A stretch of 64,000 nucleotides of DNA from Nemertoderma westbladi (Eukaryota; Animalia; Xenacoelomorpha): contig JAUCBJ010007789.1 of assembly GCA_032718475.1 (NCBI GenBank), forward strand, positions 40,011-104,010. The letters are read 5' to 3'. The stretch's first letter is position 1, and every line of letters begins with the position of its first letter. The position numbers and the translations under genes were made by a program. A model generated the notes under the pieces. The model was not told the DNA's origin. It did no database searches and was given only the letters and a program-made list of their open reading frames with translations. Positions 1-64,000 of the stretch are shown here, in pieces.

Positions 1-139
1 CCTACGCTGTGGGCCTGTGCAGTACAGCAGTATATGTCGCGTGGCCTACACGATCTATCCAACTGTACTCATATGCCCCCCTCTCGCTACTAACTACTGA
101 CTAATATCTATACTATGTATACCCCTCCACCTCTATCTC

Positions 140-755
140 TTACTCATCGGTACTACGTACCCTCTTACTACCCTCTAACTAACGGTACTACGTACCCTCT
201 TACTACTCTTACTCTAACTCTACTAACGGTACTACGTACCCTCTTACTACTCTCTAACTAGCGGTACTACGTACCCTCTTACTACTCTTACTCTAACTCT
301 ACTAACGGTACTACGTACCCTCTTACTACTCTCTAACTAACGGTACTACGTACCCTCTTACTACTCTCTAACTAACGGTACTACGTACCCTCTTACTACT
401 CTTACTCTAACTCTACTAATGGTACTACGTACCCTCTAACTGACTAACTAACTAACTAACTCTAGGTACTACATACCTTCTAACTGACTAACTCTAGGTA
501 CTACGTACCTTCTAACTGACTAACTAACTAACTAACTCTAGGTACTACGTACCTTCTAACTGACTAACTCTAGGTACTACGTACCTTCTAACTGACTAAC
601 TCCAGGTACTACGTACCTTCTAACTAACTCCTAACTAGCGGTACTACGTACCCTCTAACTGACTAACTCTAGGTACTACGTACCTTCTAACTGACTAACT
701 CTAGGTACTACGTACCTTCTGACTAACTCCTAACTAACTAACTAACTAACTCTAA
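140..755. repeat. Array of ~16 GGTAC-loop-GTACC hairpin units with CTA-rich spacers in the 3' untranslated region of element 1
   Basis: ggtactacgtacc recurs every ~30-45 bp, separated by ctaa/ctct/ctac low-complexity spacers. Confidence 0.9.
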
Positions 756-860
756 TTTTTATTTATTTTATTTTATTTTTATGTGTGGGAAGGGCGTCTC
801 GCCCTCAATCCCACCCCCTCAGTCCAAACTTGGACGACTAAACTACACTCTAACTCCACC

Positions 861-3731
861 CTAAGGTGTCCCTTCTAATAGACAGCATTTCCCTACAGCT
901 CTCCTGTAGGTTTTTCTGTCTTTCGCACCTATCTTGCCACCTATTCGCACTTCTACCGATCGGACTCTTCCGTCCTCATCGGAGTAAGTGCCTACGACTC
1001 TCGCCAACCGCCACTGGTTGTTGATGATAGTATCATCCGTAACGATTACGAGATCTCCCTCTCTTAACTCCCTATTTGACTTCCTCCACTTGCTTCTTTT
1101 GTGGAGCGTGGGTAGGTATTCCTCAACCCACCTCCTCCAATACTCTGCGCTTATTGCTTTTGCGACCTTCCAACTCTGGCGGGAGTGTATGTCATCTGGG
1201 TCTACACCCCGCATATCGATGGTCGCTGGCCTTTCCATTAGAAAATGGCTGGGTGTCAGCACATCTAATGACTCAGGGTCATCATTCTCTGGATATAGCG
1301 GTCTGCTATTAATGATCCCCTCGCACTTTGCAAGCACTGTCCTCAAGACGTCCTCAGTGACCATGTGTGTGTTCATTAGCTTCGTCATAAGACGTTTTGA
1401 ACTGCCCACCAGTCTCTCGACGCATCCTAGTGTATGTGGTGCATACGGCGTCCTTCTCTCCCACTTTACTTGTCGTCGTCTCATGGCCGCCCTGACTTCC
1501 TCCCCTTCCAAGATGTCCAAGGCCTCTGCCATCTCGTTCTCTGCACCCACAAAGTTGGTTCCGCTGTCGGAGTACATTACTGCGATCGTCCCACCTTTGC
1601 GGTCTCTGAATCTTTCCAATGCATTAATAAATGCTGATGCGGTTGCATCTTGGGCGAGTTCTATCCCTACCGCCCGCGTGTTGTTACATACAAAGATAAT
1701 ACCGTAGCGTTTCTCCGTGTGCCGCATCACCTTGATCTTTATCGGCCCGAACATGTCCACACCGCAATGTGTAAATGGCGGGTCGTGTTGTCTTACTCTA
1801 CTCGCTGGTAGTGGTGCCATCTCTTGTACGGCTCTCTCCTTCTTCGCTCGTCGGCAGGTCTGGCACTGCCCCACTACCGCTTTTACCTTCTTCCTCAACT
1901 GCTTGACCCAAAAGGTCCTCCTTATCTCCGTGAGGGTTCGGTTGGTGCCCCCGTGCAATATCGACTTATGGGAGTCCCAGATAATCTGGTGGACTATTGG
2001 CGATCCTGTGGGAATGATGATGGGTTTCGGTGGTATGACTATGCTGTTGTTGTATCCCACCCTAGAATTCATTACTAGAATCCCGTCGTCATTAAGTTGT
2101 GGCGACAGCGTGATCAGCTCGCTGTCCCGTCGGAGGTGCTGTTGGTTACCGACACGTTCCACCTCGTCGCCATAGTTCTTCCGTTGTTCATAGCGGATGA
2201 CTGCCTTGGCCGCTCCTTCCAGATCTATGGTTGTCCTGATCTTCTTGTCTTTGCCAACTCCCGCGAGGAAATTTCCGAAGGCTCTCCAGTACGCCACTAA
2301 TTTCTTGGTCTTATACCAACTAGAGCTGTAGCTGAGGAGTTTATCTGTTGGGTTATCGCACAGTTCTTCTGGTTTAGGTTGCACGTCCCTTATCTCCCTC
2401 ACCATCTGGGAGTATATCTCTTCTCCCTCTGAATCTCCCTCTTCTCCTTCTGACACTACCTCTCCTGAGTCCGGGTCCACCTTTCTCATCGGCGGCCAGG
2501 CCTCCTTGTCACTCAGAAACTGCGGCCCGTGTTGCCACAATCCTTCCTTTTTTAAGAAAGTGTGGCGTGCCACGCCCCTTGATAACAAGTCCGCTGGGTT
2601 CTCGTCCGTCGGGCAGTAGTGCCACCTTTCCAATTCTGTGGTCGCCCTTATCTCGTCCACCCTATTCGCGACGAATATTGGGTATCTCGTCCTTTCGTTA
2701 TGTAGCCAACCAAGCACTACCATGGAGTCCGTCCAGTAGTGTGTCTCCACTATGTTGGGAATAGTATCCACTAGGTAGGCTGTGGCTCTAACTCCTAGTC
2801 TCGCAGCTGTCAATTCTAATTTGGGAACTGATGCTGAATCTGGCGGCGTTGACTTTGCTTTGCTAAATGCCAGTCTGGGCTTGTGAGCCCCCTCTCGTTG
2901 TACTAAATAGAGTGCCGCTCCGTACGCCTCCAACGACGCATCAGAGAACATGTGTAGGTCCAGATTCGTCATGTTCCCACCCGGGAAATACACTCGTGGC
3001 ATGTTGTATGTTCCCATCTTCTCCAAGTCTCCTGTCCACTTACTCCACTGTTTCTTGATTTCCTCTGGTACCTCTACGTCCCACTCATCCTTCAATTTGT
3101 ATACTCTCTTGAGTATCTGTTTCCCCGTGACTAATAATGGGGATGCTAGACCTAGGGGATCGTATATCCTTGCTATATACGACACATAGCCCCTCTTCGT
3201 GTGGATGTCTGCGCCCTCCTGGCTCAGCTGATACTTCAGTTCGTCTGTCTCTCTGTTCCACACGATTCCCAATGCCTTCTGTTGAGATTCTGTTCTCTTG
3301 TTCGCCATGTCCTGCCCTTTGGCTGTTGTGGGATTATCCATGGTCGATTCTGGTCTCTTATCTTCTATCGCCTTGATAAATTCCTCCGAACTGGATTGGA
3401 ATTTGGTCAGGTTAACGCCGGATCCTTTTAGGATGTCGCGAACCTCGCGCCCCGTGTCCAGTATCTCCTTAACCGTATTTCCAGACTCCATTCCGTCGTC
3501 TACGTAGAAGCCGCGTCGAATCATATCGACGGCCCTAGCGCTATATCTATCCTCCTTCCCCTTCACTGTATCTCTTACTGCCATAGTCGTCGTAAATGAA
3601 GACGACTTGGCTCCCATGTTTTGTACTACCATCTTATATGCCGGTATAATTGACGGTTCTTCCTCGCCGTTATACCACAAGAAGCGTTGACTGCCGCTAT
3701 CTTCCTCCGTTACACGGACTTGGTTGAACAT
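861..3731 (-). CDS. pol: Pol C-terminal part: RT, RNase H, integrase (BEL/Pao)
   Basis: 956-aa ORF with YVDD, DAS/ELE/DS RNase H residues, zinc-binding H..H..C..C and DDE integrase core. It continues upstream (CLNDYLLEGPN..DIEGMF) across a frameshift near 3845. Confidence 0.95.
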   Translation of the reverse strand: MFNQVRVTEEDSGSQRFLWYNGEEEPSIIPAYKMVVQNMGAKSSSFTTTMAVRDTVKGKEDRYSARAVDMIRRGFYVDDGMESGNTVKEILDTGREVRDILKGSGVNLTKFQSSSEEFIKAIEDKRPESTMDNPTTAKGQDMANKRTESQQKALGIVWNRETDELKYQLSQEGADIHTKRGYVSYIARIYDPLGLASPLLVTGKQILKRVYKLKDEWDVEVPEEIKKQWSKWTGDLEKMGTYNMPRVYFPGGNMTNLDLHMFSDASLEAYGAALYLVQREGAHKPRLAFSKAKSTPPDSASVPKLELTAARLGVRATAYLVDTIPNIVETHYWTDSMVVLGWLHNERTRYPIFVANRVDEIRATTELERWHYCPTDENPADLLSRGVARHTFLKKEGLWQHGPQFLSDKEAWPPMRKVDPDSGEVVSEGEEGDSEGEEIYSQMVREIRDVQPKPEELCDNPTDKLLSYSSSWYKTKKLVAYWRAFGNFLAGVGKDKKIRTTIDLEGAAKAVIRYEQRKNYGDEVERVGNQQHLRRDSELITLSPQLNDDGILVMNSRVGYNNSIVIPPKPIIIPTGSPIVHQIIWDSHKSILHGGTNRTLTEIRRTFWVKQLRKKVKAVVGQCQTCRRAKKERAVQEMAPLPASRVRQHDPPFTHCGVDMFGPIKIKVMRHTEKRYGIIFVCNNTRAVGIELAQDATASAFINALERFRDRKGGTIAVMYSDSGTNFVGAENEMAEALDILEGEEVRAAMRRRQVKWERRTPYAPHTLGCVERLVGSSKRLMTKLMNTHMVTEDVLRTVLAKCEGIINSRPLYPENDDPESLDVLTPSHFLMERPATIDMRGVDPDDIHSRQSWKVAKAISAEYWRRWVEEYLPTLHKRSKWRKSNRELREGDLVIVTDDTIINNQWRLARVVGTYSDEDGRVRSVEVRIGGKIGAKDRKTYRRAVGKCCLLEGTP

Positions 3732-3832
3732 GCCTTCTATGTCACATGTGAAGGCGTGTTTCCCATTTCTAAATCTAAGTAGGACCTCTATCCCCGAGTT
3801 GTATATGTTTGGACCTTCTAACAGATAGTCGT

Positions 3833-4953
3833 TTAAGCATTTTCCGTTGGCTTTGCCGATGTGTCAACTACCATCCGCAGTTTACCTTTCTTTGGGTCTA
3901 AAGCCACGTGGAGTGGCAGGTAATATGTCCTGTCCGTGTTCGGTTCGTTGACCGGTAAATCCACGGCCCATCCTTTCTCGACGTACTTCTTGATCGTTCT
4001 GTGGATGTACTCATTCTTCTCGGGGCTCCGTTTTAGTGTTTGTTTCAGCTTGCGGAGTCTAGTGAGTACCATCCCTCTATTATCGGGCAGTGGTAACTTC
4101 GGTAGTTTCCATACCATTCCTATGGTGTACCGCCCCTCGTCGCACTTCATAGACTCCTCTACGCTCTGCTGAGCCTGTTTGTCTTCCACCGAGGTCCCGA
4201 CCCCGGTCTCCTTTAATCCTTCAAAATCCTGTCTGAGCAGTCTTTTAAGTTGCTCCTCTGCTCTCTCATCACTCATTTCCTGCGTAGTTCCCGCGAACAT
4301 GCATCCTGATGTCTCCGACGTCCTAAATGGTATCTTGCTCTTGATTGGGCCACTTAGCGTCCACCCGAATGGTGTCAGTATTGCCACCGGGTCAGACTGC
4401 TTGTCTTCGCCGAAGACCGTTTGCATTCTTTCGTGGGCCGTTGGGCAGTCCATTCCTACTATGATGGATACCTTCCTAACGTCCACATCTGGGATTGAGA
4501 AGTCAATATCGTCCAGAAATTTATATTGTTCGACCTCGATGTTGGTTGGCCGTCTGGCATTGATGTTTATTGACTCTATCACTTGGATGGGGTCGATGCT
4601 CGCCCCATAGTCGCATCCTGGTGCTATTGCTGCGATGGCGCACCGTCCGGTTCTCATCTCCAGGACCTCATCTTTGCTGGAGATGGTCTTTACCGCCATT
4701 CTACTTGGCCTCGTTCTCAATCCTATTTCTTCGGCCACCCAATCCTCGACTAGTGTGAAGGCAGCTCCACTATCAACCAGATCGTTGTTACTGATCGATT
4801 GCCTTCTCCAATCACTCGCACGGGTACTACCCCAAGTAGCACCGTTCCTCTCTTTTTTGCCTCTACTGTGCTCGTTGCCATCGTTTGGCCTTTCCTTTGA
4901 CCGAACTTGACCGGCGTCTCCTTGCATTCCCTAGCCCTATGTCCACTCATCAC
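3833..4953 (-). pseudogene. Aspartic protease and RT N-terminus of element 1, frameshifted
   Basis: LLGVVPVRV (4750-4953 frame) joins LVDSGA..IIVGMD..TPFGW..YYLPLH..KLRMVVD (3833-4927 frame). Frameshifts near 4780 and 3845. Confidence 0.88.
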
Positions 4954-7900
4954 ACATCGCGAGCAGATCTTATTGCTCGACGCATAATCTATCTGATCTT
5001 GCTAGATAGCGCTTGCCAGTACCTGCAGTTCATGGTTTGATGAAGCGCATTTGTATGTAGCTGGCATTTGCTCTTTGGGTCGTAGCCCTCCTTATGCAGT
5101 GCATCGCGTATCGCAGATGCGTTTGTACCAAAGTCCCTACTATTCTGATTGTTTGGATTCGGCCTACTGGACGTACTGGGGTTATATTTATTTGTGTTGT
5201 TATTGTTCCCCTGTCCGTTCCATGGTGTGGTCTTACTTTCGGCTACCTGTGGACTTGCAGTCCCCTGCGTCGCTGCATATGGCAGTGATTGCCTGAGCCT
5301 CGGTAATGCGTTTGATGTATTGTGCTCTGGTTTCGGTCTATGGTGATCCGTTTTCGGTCCCTTTCCCAGGCTATCCTCGCTATAGACTGGGTCGGTTATT
5401 AGTTCAGCTTCGTAGTTTAAGAAGCTTGACATTTCTTCTAAACCCGGTTCTGCACCCTTCCTATCTCGAGTTTAGAAAGCGATTTTCCTCCACTTGTTGC
5501 GCAACCACATCGGTAGTGCCTGCGCTATTGTGGTGTTGTTGTTGGACGCGTTGAGTTCGTATGGTGCGTCTAGCGTCTTTAACACGATCAGCACCTTCTC
5601 GACCTTGTTCGAAAATGTCTTAATGCTAACGGGATTATCCTGTAGGCCACCCGATCTTATGCCTCTCAGGGTCTGCCTGATGATCTTGGCCGGGTGTTCG
5701 TATTCCCTGTCCAGTGCCCGCCATGCTGTCGTGAAGCCGCCCTCTATGCCCTGATATTGCCTCACGATGTCGTATGCTGGGCCTCCTGTGTATACTTGCA
5801 AATACTTTAGGCACTCCGCCTGCGTTAAGTTCTTTGTTAGTATTTCATTGCTATACATACGCCGAAACTGGAGATATTCTTCCGGCCTACTCCCATCGAA
5901 TTTGAATGGTTCCACGGGTGGTAATTCGATCCTTGTTTTTAATGCATCGATCAATGTGGCCATCCCCATCGCCTGCGCTTCCAATGGATTCGATGGATGT
6001 TGTATAGTTCCTTCTGTTGGGTGCGGTCCGCTCGTTCTATTTTCTGCCTTTCTATGGCTTGGGTATATCATTGGGGGTAGCGGCCCCCTCCATATTTCTG
6101 TGTCACACGACCTATTTTCGTCCAATGGTCTCGTTGTCCTTGCTCCTATCGGGGTATATTGTTGATATTGCGATGGGGGAATGTCACCCTGTCCCCCCCC
6201 CACCGGTATGCTTGGTATTGGGGTTGATGTTAATATATTGGGGCCCATGCATCTATCCGCAATAATTCCCCCCTCCCCTGGGTATATGTTATATCCTTTC
6301 GTGCTGTAGTCATTCTGCTGCACTGGTACCGGTATAGGCCTATCAGCTTCTGGCCTACCTGCCGGTATGTACTCTGCGACTTCCGGGTTTAATTCCGTCG
6401 TCCGCGCTATCCTATCGCCTACATTATTTCTGTCAGCATGGCCTATGGTATGTGCAGTAAGGCCTACAGTATGTCCTACAGTCTGTATGTATTGCTCGGT
6501 ATCGAAGTTTATTCTTCTCGAATAATCCTCCCCGCGGTTACCGTACTCTCGTTCCGTAGGTATATCCCGTCGGAAAGTTTCTCTTCGACCCTCTCCACCA
6601 CTCTCGTCTATGTGCCGGTACATCGTGTACCCCTCCCTCGACGCGTAACGCGTCTCGTTAGGTCGCGTCTCTCCGGGGCGACGGCAATCTCCCGAAGTTC
6701 GACCCCACCGACTCTCTCTTTCCATCTCGACTACCGATGGCTCGCTATCCGTCCTCGCTCTCCTGTCGTTCGCGGCGATACTTCTTCTGCTGTCTTCTCT
6801 TCTTCTCCTCTCAGTGCAGTATTCCCGCTCGTGAGATCTCTCGTCGACCTCCCGGTTAAACTCCACTGTTCTTCTTCCCTCTTCTGATCGGGCTCGACGC
6901 TTCGTCCGCCCTCTCGCGACGTCAACCTGCTTCTTTCTGCTCGATCGCACGCCGCTGGGGATACTCGCAATCCCCCTATTACTCTCTGTCGCCGGGTGTT
7001 GTGGTTTACCTGATTCGGCCCGCGCATTACCCGCTGACGGGTGTGGGACACTCTCTGCCCCCCCCTTCTCGCCACTAACTTCTCGTTGTGGGGCTCCTGT
7101 AGCCCCCCCCCCCCCACTCGCCACATATCACACCGCTACCTCCAACTTCTCTTCTACACCCCTCTCCAGTCGACACTATATTTCTACTGTGGCTGGGTTC
7201 GCTTACCCCTGCCTCTCTCTCCACTACTACTTGGCCTATCGGGCCTACTCCGGGTTGGCTCAACCCCGCCACCTCCTGCCTACTAACTACGTGGCCTACC
7301 AGGCCACCGTCGGGTCGACTCAAACCCGCCACCCCCTGCCTACTAACTACGTGGCCTACCAGGCCACCGTCGGGTCGACTCAACCCCGCCATCTCCTGCC
7401 TACTAACTACGTGGCCTACCAGGCCGCCGTCTGTCGGCTCATGCACGTCCGACGCGTTCGCGTTAATAGCACCTATATTAGAAACGGAATTATTTTGTTC
7501 GTTCGGAATAGAATCATTTGGATTACTTTGTGCGACTACATTATTTGAATTATTTTGTAAATTCGGGCTTGGATTATTATTTAAATTATTTGAGTTATTA
7601 TTATTTTCTAAATTTAAATTATTATTCGGATTATTTTGCACGTTTAAATCGAAATTATTATTTAAGCTATCTGTATTTAAATTCAAATTACTACTACCAG
7701 GCAAAGTATTTCCTGCAATATAAGTTTGGTTAGGATTATCCGATACGGTACCATTAATATTAACGTCGTTTACTGTAGCATTATTATTACCCCCCCGCCC
7801 GTACGGTCACACCAGTTTCGTGTCTGTCGTGCGGTCTCTGTAAGTGGGGCATTAATAAATGTATCCACGGCCCTTGGCTCCTCTAAAATATTCGAGCCAG

Positions 7901-9320
7901 TCCCACTCTCAGACGCCCCTATCCGTGCCAATTCTAGTTCACGGATGCGTCTAGCCTTGTACTCTATAAGCTCCTTTTGCTCTCTTTCCACCTTCTCTTG
8001 CACACGCTTCTCTCTTGCTACTCTCTCCCGATCCTCCTGTGCGTTCTGGTCGGCCAATTCCGCCTCTCTCTTAGCTCGCTCCCTTCGTCTCGCCTCACGT
8101 TCTCTACGCACACTTTCCTCTCTCGCCTCACGTTCCTTGCATTCCTTTTCCTCTCTCGCCTCACGTTCCTTGCGTTCTGCCTCACGCTCTTTGCATTCCT
8201 TTTCCTCTCTCGCCTCACGTTCCACGCGTTCCTTTTCCTCTCTCGCCTCACGTTCCTTGCGTTCTGCCTCACGCTCTTTGCGTTCACTTTTCTCTCTCAC
8301 CACACGCTCCTCTTGTTCCCTCCTTTCTATTTCCTCACACTCTTTAAGGCTTTCCACGGCCTTCTCGGCCCTCTCCCTGGTTTCTCTAATCAGTACCGCT
8401 TCCCTCTCTAGTTGTATTCTCCCCTCCTCTAACCGTCTATTTAACTCTCTCTGACCTTGTTCTATCAGGTCGAGATGGTACGTGGCATTTATCTCTCTCA
8501 CCCGTCTTTCTTTCACAGAGGATGTAGCAGACTTATCGGTTACAACGGATTCCCTCCGCCTTCCCGACCTACTAGCTTTCCCCCTCTTCCCAGAACTTCC
8601 CCCGACCGACGAGATCGAATCCTCGGGCTCAACCTCGGATTCGCCCTCCTCAGGTCTCCTCCAACCCTCAAATTTTACACCCTGGGCATCGACTAAGTAT
8701 GGCCCTACGTACACTGCACTAGGTTGCATACCCCTACACCGCCATAAATCACACAGTTCCTCTGCAACCCCTCTCGCTCTCTCCTTGGCCAGTTCTCTTT
8801 GCCCGAAACGCATTAGATAGCTAAAATGTCTATTCGACTCACCTAGTCCTCTCGCTAACTTCACCTCATCTATCTCTGTTCCCTTCTTGGCCTCCTTTAG
8901 TAGCTTCCGGGTCGCGTTGTAGGCCCGTCGAAGTCGATCAGAAACCCTGACGTCCTCGTTGCCGACCTCTCCTCCGTCTCTCCGGGTCCGACGCCGTACC
9001 GGCGGCCCCACCGTCGCCGTTCCGGTGGGCCATCCGTCGCCCTCGGCCTGTGGCTGGCCGGCGACATCGGTCTGTCGACCCTCGTTCCGTGTCGACTCGT
9101 CTCCTTCTCCTTCCAACTCACCCTCTCGGTCTCTCAACTCGACCCACCCTCCTCTCAACTCGGCCTCTGGCTCCAGACGGCCCCCCTCGTCCTGAACTGC
9201 CGGATCACCCGTTACCGATGGGTCCGGCGTCGTGGGCCTATACCGCCTGGTCGCGGCCTCACGGATCGTTAGTTCTTCGTCCGGGGTCCGCGTCGGTGTC
9301 GTCTCTCCTGACTGACTCAT
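4954..9320 (-). pseudogene. gag: Very long Gag region of element 1 (E/R/K coiled-coil, Asn-rich tract, 20-aa repeats, capsid-like core, zinc knuckles), broken into 4 ORFs
   Basis: ORFs 7770-9320, 7075-7704, 5472-7124 and 4989-5432 join via G-run shifts (7790, 7103) and an in-frame TAA at 5472. FDGSRPEEYLQF..LKYL..DPVYS is the typical BEL Gag core. Knuckles CQLH..H..C and CSRC..GH..C. Confidence 0.85.
7235..7435. repeat. 60-bp coding tandem repeat (~3.5 copies; DGGLVGHVVSRQEVAGLSRP)
   Basis: caaccccgcc..cctgcctactaactacgtggcctaccaggcc at 60-bp period; about 2.5 copies at 14920-15065 in element 2. Confidence 0.85.
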
Positions 9321-9389
9321 CTCTCCTCTATAGATTGGTGGCTGGTAGATTACTGAGTTTAACTAGGGCGGCAGCTTTGATTTAATTAC

Positions 9390-9927
9390 TGTGACGGGAT
9401 CCAAGAAGGATCCCGGTTTATCTGGTTGTCAATTCACGCGTCCCCGCCGTGTGTGAAAGATAAAAGCGTTTACGTTGATCGTTGTATATAATATTCGGGA
9501 TATGTATAGTATAGATATAGATAATGGATAAGATAAATATTGTTGTACGCGGAAGGCGGGAAACGGTAATTAAAATCCCGGTTCTTCCCTAGCTAAACTA
9601 TTGCTACTGTAACACCAATAACACAGTGATAACTGAAGTGAGATGATTACTGGTACCTAATGATATATTGCACGGTTTGGCCTTGCTACTGTACCTAGCC
9701 GATGCTTCCCCCCCTGATTGGCTAATATCCCTGTTGGCGCCCTTTGGAGTGTTCCCGTTCACTCCACCTATTCTCTCTCGGTTAGGGGTTTGGCCCCTGA
9801 CCCTTATTGTGTTTCTCCTTCCCATTTTGTTGGGGTGACACGAGGTTGGGTAATCAATCTCGTGCTCCCAATATTGCTTAACGGTTAACTTTATGGGTTT
9901 GGGTTAGCGGAATTGAATAAGCTAACA
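9390..9927 (-). repeat. 5' LTR of element 1 (538 bp)
   Basis: Minus strand begins TGTTAGC and ends GTCACA (TG..CA). Collinear and clearly homologous with the element 2 LTRs. Confidence 0.92.
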
Positions 9928-10396
9928 TATAATAATATAAGAGTTTATCAGTGCTTCAGAGAGATAATAATATAAGAGTTTATCAGCGCTTCAGAGAGAT
10001 AATAATATAAGAGTTTATCAGTGCTTCAGAGAGATAATAATATAAGAGTTTCAGCGCTTCAGAGAGATAATAATATAAGAGTTTCAGCGCTTCAGAGAGA
10101 TAATAATATAAGAGTTTATCAGCGCTTCAGAGAGATAATAATATAAGAGTTTATCAACGCTTCAGAGAGATAATAATATAAGAGTTTATCTGTGCTTCAG
10201 AGAGATAATAATATAAGAGTTTATCAGCGCTTCAGAGAGATAATAATATAAGAGTTTATCATTGCTTCAGAGAGATAATAATATAAGAGTTTATCAGCGC
10301 TTCAGAGAGATAATAATATAAGAGTTTATCAGTGCTTCAGAGAGATAATAATATAAGAGTTTCAGCGCTTCAGAGAGATACTAATATAAGAGTTTC
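9928..10396. repeat. 35-bp satellite, ~13 units between the two LTR elements
   Basis: Unit AGAGAGATAATAATATAAGAGTTTATCAG(T/C)GCTTC, with a 33-bp variant. Confidence 0.98.
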
Positions 10397-10925
10397 TGTG
10401 ACGGGATCTACGGATCCCGGTTTATCCGTTGGGTTTTCTATCCACGCGTCCCCGCCGTGTGTGAAAGGTAAAAGAGTTCCGATGTTGGGTAATATGTATA
10501 AAGGTATAATAGTCTGATAGTTGATATAGTATAGTATGACACAACAGGTAATATATAATGGCGGTAGCGGACGGTGACAGAAGTCCCCGTTCCACCCTAC
10601 TGATCTGACTGAGTAAACTGAATGAATGATTACAGGTTACTGGTTATATTGCACGGTGGCCTTATTGCTACTCAATCGATGCCTTTCCCCCCTCTGATTG
10701 GTTGATATCCCTGTTGGCACCCTTTGGAGTGTTTCCCTTCACTCCCTGTGTTCTCTCTCGGTTAGGGGTTTGGCCCCTGACCCCTATTGTGTGTGTCTCC
10801 TTTGGGGCCTATTGTCCCCGTTTACTGGGCTGACACGAGGTTGATTGGTAATCAACCTCGTGCTCCCAATATTGCTTTATGGCTCACTCTATGGGTTTGT
10901 GTTAGCGGAATTGGATAAGCTAACA
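10397..10925 (-). repeat. 3' LTR of element 2
   Basis: tgtgacgggatc...gctaaca; direct repeat of 16734-17262. Confidence 0.97.
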
Positions 10926-10963
10926 CTCCCCCCCATGCTATCTTCCCGGTGAGAAGATAGCAT
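10926..10963 (-). promoter_or_regulatory. Polypurine tract and adjacent hairpin
   Basis: Minus strand G-run plus AG immediately precedes the 3' LTR TG. Upstream of it is an 11-bp inverted repeat atgctatcttc/gaagatagcat. Confidence 0.85.
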
Positions 10964-11639
10964 CCAACTAAAGTGCGCTACAATTCCGCTGGATCCCGAT
11001 CTAGCATCGGGTGTGGGGTGGGTATATTTTTTCTCGGAGTCGGCTTTCCAGGCAGCTCCCTATGGGTATGATGTCACTACCCTCTGGCGTCTCGTGTCGG
11101 GCCGATCGTGCGCTTCTCTCACACAATTTTTGTTTCCCCAACACTCTCACCACTCTACTCCAACTCTCGCATACTCCCGGACCTCCTCGTCCCACACTCT
11201 TCCTCTCACTTATCCCCCCCCACACTTGAATTGCGCCCACGCTCTCTTCGCACTCCGCACTATTACTCCATCCCTCATTGACTACCTTATCCCTTCTGAC
11301 GAATCTCACCCCCCCTCCGTGCCGTCGCACTCAGGAAATGTGAAATCGTCTGGCGTCTTGCCCCTAGTGCCATAGTCACTTAGCCCCCCAGTCCCAGTAG
11401 CTAATTGAGAAAGGTTGTATGACTATAGTACTTACACCACTCTCTCCGCACTCCGCACTATCACCTCTCCACTCTCTTGTCACTCCCTAAGGCTTTAATC
11501 TCTAATGCTACCCCTGTGCTATCATACTATCTACCTACTGCTTACTAACTCTAACTATCTAACTAACTCTGCTAACTCTACTCCACTAGCTCTGCTAACT
11601 CTACTAACTAGCTCTACTAACTCTACTCCACTCTTCTAA

Positions 11640-12900
11640 CTACGTGGCGCTTGCGGTGCCCACAACCCCTTTACTACTACTTCCTTCTACGTGGCGCTTG
11701 CGGTGCCCACAACCACTCTACTATCTGGCACCCTTTGTGCCCTTCTACTACTCAACTACCTCTCTAACACTCTAACCATACTACTTGGCACCCTATGTGC
11801 CCTCTCTACTACTCCACTCTCTGGCACCCTATGTGCCCTCTCAACTACCTCTAACACTCTAACTCTACTACCTGGCACCCTATGTGCCCTCTCTACTACC
11901 TCTAACACTCTAACTCTACTACTTGGCACCCTATGTGCCCTCTCTACTCTTCTACTACCTGGCACCCAATGTGCCCGTCTCTACTCCTCTACTCCCCCTT
12001 TACGTCTCATCGCCTACACGTGACGCTCTGAGTGCCGGCAGAGTGGGTACGTTAATTATGTGAACTACTACTGACTCTACTAACTCTCTTCTAACTCTAC
12101 TAACTCTTTTTGTGCCCGGCACCTCTTGTGCCCGGCACCTTCTAACTCTACTAACTCTCTACTAACTCAACTAACTCTACTACTAACTCAACTAACTCTA
12201 CTACTAACTATTTTTGTGCCCGGCACCTCTTGTGCCCGGCACCCACCCTAATTAACATACCCTGCTCTTACATCAAACACGTCATCACGCCCGTGCCCCA
12301 CTAAGTTCAGCGCATTCCCTACTAACTCTAACTGCGTGGCGCTTACGGTGCCCACAACCCTCTACTGCTACTACTAACACCCCTAACTAGTGGTACTACG
12401 TACCCTCTTACTACTCTAGCTCTCTCTACTAGCTAGCGGTACAACGTACCCTCTTACTCTTACTAACTCTCTAACGGTACTACGTACCCCTTAACTCCTA
12501 CTCTCTAACGGTACTGCGTACCCTCTAACTCTTACTCTCTAACGGTACTACGTACCCCTTAACTCCTACTCTCTAACGGTACTGCGTACCCTCTAACTCT
12601 CTAACTAACTAGTGGTACTTACGTACCCTCTAACTCTAACTAACTAGCGGTACTTACGTACCCTCTAACTCTCTTCTACTAACGGTACTACACGTACCCT
12701 CTTACTAACTCTTCTACTAACGGTACTACACGTACCCTCCTACTAACTCTTCTACTAATGGTACTACACGTACCCTCCTACTAACTCTTCTACTAACGGT
12801 ACTACACGTACCCTCCTACTAACTCTTCTACTAACGGTACTACACATACCCTCCTTTAACTAACTAACTAACTAACTAACTAACTACCTAACTTCTACCT
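11640..12900. repeat. Hairpin-unit arrays (GGCAC..GTGCC and GGTAC..GTACC) in the 3' untranslated region of element 2
   Basis: About 8 ggcac-N5-gtgcc units (11727-12240) and about 13 ggtac-N3-5-gtacc units (12390-12850) in CTA-rich spacers. Confidence 0.88.
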
Positions 12901-12924
12901 ACTCTATTATTTAATTATTTTTAA

Positions 12925-15900
12925 TTAAATAATTATTTTATATTTTGTGCGTGGGAAGGGCGTCTCGCCCTCATTCCCACCCCCCTCAGTCCAAAACTTT
13001 GGACGACTAAAAACTCTCACGTGCCCCTTCTTCCAGTAGGCACTCTCCTGCTGCCCTCCTATACGTCCTCTAACTCTTCGCCACACTCTCTTCGACACTA
13101 CCTCCGCTAGCCTCCCCCTTCGTATGTGCGCTGGCATTAAAGGCCTCGTCGACCCCCGCTCGTTCCTTGGAACACATGGCGTCTGCCCGTGCAATGCCCC
13201 CTCGCACTGTGTCCGTCCTGCGTGTGTATGCAACACGCCTCCTTCTACTTTCCCGACTCCCTTATGTTTGCTCATGGGCTTCTCTGCCCCTGGTCTAGTC
13301 CTTTCACATCCTCTCCCTTTCCAACACTCTCCGGATCTGTGTCCTTTTACCACACATCGATGACATAGTCCGTTTGCGTCTGTGTAGGCTACACGATCTC
13401 GTTTGGGCAACGCTTGCCAGTACTTGCAACTCCTGGTCTTATGGGTTCCGTCCCGATGTAATTGACATTGGAATCCTGGATTATAGCGTTTCCTGTATAG
13501 TCCTTCACGTATCGCGCTTAGGTTTATATGTACCGATTTAATGTTTTGGTTGTCTAGACTCGGCCTACTGGGTATATTGGGATTGTGTTTATTTTTGGTG
13601 TTATTTTCTTTCTGTCCCCGCCACGGTGTGGCCCTGCTCCCAGCTAACTGTGGACTAGCAGTCCCCTGTACGGCCGCGTGTGGTGGTGACTGTCCGCACG
13701 ACCTGCTCTCGTCCAGGGAGTTCGATGTTCTTGCTCCTATCGGGGTATATTGTCGATATTGTGATGGGGGAATGTCACCCTGTCCCCCCCCGGCCGGTAT
13801 GTTTGGTACTGGGGTTGATGTTAATACATTGGGGCCCATACGTCTATCTCCAATAACTCCCCCCTCCCCTGGATATATGTTATGTCCCTGTGTATTATAG
13901 TCATGCTGTTGTACCGATATAGGCCTACCTACCTCTCGCCTACCTACCGGTATGTACTCCGCGACTTCCGGGTTTAATCCCGTCGTTCGCGCTACCCCAT
14001 CGCCTACTCTATCTCTCCCAGCATGGCCTATAATAGTATGTGCAGTAAGGCCTACAATATGTCCTGCAGTCTGCATGTGCCCTTCCGAACCGAAGTTTAT
14101 TCTTCGCGAATCTTGTATCTCCCCGCGACTACCGTACTCTCGATCGGCAGCTATATCACGTCGGGAAGTTTCCCTTCGATCCCCTATCCTGCTCTCGTCT
14201 TCGTATTTGTACGTCCTGTACCCCTCTCTTGGCGTGCGGTGCGTTTCTCCGGGGCGACGGCAATCTCCCGAAGTTCGACCCCACTGATTCCCTGACTCCA
14301 TCTCTACTATCGACGGTCCGTTATCCGTCCTCGCACTCCTATCGTTCGTGGCGACACCTTTTCTACTATCTTCTCTTCTTCTCTTTTCTGTGTAGTATTC
14401 CGGCTTGTGAGATCTCTCGTCGACCTACCGGTTAAACTCCACTGTTCTTCTTCTCTCTTCTGGTCGGGCTCGACGCTTCGCCTGCCCTCTCGCGACGTCA
14501 ACCTGCCTCTCTCTGCTCGATCGCAAGCCGCTGGGGATACTCGCAATCCCCCTATTACTCTCCGTCGCCGGGTGTTGCGGTTTACCTAGCTCGGCCCGCG
14601 CATTATCCGCTGACGGCTGTGGGACACTCTCTACCCCCCCTCTCTCTCTACTAATCTCTCGCGGTGGGGTGCCCGTAGCCCCCCCCCACCCGCCACTTCT
14701 AACTTCACTATTTCTTACCACACTTCTATACCCCTCTTGTGGGGCATTCTCTGCCCCCCCTCTTTCGCCACTAATCTTATGTGGTGGGGCGCCCGTAGCC
14801 CCCCCCCACCCGCCACATCTAACTTCACTATCTCTCACTTCGTCTCTACACCCCTCTCTAGTCGACGCACTGTCTCTACTACGGCTGGGTCTATTCACCC
14901 CCGCCTCTCTCTCTACTACTGCGTGGCCCATCAGGCCTACTTCGGGTTGGCTCAACCCCGCTACTTCCTGCCTACCAACTACGTGGCCTACCAGGCCGCC
15001 GTCGGGTTGGCTCAACCCTGCCACCTCCTGCCTACTAACTACGTGGCCTACCAGGCCACCGTCTGCCGGGTTATGTACGTCCGACACGCTCATATTAATA
15101 GCACCATTCCCAATATTATTTGTTAAATCAATTAAATTATTAGAATTTGAAATGGGATTATTATTTAAATTATTTAAATTACTTGGATCACTACTATTCT
15201 CTAAACTTAAATTATTATTCGAATTATTTTTCGGGTTTGAATTGAAATTATTATTTAGAGTATTTGTATTTAAATTTAAATTACTACTACCCGGTAAAAT
15301 ATTATTTCCTGTAATAAAGGGATTAGGGTTATTTACTACGGTACTATTAATATTATCTACTTCTAACGTACTATTATTACCCCCCCCCCCCCCCCGCCCG
15401 TACGGCTACACCAGCTCTGGTTCTCTCGCTCGCTGCTTGTAAGTGGGGGCTCACTCTCTGACATTTCCAACCGCGCCAGTTCTAGTCGGCGCTGGTCTAG
15501 TTTGGCTTGATATTGCGCAAGCCTCCCTAGCTGAGCACGCAAATCTTCCCGCTCACGCTCTATCTCTATCTCTCTCTTTATGCACTCTCGTAAACTTTGC
15601 TCGGCCAACTCGGTATCTCTCGCAACCATCTCAAGCCACGTCGCCGGCTCGTCCCCTACTCTCATCTCCCGCTCTCTACACTCCTTGACTCTCTCTCTAT
15701 CCTCCCTTGCCCACTCTCTTTCTCTCTCCAACCATGCGGTTTCCTCTCTCAATTGTCTCTCTAACTCATTCTGCTCTGTCGCCACCATCGCTAATTCATA
15801 CGTCAGATTTATTTTCAGCACCCTTCTTTCTTTCGCGGAGGATGTAGCAGACTTATCGGTTGCGACGGACTCCCGCCGCCCCTCCGTCCTATCAGCTTTC

Positions 15901-16644
15901 CCCCGCCTCCCGGAACTTCCTCCGACCGACGAGACCGAATCCTCGGGTTTAACCTCGGATTCGCCCTCCTCAGGTCTCTTCCAACCCACTAATTTTATAT
16001 CCTGGGCATCGACTAAGTATGGCCCTATGTACACTACACTAGGTTCCATACCCCCACATTCCCATAGTTTAATCAGTTCGTTGGCAACCCCTCTCGCTCT
16101 CTCCTCGGCCAGTTCTCTCTGCCCAGAACACACTAGGTGATCAAAGTATCTGTTCGACTCACCTAGTCCTTTCCTCAGTCTCACCTCGTCTATTTTCGCC
16201 CCTCCTTTAGCCTCTCTCAGTTGCTCCCGGGTCGCGAGGTAGGCCCGTCGAAGTCGATCAGAAACCCCGACGTCCTCGTCGCCGACCTCTCTTCCGTCTC
16301 TCCGGGTCCGACGTCGTACCGACGGCCCCACCGTCGCCGTTCCGGTGGACCGTTCGTCGTCCTCGGCCTGTGGCTGGCCGGTGACATCGGTATGTCGACC
16401 CTCGCTCCGCGTCGACTCGTCTTTCTCTTCTCCTCCCTTGTCGTCTCCTTCCCTCGACTCGCTCTCCGATTGTAGACGACCCCCCACATCTTGGTTCGCC
16501 GGGTTGCTCGTTGTCAACCTGCGTCGACGTGGTCGGCGTAGCATCGATCGGCGTCGTGGGTTCGTATCGTCTCGCCGTGGCCTCGCGGATCGTTAGATCG
16601 TCGTCCGGGGTCCGCGGCGGTGTCGTTCCTCTATCTCGACTCAT
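12925..16644 (-). pseudogene. Gag-derived ORFs of element 2 (capsid core and pol deleted; zinc knuckles retained)
   Basis: ORFs 16258-16644, 15363-16544, 14425-15093, 14307-14546 and 12925-14301 align to element 1 Gag; CQLH..H..C and CHRC..GH..C present. Confidence 0.85.
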
Positions 16645-16733
16645 CTTCGTCTTTAGTAGCTGGTCGTCGCTAGCTAGGACGGTAGCTCTATTCTATCTCT
16701 GTCAGGGCAGCTGGGCGGATCTAGTTCTGTCAC

Positions 16734-17262
16734 TGTGACGGGATCTACGGATCCCGGTTTATCCGTTGGGTTTTCTATCCACGCGTCCCCGCCGTGTGTG
16801 AAAGGTAAAAGAGTTCCGATGTTGGGTAATATGTATAAAGGTATAATAGTCTGATAGTTGATATAGTATAGTATGACACAACAGGTAATATATAATGGCG
16901 GTAGCGGACGGTGAAAGAAGTCCCCGTTCCACCCTACTGATCTGACTGAGTAAACTGAATGAATGATTACAGGTTACTGGTTATATTGCACGGTGGCCTT
17001 ATTGCTACTCAATCGATGCCTTTCCCCCCTCTGATTGGTTGATATCCCTGTTGGCACCCTTTGGAGTGTTTCCCTTCACTCCCTGTGTTCTCTCTGGGTT
17101 AGGGGTTTGGCCCCTGACCCCTATTGTGTGTGTCTCCTTTGGGGCCTATTGTCCCCGTTTACTGGGCTGACACGAGGTTGATTGGTAATCAACCTCGTGC
17201 TCCCAATATTGCTTTATGGCTCACTCTATGGGTTTGTGTTAGCGGAATTGGATAAGCTAACA
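16734..17262 (-). repeat. 5' LTR of element 2
   Basis: Direct repeat of 10397-10925, TG..CA ends, followed by TSD gtttc. Confidence 0.97.
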
Positions 17263-20200
17263 GTTTCAGCGCTTCAGAGAGATAATAATATAAGAGTTTA
17301 TCAGTGCTTCAGAGAGATAATAATATAAGAGTTTATCAGCGCTTCAGAGAGATAATAATATAAGAGTTTATCATTGCTTCAGAGAGATAAAAATATAAGA
17401 GTTTATCAGCGCTTCAGAGAGATAATAATATAAGAGTTTATCAGTGCTTCAGAGAGATAATAATATAAGAGTTTCAGCGCTTCAGAGAGATAATAATATA
17501 AGAGTTTCAGCGCTTCAGAGAGATAATAATATAAGAGTTTATTAGTGCTTCAGAGAGATAATAATATAAGAGTTTATCAGCGCTTCAGAGAGATAATAAT
17601 ATAAGAGTTTATCAGTGCTTCAGAGAGATAATAATATAAGAGTTTTTCAGCGCTTCAGAGAGATAATAATATAAGAGTTTATCAGTGCTTCAGAGAGATA
17701 ATAATATAAGAGTTTATCAGTGCTTCAGAGATATAATAATATAAGAGTTTATCAGCGCTTCAGAGAGATAATAATATAAGAGTTTAACAGCGCTTCAGAG
17801 ATATAATAATATAAGAGTTTCAGCGCTTCAGAGAGATAATAATATAAGAGTTTATCAGCGCTTCAGAGAGATAATAATATAAGAGTTTATCAGCGCTTCA
17901 GAGAGATAATAATATAAGAGTTTATCATTGCTTCAGAGAGATAATAATATAAGAGTTTCAGCGCTTCAGAGAGATAATAATATAAGAGTTTCAGCGCTTC
18001 AGAGAGATAATAATATAAGAGTTTATCAGTGCTTCAGAGAGATAATAATATAAGAGTTTATCAGCGCTTCGGAGAGATAATAATATAAGAGTATATCATT
18101 GCTTCAGAGAGATAATAATATAAGAGTTTATCTGTGCTTCAGAGAGATAATAATATAAGAGTTTATCAGTGCTTCAGACAGTTTACCAGTGCTTCAGAGA
18201 GATAATAATATAAGAGTTTCAGCGCTTCAGAGAGATAATAATATAAGAGTTTCAGCGCTTCAGAGAGATAATAATATAAGAGTTTATCAGTGCTTCAGAG
18301 AGATAATAATATAAGAGTTTATCAGCGCTTCAGAGAGATAATAATATAAGAGTTTATCAGTGCTTCAGAGAGATAATAATATAAGAGTTTATCAGCGCTT
18401 CAGAGAGATAATAATATAAGAGTTTATCAGTGCTTCAGAGATATAATAATATAAGAGTTTATCAGCGCTTCAGAGAGATAATAATATAAGAGTTTAACAG
18501 CGCTTCAGAGATATAATAATATAAGAGTTTCAGCGCTTCAGAGAGATAATAATATAAGAGTTTATCAGCGCTTCAGAGAGATAATAATATAAGAGTTTAT
18601 CAGCGCTTCAGAGAGATAATAATATAAGAGTTTATCATTGCTTCAGAGAGATAATAATATAAGAGTTTCAGCGCTTCAGAGAGATAATAATATAAGAGAT
18701 TCAGCGCTTCAGAGAGATAATAATATAAGAGTTTATCAGTGCTTCAGAGAGATAATAATATAAGAGTTTATCAGCGCTTCAGAGAGATAATAATATAAGA
18801 GTTTATCAGCGCTTCAGAGAGATAATAATATAAGAGTATATCATTGCTTCAGAGAGATAATAATATAAGAGTTTATCTGTGCTTCAGAGAGATAATAATA
18901 TAAGAGTTTATCAGTGCTTCAGACAGTTTACCAGTGCTTCAGAGAGATAATAATATAAGAGTTTCAGCGCTTCAGAGAGATAATAATATAAGAGTTTCAG
19001 CGCTTCAGAGAGATAATAATATAAGAGTTTACCAGTGCTTCAGAGAGATAATAATATAAGAGTTTATCAGTGCTTCAGAGAGATAATAATATAAGAGTTT
19101 CAGCGCTTCAGAGATATAATAATATAAGAGTTCATCATTGCTTCAGAGAGATAATAATATAAGAGTTTATCAGTGCTTCAGAGAGATAATAATATAAGAG
19201 TTTATCAGCGCTTCAGAGAGATAATAATATAAGAGTTCATCAGTGCTTCAGAGATATAATAATATAAGAGTTTATCAGCGCTTCAGAGAGATAATAATAT
19301 AAGAGTTTATCAGCGCTTCAGAGAGATAATAATATAAGAGTTTATCAGTGCTTCAGAGATATAATAATATAAGAGTTTATCAGTGCTTCAGAGAGATAAT
19401 AATATAAGAGTTTATCAGTGCTTCAGAGAGATAATAATATAAGAGTTTATCAGCGCTTCAGAGAGATAATAATATAAGAGTTTATCAGCGCTTCAGAGAG
19501 ATAATAATATAAGAGTTTATCAGCGCTTCAGAGAGATAATAATATAAGAGTTTATCAGCGCTTCAGAGAGATAATAATATAAGAATTTATCAGCGCTTCA
19601 GAGAGATAATAATATAAGAGTTTATCAGCGCTTCAGAGAGATAATAATATAAGAGTTTATCAGTGCTTCAGAGATATAATAATATAAGAGTTTATCAGTG
19701 CTTCAGAGAGATAATAATATAAGAGTTTATCAGTGCTTCAGAGAGATAATAATATAAGAGTTTATCAGCGCTTCAGAGAGATAATAATATAAGAGTTTAT
19801 CAGCGCTTCAGAGAGATAATAATATAAGAGTTTATCAGTGCTTCAGAGAGATAATAATATAAGAGTTTATCAGTGCTTCAGAGAGATAATAATATAAGAG
19901 TTTATCAGCGCTTCAGAGAGATAATAATATAAGAGTTTATCTGTGCTTCAGAGAGATAATAATATAAGAGTTTATCAGTGCTTCAGAGAGATAATAATAT
20001 AAGAGTTTATCAGTGCTTCAGAGAGATAATAATATAAGAGTTTATCAGCGCTTCAGAGAGATAATAATATAAGAGTTTATCAGCGCTTCAGAGATATAAT
20101 AATATAAGAGTTTATCAGTGCTTCAGAGAGATAATAATATAAGAGTTTATCAGTGCTTCAGAGATATAATAATATAAGAGTTTATCAGTGCTTCAGAGAG

Positions 20201-23200
20201 ATAATAATATAAGAGTTTATCAGCGCTTCAGAGAGATAATAATATAAGAGTTTATCTGTGCTTCAGAGAGATAATAATATAAGAGTTTGTCAGTGCTTCA
20301 GAGAGATAATAATATAAGAGTTTATCAGCGCTTCAGAGAGATAATAATATAAGAGTTTATCAGTCAGTGCTTCAGAGAGATAATAATATAAGAGTTTATC
20401 AGTGCTTCAGAGAGATAATAATATAAGAGTTTATCAGTGCTTCAGAGAGATAATAATATAAGAGTTTATCAGTGCTTCAGAGATATAATAATATAAGAGT
20501 TTATCAGCGCTTCAGAGAGATAATAATATAAGAGTTTATCAGCGCTTCAGAGAGATAATAATATAAGAGTTTATCTGTGCTTCAGAGAGATAATAATATA
20601 AGAGTTTATCAGTGCTTCTGAGATATAATAATATAAGAGTTTATCAGTGCTTCAGAGAGATAATAATATAAGAGTTTATCAGTGCTTCAGACAGTTTATC
20701 AGTGCTTCAGAGAGATAATAATATAAGAGTTTATCAGCGCTTCAGAGATAATAATATAAGAGTTTCAGCGCTTCAGAGAGATAATAATATAAGAGTTTGT
20801 CAGTGCTTCAGAGAGATAATAATATAAGAGTTTATCAGCGCTTCAGAGAGATAATAATATAAGAGTTTATCAGTCAGTGCTTCAGAGAGATAATAATATA
20901 AGAGTTTATCAGCGCTTCAGAGAGATAATAATATAAGAGTTTATCAGTGCTTCAGAGATATAATAATATAAGAGTTTATCAGTGCTTCAGAGAGATAATA
21001 ATATAAGAGTTTATCAGTGCTTCAGAGAGATAATAATATAAGAGTTTATCAGCGCTTCAGAGAGATAATAATATAAGAGTTTATCAGCGCTTCAGAGAGA
21101 TAATAATATAAGAGTTTATCAGTGCTTCAGAGAGATAATAATATAAGAGTTTATCAGTGCTTCAGAGAGATAATAATATAAGAGTTTATCAGCGCTTCAG
21201 AGAGATAATAATATAAGAGTTTATCTGTGCTTCAGAGAGATAATAATATAAGAGTTTATCAGTGCTTCAGAGAGATAATAATATAAGAGTTTATCAGTGC
21301 TTCAGAGAGATAATAATATAAGAGTTTATCAGCGCTTCAGAGAGATAATAATATAAGAGTTTATCAGCGCTTCAGAGATATAATAATATAAGAGTTTATC
21401 AGTGCTTCAGAGAGATAATAATATAAGAGTTTATCAGTGCTTCAGAGATATAATAATATAAGAGTTTATCAGTGCTTCAGAGAGATAATAATATAAGAGT
21501 TTATCAGCGCTTCAGAGAGATAATAATATAAGAGTTTATCTGTGCTTCAGAGAGATAATAATATAAGAGTTTGTCAGTGCTTCAGAGAGATAATAATATA
21601 AGAGTTTATCAGCGCTTCAGAGAGATAATAATATAAGAGTTTATCAGTCAGTGCTTCAGAGAGATAATAATATAAGAGTTTATCAGTGCTTCAGAGAGAT
21701 AATAATATAAGAGTTTATCAGTGCTTCAGAGAGATAATAATATAAGAGTTTATCAGTGCTTCAGAGATATAATAATATAAGAGTTTATCAGCGCTTCAGA
21801 GAGATAATAATATAAGAGTTTATCAGCGCTTCAGAGAGATAATAATATAAGAGTTTATCTGTGCTTCAGAGAGATAATAATATAAGAGTTTATCAGTGCT
21901 TCTGAGATATAATAATATAAGAGTTTATCAGTGCTTCAGAGAGATAATAATATAAGAGTTTATCAGTGCTTCAGACAGTTTATCAGTGCTTCAGAGAGAT
22001 AATAATATAAGAGTTTATCAGCGCTTCAGAGATAATAATATAAGAGTTTCAGCGCTTCAGAGAGATAATAATATAAGAGTTTGTCAGTGCTTCAGAGAGA
22101 TAATAATATAAGAGTTTATCAGCGCTTCAGAGAGATAATAATATAAGAGTTTATCAGTCAGTGCTTCAGAGAGATAATAATATAAGAGTTTATCAGTGCT
22201 TCAGAGAGATAATAATATAAGAGTTTATCAGTGCTTCAGAGAGATAATAATATAAGAGTTTATCAGTGCTTCAGAGATATAATAATATAAGAGTTTATCA
22301 GCGCTTCAGAGAGATAATAATATAAGAGTTTATCAGCGCTTCAGAGAGATAATAATATAAGAGTTTATCTGTGCTTCAGAGAGATAATAATATAAGAGTT
22401 TATCAGTGCTTCTGAGATATAATAATATAAGAGTTTATCAGTGCTTCAGAGAGATAATAATATAAGAGTTTATCAGTGCTTCAGACAGTTTATCAGTGCT
22501 TCAGAGAGATATTAATATAAGAGTTTATCAGCGCTTCAGAGATAATAATATAAGAGTTTCAGCGCTTCAGAGAGATAATAATATAAGAGTTTATCAGTGC
22601 TTCAGAGATATAATAATATAAGAGTTCATCATTGCTTCAGAGAGATAATAATATAAGAGTTTATCAGTGCTTCAGAGAGATAATAATATAAGAGTTTATC
22701 AGTGCTTCAGAGAGATAATAATATAAGAGTTTATCAGTGCTTCAGAGATAATAATATAAGAGTTTCAGCGCTTCAGAGAGATAATAATATAGGAGTTTAT
22801 CAGTGCTTCAGAGATATAATAATATAAGAGTTCATCATTGCTTCAGAGAGATAATAATATAAGAGTTTATCAGTGCTTCAGAGAGATAATAATATAAGAG
22901 TTTATCAGCGCTTCAGAGAGATAATAATATAAGAGTTTATCAGTGCTTCAGAGAGATAATAATATAAGAGTTTATCAGTGCTTCAGACAGTTTATCAGTG
23001 CTTCAGAGAGATAATAATATAAGAGTTTATCAGTGCTTCAGACAGTTTATCAGTGCTTCAGAGAGATAATAATATAAGAGTTTATCAGCGCTTCAGAGAG
23101 ATAATAATATAAGAGTTTATCAGTGCTTCAGACAGTTTATCAGTGCTTCAGAGAGATAATAATATAAGAGTTTATCAGTGCTTCAGAGATAATAATATAA

Positions 23201-24580
23201 GAGTTTCAGCGCTTCAGAGAGATAATAATATAAGAGTTTATCAGTGCTTCAGAGATATAATAATATAAGAGTTCATCATTGCTTCAGAGAGATAATAATA
23301 TAAGAGTTTATCAGTGCTTCAGAGAGATAATAATATAAGAGTTTATCAGCGCTTCAGAGAGATAATAATATAAGAGTTTATCAGTGCTTCAGAGAGATAA
23401 TAATATAAGAGTTTATCAGTGCTTCAGACAGTTTATCAGTGCTTCAGAGAGATAATAATATAAGAGTTTATCAGCGCTTCAGAGAGATAATAATATAAGA
23501 GTTTATCAGTGCTTCAGAGAGATAATAATATAAGAGTTTATCAGCGCTTCAGAGAGATAATAATATAACAGTTTATCAGCGCTTTAGAGAGATAATAATA
23601 TAAGGGTTTATCAGCGCTTCAGAGAGATAATAATATAAGAGTTTATCAGCACTTCAGAGAGATAATAATATAAGAGTTTATCTGTGCTTCAGAGAGATAA
23701 TAATATAAGAGTTTATCAGTGCTTCAGACAGTTTACCAGTGCTTCAGAGAGATAATAATATACGAGTTTATCAGTGCTTCAGAGAGATAATAATATAAGA
23801 GTTTATCAGCGCTTCAGAGAGATAATAATATACGAGTTTATCAGTGCTTCAGAGATATAATAATATAAGAGTTTATCAGCGCTTCAGAGAGATAATAATA
23901 TAAGAGTTTATCAGTGCTTCAGAGATATAAGAGTTTATCAGCGCTTCAGAGAGATAATAATATAAGAGTTTAACAGCGCTTCAGAGATATAATAATATAA
24001 GAGTTTATCAGCGCTTCAGAGAGATAAAAATATAAGAGTTTAACAGCGCTTCAGAGATATAATAATATAAGAGTTTATCAGTGCTTCAGAGAGATAATAA
24101 TATAAGAGTTTATCAGTGCTTCAGAGAGATAATAATATACGAGTTTATCAGTGCTTCAGAGAGATAATAATATAAGAGTTTATCAGCGCTTCAGAGAGAT
24201 AATAATATACGAGTTTATCAGTGCTTCAGAGATATAATAATATAAGAGTTTATCAGCGCTTCAGAGAGATAATAATATAAGAGTTTATCAGTGCTTCAGA
24301 GATATAAGAGTTTATCAGCGCTTCAGAGAGATAATAATATAAGAGTTTAACAGCGCTTCAGAGATATAATAATATAAGAGTTTATCAGCGCTTCAGAGAG
24401 ATAATAATATAAGAGTTTAACAGCGCTTCAGAGATATAATAATATAAGAGTTTATCAGTGCTTCAGAGAGATAATAATATAAGAGTTTATCAGCGCTTCA
24501 GAGAGATAATAATATACGAGTTTATCAGTGCTTCAGAGAGATAATAATATAAGAGTTTTGTCTGTGCTTCAGAGAGATAA
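17263..24580. repeat. 35-bp satellite array (~210 units) with higher-order duplications
   Basis: Continuous head-to-tail 35-bp unit; rare variants recur at 510, 745 and 1284 bp spacing. Confidence 0.99.
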
Positions 24581-25085
24581 TTATTAAGCAATATTTGTCT
24601 TTCAGATTACCATAGTTCTAAAAACCTGTTGGTACCTATGAAGTTGGTAATGTATAGATGTATATATTATATTTGTAAGTATAGTTTGTTAGGAGTTGGA
24701 TGTACTTGTGCAGTATTTACAGTATGTACATGTACAATACAGTAGTACTATGTATTTATTGTATTTATGTTGGCTTTTTGCTTATACTGTATATATGTAA
24801 TGTAATGTACTGTATATTGTGTATTGGTACGTATTTTTATGAGTCGTATGTATATATTGTATTTATGTGTATATTTATATAATGAATATATATATATATT
24901 ATTATTGTATACATAAATCTACATTGTGCATGTTTACATGGAAAGGGAACAGGTTACAGTGGTTTCTAACCAAAAACCATAAACAAAACTTTATTGCATT
25001 TGAGTAGGAGAGAACTTTTTCTAATTGCGGTCAGAGTGCTCCGCAATCTGAACACTTTACCTAACGACCCTATTATTATACGAAC

Positions 25086-25258
25086 CTCGTACAACGGTTC
25101 TTCCCCGTCTGCCACACATTCACATATCGGACATCCCAACTCGTCCTCCTTCCATCCAAACAGACACTGAACTTCACACTCAGCCGCTACAAAATCATTT
25201 CCACAAACATCCATTCGCTTCCCTTTCAACGAATCCATTTGTCTTTGCAGTTGATCCT
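25086..25258 (-). CDS. Probable exon encoding an antistasin-type cysteine-rich domain
   Basis: CGNDFVAAECEVQCLFGWKEDELGCPICEC matches the antistasin C..CxxxCxxGxxxDxxGCxxCxC spacing. Flanked by tttacAG acceptor and GAG/GTtcgt donor. Other exons not identified. Confidence 0.65.
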
Positions 25259-26950
25259 CTGTAAAGTATAACATTATGTTCATAACCTAGAGAATAGGCC
25301 TATAGTGTATCATCAACGTTGGAAATTACTGGGGACGTTTTGACGACGTTCCTTCATATCGCACCACCGACCGAGACTCTCCCCTACAACAGGCCCCATC
25401 ATTTAAGACAGGCTAAGGTGACGGCACAAAGTCACGGCGACGGCACACCGGGATCCCGAAATGTCTGTGTCTGGTTAATACTGTATTTTTGCTTTTTACG
25501 CCTTTTATACGCTATTCTGTCCCTATAGGAATCTTTGCATATTTTAAAAATACCGCAATTCTACACAAGAAATACGCTTACGATTATTTTTCTTAGAAAT
25601 TTGTGCTGTTTGTAGGCCTATATTTGTGAATCGCTTCCAGTTGTATTTTGTGTCATATTAAAAATAAATATAACATATTACTTTTAAAACAGAAATGTTA
25701 TGTTAATACCCCTGCCTTCCATCAATCCAGTGTGCGCCGTTGGGTTGGGGTGGTGCAGATTAAGAGGGGGGTTAAGATGGGGGGGGGGGGGGTGTGTCTT
25801 TTCCCTCTTTTTGATTTAATGGTGTTTGGTTAAATTTTTTAGATACCGACTTTGTGATACAGTATATAATCACTCAATATTTATCTGTATCTCATAACTA
25901 AGTCTCGTGCTGCGCGAAGGCCCCACGAACGTGTTATAGTCTAGATCATACCTACATCATACCTCATGCCTACATCAAATACTGTATTGTTGATGTGCCA
26001 TCTATATTTTATCTATATTCATATCTATATATCTATCATCTATATTTATATTTTCTATATTTTTTGGAGATGGCACTGCTGCTGTAACAACTCATTAAAT
26101 TTTTCCACTGTTGGGTAATGATGATACAGGAATAGGCCTAGTAATAGGCCGTAGTAAAGTCAACCATGAAGGAGAGGAATATCGGATATTTTAAAAGAAA
26201 ATCTCATATAAATTGCTACAAATCGGGATATACACCCATACTGCAGACTTTCTCAAACTGGTTTGTTTGTCAACACTTCAAGGTATTTCTCACAACCAAA
26301 AATCTGTTTAACGTAGGCCTATAAAGGCCCGTAGATCTATAGAGGAATTACTTATACTGGTCCACTCATCCCCTGTCATATTGATCTTCAAGTCGCTTTT
26401 TGAAGTCCAATAACATTTTCTTTCGTGCTTATCTTACTTAACTTAAGATGCCCAGTTTTTATTTTTTTTCAAATAATATTTATTTATTAGCAGCTAACAA
26501 TAACAACTTAGGCCGCTCATTAAAAATATAAAAATCTGGAATGACTTACCTATGCCGTAACACATCGAAAACAACGCGAAAATGATCAATAGATTCATGG
26601 CTTTACCGACTATAACTCTTTATTTTACTGCGTAATTTTAGCTGAAACTTTATTTTGTAATTAAATTTGCAAATTTAACTAAAAATTTCACATTATATTT
26701 TTTCTGTTGACAATATTATATAGAAAATTACAACTAGGCAAACATTGATTTAAATGTAGATCCATTAAAAAATTAAGGACATAAGGCAGACTATCCATCG
26801 TAGACTTATATTGCCGCACAGAAATACTAAAACATTTATTTACCCTTCAATTAATATACTGTATTATTGGCCTGATGTTTAATGTAATTGAATTCCCATA
26901 ATATTGAATATTATTTCCCAATGACGGCCTGTCATTAACGGCCTGTCAAA

Positions 26951-28442
26951 TTAATGTTGCGGCATGAAGTTGATTTCCTGGGGCGAGCCACGAAGTTGGC
27001 GGAGGTTTAGCGAACTGACGCTGAATTCTGGCTCACCCACTATGGAGGAGGTAGATGAAACTATCTTTGTTTCTTTGTTCTTTGTTTCAAATGCAATCTC
27101 ATCAAGATTTGTAGAACTTGAAGAAATTTTTTTGAGCACGACAGGGGTGGCTACTGAGGTCGCTTCTAGCTGGATTGGTTCCTCCGCTTGGTTGGGGGGG
27201 GGGGGGGGGGGGGTCCATAACACCAGTCTGTATTTGTCCAATCGAGAAACAAGGTTTAATAATGGGTCTCTCGATCACCGATTGATGGAGATTGGAAATA
27301 CATATGTCTCGGAATATAGCGAAGCCACCACTGGCTAGCTCATCCGCTTCGGAGCGACGTAGCTCTCGCTGAGACAGTGATTTCACACGGAACTGACTGT
27401 CAATGTTGGCAAAGGGGGTTAAGAAACTTCAAAAGCATTCGAAGTTTAGAAATTTACCAAGTTCGTCGAGTTTGGCGAGTTGGGTTCCCAACAACAACGG
27501 GTGCGCTCTCAACGTGCGGCTACAGACATCCGCAAGCCATCCTGATAACGCCTAGTTCTCGAATATGAGGTATATCGCAAGAGAGGGGCGTAAGGGATTG
27601 CTCATAATGCTATATACAGCGCCAGGGGTGGTGAGTGGTCCTTGAAAGTAATAAGGCGAATGTGAGTCACCATAAACTTGAGAATATGTCTCGCGATCGG
27701 TTTCCTTGAAGTTCCAACCATACTCTTTAACGCAATGTGGCCAGAGGACGTATGGTCAACTCTGCTATACCTATCGTTAGCGTTGTATCGATGCATGACC
27801 CGGAAAAAGCCGCGGGATTGCGCCCAAGGAAGGATGACTTGGGTGTCGACAAAGGGATATGGTATGTCATGGATTATAGGGAAATCGTCGGTGAAGTCCC
27901 GATATATGGTTAAACCGAGTTTATAAACTGATTCGTCCAAGAGAATGTCCAGTATGGGTTGCAGCAATAATGCTGCGTCTATTCCCATGGTCGGGTGTCG
28001 GTTCGTTTCATTAACATAAGCCTCCGCTTTGACAAACTGTTGATGTCTCGCACAGCGTTGATAGGCTGTCATGGCTGGGAAAACGCTGTTGGTGCTGTGA
28101 CAAGTACGCGTAAAAAACGTGCGTGGCTCCAGTGAGGCCGTGGATGTGAATCAACCAAGTTGAACCGAGCTCGTAATCCAGCACTGAGCCTTCGTTATCA
28201 TAGATCACAACGCCATAGCTGTGAATAGCGTTAACTGTATGTAACCATTCAGCATTAGCCACTTCTGTGGTCAGTTCTACTGGTTTCCATAACGTATCCA
28301 ACAAACCGGGTTCCCCACGAGCTATTCTTATAGATTCATAACTAGGCATTTCATTTGTATTTGCATTTGGTTCGATATATTTCAAATCATCTTCAAGGAA
28401 GGCTACATCCAAGTTCCAGTGGACGAGGCGACGGTTATCCAT
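26951..28442 (-). pseudogene. Decayed ~490-codon intronless ORF with DEDD (WRN/EXD-like) 3'-5' exonuclease-like motifs
   Basis: VVIYDNEG (ExoI DxE), LIHIH..HVF, ILDILLDESVYKLGLTIYRD (ExoII-like), FVDTQ. The reading frame can be followed through frameshifts and two in-frame stops into ORF 27102-27386. Confidence 0.5.
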
Positions 28443-28600
28443 AGATGTTTTTCATACTCCGGTTATATTACTCCGAGATTCGTTGTCGCTGTGTATCGAA
28501 ATTATCTATTGAGTCGTCATTAGAAGTATCCATGATTGTTATCAACAATGTGTAAATATTAATAATTCAACAGAAGTAAACCAATGAGTCAATATAATTG

Positions 28601-31600
28601 TTATAATAACTTACCAGGCCATCCATGCTGACGCGTATTTCTACTATCATTCTCCTTCCACATACGTGGAACGAGGTCTCGAGCCCGCAATATAACTGGG
28701 CTGCTGAATCCTAGGGGGTCGAAAGAAGCACTGAGTATGCCTAGGCAAATATGTTTGGTTAGGGTACCGCCCTTTCTTAACTTCACTTTAAATTCCATAA
28801 TGTCACTTTATGTAAGCCAACGAAGACTTAATGGCTTCATCTCCGGTAGGCCGTCCTTTCTCAAGTTCTAATTCGGTATCACCACGCTGGGCGGGGGGTA
28901 TGGCCTTTAAAAACTCGTGAATCTTCGTGACTCGTCGAATTGCTCGTGAATTTCGTTAGGCGAAATCCTCCAAGTTTCAGGCAGTTTACTGTCCCTTGAG
29001 CAATGTCGATGACTTCTGTTATGATCGGGACTTGTTTCGGGTTGTCTTCTATGTAGATATCCCGTTTGATATTATTTATGACGGATGGGGGAAATTCATC
29101 CCGATGGTCATCAGCTGTTCGATGTAGCACTGAACATGAGTTCGATGGGCTGGAAATTATACCAAACGCCTGAATGGTCATGCAATACTCTACTGGATCG
29201 GAATTTAGGTCCCCTTCTGTCCACCACAAGAAACACATGATGTCCCGGTCAATGTCTAAAGCTTTCACTTGCAGGAACATACCCTCTATGTCTGAAGCGA
29301 AGGCAATGGCATATTGTCGCATATGTATTAATATTCCGGGCAAAGACTGCAACAAGTTGGTTCCAAGCAATAGTTCCGAGTTAAGGGATTGTCTTTGGTA
29401 TTTAGCTGAACCGTCGAACACTACCCTAATACGTCCTGGCTTGTCCTCCAGTTCGACGTAATGGTGGTTAAGGTAGTATGTCCAGTCAGTCTTGGGGGAG
29501 TCTGATGGGACCAGTTCCGCATATCCCTTGCTTATGAACTTAGTCATTTGCTCCTTATATAACTCATAATCTGTCGGGTTGGCGGTGAGACGCCTTTCCA
29601 GCTGTAAAATGCGTTTATGCGCAAGCGTCTCATTATTAAATAGGGGGGACTGCCAGAGAAGCCCCACTTCGTATTTGCCTTGTTCCTGCAAAAACCTGGT
29701 GGTGGTTCTCTGAATCTGTTTTGCTCGCTCCTCTTCCACTGACAATGCCTTGTCATTGGAGTTTTGCTCAAGTATCTCCTGCTGCATTCAAGTGACTGTA
29801 TGTTCTTCTAGTTTTAGAAGACGCTTGGCTTCCTCGAGCTCGCTCAGTTCTTGCTGAAGGTCGGGAGGTGTGTGTAGTAAATTGCACAACTCCAACTGGG
29901 TTCTAAGCAATTGTTGGTTGGTCATCGGGGACACGATGTTGGGTTCACTGTACCTAGTAAGGAAACAGTCTTGGTCTGAGGACAGGGTCGCTGTCGGTCT
30001 GGTCAGGGGTAGTCAAGACGTCCACTTCTGTCTCTATGGTCTCATTGCAAAGGTGTGCCACTAAATTGCAAGTGTCGGTGTCTGTATTTGTTGATCCCTT
30101 TCGCTCCAATAGCGTTTTTTGGGAAGGCCCGGTACAGAACCATCCAACTCTTGTCCGACAGGCGTAGGCTGACATTGGTTCTGGATGTCTGGGTCGTTTC
30201 TCCAGAATCTCTAAGGCCTCGGGTACATTTTGGCCTATCAACATCTGTATGCCTAGGTAGTCTGGGGTGAAACGGTGAATATTATGATTACTTACGAGGG
30301 CATCATCATCCCAGTCATAAGCCTTGGCTTGACTTTTGGCAAAATTCCGGATGACGACCATTTTTATGTTAGAGACCCTATACCAGCCACTGGTATCTTG
30401 CGGGGTGGACAGGGATGCCTTATAGTACTTTGTTTCAATCGTGGATTGCCAACGTTTCATTATCCCAGATAATGTTAGTTTCATGTCATGGCCCTGTTCT
30501 CTGGTGAACAAGGATTCGGCTAACTCTGCGTCTATGAAGGTGCCCGTACTTCCTGTGTCCATTAAAGCATTTACCACAACGCTACTACTTCCCGCGTGGA
30601 GCCGGACTTGGAGCACCGGAAACTCTCTGACTCCAGCATCCTGAAATGACTGGGTGTTGGGATTGTTCTCAATTTTGAAACAATCTTCTGATACGGGTTC
30701 CTTATGCTAACATGGTTATAGCATTCATCGTCATCTGTAAACTCTCCAGGGTAGAATTCATCCAGTCCTTCATCAGATGAGTCTGTCTCACAATCAGTGA
30801 AGTGTACACATTGGTCCATTTCTCCCTTCAGGACCTGGTCTAGGTGTAGCAAGGGGTGATGAGAGCCCTGACATACTGGACACGTTTTCATGTTTATTAG
30901 TCTACACTTACGTCTCAAATGTCCTGGTCTAAGACACAAGAATCATGTCGACAAGTCCAAAGCTGTCTGTTGTCTCTCTTTTAGTGCCTTTTTTAGGAAG
31001 ACGTTGCATTTCACGAGTGGATGTGTGTCTATTTTACAAAGAGGGCACTTGAGGTTGGTAGTGCCGGCGGTGATTGTATTATACGCTTTCGTGGTCGTCT
31101 TACGGTTATCCATATATGCTTTCCTGGGGGGTACTATTAGTCTTGGGAGGATGTGTCATCCTATTTGGCTTGCCCTGGCCGCTATGTCTATTCTCACCTC
31201 TGGAGTTCATGTCACCATAATATATGTTTTCACATCCCTCTGTGTCTGAACCAGAGTGATCAGAGGGACACTCTTCATAATTTGTGACATAGGCGTATCG
31301 CTTCTTGGTTGCTGTCTTATCAGTGTTTTTTGTGTCTGAACGGGTGCTTCTTTCCCGGTTTACCATGATAAGATACGTGGAGGTCTCTGCCTTCAAGAAA
31401 CTTCTAAACGAGTCCATATCGGGGAAGCATCCATGATTGAGTTTGTAATTATAAGTGTATCGGTTCCATCTGGTTCCAGTGGAGCCCTTTGGAAGCGCAC
31501 TGGAAACGAACTGTACTGTCATGGTTGTATCATACACTTGTTTCTGTCCTAGCCAATCAAGATGGTGACAAATTTCCTCTACTTCAACTCAAAACGGGAT

Positions 31601-32290
31601 CGTAGAGTTTAGCAGGATCTATTTTTAGAGATTAATCTATCATACATGTTGCGTGCCAAGCATTATTCATTGCCATGGTCGGAGTTGCCTGATATTTTGT
31701 ACATAATGGTCATCGTTATGTAGGCTGGGATCTAACGGGGGTGCATAAGCCTCTGAAGATGAAGGAGGGTCACCTTGGGGGAATGCTTCACCTGGGATGT
31801 CTGGCGCAAACCTAACTCCATTTCTGTGGTAGGCTTCCCTTTGCCTGTCAGGGGGGGCTGATATCCATACGCTGGATGATAACGGCGTTCCTGGTCACGG
31901 ATGCCGGGTCCCCACCGCCGACTCTTTTGAGGCTAAGTGGGCCGATCCGGGCATCAGGTGCCTATCATCCAGTTGATTTTGACAGTTGTAGTATATTGTC
32001 GAGCGGGGATTCATTTCATCCCTAGATGTCCATTTATTATTGCTTCCTCCTTCATAAAGGATGTGATACTTTGGAATTTTCTCCCAAGCTGATGACTGGG
32101 AATATTCCAGTGCCAAATGACATTCTATCATCCTTTGACCAGGCTAAGATACTAGACAGGTAGTTAGGTCTGGGGGGTTCTAGACAAGCTATATGAGAGG
32201 TATTGTGGGAGATCAGGGCTTCGCTGGGTATTTCTTTAGCTACGATTGGTACACCTACTGGTGGTACAACATCTCTATTGCTTGCGGTAG
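28601..32290 (-). mobile_element. Older, fragmented BEL/Pao element (gag, protease, RT, start of RNase H region)
   Basis: Three BEL-type knuckles (CPLC..H, CLRPGH..C, CPVCQGSHHPLLH), LMDTGS protease, RVVFDGSA..SLNSELLLG..DIEGMFLQV RT, FDPLG. Many stops and frameshifts; no LTR recognised. Confidence 0.88.
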
Positions 32291-32299
32291 GGGGTTGCT

Positions 32300-33180
32300 G
32301 ATAGATAGATAGATAGATAGATTTATTTATACATTATGTAAAAACAATAACAAATACACCAAACAATGTACCGGTATAAAGGTATTGTCCAACATAACAT
32401 ATAGGATTACCCCTAAAGCTTTGCAGCTTATTTCCAAGGGGGTCCTTTATGTTACTTGGTTACAAATACAATATTACACTACGCTAACCTAAAACCAATA
32501 TAAAACGTAATTACACTATGTACATGTACAACTTTACCGAGAGCGTGACAATGCCCGACTCAACGATAAAGATGTAATGTACAGAACAATTTATTATAAA
32601 ACGTAATTACAGTATAAATAGTAAATAATTAATAAACTAATAACTTACTGTAGGACTATTGTACCTATTTTTACATTGCACATGGAGGTGAGATTTAACT
32701 GCAGATTTAAAAGAATGTTGATTATTTAGGTTTTTAATTTCATTAGGCAGAGCGTTCCAATTTTTAATACCGTTAAAAAAGAAAGTACAGTATCAGATTC
32801 GAAGGATTTACAATTCGGGAGGTAGAAGTTTGAAGCACTAGCTCTGGTACTGTAAGAGTGTGTATCGCGTACTCTGTTGAATTTTTGTTTTAGGTAATTG
32901 GGACATTTACCATTATACACTTTATGCACATGGTTAAGGCGTAGCTGCTTAACTCTAATATCTAAGTTAAGTAGTCCAGATTCAGAAAAGTCATCTGGAG
33001 TTAGGTGGTGTCTAGGTTTGTAGTCTTTAATAAATCGTACTACTTTATTCTGAGCTACTTGTAATTTACATTTAAGCTGTTTGGTTAAGCCTTCATACCA
33101 AGAAGAGCACGCATAGTCCGTGTGACACTGTATTAAATAAGAGGAAAGTAACTTGCGGGAGTCGGTGTTCAAACTATTTC
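32300..33180 (-). mobile_element. CR1/L2-group LINE 3' fragment
   Basis: DYACSSWY..KLQVAQNKVVRFI..PNYL..HSYSTR ORF2 C-terminus; minus-strand 3' end AATAAA followed by (TCTA)n tail at ~32300. Confidence 0.8.
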
Positions 33181-33731
33181 TGTTATGGTCGCACTGGATT
33201 GATCGGCCATTCAACAGTAGTCCATAGCAACGTTCCTTGGATAACATTACTAAGCTGATGACAACAGACAGCATTCACTCGGATCACAGTAGACAGCGAC
33301 TATTAGTGGTGAAACAAGAATTGTAAAAACACTTGTTATTCCCATTATTTTTGTAGTTACTTTACTTTGCACATTTTATTTATTTTTATTAAATTTATAT
33401 TTATTATTTATAAAAACACTTGTTATTCCCATTATTTTTGTAGTTACTTTACTTTGCACATTTTATTTCACCGGGAATATTTTACTTCTGCGACATACCG
33501 GTACCTACGGTGCTACATATTTTTGTGTTGTATCCTATAGAATACTAGAGTAGGTATTGTAAACTTGTCCCTTATTACTGTATTAATCAGTTAATACTGT
33601 ATGTTTTCCTATAGTACTGTATGTTGTAAAAACCCTTGCGCATTTTAATTATTTTTATTTGAACCTACTAAGTAGGTATGCTTTGCCGGATTTTAATTTA
33701 ATTTTAATGTAATTTCATTTTTATTTAATAA

Positions 33732-33967
33732 CTAGCAGGCAATACCCGAGGCATGTTACCAGGTATTTCCCGCTACCGGCATATGCCTACTGGCGTACTG
33801 GTACTGGTACTGCGGTATAGGCCTACTGGCGTACCGGTACCCAGTACCGGTACCGAACGTGAATTATACTTTTCGAAAAGTGGCCTATAACGACCGCTGG
33901 TTAAAGTTATACACACATGCCAAGTTCCAGCGCAATCCCTCTGCCCGTTTTGGAGGAGTTCGAACAC

Positions 33968-33998
<31 letters not shown>

Positions 33999-34030
33999 CA
34001 GAATTTGATTTTTATAGGTAGGCCTATAGA
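33732..34030 (-). mobile_element. Short non-autonomous Helitron-like element
   Basis: Minus strand A|TC...CTAG|T ends, subterminal aatacc..ggtatt hairpin and internal (GA)n microsatellite. Confidence 0.5.
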
Positions 34031-34266
34031 TTAGGCCTAATATACACCAACTGCAAAGTACTGTAAATAAACTATAATTTTAATTATTTTACTAATTTTA
34101 CTTGAATCTTAAATACCATTATATCCGTATTTTTATTATAATAGTACAGTACATATACGCTAATTTACGGAAGCCCACAACTGTCATGGACAAAACATTA
34201 ATAAAACTTGGACGCAATTAAATAAATTTCATACAAAGCCATAGAAAGCATGCCATTTCAAAATTC

Positions 34267-34852
34267 ATCAGGGCGTTTTGCCCTGAGGGCATTTTGCCCT
34301 GAGGGCGTTTTGCCCTGAGGGCATTTTGCCCTGAGGGCATTTTGCCCTGAGGGCATTTTGCCCTGAGGGCATTTTGCCCTGTGGGCATTTTGCCCTGAGG
34401 GCATTTTTCCCTGAGGGCATTTTGCCCTGAGGGCATTTTGCCCTGAGGGCATTTTGCCCTGAGGGCGTTTTGCCCTGAGGGCATTTTGCCCTGAGGGCAT
34501 TTTGCCCTGAGGGCATTTTGCCCTGATGGCATTTTGCCCTGAGGGCATTTTTCCCTGAGGGCATTTTGCCATGAGGGCGTTTTGCCCTGAGGGCATTTTG
34601 CCCTGAGGGCATTTTGCCCTGGGGGCATTTTGCCCTGAGGGCATTTTGCCCTCAGGGCAAAATGCCCTCAGGGCATTTTGCCCTGGGGGCATTTTGCCCT
34701 GGGGGCGTTTTGCCCTGAGGGCGTTTTGCCCTGAGGGCATTTTGCCCTGAGGGCATTTTGCCCTGAGGGCATTTTGCCCTGAGGGCGTTTTGCCCTGAGG
34801 GCATTTTGCCCTGAGGGCATTTTGCCATGAGGGCATTTTGCCCTGAGCGCAT
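34267..34852. repeat. Left subterminal array of palindromic 16-bp units GCCCTGAGGGCATTTT (~36 copies)
   Basis: Direct reading; a locally inverted unit near 34648-34675. Confidence 0.95.
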
Positions 34853-34946
34853 TTATTAGGAATATTACTGCTCTCATGTATATGACCATCCTTGCTGCCC
34901 ATTACTATCTAACAGATTACCGTGGTATGGTAGTGGTTGGCCTATA

Positions 34947-36111
34947 ATGTCTGAAACTAATCAGGAGGATATAATTAGGTATTACTTCAGTAGTGGCTTT
35001 GATTATAAGGAAATTCTAGAATTTCTTAAGTTATCTGGTATAAATATCAGTTACAGTACTCTGTTAAGGCGCCTACTGGAATACGGGCTTGTAAGGCGTT
35101 CCTCACTAGCGAAGTGGGATCCTGACAAAGGGGACTTAGAGGAAATCGTGTGGGATCGAATTTGCGAGATAGTATCTTCAGGGCCAGGTTCATTGGGCGG
35201 TTACAGGAGTATATGGCATACATTACAGCTAGAGGGGCTAAGAGTTCCAAGATCTATGGTTGCAGAGTTTCTGCGAGCTATAGACCCCGAAGGAAACGAG
35301 ATCCGTCAGCGCCATAGACTGAAACGTAGGCAATATTACAACCCCGGCCCAAATTACGCTTGGCACATAGATGGTGGCTATGACAAGCTAAAGCCTTTCG
35401 GTTTCCCCATTCACGGTTGTATTGACGGGTACAGTAGGAAAGTACTATGGTTGAATGTCATCCAATCCAACAACGCGCCCGAAAATATAGCTCATATGTT
35501 CCTCAAAGCTATTAGTGAACATGGATGCCCCATGAAGTTAATTACAGACTTGGGAATGGAAAACGGCACAGCGGCTGCGATTCAGGCCTATATTAGAGAA
35601 TCCACAACGGCCCATAAGTACGTATCGTCACAGAGAAACCAATGAATAGAAGGCTGGTGGTCCTTCTATTCTAGGAATCGATCAATGTGGTGGTGAAACA
35701 TGTTAAACAGATTTAGAATACCGCGATATTATTGATACATCGACAACCATGAGCAAAGAGTGCTTGTGGTACACGTTTAGCCCTTTAATTCAAAGAGATT
35801 TAGATACTGTGAAACATGCATGGAATACCCACTGGATAAGAAAATCCCGATATTCTATGGTCCATGGACGACCTGATAGTCTATATTATCTGACTTGTGG
35901 AGGGGTGAATGATTCCGCGACTGAAGTAACTGCAAATCAGTTGAATCACATTTCGGAAAGAAAGCATCATTAAAGACAATTATACAAATACATATCAAGA
36001 GTATTTCGATTATGTTAAAGACAGATTATCTCTTCCCGATCCTACTGATCCTCTCAATGGTATCGACTTCTACCTACGTTTTATGTCCATAGCGAATGAT
36101 GGGCTGGAATA
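34947..36111 (+). pseudogene. DDE transposase (IS3/integrase-like), disrupted
   Basis: PGPNYAWHIDG.YDKLKPFGFPIHGCIDGYSRKVLWL, TDLGMEN, NQ*IEGWWS, WNTHWIRKS..GRPD. Premature stops at ~35643 and ~35694 plus frameshifts. Confidence 0.9.
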
Positions 36112-36996
36112 AACTAGGAATAATATTTACGAACCATGGTATAATCTAGTACCGGTACTATTATTATAACTTCTTTAAACTTAATTTGGTATGTTCTTAT
36201 TTATTTTAACCGCAATCAGTAGGAGCTGCCACGCCACAAACTTCAGTAAATAAAAAAAATGGTTCATCTTGTTGGATTATAAGCAAGTAGCAAGTGAATC
36301 ACAATCAATTATTTTGAGTTTATTAGATACTGTATATTACCTTGGTGATTTATTTTAGTATTATATAATATTATAAAAGTTTTATTCCACCTCTATCAAC
36401 TAGGGATGCACCAGTGCTAAAATTTCATCCGGAGCCGGAGCCCGGAGGTTTCTCCAAGTTACCTTATAATAATTGGTAATTATGGTTTATAATTGATAAT
36501 TCCAATATATTATTATAGTAGAAGGATAGATATGTGTTCATGAGACGAGGGGGGGGGGGGGGGGGGATTTGACGCAAATTCTTTCTCAGCGAATGTTAAA
36601 TAATTGTTTACTTACTCAATGTTAAATAATTTAGAGTTCTCGAATATTTATTACGTAACTGGAGAGCCGCATAACTACATAAACCAATATTGGATGCAAA
36701 ACAAAAAAACTGCAAAAAAAACAATGCAAAATGAATAACTTTATGCGCCGGGTGACTTTATAAGGCGGGAGACTGGTACAAACTTTTATATAACATTGTA
36801 TTATTCTTAAAAAAATTTATTTTAAGGCGAGAGAAACTTTGAAAATTTTTTAACAAAACCATTCAAATATTTAAAAACCAACAACTATAATAACACATCT
36901 AAGAATTAAAGTAACACAACTACAGTAATAACTGAAATACTGCTAATACAACTAAAGGGACACAATAACAACAGCAGTTACTATATAACAACTCAG

Positions 36997-38712
36997 CTAA
37001 TGTAACGCAAATGTTTGACCTTTGCAAAATGCCAACAGGAGAAGTTTATTAAAATCATCTTGCCTTATCATGTGCGAAACAGGGAAAGTTATGATTCGAG
37101 CACAAGCGCCCACAACTGGGAAGCAAATACTATGCTGGGGATTATCTATGAGGCAATCATGATTGAATGCCACTGTAATGTAGAAATACTCCGTAGTTAA
37201 TGGTACATGTTTCTGGCCTGTAAGCCACCCTAGAACACCACTTGGTGATAAATCAGGCTTCGTATATTCATCAGAATACTCCCCTTCACTGCAATTTGCT
37301 AAGATTTCAGAATAACCAGATATTGTCGAATCCTCTAGCAACATCAGAAAGTCTTGGAAATAGTCAATCAATGCATCTTCACGAATTTTCCTTGTAGAGC
37401 TTTCAGAGTACTGAGGGCGCAATATCGATACAATGTAATTCGCGCTAACACTGCTCTCAGAATGGGGAAGAATGAACAATTCTTCACATACTTGTTTATT
37501 ATCCTTTACTAGAGACCATAAGCCTAATAACTCTAAACCTTTACAGAACTCATTAATATAGAGCTTTCGACGAGTAAGTAAACTAATGATGATAGTTCCT
37601 TTAATATCCTCCTTGTTTTCAACATGTATAGGAGCAGTATATCCATTGTCAATGATAACATCGGTCATATCTATTATCGGGTTAGTGTCTATCATTTTTT
37701 AATGAGATTTGTATCCTCAAGCGATAAATATTTCTCCCTTTTAACACACATAATATCGAAGTCGGAATTTTCAATAATGTCATACATTGATTTGTTAAGA
37801 AATCTCGGTGCAGGGCCACCCTGCGCCAAACTAGTTGCAACTATCTGGCCACAAGCGAAGAAGTGACCATTTTGTACACTAGACATGGAATCTATAGGAT
37901 AGCCACTGGGAAACATGGAGCTCGCAATTCCAGTAATAGCCATTTCTAAAAATTCTTTCGCCATGGCTCCAGTGTCTATTCCATCCTCTCCTACCATCTT
38001 TACTATTAATTTTTTTGTTGGCGAACATTTCGTACTTTCACGACTCCATAAACTTAAAACACAACTAATTGGAGCTCCTCTCCTAACAGTTAAAAAGAAT
38101 TGGCCTGAATCAGCAACAAAAGTTGATAAACGATGAATGAGTTCCGAAACTGATAAAAAAGTTGTTGGCAAAGGAACAAGATACTCAAGACAAGACAATT
38201 GATCCTGAAATTCATCGGAAACGGAAATGAAGGGTGGCTCGCACGAAGTTCCCACACTTTCATCATTAATTACTATTTCTGGAATTTCTTCACTATTTCG
38301 ATCAATCTTGACTCGTTTCCTTCTTGGTCGAGAAACCTCGCGTTCGCAGCTACTACTGGCATTTGCTGTAGGGTCATCAAGAGTTTGAGAGTAAATACAG
38401 TGTGATTCTCTTATATTGTTTCCCTGTACCATCTTTATAACCCTTGAGAGTGAATTCCTTTTGCGTCCCAGGCAAATATTCAGCTAACCGTCCACTATCA
38501 TAAGATAGTTGGTACTCCTCGTCAATCTCATAGTCATCAGGGTAGTATGCTTTCCATGTATCTAAAGCGAGTGGAAGTATATCGGTATATTTAGCTGCTT
38601 CGCTTACTCTCACATTAACTCTTTTTCCCCAAATAGGTTTATATTTGGCATCACCATTGTTCCAGCGAAGCATACCTATATTCATATCAACAACGGCCTC
38701 TGGTTTAGACAC
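36997..38712 (-). pseudogene. HECT-like E3 ubiquitin ligase gene carried by the transposon (2 frameshifts)
   Basis: VKMVGEDGIDTGAMAKEFL (N-lobe), FACGQIVATSLAQGGPAP, LGWLTG..VP, FPVVGACARIITFP (catalytic Cys position). ORFs 38377-38712, 37692-38432 and 36997-37695 overlap end to end. Confidence 0.8.
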
Positions 38713-39669
38713 TGATGGGGTGGTTGGTATTATGGCGTTTCAGCAACTGATAGTATAGCGTTAGAACCTGCGTTGAGCCCAACGTCACCATCACATTGTA
38801 TCCACATAGGGCAGAGCAAATCAGTATGATTTATTACCTTGGCCTCACGTTTCCCGTTATTCATTTTCGTTCTACATTAGTTTACCCACGCCTACTCCAA
38901 CACTACTGATTATTACCGTAGGCCTACACAAAACCAGCAATAAACGAATATTATTGTTATTATGTCTGATCCATAAAATCAGAGTGGAAGTCTATATCCC
39001 CTTATAAACTTAATTATTGTACTGGTAAGCCTGAGTGAGCATCATTAGGCCCCTTTAACAAGCAACAAAATATGTTAGGTTTTGTTCAGTTTCATTTCTG
39101 AAGGAAATTGTAAACGGGATTTGTAATTCAAATAGACCGACTCCAGTTCCAAATATTTAAAATTAACTAACTAACTCAAACAGTTAACAATTCTGCCATC
39201 AATAACTATAACTAACTTAAACTTGTCATCATTTATAATTTACTTACATAATGAGTGAAATCACAGTTACATTCATTACATACGAGGGTATGTGACCTAG
39301 TTGCCGAAACGCGACTGCAGTTCGCCGAAATGCAACTACGAGTTGCCGAAATACAACTATAGCAGTTGGTGAAACGTAATTGTTCAGTTGCCGAAACGCG
39401 ACAGAACCGGGGAGGCTGATATTGATACTGATAATTTAAAGCAGTAGGCTACTGCAGTACCTGTACTGCAGTTTAGCACAGCCTGACTGTATAATGTAAA
39501 ATGATAATTTAAAGGGGGGACTGAATCTGTGGAGAGGGGCCAGAATCCGCTAGCGGATTCGGTCACCCCGGACTTTACCCTATAGGACTGTAGGACAGTG
39601 CCATACTGGTATTCTTCCTGGTCAAGGTAGCAGCAGACTGACCAGTTGTCATATACATAAGGCCTATAA

Positions 39670-39905
39670 ACGCCCTCAGGGCAAAATGCCCTCAGGGCAA
39701 AACGCCCTCAGGGCAAAATTCCCCTCAGGGCAAAATGCCCTCAGGGCAAAATGCCCTCAGGGCAAAATGCCCTCAGGGCAAAATGCCCTCAGGGCAAAAT
39801 GCCCTCAGGGCAAAATGCCCTCAGGGCAAAATGCCCTCAGGGCAAAATGCCCTCAGGGCAAAATGCCCTCAGGGCAAAATGCCCTCAGGGCAAAACGCCC
39901 TGATG
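39670..39905. repeat. Right subterminal 16-bp array (~14 copies, inverted relative to the left array)
   Basis: gccctcagggcaaaat tandem units. Confidence 0.95.
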
Positions 39906-40295
39906 AATTTTGAAATGGCATGCTTTCTATGGCTTTGTATGAAATTTATTTAATTGCGTCCAAGTTTTATTAATGTTTTGTCCTTGACAGTTGTGGGCTT
40001 CCGTACTAATTAGCATACTTTGCCAGATATATGTTCATTTTATTTTAATTCACTGTACATGTGCAAAAATTAATATTTTATTGTTATTCTGGCGATATTA
40101 ACATAACATAAGATACCTGTAACAAATTATAACTTTGCAAATGATTAATTGATCTTTGTCCATTTTGATAAACTCCTCAGTACTGTATATGTATGTATGT
40201 ATAGGCCTAACACTATACCTTGCCCGCTTTGGCAAGTACATATATCTATAAACAGATAAAGGATGAAGGAATAATATTGTAAGCAAAGCAGGAGG

Positions 40296-41420
40296 CCTGT
40301 ATGGAATCCATCCAAAAAGTGCGCCGGATAGCGCGCCGACCAATTTTTATGCGCGCCGCGCGCCGATGCAATTTCGAAGAAACCCCGCGCCAACCTGTCA
40401 ACGAAATTTTTAAGCGCGCCGCACATTGAAACAATTTTGAAGAGCGCCGCGCCAATGCAATTTAAATTTTGAAGGAGTGTAACCAGTCTGCCAATAATGT
40501 CAGTACTGCTGTACTATGTCCCTGTTCCAGGCTGCAAACCACCACTGAACCGCGCACAACGCCCGCGCACAATTTTTCAGCTGTGCAATATCTGACAATA
40601 TACCGCGCATGGACTGAAAAAACGCTCACACCACGCTGAAAAACAATTCAATTCACACAAACATACGAATAAATAAATAAATAAAAAAAAGTATTATTTA
40701 TTAACGTAAGTAAAGAAATAAAAAAATAAATTTAAGCAATGCAAAATGAAAAAAAAAACGTGAGCGAAATTTTTCATTTTAACAATGTAAAATGAAAACG
40801 AAACGCGAGCGAAGCGTGTGAAATTTTTAATTTTGATATGTAACATGTAGGCCAGCAGGTCTAAAATGAAAAAAAAACGCGAGCGAAGCAAGCGAAATTT
40901 TTTTATTTTAACAATGCAAAATGTAAAAGAAACGCGAGCGAAGCGAGTGAAATTTATTTTTCTCATTAAATTGCAGTTTTGCACACACTTTATAACTTTC
41001 TTTACACCTCATCAGCGCACTTCACACTTTGACTATTAATATTTTGCACAGATTACCGCGCACTTTTTGCTTTTGGTGTTTTTCACACAATTCCGCGCAC
41101 TTTTATTTCAATTCCGCGCTCTTTTACCTGCGAATTTTGCACTCCATTTGCAGCCTGGTCCCTGTTCAGCAGTAACCATACAACAGAAAAAAGAAAGGCG
41201 AGCGAAGCGAGCCGAATTTTTTTCACAGCTAATGCAATTTTTAAGGCACTTCCGTAATTGTTAAACCAACAAATTGGCGCCGGTTTTTATTTTTGGGAGC
41301 GCCACGCGTCAAAGCCGGCGCACTTTACGATTTTCGAGTGCGCCACGCGCCACATTGGCGCGCTTTTATTGTAAAGTGCGCCGGATTAATCCGGCGCAAA
41401 GTGTATGGATTCCAGTCTGG
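40296..41420. mobile_element. Non-autonomous TIR element with 8-bp TSD
   Basis: Imperfect TIR cctgtatggaatccat..tgcgccggat / atccggcgca..atggattccagtctgg. TSD GCAGGAGG at 40288-40295 and 41421-41428. Internal GCGC-rich and cgcgagcgaagcg repeats. Confidence 0.75.
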
Positions 41421-42537
41421 GCAGGAGGGGCAGAGGGGATGTTTTTGTTGGAAATAAACAAACTCTGATTAAAAGTAAATGTTTGTAGTTTAGGTAGTGT
41501 GTGTGTACCAATGGGTTATCCTATTTCCTATTTAGGGAAATTAGCAGTGTACAACTACGGTATAGGTTTTCTAACAAAAACAATGATTTCATTTATTTAT
41601 TTCATAAACAATATTAATCATTTAAAATTAATAGGAAATTAATCAAAAAATCACCCAGTGTCTCATCTGGGAACACCAGGACCAGAACACTAATGTATAA
41701 CCAGGAACCATGGAACAGAAGAACATTAGGCCTATTATCAATGAAATATAAACTCGATAACGAATTTTCAATTTCAATTTTAATAATTATTTCACTTTCA
41801 ATATGTATGTATGTACCAGTTTTGATGTACCTACTTCTGGACTTCTACTGCTTTTCGATATTTAGAAATAGGCCTAGCCTAAGACACTACAGCAGTAAGA
41901 ATCTAAAATTAGGTTCCTCAAATCCGATAGTTTCATAGGCTATTCAATAATATTCTGATATTAGTATTTTGAATCATTACTTAATATTATTCATTGTTAG
42001 GCCTATTAGCTATTAACAGTAAAACAGGAAATTTAAAGTCTAAAATAAATAAAAATCAACTAAAATAATTAAAAACCAAGATATTGTATAATTTCCCTAT
42101 AGCAGTATAGGGAAATCTGTCATTGCCCTATAGGGAAATAAAAACTTCCCTATAGGGAAATAAATAAGATTCCCTATTGGGCTAATTTCCCAGACTGCAA
42201 TGGCAAGAATGTCCGAAATTCCGCTAAATTTCTTACATTATGACTTAGGGTTAGGGTTACATGACAGTTTTAATTAGGGCTGAGACCACCACTACTGTAA
42301 CCAGCGAGTTTCATCCAGTATGAAAATCCAATGGCCGTGTGGTACCCCAAACTGCAGAGTGCAGAACTGCATATTCCCATTATTGCGATAAACTATATTA
42401 AGTATGACTTTTCATGGATGATTAGCACTACTGTATATGTACCGGTAGGCCTACTATTTTAAATTTTAGCCTGACTTTATACAACCATTTTACAGTTTTA
42501 TCAGTTTATAAACCATTTCGCTATCACAACCCTGAAT

Positions 42538-44304
42538 ATGCAGCCGAACGCATCAGTTATTCTGAACCGATATGGTCTTAACGGTAGCCTAAACTTACAG
42601 GATATGTGTATGCATAGTATCATTCGAACATTGGTGAATATAATTGAGAAAACTGAATTTAGAAAAGTTGCTTATTACGAAAATTGTTGCGATGTCAGTG
42701 CTGTCTGTCACTGGCTGTCACTCGGTGTTCCACCTAGATTCCGTATGGACATCAGGAAATATATTCTTCGCTCCTATACAATGGCTGTTAATGAGCTTAA
42801 ATCGATATGGAATGATGAAGTTCTTCCATTTCCTCCTCCACGTCTCGAATTTTCCCATCACTTACCATATCACATCCCTCATAGAATAACCTTCAACTAT
42901 ATTATGGAATCCTATAAAGACATATTTCTGACCCAATGTTTCTTTCCTCTTGACATCATAGTAGACGCTAAGATAGTGTCAGATAACGAATTATCCTTTC
43001 CGGTAGTTGTTTTAGACGGTAATGAAGTGTTTGAATTTCCCCTAATTGCAGTTCGCGTTATGTTGAGATGGGTCCCGGAAATGTCACAAGGATTGAGGGT
43101 CTTAGATTTGGGTAGAGCTAAACTGGAATTTGGCAGCAACTCAGTTACCATGTCCGACATGGGTTTTAATCCCGGTAACACGGTTGATTTCCCTGAACTC
43201 ACCACTCTTAAGACTAGATTGGAAGTAAATGATGACACAATCGGGGCTATTGCACAGCGCTGCCCCAACCTAGTAACATTATGCATTCCAGAATCCGATG
43301 TTACATTCACTGGTCTTTGCAGTCTTAAACAACTTGAAAGATTGCGAACTTTGGACATCTCGAAATGTAGCGAAGTATCCGTCGCTGATCTGATTAATTT
43401 ACAGATATTGTTACCCCAAGTTTCTATCCTCACCGATAAAACAACTTCGATAGAACTACTAATTAATTTACTTCAGCGCGATTTTTACCCATCCGATACA
43501 AACTTCCGTTTCATTGACTTTTCTTTACAGTGCTATTCAAAAGAATGGAAGACCCATACCGGTCGTGAAAAAGCCGAACCTGATGTCTCCGCTACTGATA
43601 AACTTATTAAAGGCATACTTCTTCCCTACTGCAAGTATAGAGTTCAGAGTTTATCATTCGATTTAAAATGGAATAGTAATTGGCGCAATCAGAGTCAATC
43701 ACACCTTGAAAGTGAACTACTGCAACAACTTTGTGGATTCCCTAACTTAAAGTTTTTAACTTTTGATAACTGTGATATGTATCAATTTATTTCGGAAGCC
43801 GTTAACGGAGGAGTCGTTCTGGCTCAGGTCATCAACGTTCGATTTATAAGTTCCCAAGTATCATTGGTTGATTTAGGTTCCATGTTCCCAAATGTAAAGG
43901 AATTGACTATAATTATGAATACCCGTACTGGCGGTACGGATAATGACATAGCGCCCCCAGAAGAGGACCTTAAACAAATGACATCTGTGGAATCTCTTAC
44001 TTTAACTCTGTCTTACAGTTGTTTTATAAAGGTCCTACGAAGCGCGCCTTACTTGACTAAACTCTCGATTGAGCTCGTTTCTTATCTTGACCAATTTACA
44101 CATCCTATTTTCATGCTGACTAAAGAACAGGTGCGACTCGATATGGAAAATATAATCGCTTCAGGAAATCTCGTCGAATGTCTAAGAAGCTTCCATATGG
44201 TGTACGTGAACTACAGCCGTCACTATTACCGCGATCCTCCAAGATGGAGTATTGAGCAGGTAATACGTGGTATATTTCATGAACGGTGTAAAAACTTAAT
44301 TTGA
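42538..44304 (+). CDS. Intronless leucine-rich-repeat protein (F-box/LRR, AMN1-like repeats), 588 aa
   Basis: Long ORF in AT-rich DNA; LRVLDL, IAQRCPNLVTLCI, LERLRTLDISKCSEVS, FPNLKFLTF, FPNVKELTI, APYLTKLSI repeats. Confidence 0.75.
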   Translation: MQPNASVILNRYGLNGSLNLQDMCMHSIIRTLVNIIEKTEFRKVAYYENCCDVSAVCHWLSLGVPPRFRMDIRKYILRSYTMAVNELKSIWNDEVLPFPPPRLEFSHHLPYHIPHRITFNYIMESYKDIFLTQCFFPLDIIVDAKIVSDNELSFPVVVLDGNEVFEFPLIAVRVMLRWVPEMSQGLRVLDLGRAKLEFGSNSVTMSDMGFNPGNTVDFPELTTLKTRLEVNDDTIGAIAQRCPNLVTLCIPESDVTFTGLCSLKQLERLRTLDISKCSEVSVADLINLQILLPQVSILTDKTTSIELLINLLQRDFYPSDTNFRFIDFSLQCYSKEWKTHTGREKAEPDVSATDKLIKGILLPYCKYRVQSLSFDLKWNSNWRNQSQSHLESELLQQLCGFPNLKFLTFDNCDMYQFISEAVNGGVVLAQVINVRFISSQVSLVDLGSMFPNVKELTIIMNTRTGGTDNDIAPPEEDLKQMTSVESLTLTLSYSCFIKVLRSAPYLTKLSIELVSYLDQFTHPIFMLTKEQVRLDMENIIASGNLVECLRSFHMVYVNYSRHYYRDPPRWSIEQVIRGIFHERCKNLI

Positions 44305-44606
44305 AAGTAATTGTGTATCGAGATCGACTGAAATCAAAACCTGAAGAACCACTGTTGTTAATTATTTCATTAGTAGCCCTCTTACTCTCTGCGGGGTACC
44401 GGGATCATTTTTCATTATGAAAGGTGTTCGTCAAGGATTTTGTTGAATAATAATTATTTATTACCGTACATGAAAACGAATAGGTTTTTTCTCGGCTAAA
44501 AAGTATAAATTTTCGGCTGTTACGCCAGGGATTATTCATAAAGTCTGAATACGTATTTCCAGTGCGGAAATATACATATTCTATACACCCCGGTGGTGAG
44601 TGATAC

Positions 44607-45106
44607 TAGGAGTCGAGCGGAATTCCGGTTCCGGTTACCGGAACCGGAATTATTATACCGGAATTATACATTTTTGAAGCAAGTGAGATTAATCGCATTT
44701 TTTCACAAACATATTTTTTTTCAGAATTATAGCTGAAAATTATGATTTATTTATTTTATCTGTTTAGTCTATTAACGCACAGTTTTACTTATAAAACTCT
44801 GACTTTGTTGGCTTCGAATTCAATAATTAATTATATACAATCATCTGAATGTTCAGATAGACTCCGATATTTGACTCTAACTAGAACTAACATCATTACA
44901 CTTTTGACTCTAACTCAACTAAACTGAATTAAGCCCACTGAAAAATGTGTCGTTTTTTCATTTTCATTGTTTTACGTTTCTATTGCCTAAATGCACACGT
45001 AAATTTCAAGTTTGACTGTATTGAACTTTTTGTATAAAAAATTCCGGTTCCGGTAAAATTCGTCTCATTCCGGTTCCGGTATAAATGTAATTCCGCTCGA
45101 CTCCTA
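44607..45106. mobile_element. hAT-like MITE
   Basis: 18-bp TIR taggagtcgagcggaatt / aattccgctcgactccta; TSD agtgatac / agtgatat; subterminal ttccgg repeats. Confidence 0.85.
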
Positions 45107-46046
45107 AGTGATATATACTCATTTAGCAATCATTTGAGAATGCAAGGTAGAGATGAAACGTGACTGATTTATTTAAAGCATTCGTATAGCGATACTCCCA
45201 TATAGCCCGCATGCGGGCCTCGAACCCATGACCACTGGAGCCAGATATGTGCATTAGCGACAGTGGATTTAACCACTACTCCCAAGGTGAGACCCAATGT
45301 CCCTGATATGTATTATTTGTCGAGAGAAAGTTAGTAAGCGATGTTAATTTACCTTAATTATACATCTAGTGATCATACGGTTTAAAAAGCTAATTGTTTT
45401 TTATGTTTTTCCACGTAATTTTGTGCCATAAGCTGGCCTTTTCATCTCTCCTTGCTTGCTGGAACCATATTATCGGTAGATAACCATCAACTTGGTGCTT
45501 GGATTTTTTTTATATTTTACTTCGTTGCTTTCAGATAGTACTAGGAGCGCTTACATTTTTTTTTAAATTTAATTATATTTTATATACACGATTTAATAAT
45601 TCTGGAACGTAATTTAATTTTCTGGCAATTAATTAATATTTCTGGCCTAGATATTTTAATATTATTGATACAATTTTATTTATTTAAGAATGAATCCGGT
45701 AGTGATGTGGTACAGCGTAGCATATATTGGTCAATTTCAATTAGTATTGTATATATTATAATGCCTTACTTGTCGAAGTTCAACCACGAGAAATATTATT
45801 GTTTACTTTCTTTTATTTTTTATTGCTTTGGTTATAAAACCCTCGTCTGTCACTATAACATCCTCCTTCTTTTATTTGGGGAAGCTATCGTTTGTTGCTT
45901 TGCTCAGAAATGCCGGTTTCTCTAACCCGTTAGTTCCTTTCCCTCAATTTTTAAAGATATCGTTGACGACAATTGTTTTGGTTAGAGAAGCCACTCCCAT
46001 CGATCTGAATTTTCCCTTAATTGCCGTAATTTTCCAGCTTAATTGA

Positions 46047-46203
46047 GTTGACAGAATTTTGAAATTTTGTTTCAAAAAAAGTTATGGCATTTTTTGTGTT
46101 AAAAAAAGTCGCGAAGTTTTGGATTTTTTTCGATTTTTCGGTATTTTTGAAACGAAAAATGCCATAACTTTTTTTTGAAACAAAATTTCAAAATTCTGTC
46201 AAC
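46047..46203. repeat. Inverted repeat with ~50-bp arms
   Basis: gttgacagaattttgaaattttgtttcaaaaaaagttatggcattttt ... aaaaatgccataactttttttgaaacaaaatttcaaaattctgtcaac. Confidence 0.85.
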
Positions 46204-46790
46204 ACAATTTCTGCGTAAAATATTTCGAAATTTCTGCGTATTTGATGGTCTTTTTTGGTGTCAAATGTGGTGCTGCACCAAAATTAAAATTTTTCAAATT
46301 TTGGGCGACAAAAGTTGACATAACTCGAGAACGAAACAACTTATCGAAAAACTGATTTCAGATTCGGAATCACCATAAAATTTTACAACGGAAAACACAT
46401 TAAACAAATCTGATGAAAAAAAAGACTGGGGGTGAATCCCCCCCTTATAAAATGTTCCTGTAAATTTTCCAAAACAGTGAAAATATTTTTCATAATACCA
46501 TTTTTTGGAATAAAAGTCTCCACTCTATCACTATGTAAGGATATGATAGGATACTTTTTGCGGTCTTTCGTTAATATAATTCCTTTGAATCAATATTAAC
46601 ACTTTGAAATTTACATAGGATTACCAAATGGCTATTTAACTACAGTTATTTCACATGTAAAAAACCATCGAGGTTATTAATAAACAGATATGATATTTAC
46701 CCCAAATTGATTTTCTAACTCTCTTCACCTCTTGGGGCTACTTTTTGATACCTTGGTATACTTATGGCGATTTTTGTAAGGTACTCACAG

Positions 46791-47534
46791 CAAGGATCGT
46801 ACGGTAGATACTTTTTGCGGTAGCGGTAACGGTATGGCTTTGCGGTAGTGGTATTTACCGCGGTAGCGGTAGCAAATAATGTAGCTGTTATTAATGAAGT
46901 TTACTTTTTGACGATTTTCTTAAAAGTGTGGCGTTTATTTAAATTGGTAAATTGTTTTCTTGATTTAATAAATTTTAATTTCTTTTTGTTTTTGTTGACA
47001 GAAAATACGATACAATGCGAACCAATTTTTCATATATAATGTGTAACAACTACTGTAATGATGGCTGAACGTTTATTTTGCATATGTGGTGATGTGTTAT
47101 AAATGTGAGCGGAAGAAAATGCGATAGATAAGAAAAAACGTTTTGTAATTATTTCGTATCATAAAAATTGTATATCTTATTAATTTCTTAGTTATACGAA
47201 ATCAGGATTATTATTTTCGAAAATTATTTGACTATTTCAAATAATTTGACTATTACTATTGGCTGCTGTTTCAGCCTGTTATGAAATATGAACTTCAACT
47301 TAATTTTGGAACACAGTTTTCAGTAAAAGTTTTATTTCTTAGGTACTTATTTTTCAATTATCAATTTAACAAGCATTCCATGGGCAGGCAGAAACAGCAC
47401 CCAATTTGAAACTTGCCTACTGTAAATAGTAAAAACTAAAAACCAACTACCGCAAATACCGCAGGAGTTGGTATTTGCGATGCGGTAGTGAAAAGCGCGG
47501 TATTTGCGGTAGCGGTAGTACCGTACCATCCCTA
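46791..47534. mobile_element. hAT-like MITE (older)
   Basis: TIR caaggatcgtacggta / taccgtaccatcccta; TSD actcacag / actaacag; gcggta subterminal repeats. Confidence 0.7.
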
Positions 47535-48659
47535 ACTAACAGTTTACTACGAGGTGACTCTGATAATTATTTTCGAATTCTCCATAAAAAATATATACAT
47601 TTTGCTGTACTGCTATCGAGCCAACAGCTAACATAAAATAATTTCATGGGCTTTCTGTATATCGAAATTGTTTTTTTCGTATATTTGTCGGTTGGAAAGT
47701 TATGAGGGATTCAATATAGTACATACGGCTACATGCAATGCATGGCGAAAAACGCAACGAAAATTTCAAATTGTTTCCTGATCTGAATATTTTCGGGGCT
47801 GAAATTCATTTTAAGAGTATACCAAATAGGGTCTCTCGTTTCTGTTCCAGACGTCTGCTAGTTGTGATAGGATATCTACGTGCTATTCTGCTGTTTTTGT
47901 ATATTGCTTCATGTATTAATTATTGTGCTGTTAGTTGTCTTTATTCGATTTTATATTATTATCTATATATAACATTATTCGGAATTTTTATTATTATCTA
48001 TATATAACATTATTCGGAATTTTTATTATTATCTATATCTGATACTTGATTATAAATGTAATTTACATTATAATATACGTTTTATAATCCTTCTTTATCT
48101 GCCCCTTCGCGCCCAATCGCTGGTTGGGCGCCGATCTTACACATACTGTATATTTGTAGGAAAACAGACCATTCTTCATTCCTACTGTAGAACGCCGACT
48201 ATAAATGTTTCCGCGGCATTGGAAATTTAACTGAAACTAATAAAGTACCGCTATAGTTTATGCAGAAACCTGACTCCTGACACTCTACATAGGTTAACAA
48301 CTGAGGAATTGTCTTTCCTTCGAATCTGAACTTTACATTAAACAAACAAATGCGAGTAGGCCTACTATATTATACTTAACAACAATAAGTAGTATCATGT
48401 TACAATATTACGGCCACATCACGTTCTGCAGTTACGCGCAATACGCAATAGAACCACTGTGAAGGTAAATAACTCTTTAGTTTAGATTTAAATACACAAT
48501 AATATACTTGAAAATAATAACTATGGTCCTACAGGACCCCCAAAAATCATACACCAAATGAAGAAAATGGAAGACAACATGGAACCCTCACCAGCACTTT
48601 TGGACTCCAGTCCAGAGCACTAGGTTGTTACAGTATGTAAGGGTAAGATGTTTACTGTA

Positions 48660-48860
48660 AAACTTGAATTCAACAATTAGAACAGCCAGATGTATGTCTT
48701 TCTTTGTTGATGACTCTGCAATTATCATTCTATGCGCCAGAATAGACTCCATGGTCCCGCGACCTTTAAAACCGTTTTCGTTCACACGCAACAGTCTCTC
48801 AACAGAATCCCTGATTTGATTTAATATAATTTTATTGTTATACTGTAGCTTTGCAGCAAT
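48660..48860 (-). mobile_element. LINE RT fragment
   Basis: ENGFKGRGTMESILAHRMII resembles the QxGFRxxRST..I RT motif. Confidence 0.55.
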
Positions 48861-49180
48861 CCAGATTAAGAGATTCCACGGAATTATCCATATAGTGTTA
48901 GGTTGCCCTTCTTGGGAACGAGGACCAACTTATTGTTTTCATTTCTTCTGGGACTCTCTTGGTTCTGAACGTATCTACTATGATGGGGTGAATGAGCTAC
49001 AAACACTGGTATTTTACAAAAACCACAGGGTACACCATTTACCTGGTATTACAGACTCGGATACTTATACTTCTATATAGTTATCAGGCAATAAATACCC
49101 TTGCTGCCTTGTCATTGTTTCGGAGCTCCTCAAAGCGGGCCTTTCAACATATTGAGGCGATCAGCTGGTGAATCTACCTT

Positions 49181-49860
49181 TACTACTACTAGGATCGGCA
49201 TGCTGCATTGCAGGTGCATTTTTAATAATGCTGTGCCGGCTTGTCAACAAAATTGCACCGCCACAACTCCCTATCACCCATAACATTTGCTAGATCATCC
49301 GCATCTTCAAGGCCAGTGTCCTTTAAGATGCGTCTCAAGAAAGTCATGGGCTGTCCACCATGCTTATTCACTCCAAGAGGCTGCCAAAGTACAAGATTAT
49401 GCACTGGCTGGTCCTCACGGCGAAAGCAATGTCCTGCAAAGCGGAGGCGATTTTGTTCTAGTGTCAAGCTTGGGGGAACCAATGAGACACCTCCAATGTT
49501 ATATAGTGTCTGGTTGGAGATGTGTGCATTGTACTTGACACAATGAACGCGGCGTAGCATTCTTGTGAATGTGCCATCCAGAGATTTGGTGTCCTCAGCA
49601 GTTAGAGCCCGTCATGGACTCCCGTAGAGGAGTACTGGAACTACTGCTGCTCTAAATAATCGGACCTTAAGTTTCCGATTAATTCTCGGTGACTTCCAAA
49701 TCCTGGAAAGCCTATTCAAGGCTGCCCATGCCTTTCCCTTACGTATTCGAAGGTCCTCACCTGACTTCCGGATCCATGATCCCAGGTAACAGAAGTCGTC
49801 CACATGCTCAAGCATACCATCCTTTGAGCTTATGCTCATCCGATCAGAGACTTGCTGAGG
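49181..49860 (-). mobile_element. RTE-like LINE 3' fragment with (TAG)n tail
   Basis: VDDFCYLGSWI..KAWAALNRLSRIWKS..KVRLFRAAVVPVLLYGS, RLRFAGHCFR, DRELWR; tail tactactact on the plus strand. Confidence 0.85.
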
Positions 49861-50341
49861 ACTTTCAACTGGTGAATCGACCTTTACCTTGGTGGTTGGT
49901 TGGCTTTTCTCCCATAGTCAACATTTCAGCAAGTTGATCGATTACCATGCCTGGGGTGATTGCATGCTGTCATTTTGGCATCAACCTGCAGGACGATAAG
50001 CTGTAGATTAAGCTGTTGATAAGCTGTGTATACAGTAAGTAGGCCTACTGTACTTCTTGTTGAGGGGCCAAGGTGCAGTCTTAACTGCATTCTTGTCTGC
50101 CGTAGTCTGTTTGAACCCTGACTCTCTGTGCCACAGTGAGATCTGTGTACCGTCCAGCCCACAGTTGTTTTTCTGCGTTATTCTAAATAATTTAATCACA
50201 TGACGTTATTAGAATACACACTATAATTCACAATTATTCAACTTACAAAATTGAAATAGGTCGAACCGAACCAGAGGCCCTTACATTCATATTTTTTTCA
50301 AACTTAATTATTTCGCTTGATATTCTGGTTCGATTTAAATA

Positions 50342-50805
50342 TAGGGACGGATTAAGAGGGGCGCAACAGGGGCAGCTCCCGGGGTCCCGTAGGTTGGAAG
50401 GGGCCCGTAAGTTATCTCACTGATAAAACAAACTCATTTATTTATTAATTTCTGGCTGTTCAATAAATATTTATATCTCATATATAGCACAGATGGATAA
50501 TCAATTATTACTGTACTACAATTAATCTTTTTTTAAGTAATTGTTGTTATCTCTAATTGATTTACCACTATATTTTCAAAATTATATCACAATCAAAGTC
50601 ACTAATATATAATTGACGTCTTTTGAATGGTGTAATTTTAGGAAAAAGTACTAATTACTTAAATAATAATAATTTATTTTCACCAACGGGGTCCAAAATT
50701 TTTGTAATTGGTTTTCATGGGAGGAGGGGGGGGGGGGGGGGGGGGGGTTGTAGGGGCCCATAATTTGGGACTCCAGGGGTCCCGACAATCCATAATCCGT
50801 ACCTG
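50342..50805. mobile_element. hAT-like MITE
   Basis: TIR tagggacggatta / taatccgtacctg; perfect 8-bp TSD TTTAAATA (50334-50341, 50806-50813). Confidence 0.85.
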
Positions 50806-52310
50806 TTTAAATAATGTTTCATAACTGCATTATTTTGCTTAATATTATTGGTTGATTTAAAACATGTTCTGTGTTGAATTATTTTACTTGATATTATTGT
50901 TCGATTTAAATAACAGTTTAATTATTTCAACCGATAATTATAGACTTATCGGATGATGCAGTGAATTATTTCGACCTATAATTTATTATTGCTTGTAAAT
51001 ATAATCAGCTGGCTGGCTGGTATCCAGCTGGTGCAGTACCAGTTGTTGTTGCTTTCCTATACTATATTAGTCATTAGTCCTCAATAAATAATATCACATC
51101 CAGGGATACGTCCGCGCCCAGTGCAGCAGTGTACAGTATATTACTGTGAAATATATGACGAATATTTATAGCTGTTTGGTGGCAGTCCAATGATTAATTA
51201 TTAAGTTCATCGTAAGGATAAATGAACCAATCATATCCAAGTTCAGGAACGTGCTAATAATATGCTGGTTAGCTTTAACAGGCAGAGGCAGACAAGCGTG
51301 CACCGCATGAGGATTGATCCAAATACGATTTAATTCAAATAGGATAGGTAAATACGATAGTTAGCTTGTATACGCCTACTGCAGTACTGTACAAATACTG
51401 ACTTTAGTTTAACCCGCCCGCCCACAGAGCAATGAAATGTTAAACTGCAAAGTCCGAAATCCGAAAAATTGCAAAGTGAAAAATTTTATTTACTGCAACT
51501 ACCGCAGTTGTACCGGTCATGCTGTCATGCCGGTACGGTACCGGTACATTGTCTGAATGTCTCGCTGTAGGCTGTACACAACTGCACAAGGCCATCTACA
51601 ATCTAAATAACTTGTTTAGATGGCCTTGGCTGTACAGCTGTAGCCGACCTACGCGTCCTACCTGCCTACGGCCTGCCTGCTGTATAGGCCTACATTGCTA
51701 CAGGCTGACAGGCCAGCGCCAGGCCAGGCTGCCGGGCACGGACAGACGTACGACGGAGGCACCAGATTATTGATCAGTTAGTTGGGTGGTGGCGGTGAGT
51801 CCTACTCCTACCGCTGCTGTATCCAGTATCCGCGTGCTCTACTGCCGGTCAGCCGGTAGTCCGGCGGTAGACAGTTAGACCCACTCACTACTACACTAGT
51901 CAGCTACTGGCAGACTGGCAGTTCTGTAGGCCTAGTTAATAAATGATTTATTCAGTTATTTAGTTATAGTTCATTGGCGTACCTCTGGTATTTTCGTATT
52001 GCAAAAATAAGACTATAAGTACCCAAGTATGAAATACCCTATGTTATTGAGATATTGTTTATTGTTTTGGTTAGAAAAGCCCACCACTGTAACCTGCTCC
52101 TTTCCGTTAATTAAGTAATGGAGATTAGTTTATTGTTTTGGTTAGAAAACACCACCACTGTAACCTGCTTCTTTTGCCAGAGGTACGCATATGAACGATA
52201 ACCAGTTATTTGGGTAAACTTATATTCTGATAATATTATTATTTCTGATAATATTGTTATTGTCTGATTGTGTATCATAGTATTGTAATAGTCTGTATTG
52301 CTGTATTGTT

Positions 52311-55300
52311 ATGGAATCAGATGGAGTTGGGCCACCTAGAAGAATTAATAATCCAGGGAAAATCAGAAAATCGTCGAGTTATGACGACGGCACTACCGGT
52401 AGGCCTATGTATTCATCTTCCCTACCAAAAACGTTAGTGTTTACAAGAAGTTTCAGGCCAGCGGATCCTTCGCTAGACGCTCCATCGCATAGTTACACTA
52501 GTAGTACTGGTGTTCGATATCCTCCGAGACATGGCTATGTTAGCAGACCCCATGGCTATAGTACCAGTCGATCCATGCCAGTATCCATTACTAAGCAACA
52601 ATCCGATGCAACTGCACTAAAATCAACTATACCGGTAGTTGAGCCTTGTTTTGTTGAAACTGACACAGATATAAGCCTTGGGAAAAACATTGATAAGTTG
52701 CATCCTAAAGCTAAGGGCCTCAAGTCTGCGCCTCTACAAGATCCTCAACATGACAGAGATCCTGAGTTATCTGTAAAATCATCTTCGCCAGCGTTTGGAT
52801 CTAAGAGCCAGACACGCAAAAACTACGTCAAAGATAACCAAACATCGCCCCGTAAAGTTACGAGTCCTCAGCCAAGAAATAGGCCTACCCAGTTTTCTAA
52901 GAAGGAACAGCATGACTCCGTTTCTGCGTCACCAATTAATAAAGAATCGAAGCCTGTTCTACAGCCCACAACCAGAGCTACAGAAATTCACCTAACTGCC
53001 CTATCTCATATATCTCCATCTGCAACAAGTTCGACAACATCTAATACCGGTACCCTACCGGTAAGGAATAAACCAGCGACGGAGGTTCATCGTCAACAAA
53101 TTGAAACCGAAACTAAACTAACTACTACCGCAGCCACAAAGCAGCCTACTGAATCCGAAAAGTCGTCAGGTGCATCATCCGACAGTCACTTTAACCGGCA
53201 CAAATCTGATAGACCATTTAAACCGTCATTTGGCTATAATAGGAGGCAAGATTATTACAAATATAATAACAATATTCCGATAAATAGAAGAAGTAGAAAA
53301 TTCCATCCAACTCGACCAAATGCGCCACAAATAGAAGAAATCCATGTCGTTAAAACAAACCAGAATCTATGTAATGTTGATATTGGAGAATCTCGCAAGG
53401 AAGACGTTGATAAAACACAATCGGTTACGGTCCAAACAGCCGTGGATGACGCCGTGAAGGTTGTTGAGGTTAAAGTGTCGGAAATCCAACTGAACGCGGA
53501 AATGCGGCGTCCGTTGGTGGTTTACAATAACGGAAGCGACGTGTTGGAACCGGAAGCCGTTAACATACCGGAAGTGGAGGTTACAGGCGAATCGTTAAGT
53601 AAGGCTCCCGATAGTGAGACATTCAATCCCAGCAATATGATAGAAGAAGTTCTTAACGAGAGTGTTGGTAACCAAAATGTTAACGAATCGGAGAAGGATG
53701 ATGTTGCTACGTCCCAGAAATTCATATCGAAGGAACCCAAATATCTGGTGGATGTTAACGGTCCTCAGATAATCGTCCATGTTGTCGCGGATAGGAGGAG
53801 TCCGACCTCTTCCAGTCCCATCGATGTACCGGTAGGTTCATCTACGGGGAGACCGCTGGGCGAGCCCAGTAGTGCTGCGGACGGGGATGGCAGTAGTGGG
53901 CGGGGCGGCGACTGGAACATCTGCTCGCAGGACGCGCAGTACTCGCCCAAGAACACGGGGACCTCGTACTACGACACCCGCTGCGGCGTGTCCCAGAGCT
54001 CGGGCAACATGGAGCGGGACCTGTACGCGGCCCCGGTGGGACATGTCCCGCGCACCGCCGAGTCTCAGGGCTCGACGGCGACCACCTACGGGGGCGAGCA
54101 GCTGTCCACCGGCTCCTCTTGGTTCCCCGTCATCGACCCCCAATCCCTCCCCTATTACTACAACCCGTACCAACAGCCGCCGCTTATCCTGCCGCCTCAG
54201 AGCCAGGATTACTGCCAGTTCCAAACGAACTCGGGTTACTTCGACGCGTCTGTTGCCGACAATGTAATCGTTCAACCGGAAGTGGACCCGCGTCAACCGG
54301 AAGTGGACGCGAGCTGCGTATACGAACTGTCGGTTCCTTCCCCCGGAATCACCTGCGACGAGTTGGAGCAGCAGATTATATCGGATCCGGCGTGGAACCT
54401 TCCAAGATCGGAGGCGGATTGCGAGACTACGTCTGTGGCGGGTTCGCGAGACGGCGGCACAGGGCCCCCGGGGTTCATAATGGGGCCGCCCAGTCTGTCC
54501 GGCCGGATCCAGACGCCACCGTCCGGTCGCCACACTGCGCCGCCCCAACACGCAGCCGTCATCGTGGACAACTTCCCGATGCCGCAGTACGACCCGGCCA
54601 CCAAGTTCGCGGTTCTCTCGCCGCCCGAGTCGGTTCTCTCGTCCCACTACGATATCAACTCGCTGAGCGGGTTGCCGCCGATAGAGAAGATACGTGTCCC
54701 GTCGCCTTCGACGTGGGACGCCGGCGCGTGCGAGGGGGCCGTTGCGTGTAACGTCGCGCGGGACAAGTCCCCGGACGCCAGCTGTCCCACCAACCCGTCT
54801 TCCGTGCACGACAACTTCAGTCTGGCCGCCGCCAACTCGGATATCCCCGAATGCGGTTCGCCTAAATACGCGGTGGACTTCCTGGAGTCGGCGGAGGGCG
54901 TGTCGTTAGACCAGGGCTCCCAGTCCGTCTACTCGGACAGCCAATCGGAGGCCGCTGAGGTGGTCCTGCAGCCGGTCTACCAGCCGGTCCGCTACGCCGT
55001 GGTCCCCAACCCCCCGCCCCCCGTAATGAACCCTTACATGGCGGCCCCCAACCCGGCCTACCTCGGCTACGTGCAGCACCCCTTCCAGCACATCTTCCCC
55101 CATCCCATGGTCCAGCCATTCTTCTTCAACAACGGTCGCGTTGATGACAATGCCTTCTACCAGTCCCCGGTGCTCCTCGGGGGTAATTCCCCCGGGGCTC
55201 CTGGCGCGATGGGGTCCTTGCAACCGGTGCATCCGGCCACCTTCCATTCTCCGTCGTACCTAACGCCACATCCTACGCCACACCCTACACCACATCCTAC

Positions 55301-55991
55301 GCCACACCATACGCCACATCCTACGCCCCACCCTACACCACATCCTACGCCACATCCCTCGATGCATCTGCCGCAGCAACAAACAATCCATCTCCACCCT
55401 TCACCCCATCCTCCAGTGCATCCCCACCTGTCACCCCATCCCCCCGCTAGAACCCACCATCCCCACCCGAACTCGGCCGTGAGGAATCTGTGCCGGGAGG
55501 AGGCGGCGGCCGCCCCCGCCTTCCCGGGCGTCAGCCAGGTCTCGCCGCCGCTCAACCAACCCGCCGAGCCGCAATGCCACCCGCCGCTCATGGGGCTTGG
55601 CCAGCAGCAGAACCTCGTCCAACCGGTCGAGTTCAACGACGTGCTGAGCGAGCGAGCCGAGTTCGATCAGCCGCAGTGGTGCAAAGTCCGTCAGTCGACG
55701 ACCACGCACCCCGAGCACCCGGGAATGCCGCCCGATGTGGTGCCGCAGTCGCCGGCGGCGCCACCCGCCAGACAGACCGTGGCCCGTAGCTCCACGCGAG
55801 CAGACTCGGCGGTGCCGGCACAGAACATGCCGCCTCTAGGTATGTTATGTCCCGTGATTACCTCTATCTACCCCATGACGTACTACGGTGCTCCCATGAT
55901 GTACCCCCCTGGCATGACCCCTCCTGTGATTGGCCAATCGCCTCTTCCCGGCAGACCTAGACTTCTTTCAGACAGCAAAAACAACCCGTAG
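52311..55991 (+). CDS. 1226-aa uninterrupted ORF, Ser/Thr/Pro-rich, likely disordered, (TPHP)n tract; function unknown
   Basis: 3.7-kb open frame in AT-rich DNA with strong GC3 bias in its 3' half; no recognisable domain. Confidence 0.75.
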   Translation: MESDGVGPPRRINNPGKIRKSSSYDDGTTGRPMYSSSLPKTLVFTRSFRPADPSLDAPSHSYTSSTGVRYPPRHGYVSRPHGYSTSRSMPVSITKQQSDATALKSTIPVVEPCFVETDTDISLGKNIDKLHPKAKGLKSAPLQDPQHDRDPELSVKSSSPAFGSKSQTRKNYVKDNQTSPRKVTSPQPRNRPTQFSKKEQHDSVSASPINKESKPVLQPTTRATEIHLTALSHISPSATSSTTSNTGTLPVRNKPATEVHRQQIETETKLTTTAATKQPTESEKSSGASSDSHFNRHKSDRPFKPSFGYNRRQDYYKYNNNIPINRRSRKFHPTRPNAPQIEEIHVVKTNQNLCNVDIGESRKEDVDKTQSVTVQTAVDDAVKVVEVKVSEIQLNAEMRRPLVVYNNGSDVLEPEAVNIPEVEVTGESLSKAPDSETFNPSNMIEEVLNESVGNQNVNESEKDDVATSQKFISKEPKYLVDVNGPQIIVHVVADRRSPTSSSPIDVPVGSSTGRPLGEPSSAADGDGSSGRGGDWNICSQDAQYSPKNTGTSYYDTRCGVSQSSGNMERDLYAAPVGHVPRTAESQGSTATTYGGEQLSTGSSWFPVIDPQSLPYYYNPYQQPPLILPPQSQDYCQFQTNSGYFDASVADNVIVQPEVDPRQPEVDASCVYELSVPSPGITCDELEQQIISDPAWNLPRSEADCETTSVAGSRDGGTGPPGFIMGPPSLSGRIQTPPSGRHTAPPQHAAVIVDNFPMPQYDPATKFAVLSPPESVLSSHYDINSLSGLPPIEKIRVPSPSTWDAGACEGAVACNVARDKSPDASCPTNPSSVHDNFSLAAANSDIPECGSPKYAVDFLESAEGVSLDQGSQSVYSDSQSEAAEVVLQPVYQPVRYAVVPNPPPPVMNPYMAAPNPAYLGYVQHPFQHIFPHPMVQPFFFNNGRVDDNAFYQSPVLLGGNSPGAPGAMGSLQPVHPATFHSPSYLTPHPTPHPTPHPTPHHTPHPTPHPTPHPTPHPSMHLPQQQTIHLHPSPHPPVHPHLSPHPPARTHHPHPNSAVRNLCREEAAAAPAFPGVSQVSPPLNQPAEPQCHPPLMGLGQQQNLVQPVEFNDVLSERAEFDQPQWCKVRQSTTTHPEHPGMPPDVVPQSPAAPPARQTVARSSTRADSAVPAQNMPPLGMLCPVITSIYPMTYYGAPMMYPPGMTPPVIGQSPLPGRPRLLSDSKNNP

Positions 55992-57580
55992 GCAGCTGTC
56001 GATAAATTCAGTATTGTATAGATATATAAACGAGTTGTTACAGGTTATTTGAACTATAAAATATTCGTTATCTAAAACCATAGTGCCCGATATTATTTTA
56101 TTAGAATGATGGATGCAATTTACTTTACTATGTATGTAGGTACTAGTTAGTTGACCACTTTGCCTTTTACTCTTCGCCGTGGTGGAATTATATCCGTGCG
56201 AATGTCGAGTTTGTCGAACTATAACAATTACGAATCTTCTAAACTTGATTTTAATATATTTTACGAACGATTAGTAGCGATCTCGTGTATTTTATCATTG
56301 TGCTTAACTAGTTGGCCTTAAAAATATAACCTTACACATTAAATATCCAATCTATAAACACAACTTTACATATTGTTTAACTTCGACGATCAACTAAAGC
56401 CGATTTTTGGAAAGAAAATTGGGGGGTGATCTTCTTAGTTTCCATGGATATGGAGAATTTGTGAAATAATTTTGTACAAAATAGATTTTTTGAGCCTTTT
56501 TTTGATGTTTATCGCACCTGGTGCCTCAGACACATCCTAATTGTGTCAGATATAAATTTGATGACATGCTAAATCCTCATTCTCCAGTAATTCTCAGTAA
56601 TACAATCGTAAAATTAATAATGTTAAAAGTATTGTAAAATGTATATTTATTAATTAGTTATTAATTAATAAGCTTAATTAATTAATAAACAAGTATAACA
56701 AAACAAATGTGGAATTAATATTTGAGTTATATAATAAAAATTATTATAAGTAAGTCGTATTAAAAGGCCAATAAAGGTAAGCTTTGTACGACGTGTTGGT
56801 CTATCCCTCTATTGTCTATGGCTGCTTGGATTTTTTGCTCTAAGAGGAAGGAATGAGAATGTGGCAATTATATTTTAACTAAGAAATTTATTTTTTTATT
56901 CACAATTATAAAATTTAACATATCTTTTTGGAACCAACATTATTCATTGAATTTAACTACATAGTTTTATCTGGATTCTGTATTCTTGTCTGAATTATTA
57001 TGACTGTTATCTTTTATAATGTTTCTTTTATTAATAATGTATTTATAATAAATTTTAGAACGACACTACCGGTGCTACTATATAATTAGCACGTAAATAA
57101 ATAATTATTATACACAATCCCAGCAATTCATATTGTTGCTTCTTCCTATTATCAGCAAAATATAATTTTAATGTGGTTTTTATCTTTTTACTGTTGAATT
57201 TACATTATAATAATATTGTGTAAAGTAATTTTCAAGAAATACGGATACTTGCGTCTACTTTACTTTAATTATATTATTTGGTTCGCCAATTTGAAAAAGT
57301 GCACTCAGCCCTTTTTGCCCATTTTTATGTGATTTTTTCAACCTAATAATTGTATTTTAATTTTAAAGTTATTCATCCAGAACTGTAAGTGTCTATCTAT
57401 ATATCACTTTTTTATTGAATATGTTTCAGTCTTCACTTTACAATTTGCTGTTGGGAACAGTTTGTTGTATTAAGATTAGTATTAGAATACTGTGTTTGTT
57501 CGCTTTGTTTTTTCCAAAATTTTAAATTAAATTAAAAATTAAAATTAATAAATAACAGTATTTGAAGCTTTTTTTGTTAA

Positions 57581-58551
57581 CACGTTAGCTGCGGCTCCGA
57601 AACCACTGGTTCTTTGTTACTGCGGATTGTACACCCGTGAACATTCCTGTGCAGTTCCTCAACTGCGGATTGTGCACCGGTGTTCAACAAATAACTTTTT
57701 GTTAATTACATTTTGTGGGAATGCCTTTGGGTACCGGTGCTCAAATTCACTATCATTGTATTTATAAAACAATGGAGAACCACCATTAGAAAAAACCGCA
57801 TCCCAATAGCTCCGTCCAGTCCAGAGATAGTGGTTTGAATTTCATCAAAATTTTATATATTTTTTATGATTTTACTCTTACAGGATTCACAATTTTCGAT
57901 ACTGTACCAATAATTATTCCATCACATTAGTAAATGACATGGCCACTTCCAAAATTTCAGGGGGTAGCCCCATAGCATCCGCTCCCTTGGGTCCATTCTT
58001 GTGTATGGATATGCTGTATGGCTTGCGTATTAGATAATGTCTGGCTGGAGTTTAACGACCACCCATCAATCATTTGGGTTTTAAAAACATTTAGAAAGTA
58101 AAACAATATAAAAAAAATTGTTATTGTTACAACAGCACATTTGCTCATGCAATATAAATTAACACATGAAAAGTTAGCAGTTGTTATTGCTTAACTATCA
58201 ATGAACTAAATCAAATAGGACTAATAGCTATTGCTAATGCATTTTAAAAATCCCGCCATATTTATATAAGTTTAAATATTGAGCACCGGCGCTCAATCCG
58301 CACTGACACTTGTGCAGTGCGGATTGTGCACCGGTGCGTAAACCCGAAAAAATATATATGAGTCATATAGAGGTCACAGATACCAAATATGACAATGGCC
58401 AATGTATTTGAGCACCGGTGCTCAACTTATAGGCTCCGCACTAAGGGCTAACCAAGCCAAAATAGCAGTAAGAAGTTGACAGGGAGTAAAACCTGCCGCA
58501 TTAAAGTTAAAACACGAATTGTGGACCGGTGCTCAATCCGCAGCTAACGTG
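57581..58551. mobile_element. piggyBac-like MITE
   Basis: 14-bp TIR cacgttagctgcgg / ccgcagctaacgtg flanked by TTAA and TTAC; internal gcggattgtgcaccggtg repeats. Confidence 0.75.
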
Positions 58552-59419
58552 TTACTACTTTTTTATTTTCTATATAGTGAAAGAAAATTTAATCGAAAAT
58601 CATCGCAAATAAATAAAAATCCCATCCTGATCCTACTAATACAAAGAGTAAATAAACATGCCGTCACTCCATATTTTTAGTATTGGTGGACCATTTTGAA
58701 TATATATTTATGTGTTGCTATACCGCTGTGCCATAATATCTATCTATACAAATGTACATTGGTTGGTCCCTTGATTAAATAATGAAAAATCTTAAAAGTT
58801 ATTTTTAATAAATTTCAAAATTTGATCGGGTAGTAAAACTACTCAGAATTACAACAGTCCTATAAAATGCTACATTTTACGCCGTAAAGTAATCTATTAT
58901 TTAATTGTATTTCTGCCGCACTGATTTGTGATATTCGAGTAATTTTAAAATACGACCGCAAAGAAGATTAAAAAGTGTTAGATTACGCCGTGAAGAACGT
59001 AAATTTATTAGAAACTTAAAACATTATTTTGTTAGTAAAAAATGTGCTAGTGATCCCAAAATTTGAAGCCTCCAACAACCCCAACCGCTGCGTCACCCTA
59101 CCTCTTATACGATGTCCTTCTGCACTTTATTAACATATAATTATGAAGTGTATATATTTAGTTACATAGACAACGAAATGAGAATCATTTTACAATTTTA
59201 TTAAAAATAATATTATACGACGGTCTGACAGGTCAAATTTTTGCCATTTTACCTTTTTCCTAAGTATTCAAACTAACAAAGGGCAGTTAGTTAAATTTAT
59301 TGTAGGGTTTGAATTAACCGGAACTCCCTTATTGTCTCCATGTTCGGGGTCCCCACAACCTTAATGAATACGCCACGCTCGACGTCTTTAGAAACGTTGT
59401 TCGTGGCTTATTCATATTA

Positions 59420-59682
59420 AATATTAGGGTAATATTATTAGGAAGGGTCTTTCACCACGTGGGTGTTTTAAAATTGGGGGTGGGGGGGGGGGGGGGGGTG
59501 TTTACCGTATGGCAATTTCACCCATCACGGCGGTCTTCAGCGGTATATTTAAATTAAATATTATAAAACAAATTTAAAATCAGAAACAGGCAAATTTAAA
59601 AGGTTACCAAGTAGGATATCTTGATTTAAAGGAAAGTCACCACGTGGTAAAAGACCCTTCCTAATAATATTATCTTAATATT
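59420..59682. mobile_element. Small foldback/MITE with ~43-bp TIRs
   Basis: aatattagggtaatattattaggaagggtctttcaccacgtgg / ccacgtggtaaaagacccttcctaataatattatcttaatatt. Confidence 0.7.
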
Positions 59683-62600
59683 TTGTTAAGTTTTTCTCCT
59701 TCATAAAATTAATTGAAACGGTACCTCTATTCTATACTGTACGCACACGATTCGATTAGCTATGGTTTTTGAATTTGTCTTAATGTGCCGTTATAAACTG
59801 AATTTACTTTCCCAGTATTATTACCACAGTACCTGGTTTGTGAGCGTTTGTGTTAATGGGTTAATTTTTCTTATCTTTTTAGCACTTACTTAGTATAAAA
59901 TATAGTTTCTGTGAGAATTTATTCGTGCCTTATTTTAAAAAATTGTTTTACTTTGAATTTTAGTCAGAATAATAACATACCGAGTTGACATCATTTAGGT
60001 AGTTACAGTAGTCAGTCCATTATAAGGCGATTATCAGCCAGCTAAAGAAAATATATTGAAAGTCTCGAATAATAACATATTTTATGCGTACCTGTTTTAA
60101 TACCTCCTAACCGAATTTATTTTCAATTTCGTTTAGTTTATATTGGGTTTTGGCAGCCACCCATGCGCCTCTGTAGTCAGCTCGGAGGTTATTACATTAG
60201 CTGAAAATTGGAAGATTTAAATTTGGTAAATTTTTTAAATTTATTTGGTACCGATAGGCCTTTATTGGCAGCCGCATGGATAATAACAACAACGCACTAG
60301 ATTTCTATTGTACGGTTTTCAAGCAATATTTTATATTTTCATGAACTAATATTTATACACCCACTTTATTATATATTTTTCCCATTAGGAATTCGTATTT
60401 CTCTCTCAATATATTTGCGTGAAATTTGTGACTATATATGCATGCGTTATCTGTCAGCAGTGTTGGATAGGTTATTGTCACAAAATATTGATTTTCTACA
60501 CTAGAGAGTGTGGTACTGCTCATCTCTGAGTTAGTTTAATACAGGTTGTTGTTGCACTACAATTAATACTTTACCACACTTTGTCAAAGATTTTATAATG
60601 AATAGCTTCGTAAGTTTAAAGTTTTAGTTTATATCATAAATAATATATAAAGTCTTACTTGAAATGTATATTGAAATTTAGCTTCCAGTTTCAACCATTC
60701 AATCACTAATAGCAGCACTCACTCACCCGTATCCTTATATTAAATTACAATCAGTCCAGTTGTCGTAAATCATTCTTGTGGTCGTCGTTTAATCTGTCTT
60801 TTTTTTATATCAACCAGGATCTTTGTCTAGGTGTGACACACCTGGGCTTCCAATCAGGGGGCCTTTATTCGATCCCTAGGTGGGTCAGCACTGTTTGGGT
60901 ACAGTACTTTATATGCTTCAGCCTAGTCAAACCCAGAATATCTTCCTTGACTGGACGAAAAATGGGAACCAAGACCCTATAACCCTAGGCCCTAGCCAAG
61001 CCATAAACCTAACCTAACCCTAACATGAAACATTAACCCTGAACCGAACCCTAACGAAATTCGAAATGTTCGCGAAGATCGTGACGTTTGCAAAGCTCCA
61101 TGTCCAATACCCTGGTATTGTTAAACAATCAATTAATATTTACTGAAAAATAGCTAGTACAAAAAATGGCAGGCTGCCTCATGCAATAAAATTTCGCGAA
61201 GTTTGCCGGAGAATGTTCAAAATCATTGCCATAATGGACTTGGCCTACGGCCTTCTAAACAAGGCCGGGATCAGTTAGTTACATTGCAATTTGTTAATAA
61301 TTGGTTTAGACTTATCTCAGAATTTCATATTACCCCCGCCTCCTTTTTTTCGGATTGGTTTATTGGTCCGACACAAACAGTGCCAACACGGCCCTTAGTA
61401 CGTAGTACCTAAGACAATATTGCCTGAAATTCTTCTAAATTGCTTAGATTAGAGACAGGGGGAAAACTGAACGCAAAGCCAATATCGCCGAATTAATATC
61501 CCGCCTCAATGTTAAATTCTCAATTTAGGGAAGGAGCAGGTTACAGTGGCACGTTATTCTAACCAGAACAATAAACTACAGGCAATATAACGGGTTAGTT
61601 TTATTTTTGGGAGTAATCACCTAATCAGTTATTATTTGCGTCGAATTTCCCCTGAAAAGGGATTATTTTTTATTGCGTCGAAAGTCCCCCCCCCCCCCAC
61701 CCATATCTGTTAAGAGTTAGATTATGGCCAGTTGTTTAGAACGCCGCGAGTACAGTTCAATATTTAATCATTCTATGTCTCCAGTTTTTCTAGCCGTCCT
61801 GAGTGATTGACAGGCGTGTTGTTTAGAAGGCGTTGGTCACTCTCTAGTACTTACTTAATCTAGTGCTTAATTATTCAGAATGTTTTATTGTAATTTTATG
61901 AATGCCAAATTTGTTTGAACAGTGCATAGCATACATTAGTTCGTTACTAAGCTGGGATCCACGTATTGCGCTGGGACGAACGTCTCTTCCTGAGAGATCT
62001 TAATGAATTACGAACAGTTAACTTACACTAATTATTTGGCACAACTAGTGCTGCCCAAACGAGGGAGCGAAAGGGCAGCTCTAAACTACGGTGAGATTTA
62101 GTTTAACAATCTCAGCATGTTAGCAGGATGAGCTGGGGTGTCGACAAGCTTGTTATAAAGTATGCGGTACCTGAATATGGCCTACAGTTTGGCCTACATT
62201 TACATGTTGTTGCTTGTCCTATTAGTTAAATGCATGCACATACAAACAGCTAAAACGATGATTTCATTGCGTTGTTAATGATAGATCCCCAACAACCAAT
62301 GTTGGGTATTCATTGTTGTAAATACTAAATACCTCATGTCAAACTACCAATCACTTTCCAGATATCATGGCTTTATGCTGAAAGCACGACAAGTAGGAAT
62401 GAAATATCTGGAATGAAGCTGCCATAGTTTATTAATCAATGGTTGGTTGGGGGTGTACAGTGCAGCATGGTTGCCTTGGCGATGTGTGTAGGGTGTTTTC
62501 TGGGTGTAATAGGCTCCCTCTGATAGGATATGCTGCAGATCAATTCGTTATAATTTATTGTTATACGAGCTCTTAGCTCAATTCATGGGAATCGGGAATC

Positions 62601-63029
62601 CTAAACGTCACAAAGAGTTGCTGTCATTTTATTTGTTTAGTACTGGCAGGTGGTACTGTACAGTTGTAGTGTTAGTGCTACATTAACTATTTGTTTGGTA
62701 GTTTTTCTTTTCTTGTATACAAATACTGTAAAACGTGTATTAGAAACTGTAAACCTTAATTTACTAAGTACAGCTGGTAACGCCATGGTTGTGTATGTAC
62801 AGTATGCCAATATGTCTAGGCCTAACTACTGTATAATTATTCGCCTGGAAGTGAATAGGTTAGGCCTATTGTTATAATTTTAGACTCGAAATATTGCAAT
62901 TACAGTCTTATACACGTCCGTCATACAACACAGTACGTCAGTACCGTAACATTTATTCGTTATTCATATATTCTTATATTAATAAGAATGTGCTGTAAAT
63001 TTTAATGTAACAATCTATATTGCCACATT

Positions 63030-63195
63030 ATGTCAACAGTGACATTCGACTGCTTATTAGAAGAAATTTCAACGTCTGTTTCTGCAGATGATTTTCTACA
63101 ACTCAAAAAGGGTTGTCCTGTTGATGCAAGAAGTGATATCAATTCCATGTCAGCTTTCTACAAATATCTAAGAAAACGGGATAATTTATCTGAAG
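63030..63195 (+). CDS. Probable first coding exon of a death-effector-domain (DED) protein
   Basis: FDCLLEEISTSVSADDFLQLKKGC..INSMSAFYKYLRKRDNLS fits the DED helix pattern; donor GAAG/GTATGG at 63195/63196. Confidence 0.6.
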
Positions 63196-63892
63196 GTATG
63201 GTACTTTGTTATGCTCATACTATGTTATATGAGAGGTTTTTCCCACTCGCCGCGAGTGGGAAAAACCTCTAATATAACATCTCTCTCTCACTCGCGCAGT
63301 GTGGATGAACATTGGACACGTTCGTGGGGCCTTCGCGCATAACGAGAGCCTATATTAGAAGGTATATTATACTAATCTCTATTTGATATACGAAAACCGT
63401 CTTTCCCAAAATATATATGAGTGAAGGCGATGCTATCAGTTTGTGATAAACTAGTTTTAAAAACAGATATCCATTTCAGTTTGCCCTTTACACACTTTAA
63501 CTGTCATTTGTAAACCTTCTAACTAGGGCTATTTTAGTTAAGTATGAAATTATTAGTTTTACAATACTCTTCCCCTTCGTTAGCCTCGTTGCCCTCGTCC
63601 TGTTTTGTCTTAAAATAATTTTCCTAAACGGAGACTAACGACCTTTATAACTATGCAAAGTCTCGAAATTGTGAGAGAAACTGCAGATTTATGGCAGATG
63701 GATACTCGTATCCACTGTAAACTCGTTGCGTTCGTTCTTTTTTTTTTACCAAATTTCCGATTCTTTCTAGGCCTAAAGTTTTGACGGACTACATACGTAC
63801 CAAGTTTCGTTTAATTTCATCAAGGAATAAACGAGTTATTAGCGGTCAAAAATTTACGACGACGACAGACAACTCGCCAATGGTACCCATAT

Positions 63893-64000
63893 TACTACTA
63901 CTACTACTACTAGGATCGGCATGCTGCATTGCAGCTGCATTTTTAAGAATGCTGTGCCGGCTTGTCAACAAAATTGCACCGCCACAACTCCCTATCACCC
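63893..64000 (-). mobile_element. 3' end of a second copy of the RTE-like LINE
   Basis: (tac)n-taggatcggcatgctgcattgcag...ccctatcaccc is nearly identical to 49181-49279. Confidence 0.9.

Follow-up and report, generated by a model that had tools for sequence, protein, structure and literature searches.

Self-priming of reverse transcription by an LTR retrotransposon's own RNA is described for Tf1 and Tj1 in the available text of two papers (PMC7175516, PMC4600332). According to the same text, the initial 11 bases of Tf1 RNA are paired and RNase H cleaves it between bases 11 and 12, which leaves an 11-nt self-primer (PMC7175516, PMC4600332). For the Tcn1 chromoviruses and the TAR group (Houba, Osr-1) of plant Ty1/copia elements, self-priming has been predicted from DNA, the criterion in the accessible part of that work being that 10 bp or more, beginning 0–5 bp past the LTR, find their complement within the 5' LTR (PMC6317226). 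Elements of the BEL/Pao superfamily are described as tRNA-primed: the ICTV profile of the Belpaoviridae (Semotivirus) gives an 18-nt site that complements the host's tRNA-Arg or tRNA-Gly, with host tRNA as the primer (PMC8742986), and the BEL/Pao element Achilles has a tRNA-Tyr site in the portion of its description available to us (PMC4580426).

The preliminary description of the locus studied here knew of no report of self-priming in BEL/Pao, and none appeared in the literature that we searched, which mostly excludes subscription papers. In the text available of two BEL/Pao surveys, one makes no mention of PBS, tRNA or priming (PMC554778) and the other no mention of primer, PBS, tRNA, intron or splicing (PMC3118150); the search also covered the accessible parts of PMC2774666, PMC8220671, PMC4580426, PMC3601003 and PMC5443660. 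The same literature, with the original Suzu and Cer descriptions outside its scope, contains no report of a splice-built primer in BEL/Pao.

We analysed a window of 64,000 nucleotides from Nemertoderma westbladi, in which two related LTR elements, element 1 (E1) and element 2 (E2), lie on the minus strand. As judged from their sequences, E1 and E2 are likely to prime minus-strand synthesis from their own RNA in the manner of Tf1. The Cer7 element of Caenorhabditis elegans, also a BEL/Pao element, may encode its own tRNA-like primer, for which our literature search returned no confirmation; if this is right, Cer7 is a case of a BEL/Pao element supplying its own primer, but as a separate tRNA-like RNA at a TGG-type site and not as a piece of the LTR transcript.

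As in Tf1, Tf2 and Tj1 of the Tf1/sushi group (Ty3/gypsy), which use no tRNA, the site adjoining the LTR of E1 and E2 complements the element's own LTR, and in relatives of these elements the complement is mostly 11 bp long. Unlike Tf1, E1 and E2 belong to BEL/Pao, and their pairing core of 9 bp would probably lie at the end of a longer 5' piece, which an outer helix holds, and not at the first bases of the RNA. In the relatives, unlike Tf1 as the available text describes it, the primer would mostly be split by a GT..AG intron. The Pol of E1 is that of BEL/Pao and not that of a Ty3/gypsy chromovirus, and the window family would thus work like Tf1 without being a member of the Tf1/sushi lineage. 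The likeness to Tcn1 and TAR is that self-priming is predicted from DNA by the same kind of criterion; the difference is that superfamilies and hosts are others and that the 9-bp core falls just below the 10-bp threshold in the accessible text of PMC6317226, a criterion that the intron-split primers of the relatives would escape entirely. The feature would be self-priming as known elsewhere, now within a superfamily whose described mode is tRNA priming, and the relatives extend it more boldly.

Two BEL/Pao elements in one satellite array

The 5' LTR of E1 (9390..9927, 538 bp, TG..CA) is followed by a gag-pol region (861..9320) that is spread across six reading frames and encodes the domains DUF1759, Peptidase_A17, an integrase zinc finger (Integrase_H2C2) and DUF5641; the 3' LTR and 3' end lie beyond the window edge. 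E2 is delimited by two LTRs of 529 bp (5' LTR, 16734..17262; 3' LTR, 10397..10925) that differ at 2 positions, and by a 5-bp target duplication (17263-17267 and 10392-10396). Its internal region (10926..16733) has a polypurine tract (10926-10934) next to the 3' LTR and contains gag-like frames with 71% identity to the gag of E1; no match to pol was found in it, and E2 is thus non-autonomous. The E1 LTR is 72-73% identical to both E2 LTRs, with 374 of 504 aligned columns in agreement. Both elements look defective.

The two elements are embedded in a 35-bp satellite, which occupies 9929-10395 and 17266-24581 of the window; the 5' flank of E1 is satellite, and the target duplication of E2 lies clean inside it. 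That one family inserted twice in one satellite array may reflect targeting.

Assignment to BEL/Pao rests on Pol. In a domain profile search E1 matches Peptidase_A17 at 3.7e-40, its homologues carry PF05380, and the domain set as a whole (Peptidase_A17, DUF5641, Integrase_H2C2, DUF1759) is of BEL/Pao type; an aspartyl protease match is present only below the cut-off. The LTRs (529-538 bp, TG..CA) fall within the 0.2-1.2 kb of the superfamily, and the polypurine tract of E2 agrees as well. Like the Belpaoviridae (Semotivirus), the elements have two LTRs, a polypurine tract and the order gag, then protease, RT, RNase H and integrase. Unlike the profile, neither E1 nor E2 has a TGG, and the 18-nt site for a host tRNA 3' end is missing from them and from eight relatives with fixed LTR ends; the assignment is kept despite the missing site because it rests on Pol. 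E1 is at most 38% identical to any homologue found.

We note two further observations on these elements. The long 3' non-coding regions of E1 (148-736) and E2 (11562-12893) contain related tandem repeats, and a third, distant BEL/Pao pol remnant lies at 28879-30562 on the minus strand, with about 30% identity to E1; no LTR pair was found for this remnant (28.9-30.6 kb).

Covarying pairs between the primer-binding position and the LTR

The primer-binding positions of E1 (9381..9389) and E2 (16725..16733), the 9 nt that adjoin each 5' LTR, start with GT and contain no TGG. The preliminary description had stated that no TGG occurs anywhere between 5' LTR and gag, and scanning both leaders returned none. 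The window contains no tRNA gene, and comparison of 9250-11000 with Rfam returned nothing at E up to 1. In E1 the 9-mer is complementary to its own LTR, as that description had it, at all nine positions of a partner at 9566..9574, which ends with AC and is the predicted 3' end of the self-primer; extension to 9577 gives 11 bp with one bulge. The E2 9-mer had been said to pair with both LTR copies. This holds for the 3' LTR (10574..10582, 9/9 pairs) but not fully for the 5' LTR (16911..16919, 8/9 pairs), because one of the two differences between the E2 LTRs, at 16915, sits within the partner; the resulting mismatch within the helix is a point against self-priming, as is the core of 9 bp in the window family vs 10-12 bp in relatives.

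The partners lie at equal offsets, 177 (E1) and 178 (E2) from the LTR end when counted inclusively (176 and 177 in the earlier count). Four of the nine positions are different in the two 9-mers; as each 9-mer matches its own partner, all four changes are compensated. Primer-binding position and LTR partner thus pair and covary, in a family represented by two copies only. Duplex energies with the own partner are -6.8 and -12.5 kcal/mol; when the partners of E1 and E2 are exchanged, pairing is lost (-0.6 and -0.1 kcal/mol). A complement to the 9-mer arises anywhere in a dinucleotide-shuffled LTR in 160 of 20000 shuffles for E1 and 18 of 20000 for E2, and a rough p of 3e-5 is obtained for four matched changes out of four at the LTR divergence rate, a figure from two sequences with sites assumed independent. 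The pairing in E1 and E2 consists of 9 contiguous positions, with no spliced extension. An intron concealed in either element was considered and rejected: AG is found neither before nor inside the partner.

DNA contigs of four sequencing runs over 9250-9930 come from a high-copy, heterogeneous family, and among the pieces listed none covers both site and partner. Among the 40 of 216 variants listed, one at 9570, within the partner, reaches about 40% of depth in X1-X3; its base is that of E2 and would leave a G:U pair in E1. Some contigs (X2, X3, X4) show a joint at 9349-9393 that jumps back over the primer-binding position by 43-44 nt, suggestive of a tandem duplication, in some copies, of the site together with the leader start.

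Beyond the 9-bp pairing, an outer helix is predicted between the 5' segment and the leader. Its arms in E1 are 9587..9599 (mean pair probability 0.98) and 9356..9368, with predicted pairing extending to about 9619 and 9334, respectively; in the E2 fold they are 16928..16950 and 16697..16719. The earlier counts for these arms are exact, with 12 Watson-Crick pairs and one G:U of 13 in E1, and 17 and two G:U of 23 in E2. [quoted passage not shown] On folding the leader, a check that the preliminary description had suggested, the outer helix and this hairpin come out as stable in both elements, the main stems of the outer helix having pair probabilities of 0.97-1.0 and the hairpin 0.98-0.99 in folds from 9634 or 16956, but the 9-bp helix lies outside the lowest-energy fold. 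Its pair probability is 0.14-0.40 in E1, falling to 0.03-0.09 when E1 is folded from a start at 9580, and 0.0 in the E2 5' LTR as it stands, which counts against the proposal. Forcing the 9-bp helix costs only 1.3 kcal/mol in E1; forcing the 8 pairs of the E2 5' LTR costs 6.3 kcal/mol, also a point against.

The forced fold is nested: the 9-bp helix leads on to an inner helix whose other strand is a U5 block that is conserved. In the constrained fold of E1 the 5' arm of the inner helix (9555..9565) comes directly after the predicted cut site and its 3' arm (9439..9448) lies inside a block conserved between the LTRs, and in E2 the 5' arm (16897..16910) forms two 5-bp stems with 16784-16793. In strength the outer duplex exceeds 32 of 32 foreign pairings in E1 and 30 of 32 in E2.

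The earlier description had placed the transcript starts near 9599 and 16950. From promoter motifs we favour candidate starts at 9634 and 16956, where a TATA-like box (from 9667) and an initiator-like TCAGTT (9636-9631) occur within 9631..9667 of E1, and TATAA (from 16985) and TCAGTT (16958-16953) within 16953..16985 of E2. The spacing from TATA-like box to TCAGTT is 33 nt in E1 and 29 nt in E2, and the arrangement is conserved in both LTRs. By these motifs the candidate starts lie 60 nt (E1) and 37 nt (E2) upstream of the partner, and the 5' piece would be 69 and 46 nt long, not 34-40 nt as first proposed.

In the mechanism that we propose, the transcript would start upstream of the LTR partner, and the outer helix would, in the modelled fold, clamp the 5' segment onto the leader. 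Where the 9-bp helix has its 3' end, the inner helix and the LTR-end hairpin would meet in a junction. By analogy with Tf1, the element's RNase H would cut after AC (9566 in E1), and the freed 3'-OH, paired to the first base past the LTR, would prime at the LTR edge.

Relatives with a tRNA site or a self-complement

Relatives were gathered by a homologue search and an alignment of 41 proteins, which gave 79 loci on metagenome contigs, 45 on genome contigs and one viral locus, with 20 additional regions from the same bins; no usable relative came from the viral contigs. Many of the records among the genome contigs (L080-L124) are titled bacterial or archaeal genome bins and contain intact BEL/Pao elements, most likely as animal host DNA binned in.

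Complementarity in relatives, another check suggested at the outset, was scored in elements whose 5' LTR end is fixed by both LTRs, and a self-complement was counted from 9 contiguous or 11 spliced pairs upwards. One locus (L051) was left out for an uncertain LTR end, and five others are not counted separately, one being of the L130 family and the rest duplicates of L097 and L098. TGG sites and LTR self-complements are mutually exclusive in this set. A self-complement is present in 9 of 10 elements without TGG, namely eight relatives, E1 and E2 (7 of 8 when the latter two are removed), and in 0 of 10 families with TGG no more than 8 nt from the LTR, in which the best contiguous match is 4-7 and no spliced match is found. 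Cross pairs between elements reach the same threshold in 10 of 380 cases. The exception, L089, has no TGG within 8 nt and yet attains only 8 contiguous pairs, which counts against the rule.

In the relatives the partner often starts directly after a pyrimidine-rich AG, and the remaining complement stops directly before an upstream GT donor. From these motifs the primers are predicted to be split by an LTR intron and joined by splicing. Of 71 loci with a gag call, 42 entered a blind scan; they had 300 nt or more upstream, and five duplicates and the viral locus had been excluded. The scan found a complement of at least 11 bp (11-12) across an exact GT..AG junction in 12 of the 42, and in 13 at 10 bp. 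When donor or acceptor is moved by 1-4 nt the number falls to 0-3 of 42, and cross pairs give 15 matches in 1722, four of them between sister elements. Two of the relatives, L083 and L084, differ by three compensated changes, all in the upstream exon.

A second pass over 40 other loci (nine without a gag call), with GT and AC imposed, added one spliced case (L090, 11 bp) and one contiguous case (L079, 12 bp) and recovered another contiguous one (L087, 11 bp); 25 of 31 further loci had no match in this pass, a point against the proposal, although many of them are on contigs that contain little LTR. Three matches were discounted, one as a palindrome that matches itself (L043) and two as 9-nt matches (L036, L015). 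With L035 included, the totals are 15 spliced and 2 contiguous, intronless cases (L087 and L079), with three sister pairs among them. The predicted introns are 77 to 1022 nt long. A site that starts with GT and a partner that ends with AC occur in all 15 relatives that were found without imposing them (13 from the blind scan, L035 and L087), three of which have one extra pair. E1 and E2 have the same GT and AC ends; they lack the other trait of the group, a helix of 10-12 bp that usually spans a GT..AG intron.

Two minor points concern the ends of the predicted primers. In L083 (1356-1865) and L084 (1381-1773) an AATAAA begins 1 nt past the predicted primer end, so that the R region beyond the cut would be very short. 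A micro-exon, considered on account of a TATA peak about 30 nt before the start of the 11-nt primer, is unconvincing, with TATA-like hexamers at -21 to -33 in 5 of 12 relatives.

Two additions to the mechanism are proposed. The 11-bp primer helix of the relatives would arise only once the GT..AG intron of the LTR is spliced out, and plus-strand synthesis that copies the attached primer would re-template the site from the primer in every cycle. Such re-templating would explain both the exact covariation and the match of the relatives' DNA site to a spliced junction. Set beside them, the window family has no intron, its core is shorter and its outer helix stronger. The earlier idea of self-priming from a 5' fold-back thus gains support from the covariation in the window and from the relatives; the outer helix, in contrast, is no better than foreign pairings in most relatives and hence not general, and the system is not confined to the window family.

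Other primer sources and placement of the window family

An improbable alternative is that the primer is a host RNA, an internal tRNA fragment or another small RNA, and that the helices are a regulatory fold (in translation, dimerisation or packaging) that masks the site. Host tRNA does prime BEL/Pao elements according to the ICTV (PMC8742986), priming by half-tRNAs without TGG is known in copia lineages in the available text of PMC6317226, and the stable predicted helices are the outer helix and the hairpin, not the 9-bp helix. One fixed host RNA cannot, however, explain why the sites of E1 and E2 disagree in 4 positions out of 9, and those of the relatives vary widely, while each follows its own LTR. 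The pairing also begins at the LTR edge and is missing from 10 of 10 TGG elements.

It is quite improbable that the primer, though the element's own RNA, derives from the 3' LTR copy or acts in trans from the dimer's other RNA, its end perhaps being the polyadenylation cut. The partner occurs in both LTRs, E2 has 9/9 pairs only with the 3' copy, and complementarity in DNA cannot separate the copies. A primer that ends at a polyadenylation cut is opposed by the position of the signals. AATAAA and ATTAAA are absent from the 45-60 nt before the partner's end, and the sole poly(A)-like hexamer from the partner to the LTR end is a GATAAA at 9417..9422 on the minus strand (counterpart in the E2 3' LTR at 10426), about 145 nt downstream; no canonical poly(A) signal occurs downstream of the partner in E1 or E2, which for its part counts against self-priming as proposed. 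Of 14 spliced relatives, 13 have an A(A/T)TAAA downstream of where the primer is predicted to end, so that cleavage would fall past that point. The nested outer and inner helices, too, suit a 5' fold-back.

That the pairing arose by chance, or survives from a single local inverted duplication and now has no role, is very improbable: there are only two family members, the E1 9-mer is AT-rich and both elements look defective, but all four changes are matched at an equal offset, the shuffle counts given above are low, and the pattern recurs across relatives with controls.

In a tree of 29 rows, from which rows with fewer than 780 aligned residues were excluded and for which quick trees were used, 12 self-complementary relatives fall on one side of a single branch (one change, support 93), a split that none of 500 shuffles matches with as low a number. 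E1, on a long branch, joins an unresolved fork together with TGG elements; free trees set it apart from the self-complementary group, and by path length its closest row is that of the TGG element L050, which counts against the proposal. Constraining E1 into the group is not rejected (p-AU 0.386; 17 rows, LG+G4), a result that does not itself demonstrate membership. The preliminary description had spoken of an independent self-priming system: self-priming is supported, but at this p-AU an independent origin is not established. The window family is either an intron-free offshoot of the self-complementary group or a separate origin, and we favour the former, to which the shared GT and AC ends point.

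A wider proposal, which could as easily prove wrong as right, is that a large animal branch of BEL/Pao abandoned tRNA priming and that most of its members have their primer made by the host spliceosome, which joins two LTR exons. The window family would then be a deeply diverged, intron-free offshoot, in which a 9-bp core and a long outer clamp replace the 11-bp spliced helix.

If self-priming is confirmed, these elements would form a third self-priming lineage beside Tf1/sushi and the plant TAR copia elements, in a main group of animal LTR retrotransposons, and would bear on a question posed in the accessible text of PMC3601003, whether self-priming is an ancestral trait or was invented more than once. 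A splice-dependent primer would tie reverse transcription to the host spliceosome, a host control point that is absent in tRNA-primed elements, and a splice-built primer could explain why sites are missed by annotation pipelines that seek TGG or an unbroken complement. The spliced relatives and the window family, which has no intron, invite a natural comparison, in which start site, splice junction and cut site are each predicted exactly.

Elsewhere in the window, 34156-40017 is bounded by a 116-bp inverted repeat (34156-34269 and 39902-40017) with 16-bp tandem arrays inside both ends. Its interior contains an ORF with an integrase core (34947-35645, PF24764) and, at 36997-38432 on the opposite strand, two ORFs without a Pfam match, and the whole looks like a DNA transposon with cargo. 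Two single long plus-strand ORFs without a Pfam match, of 588 aa (42538-44304) and 1226 aa (52311-55991), are probably host genes.
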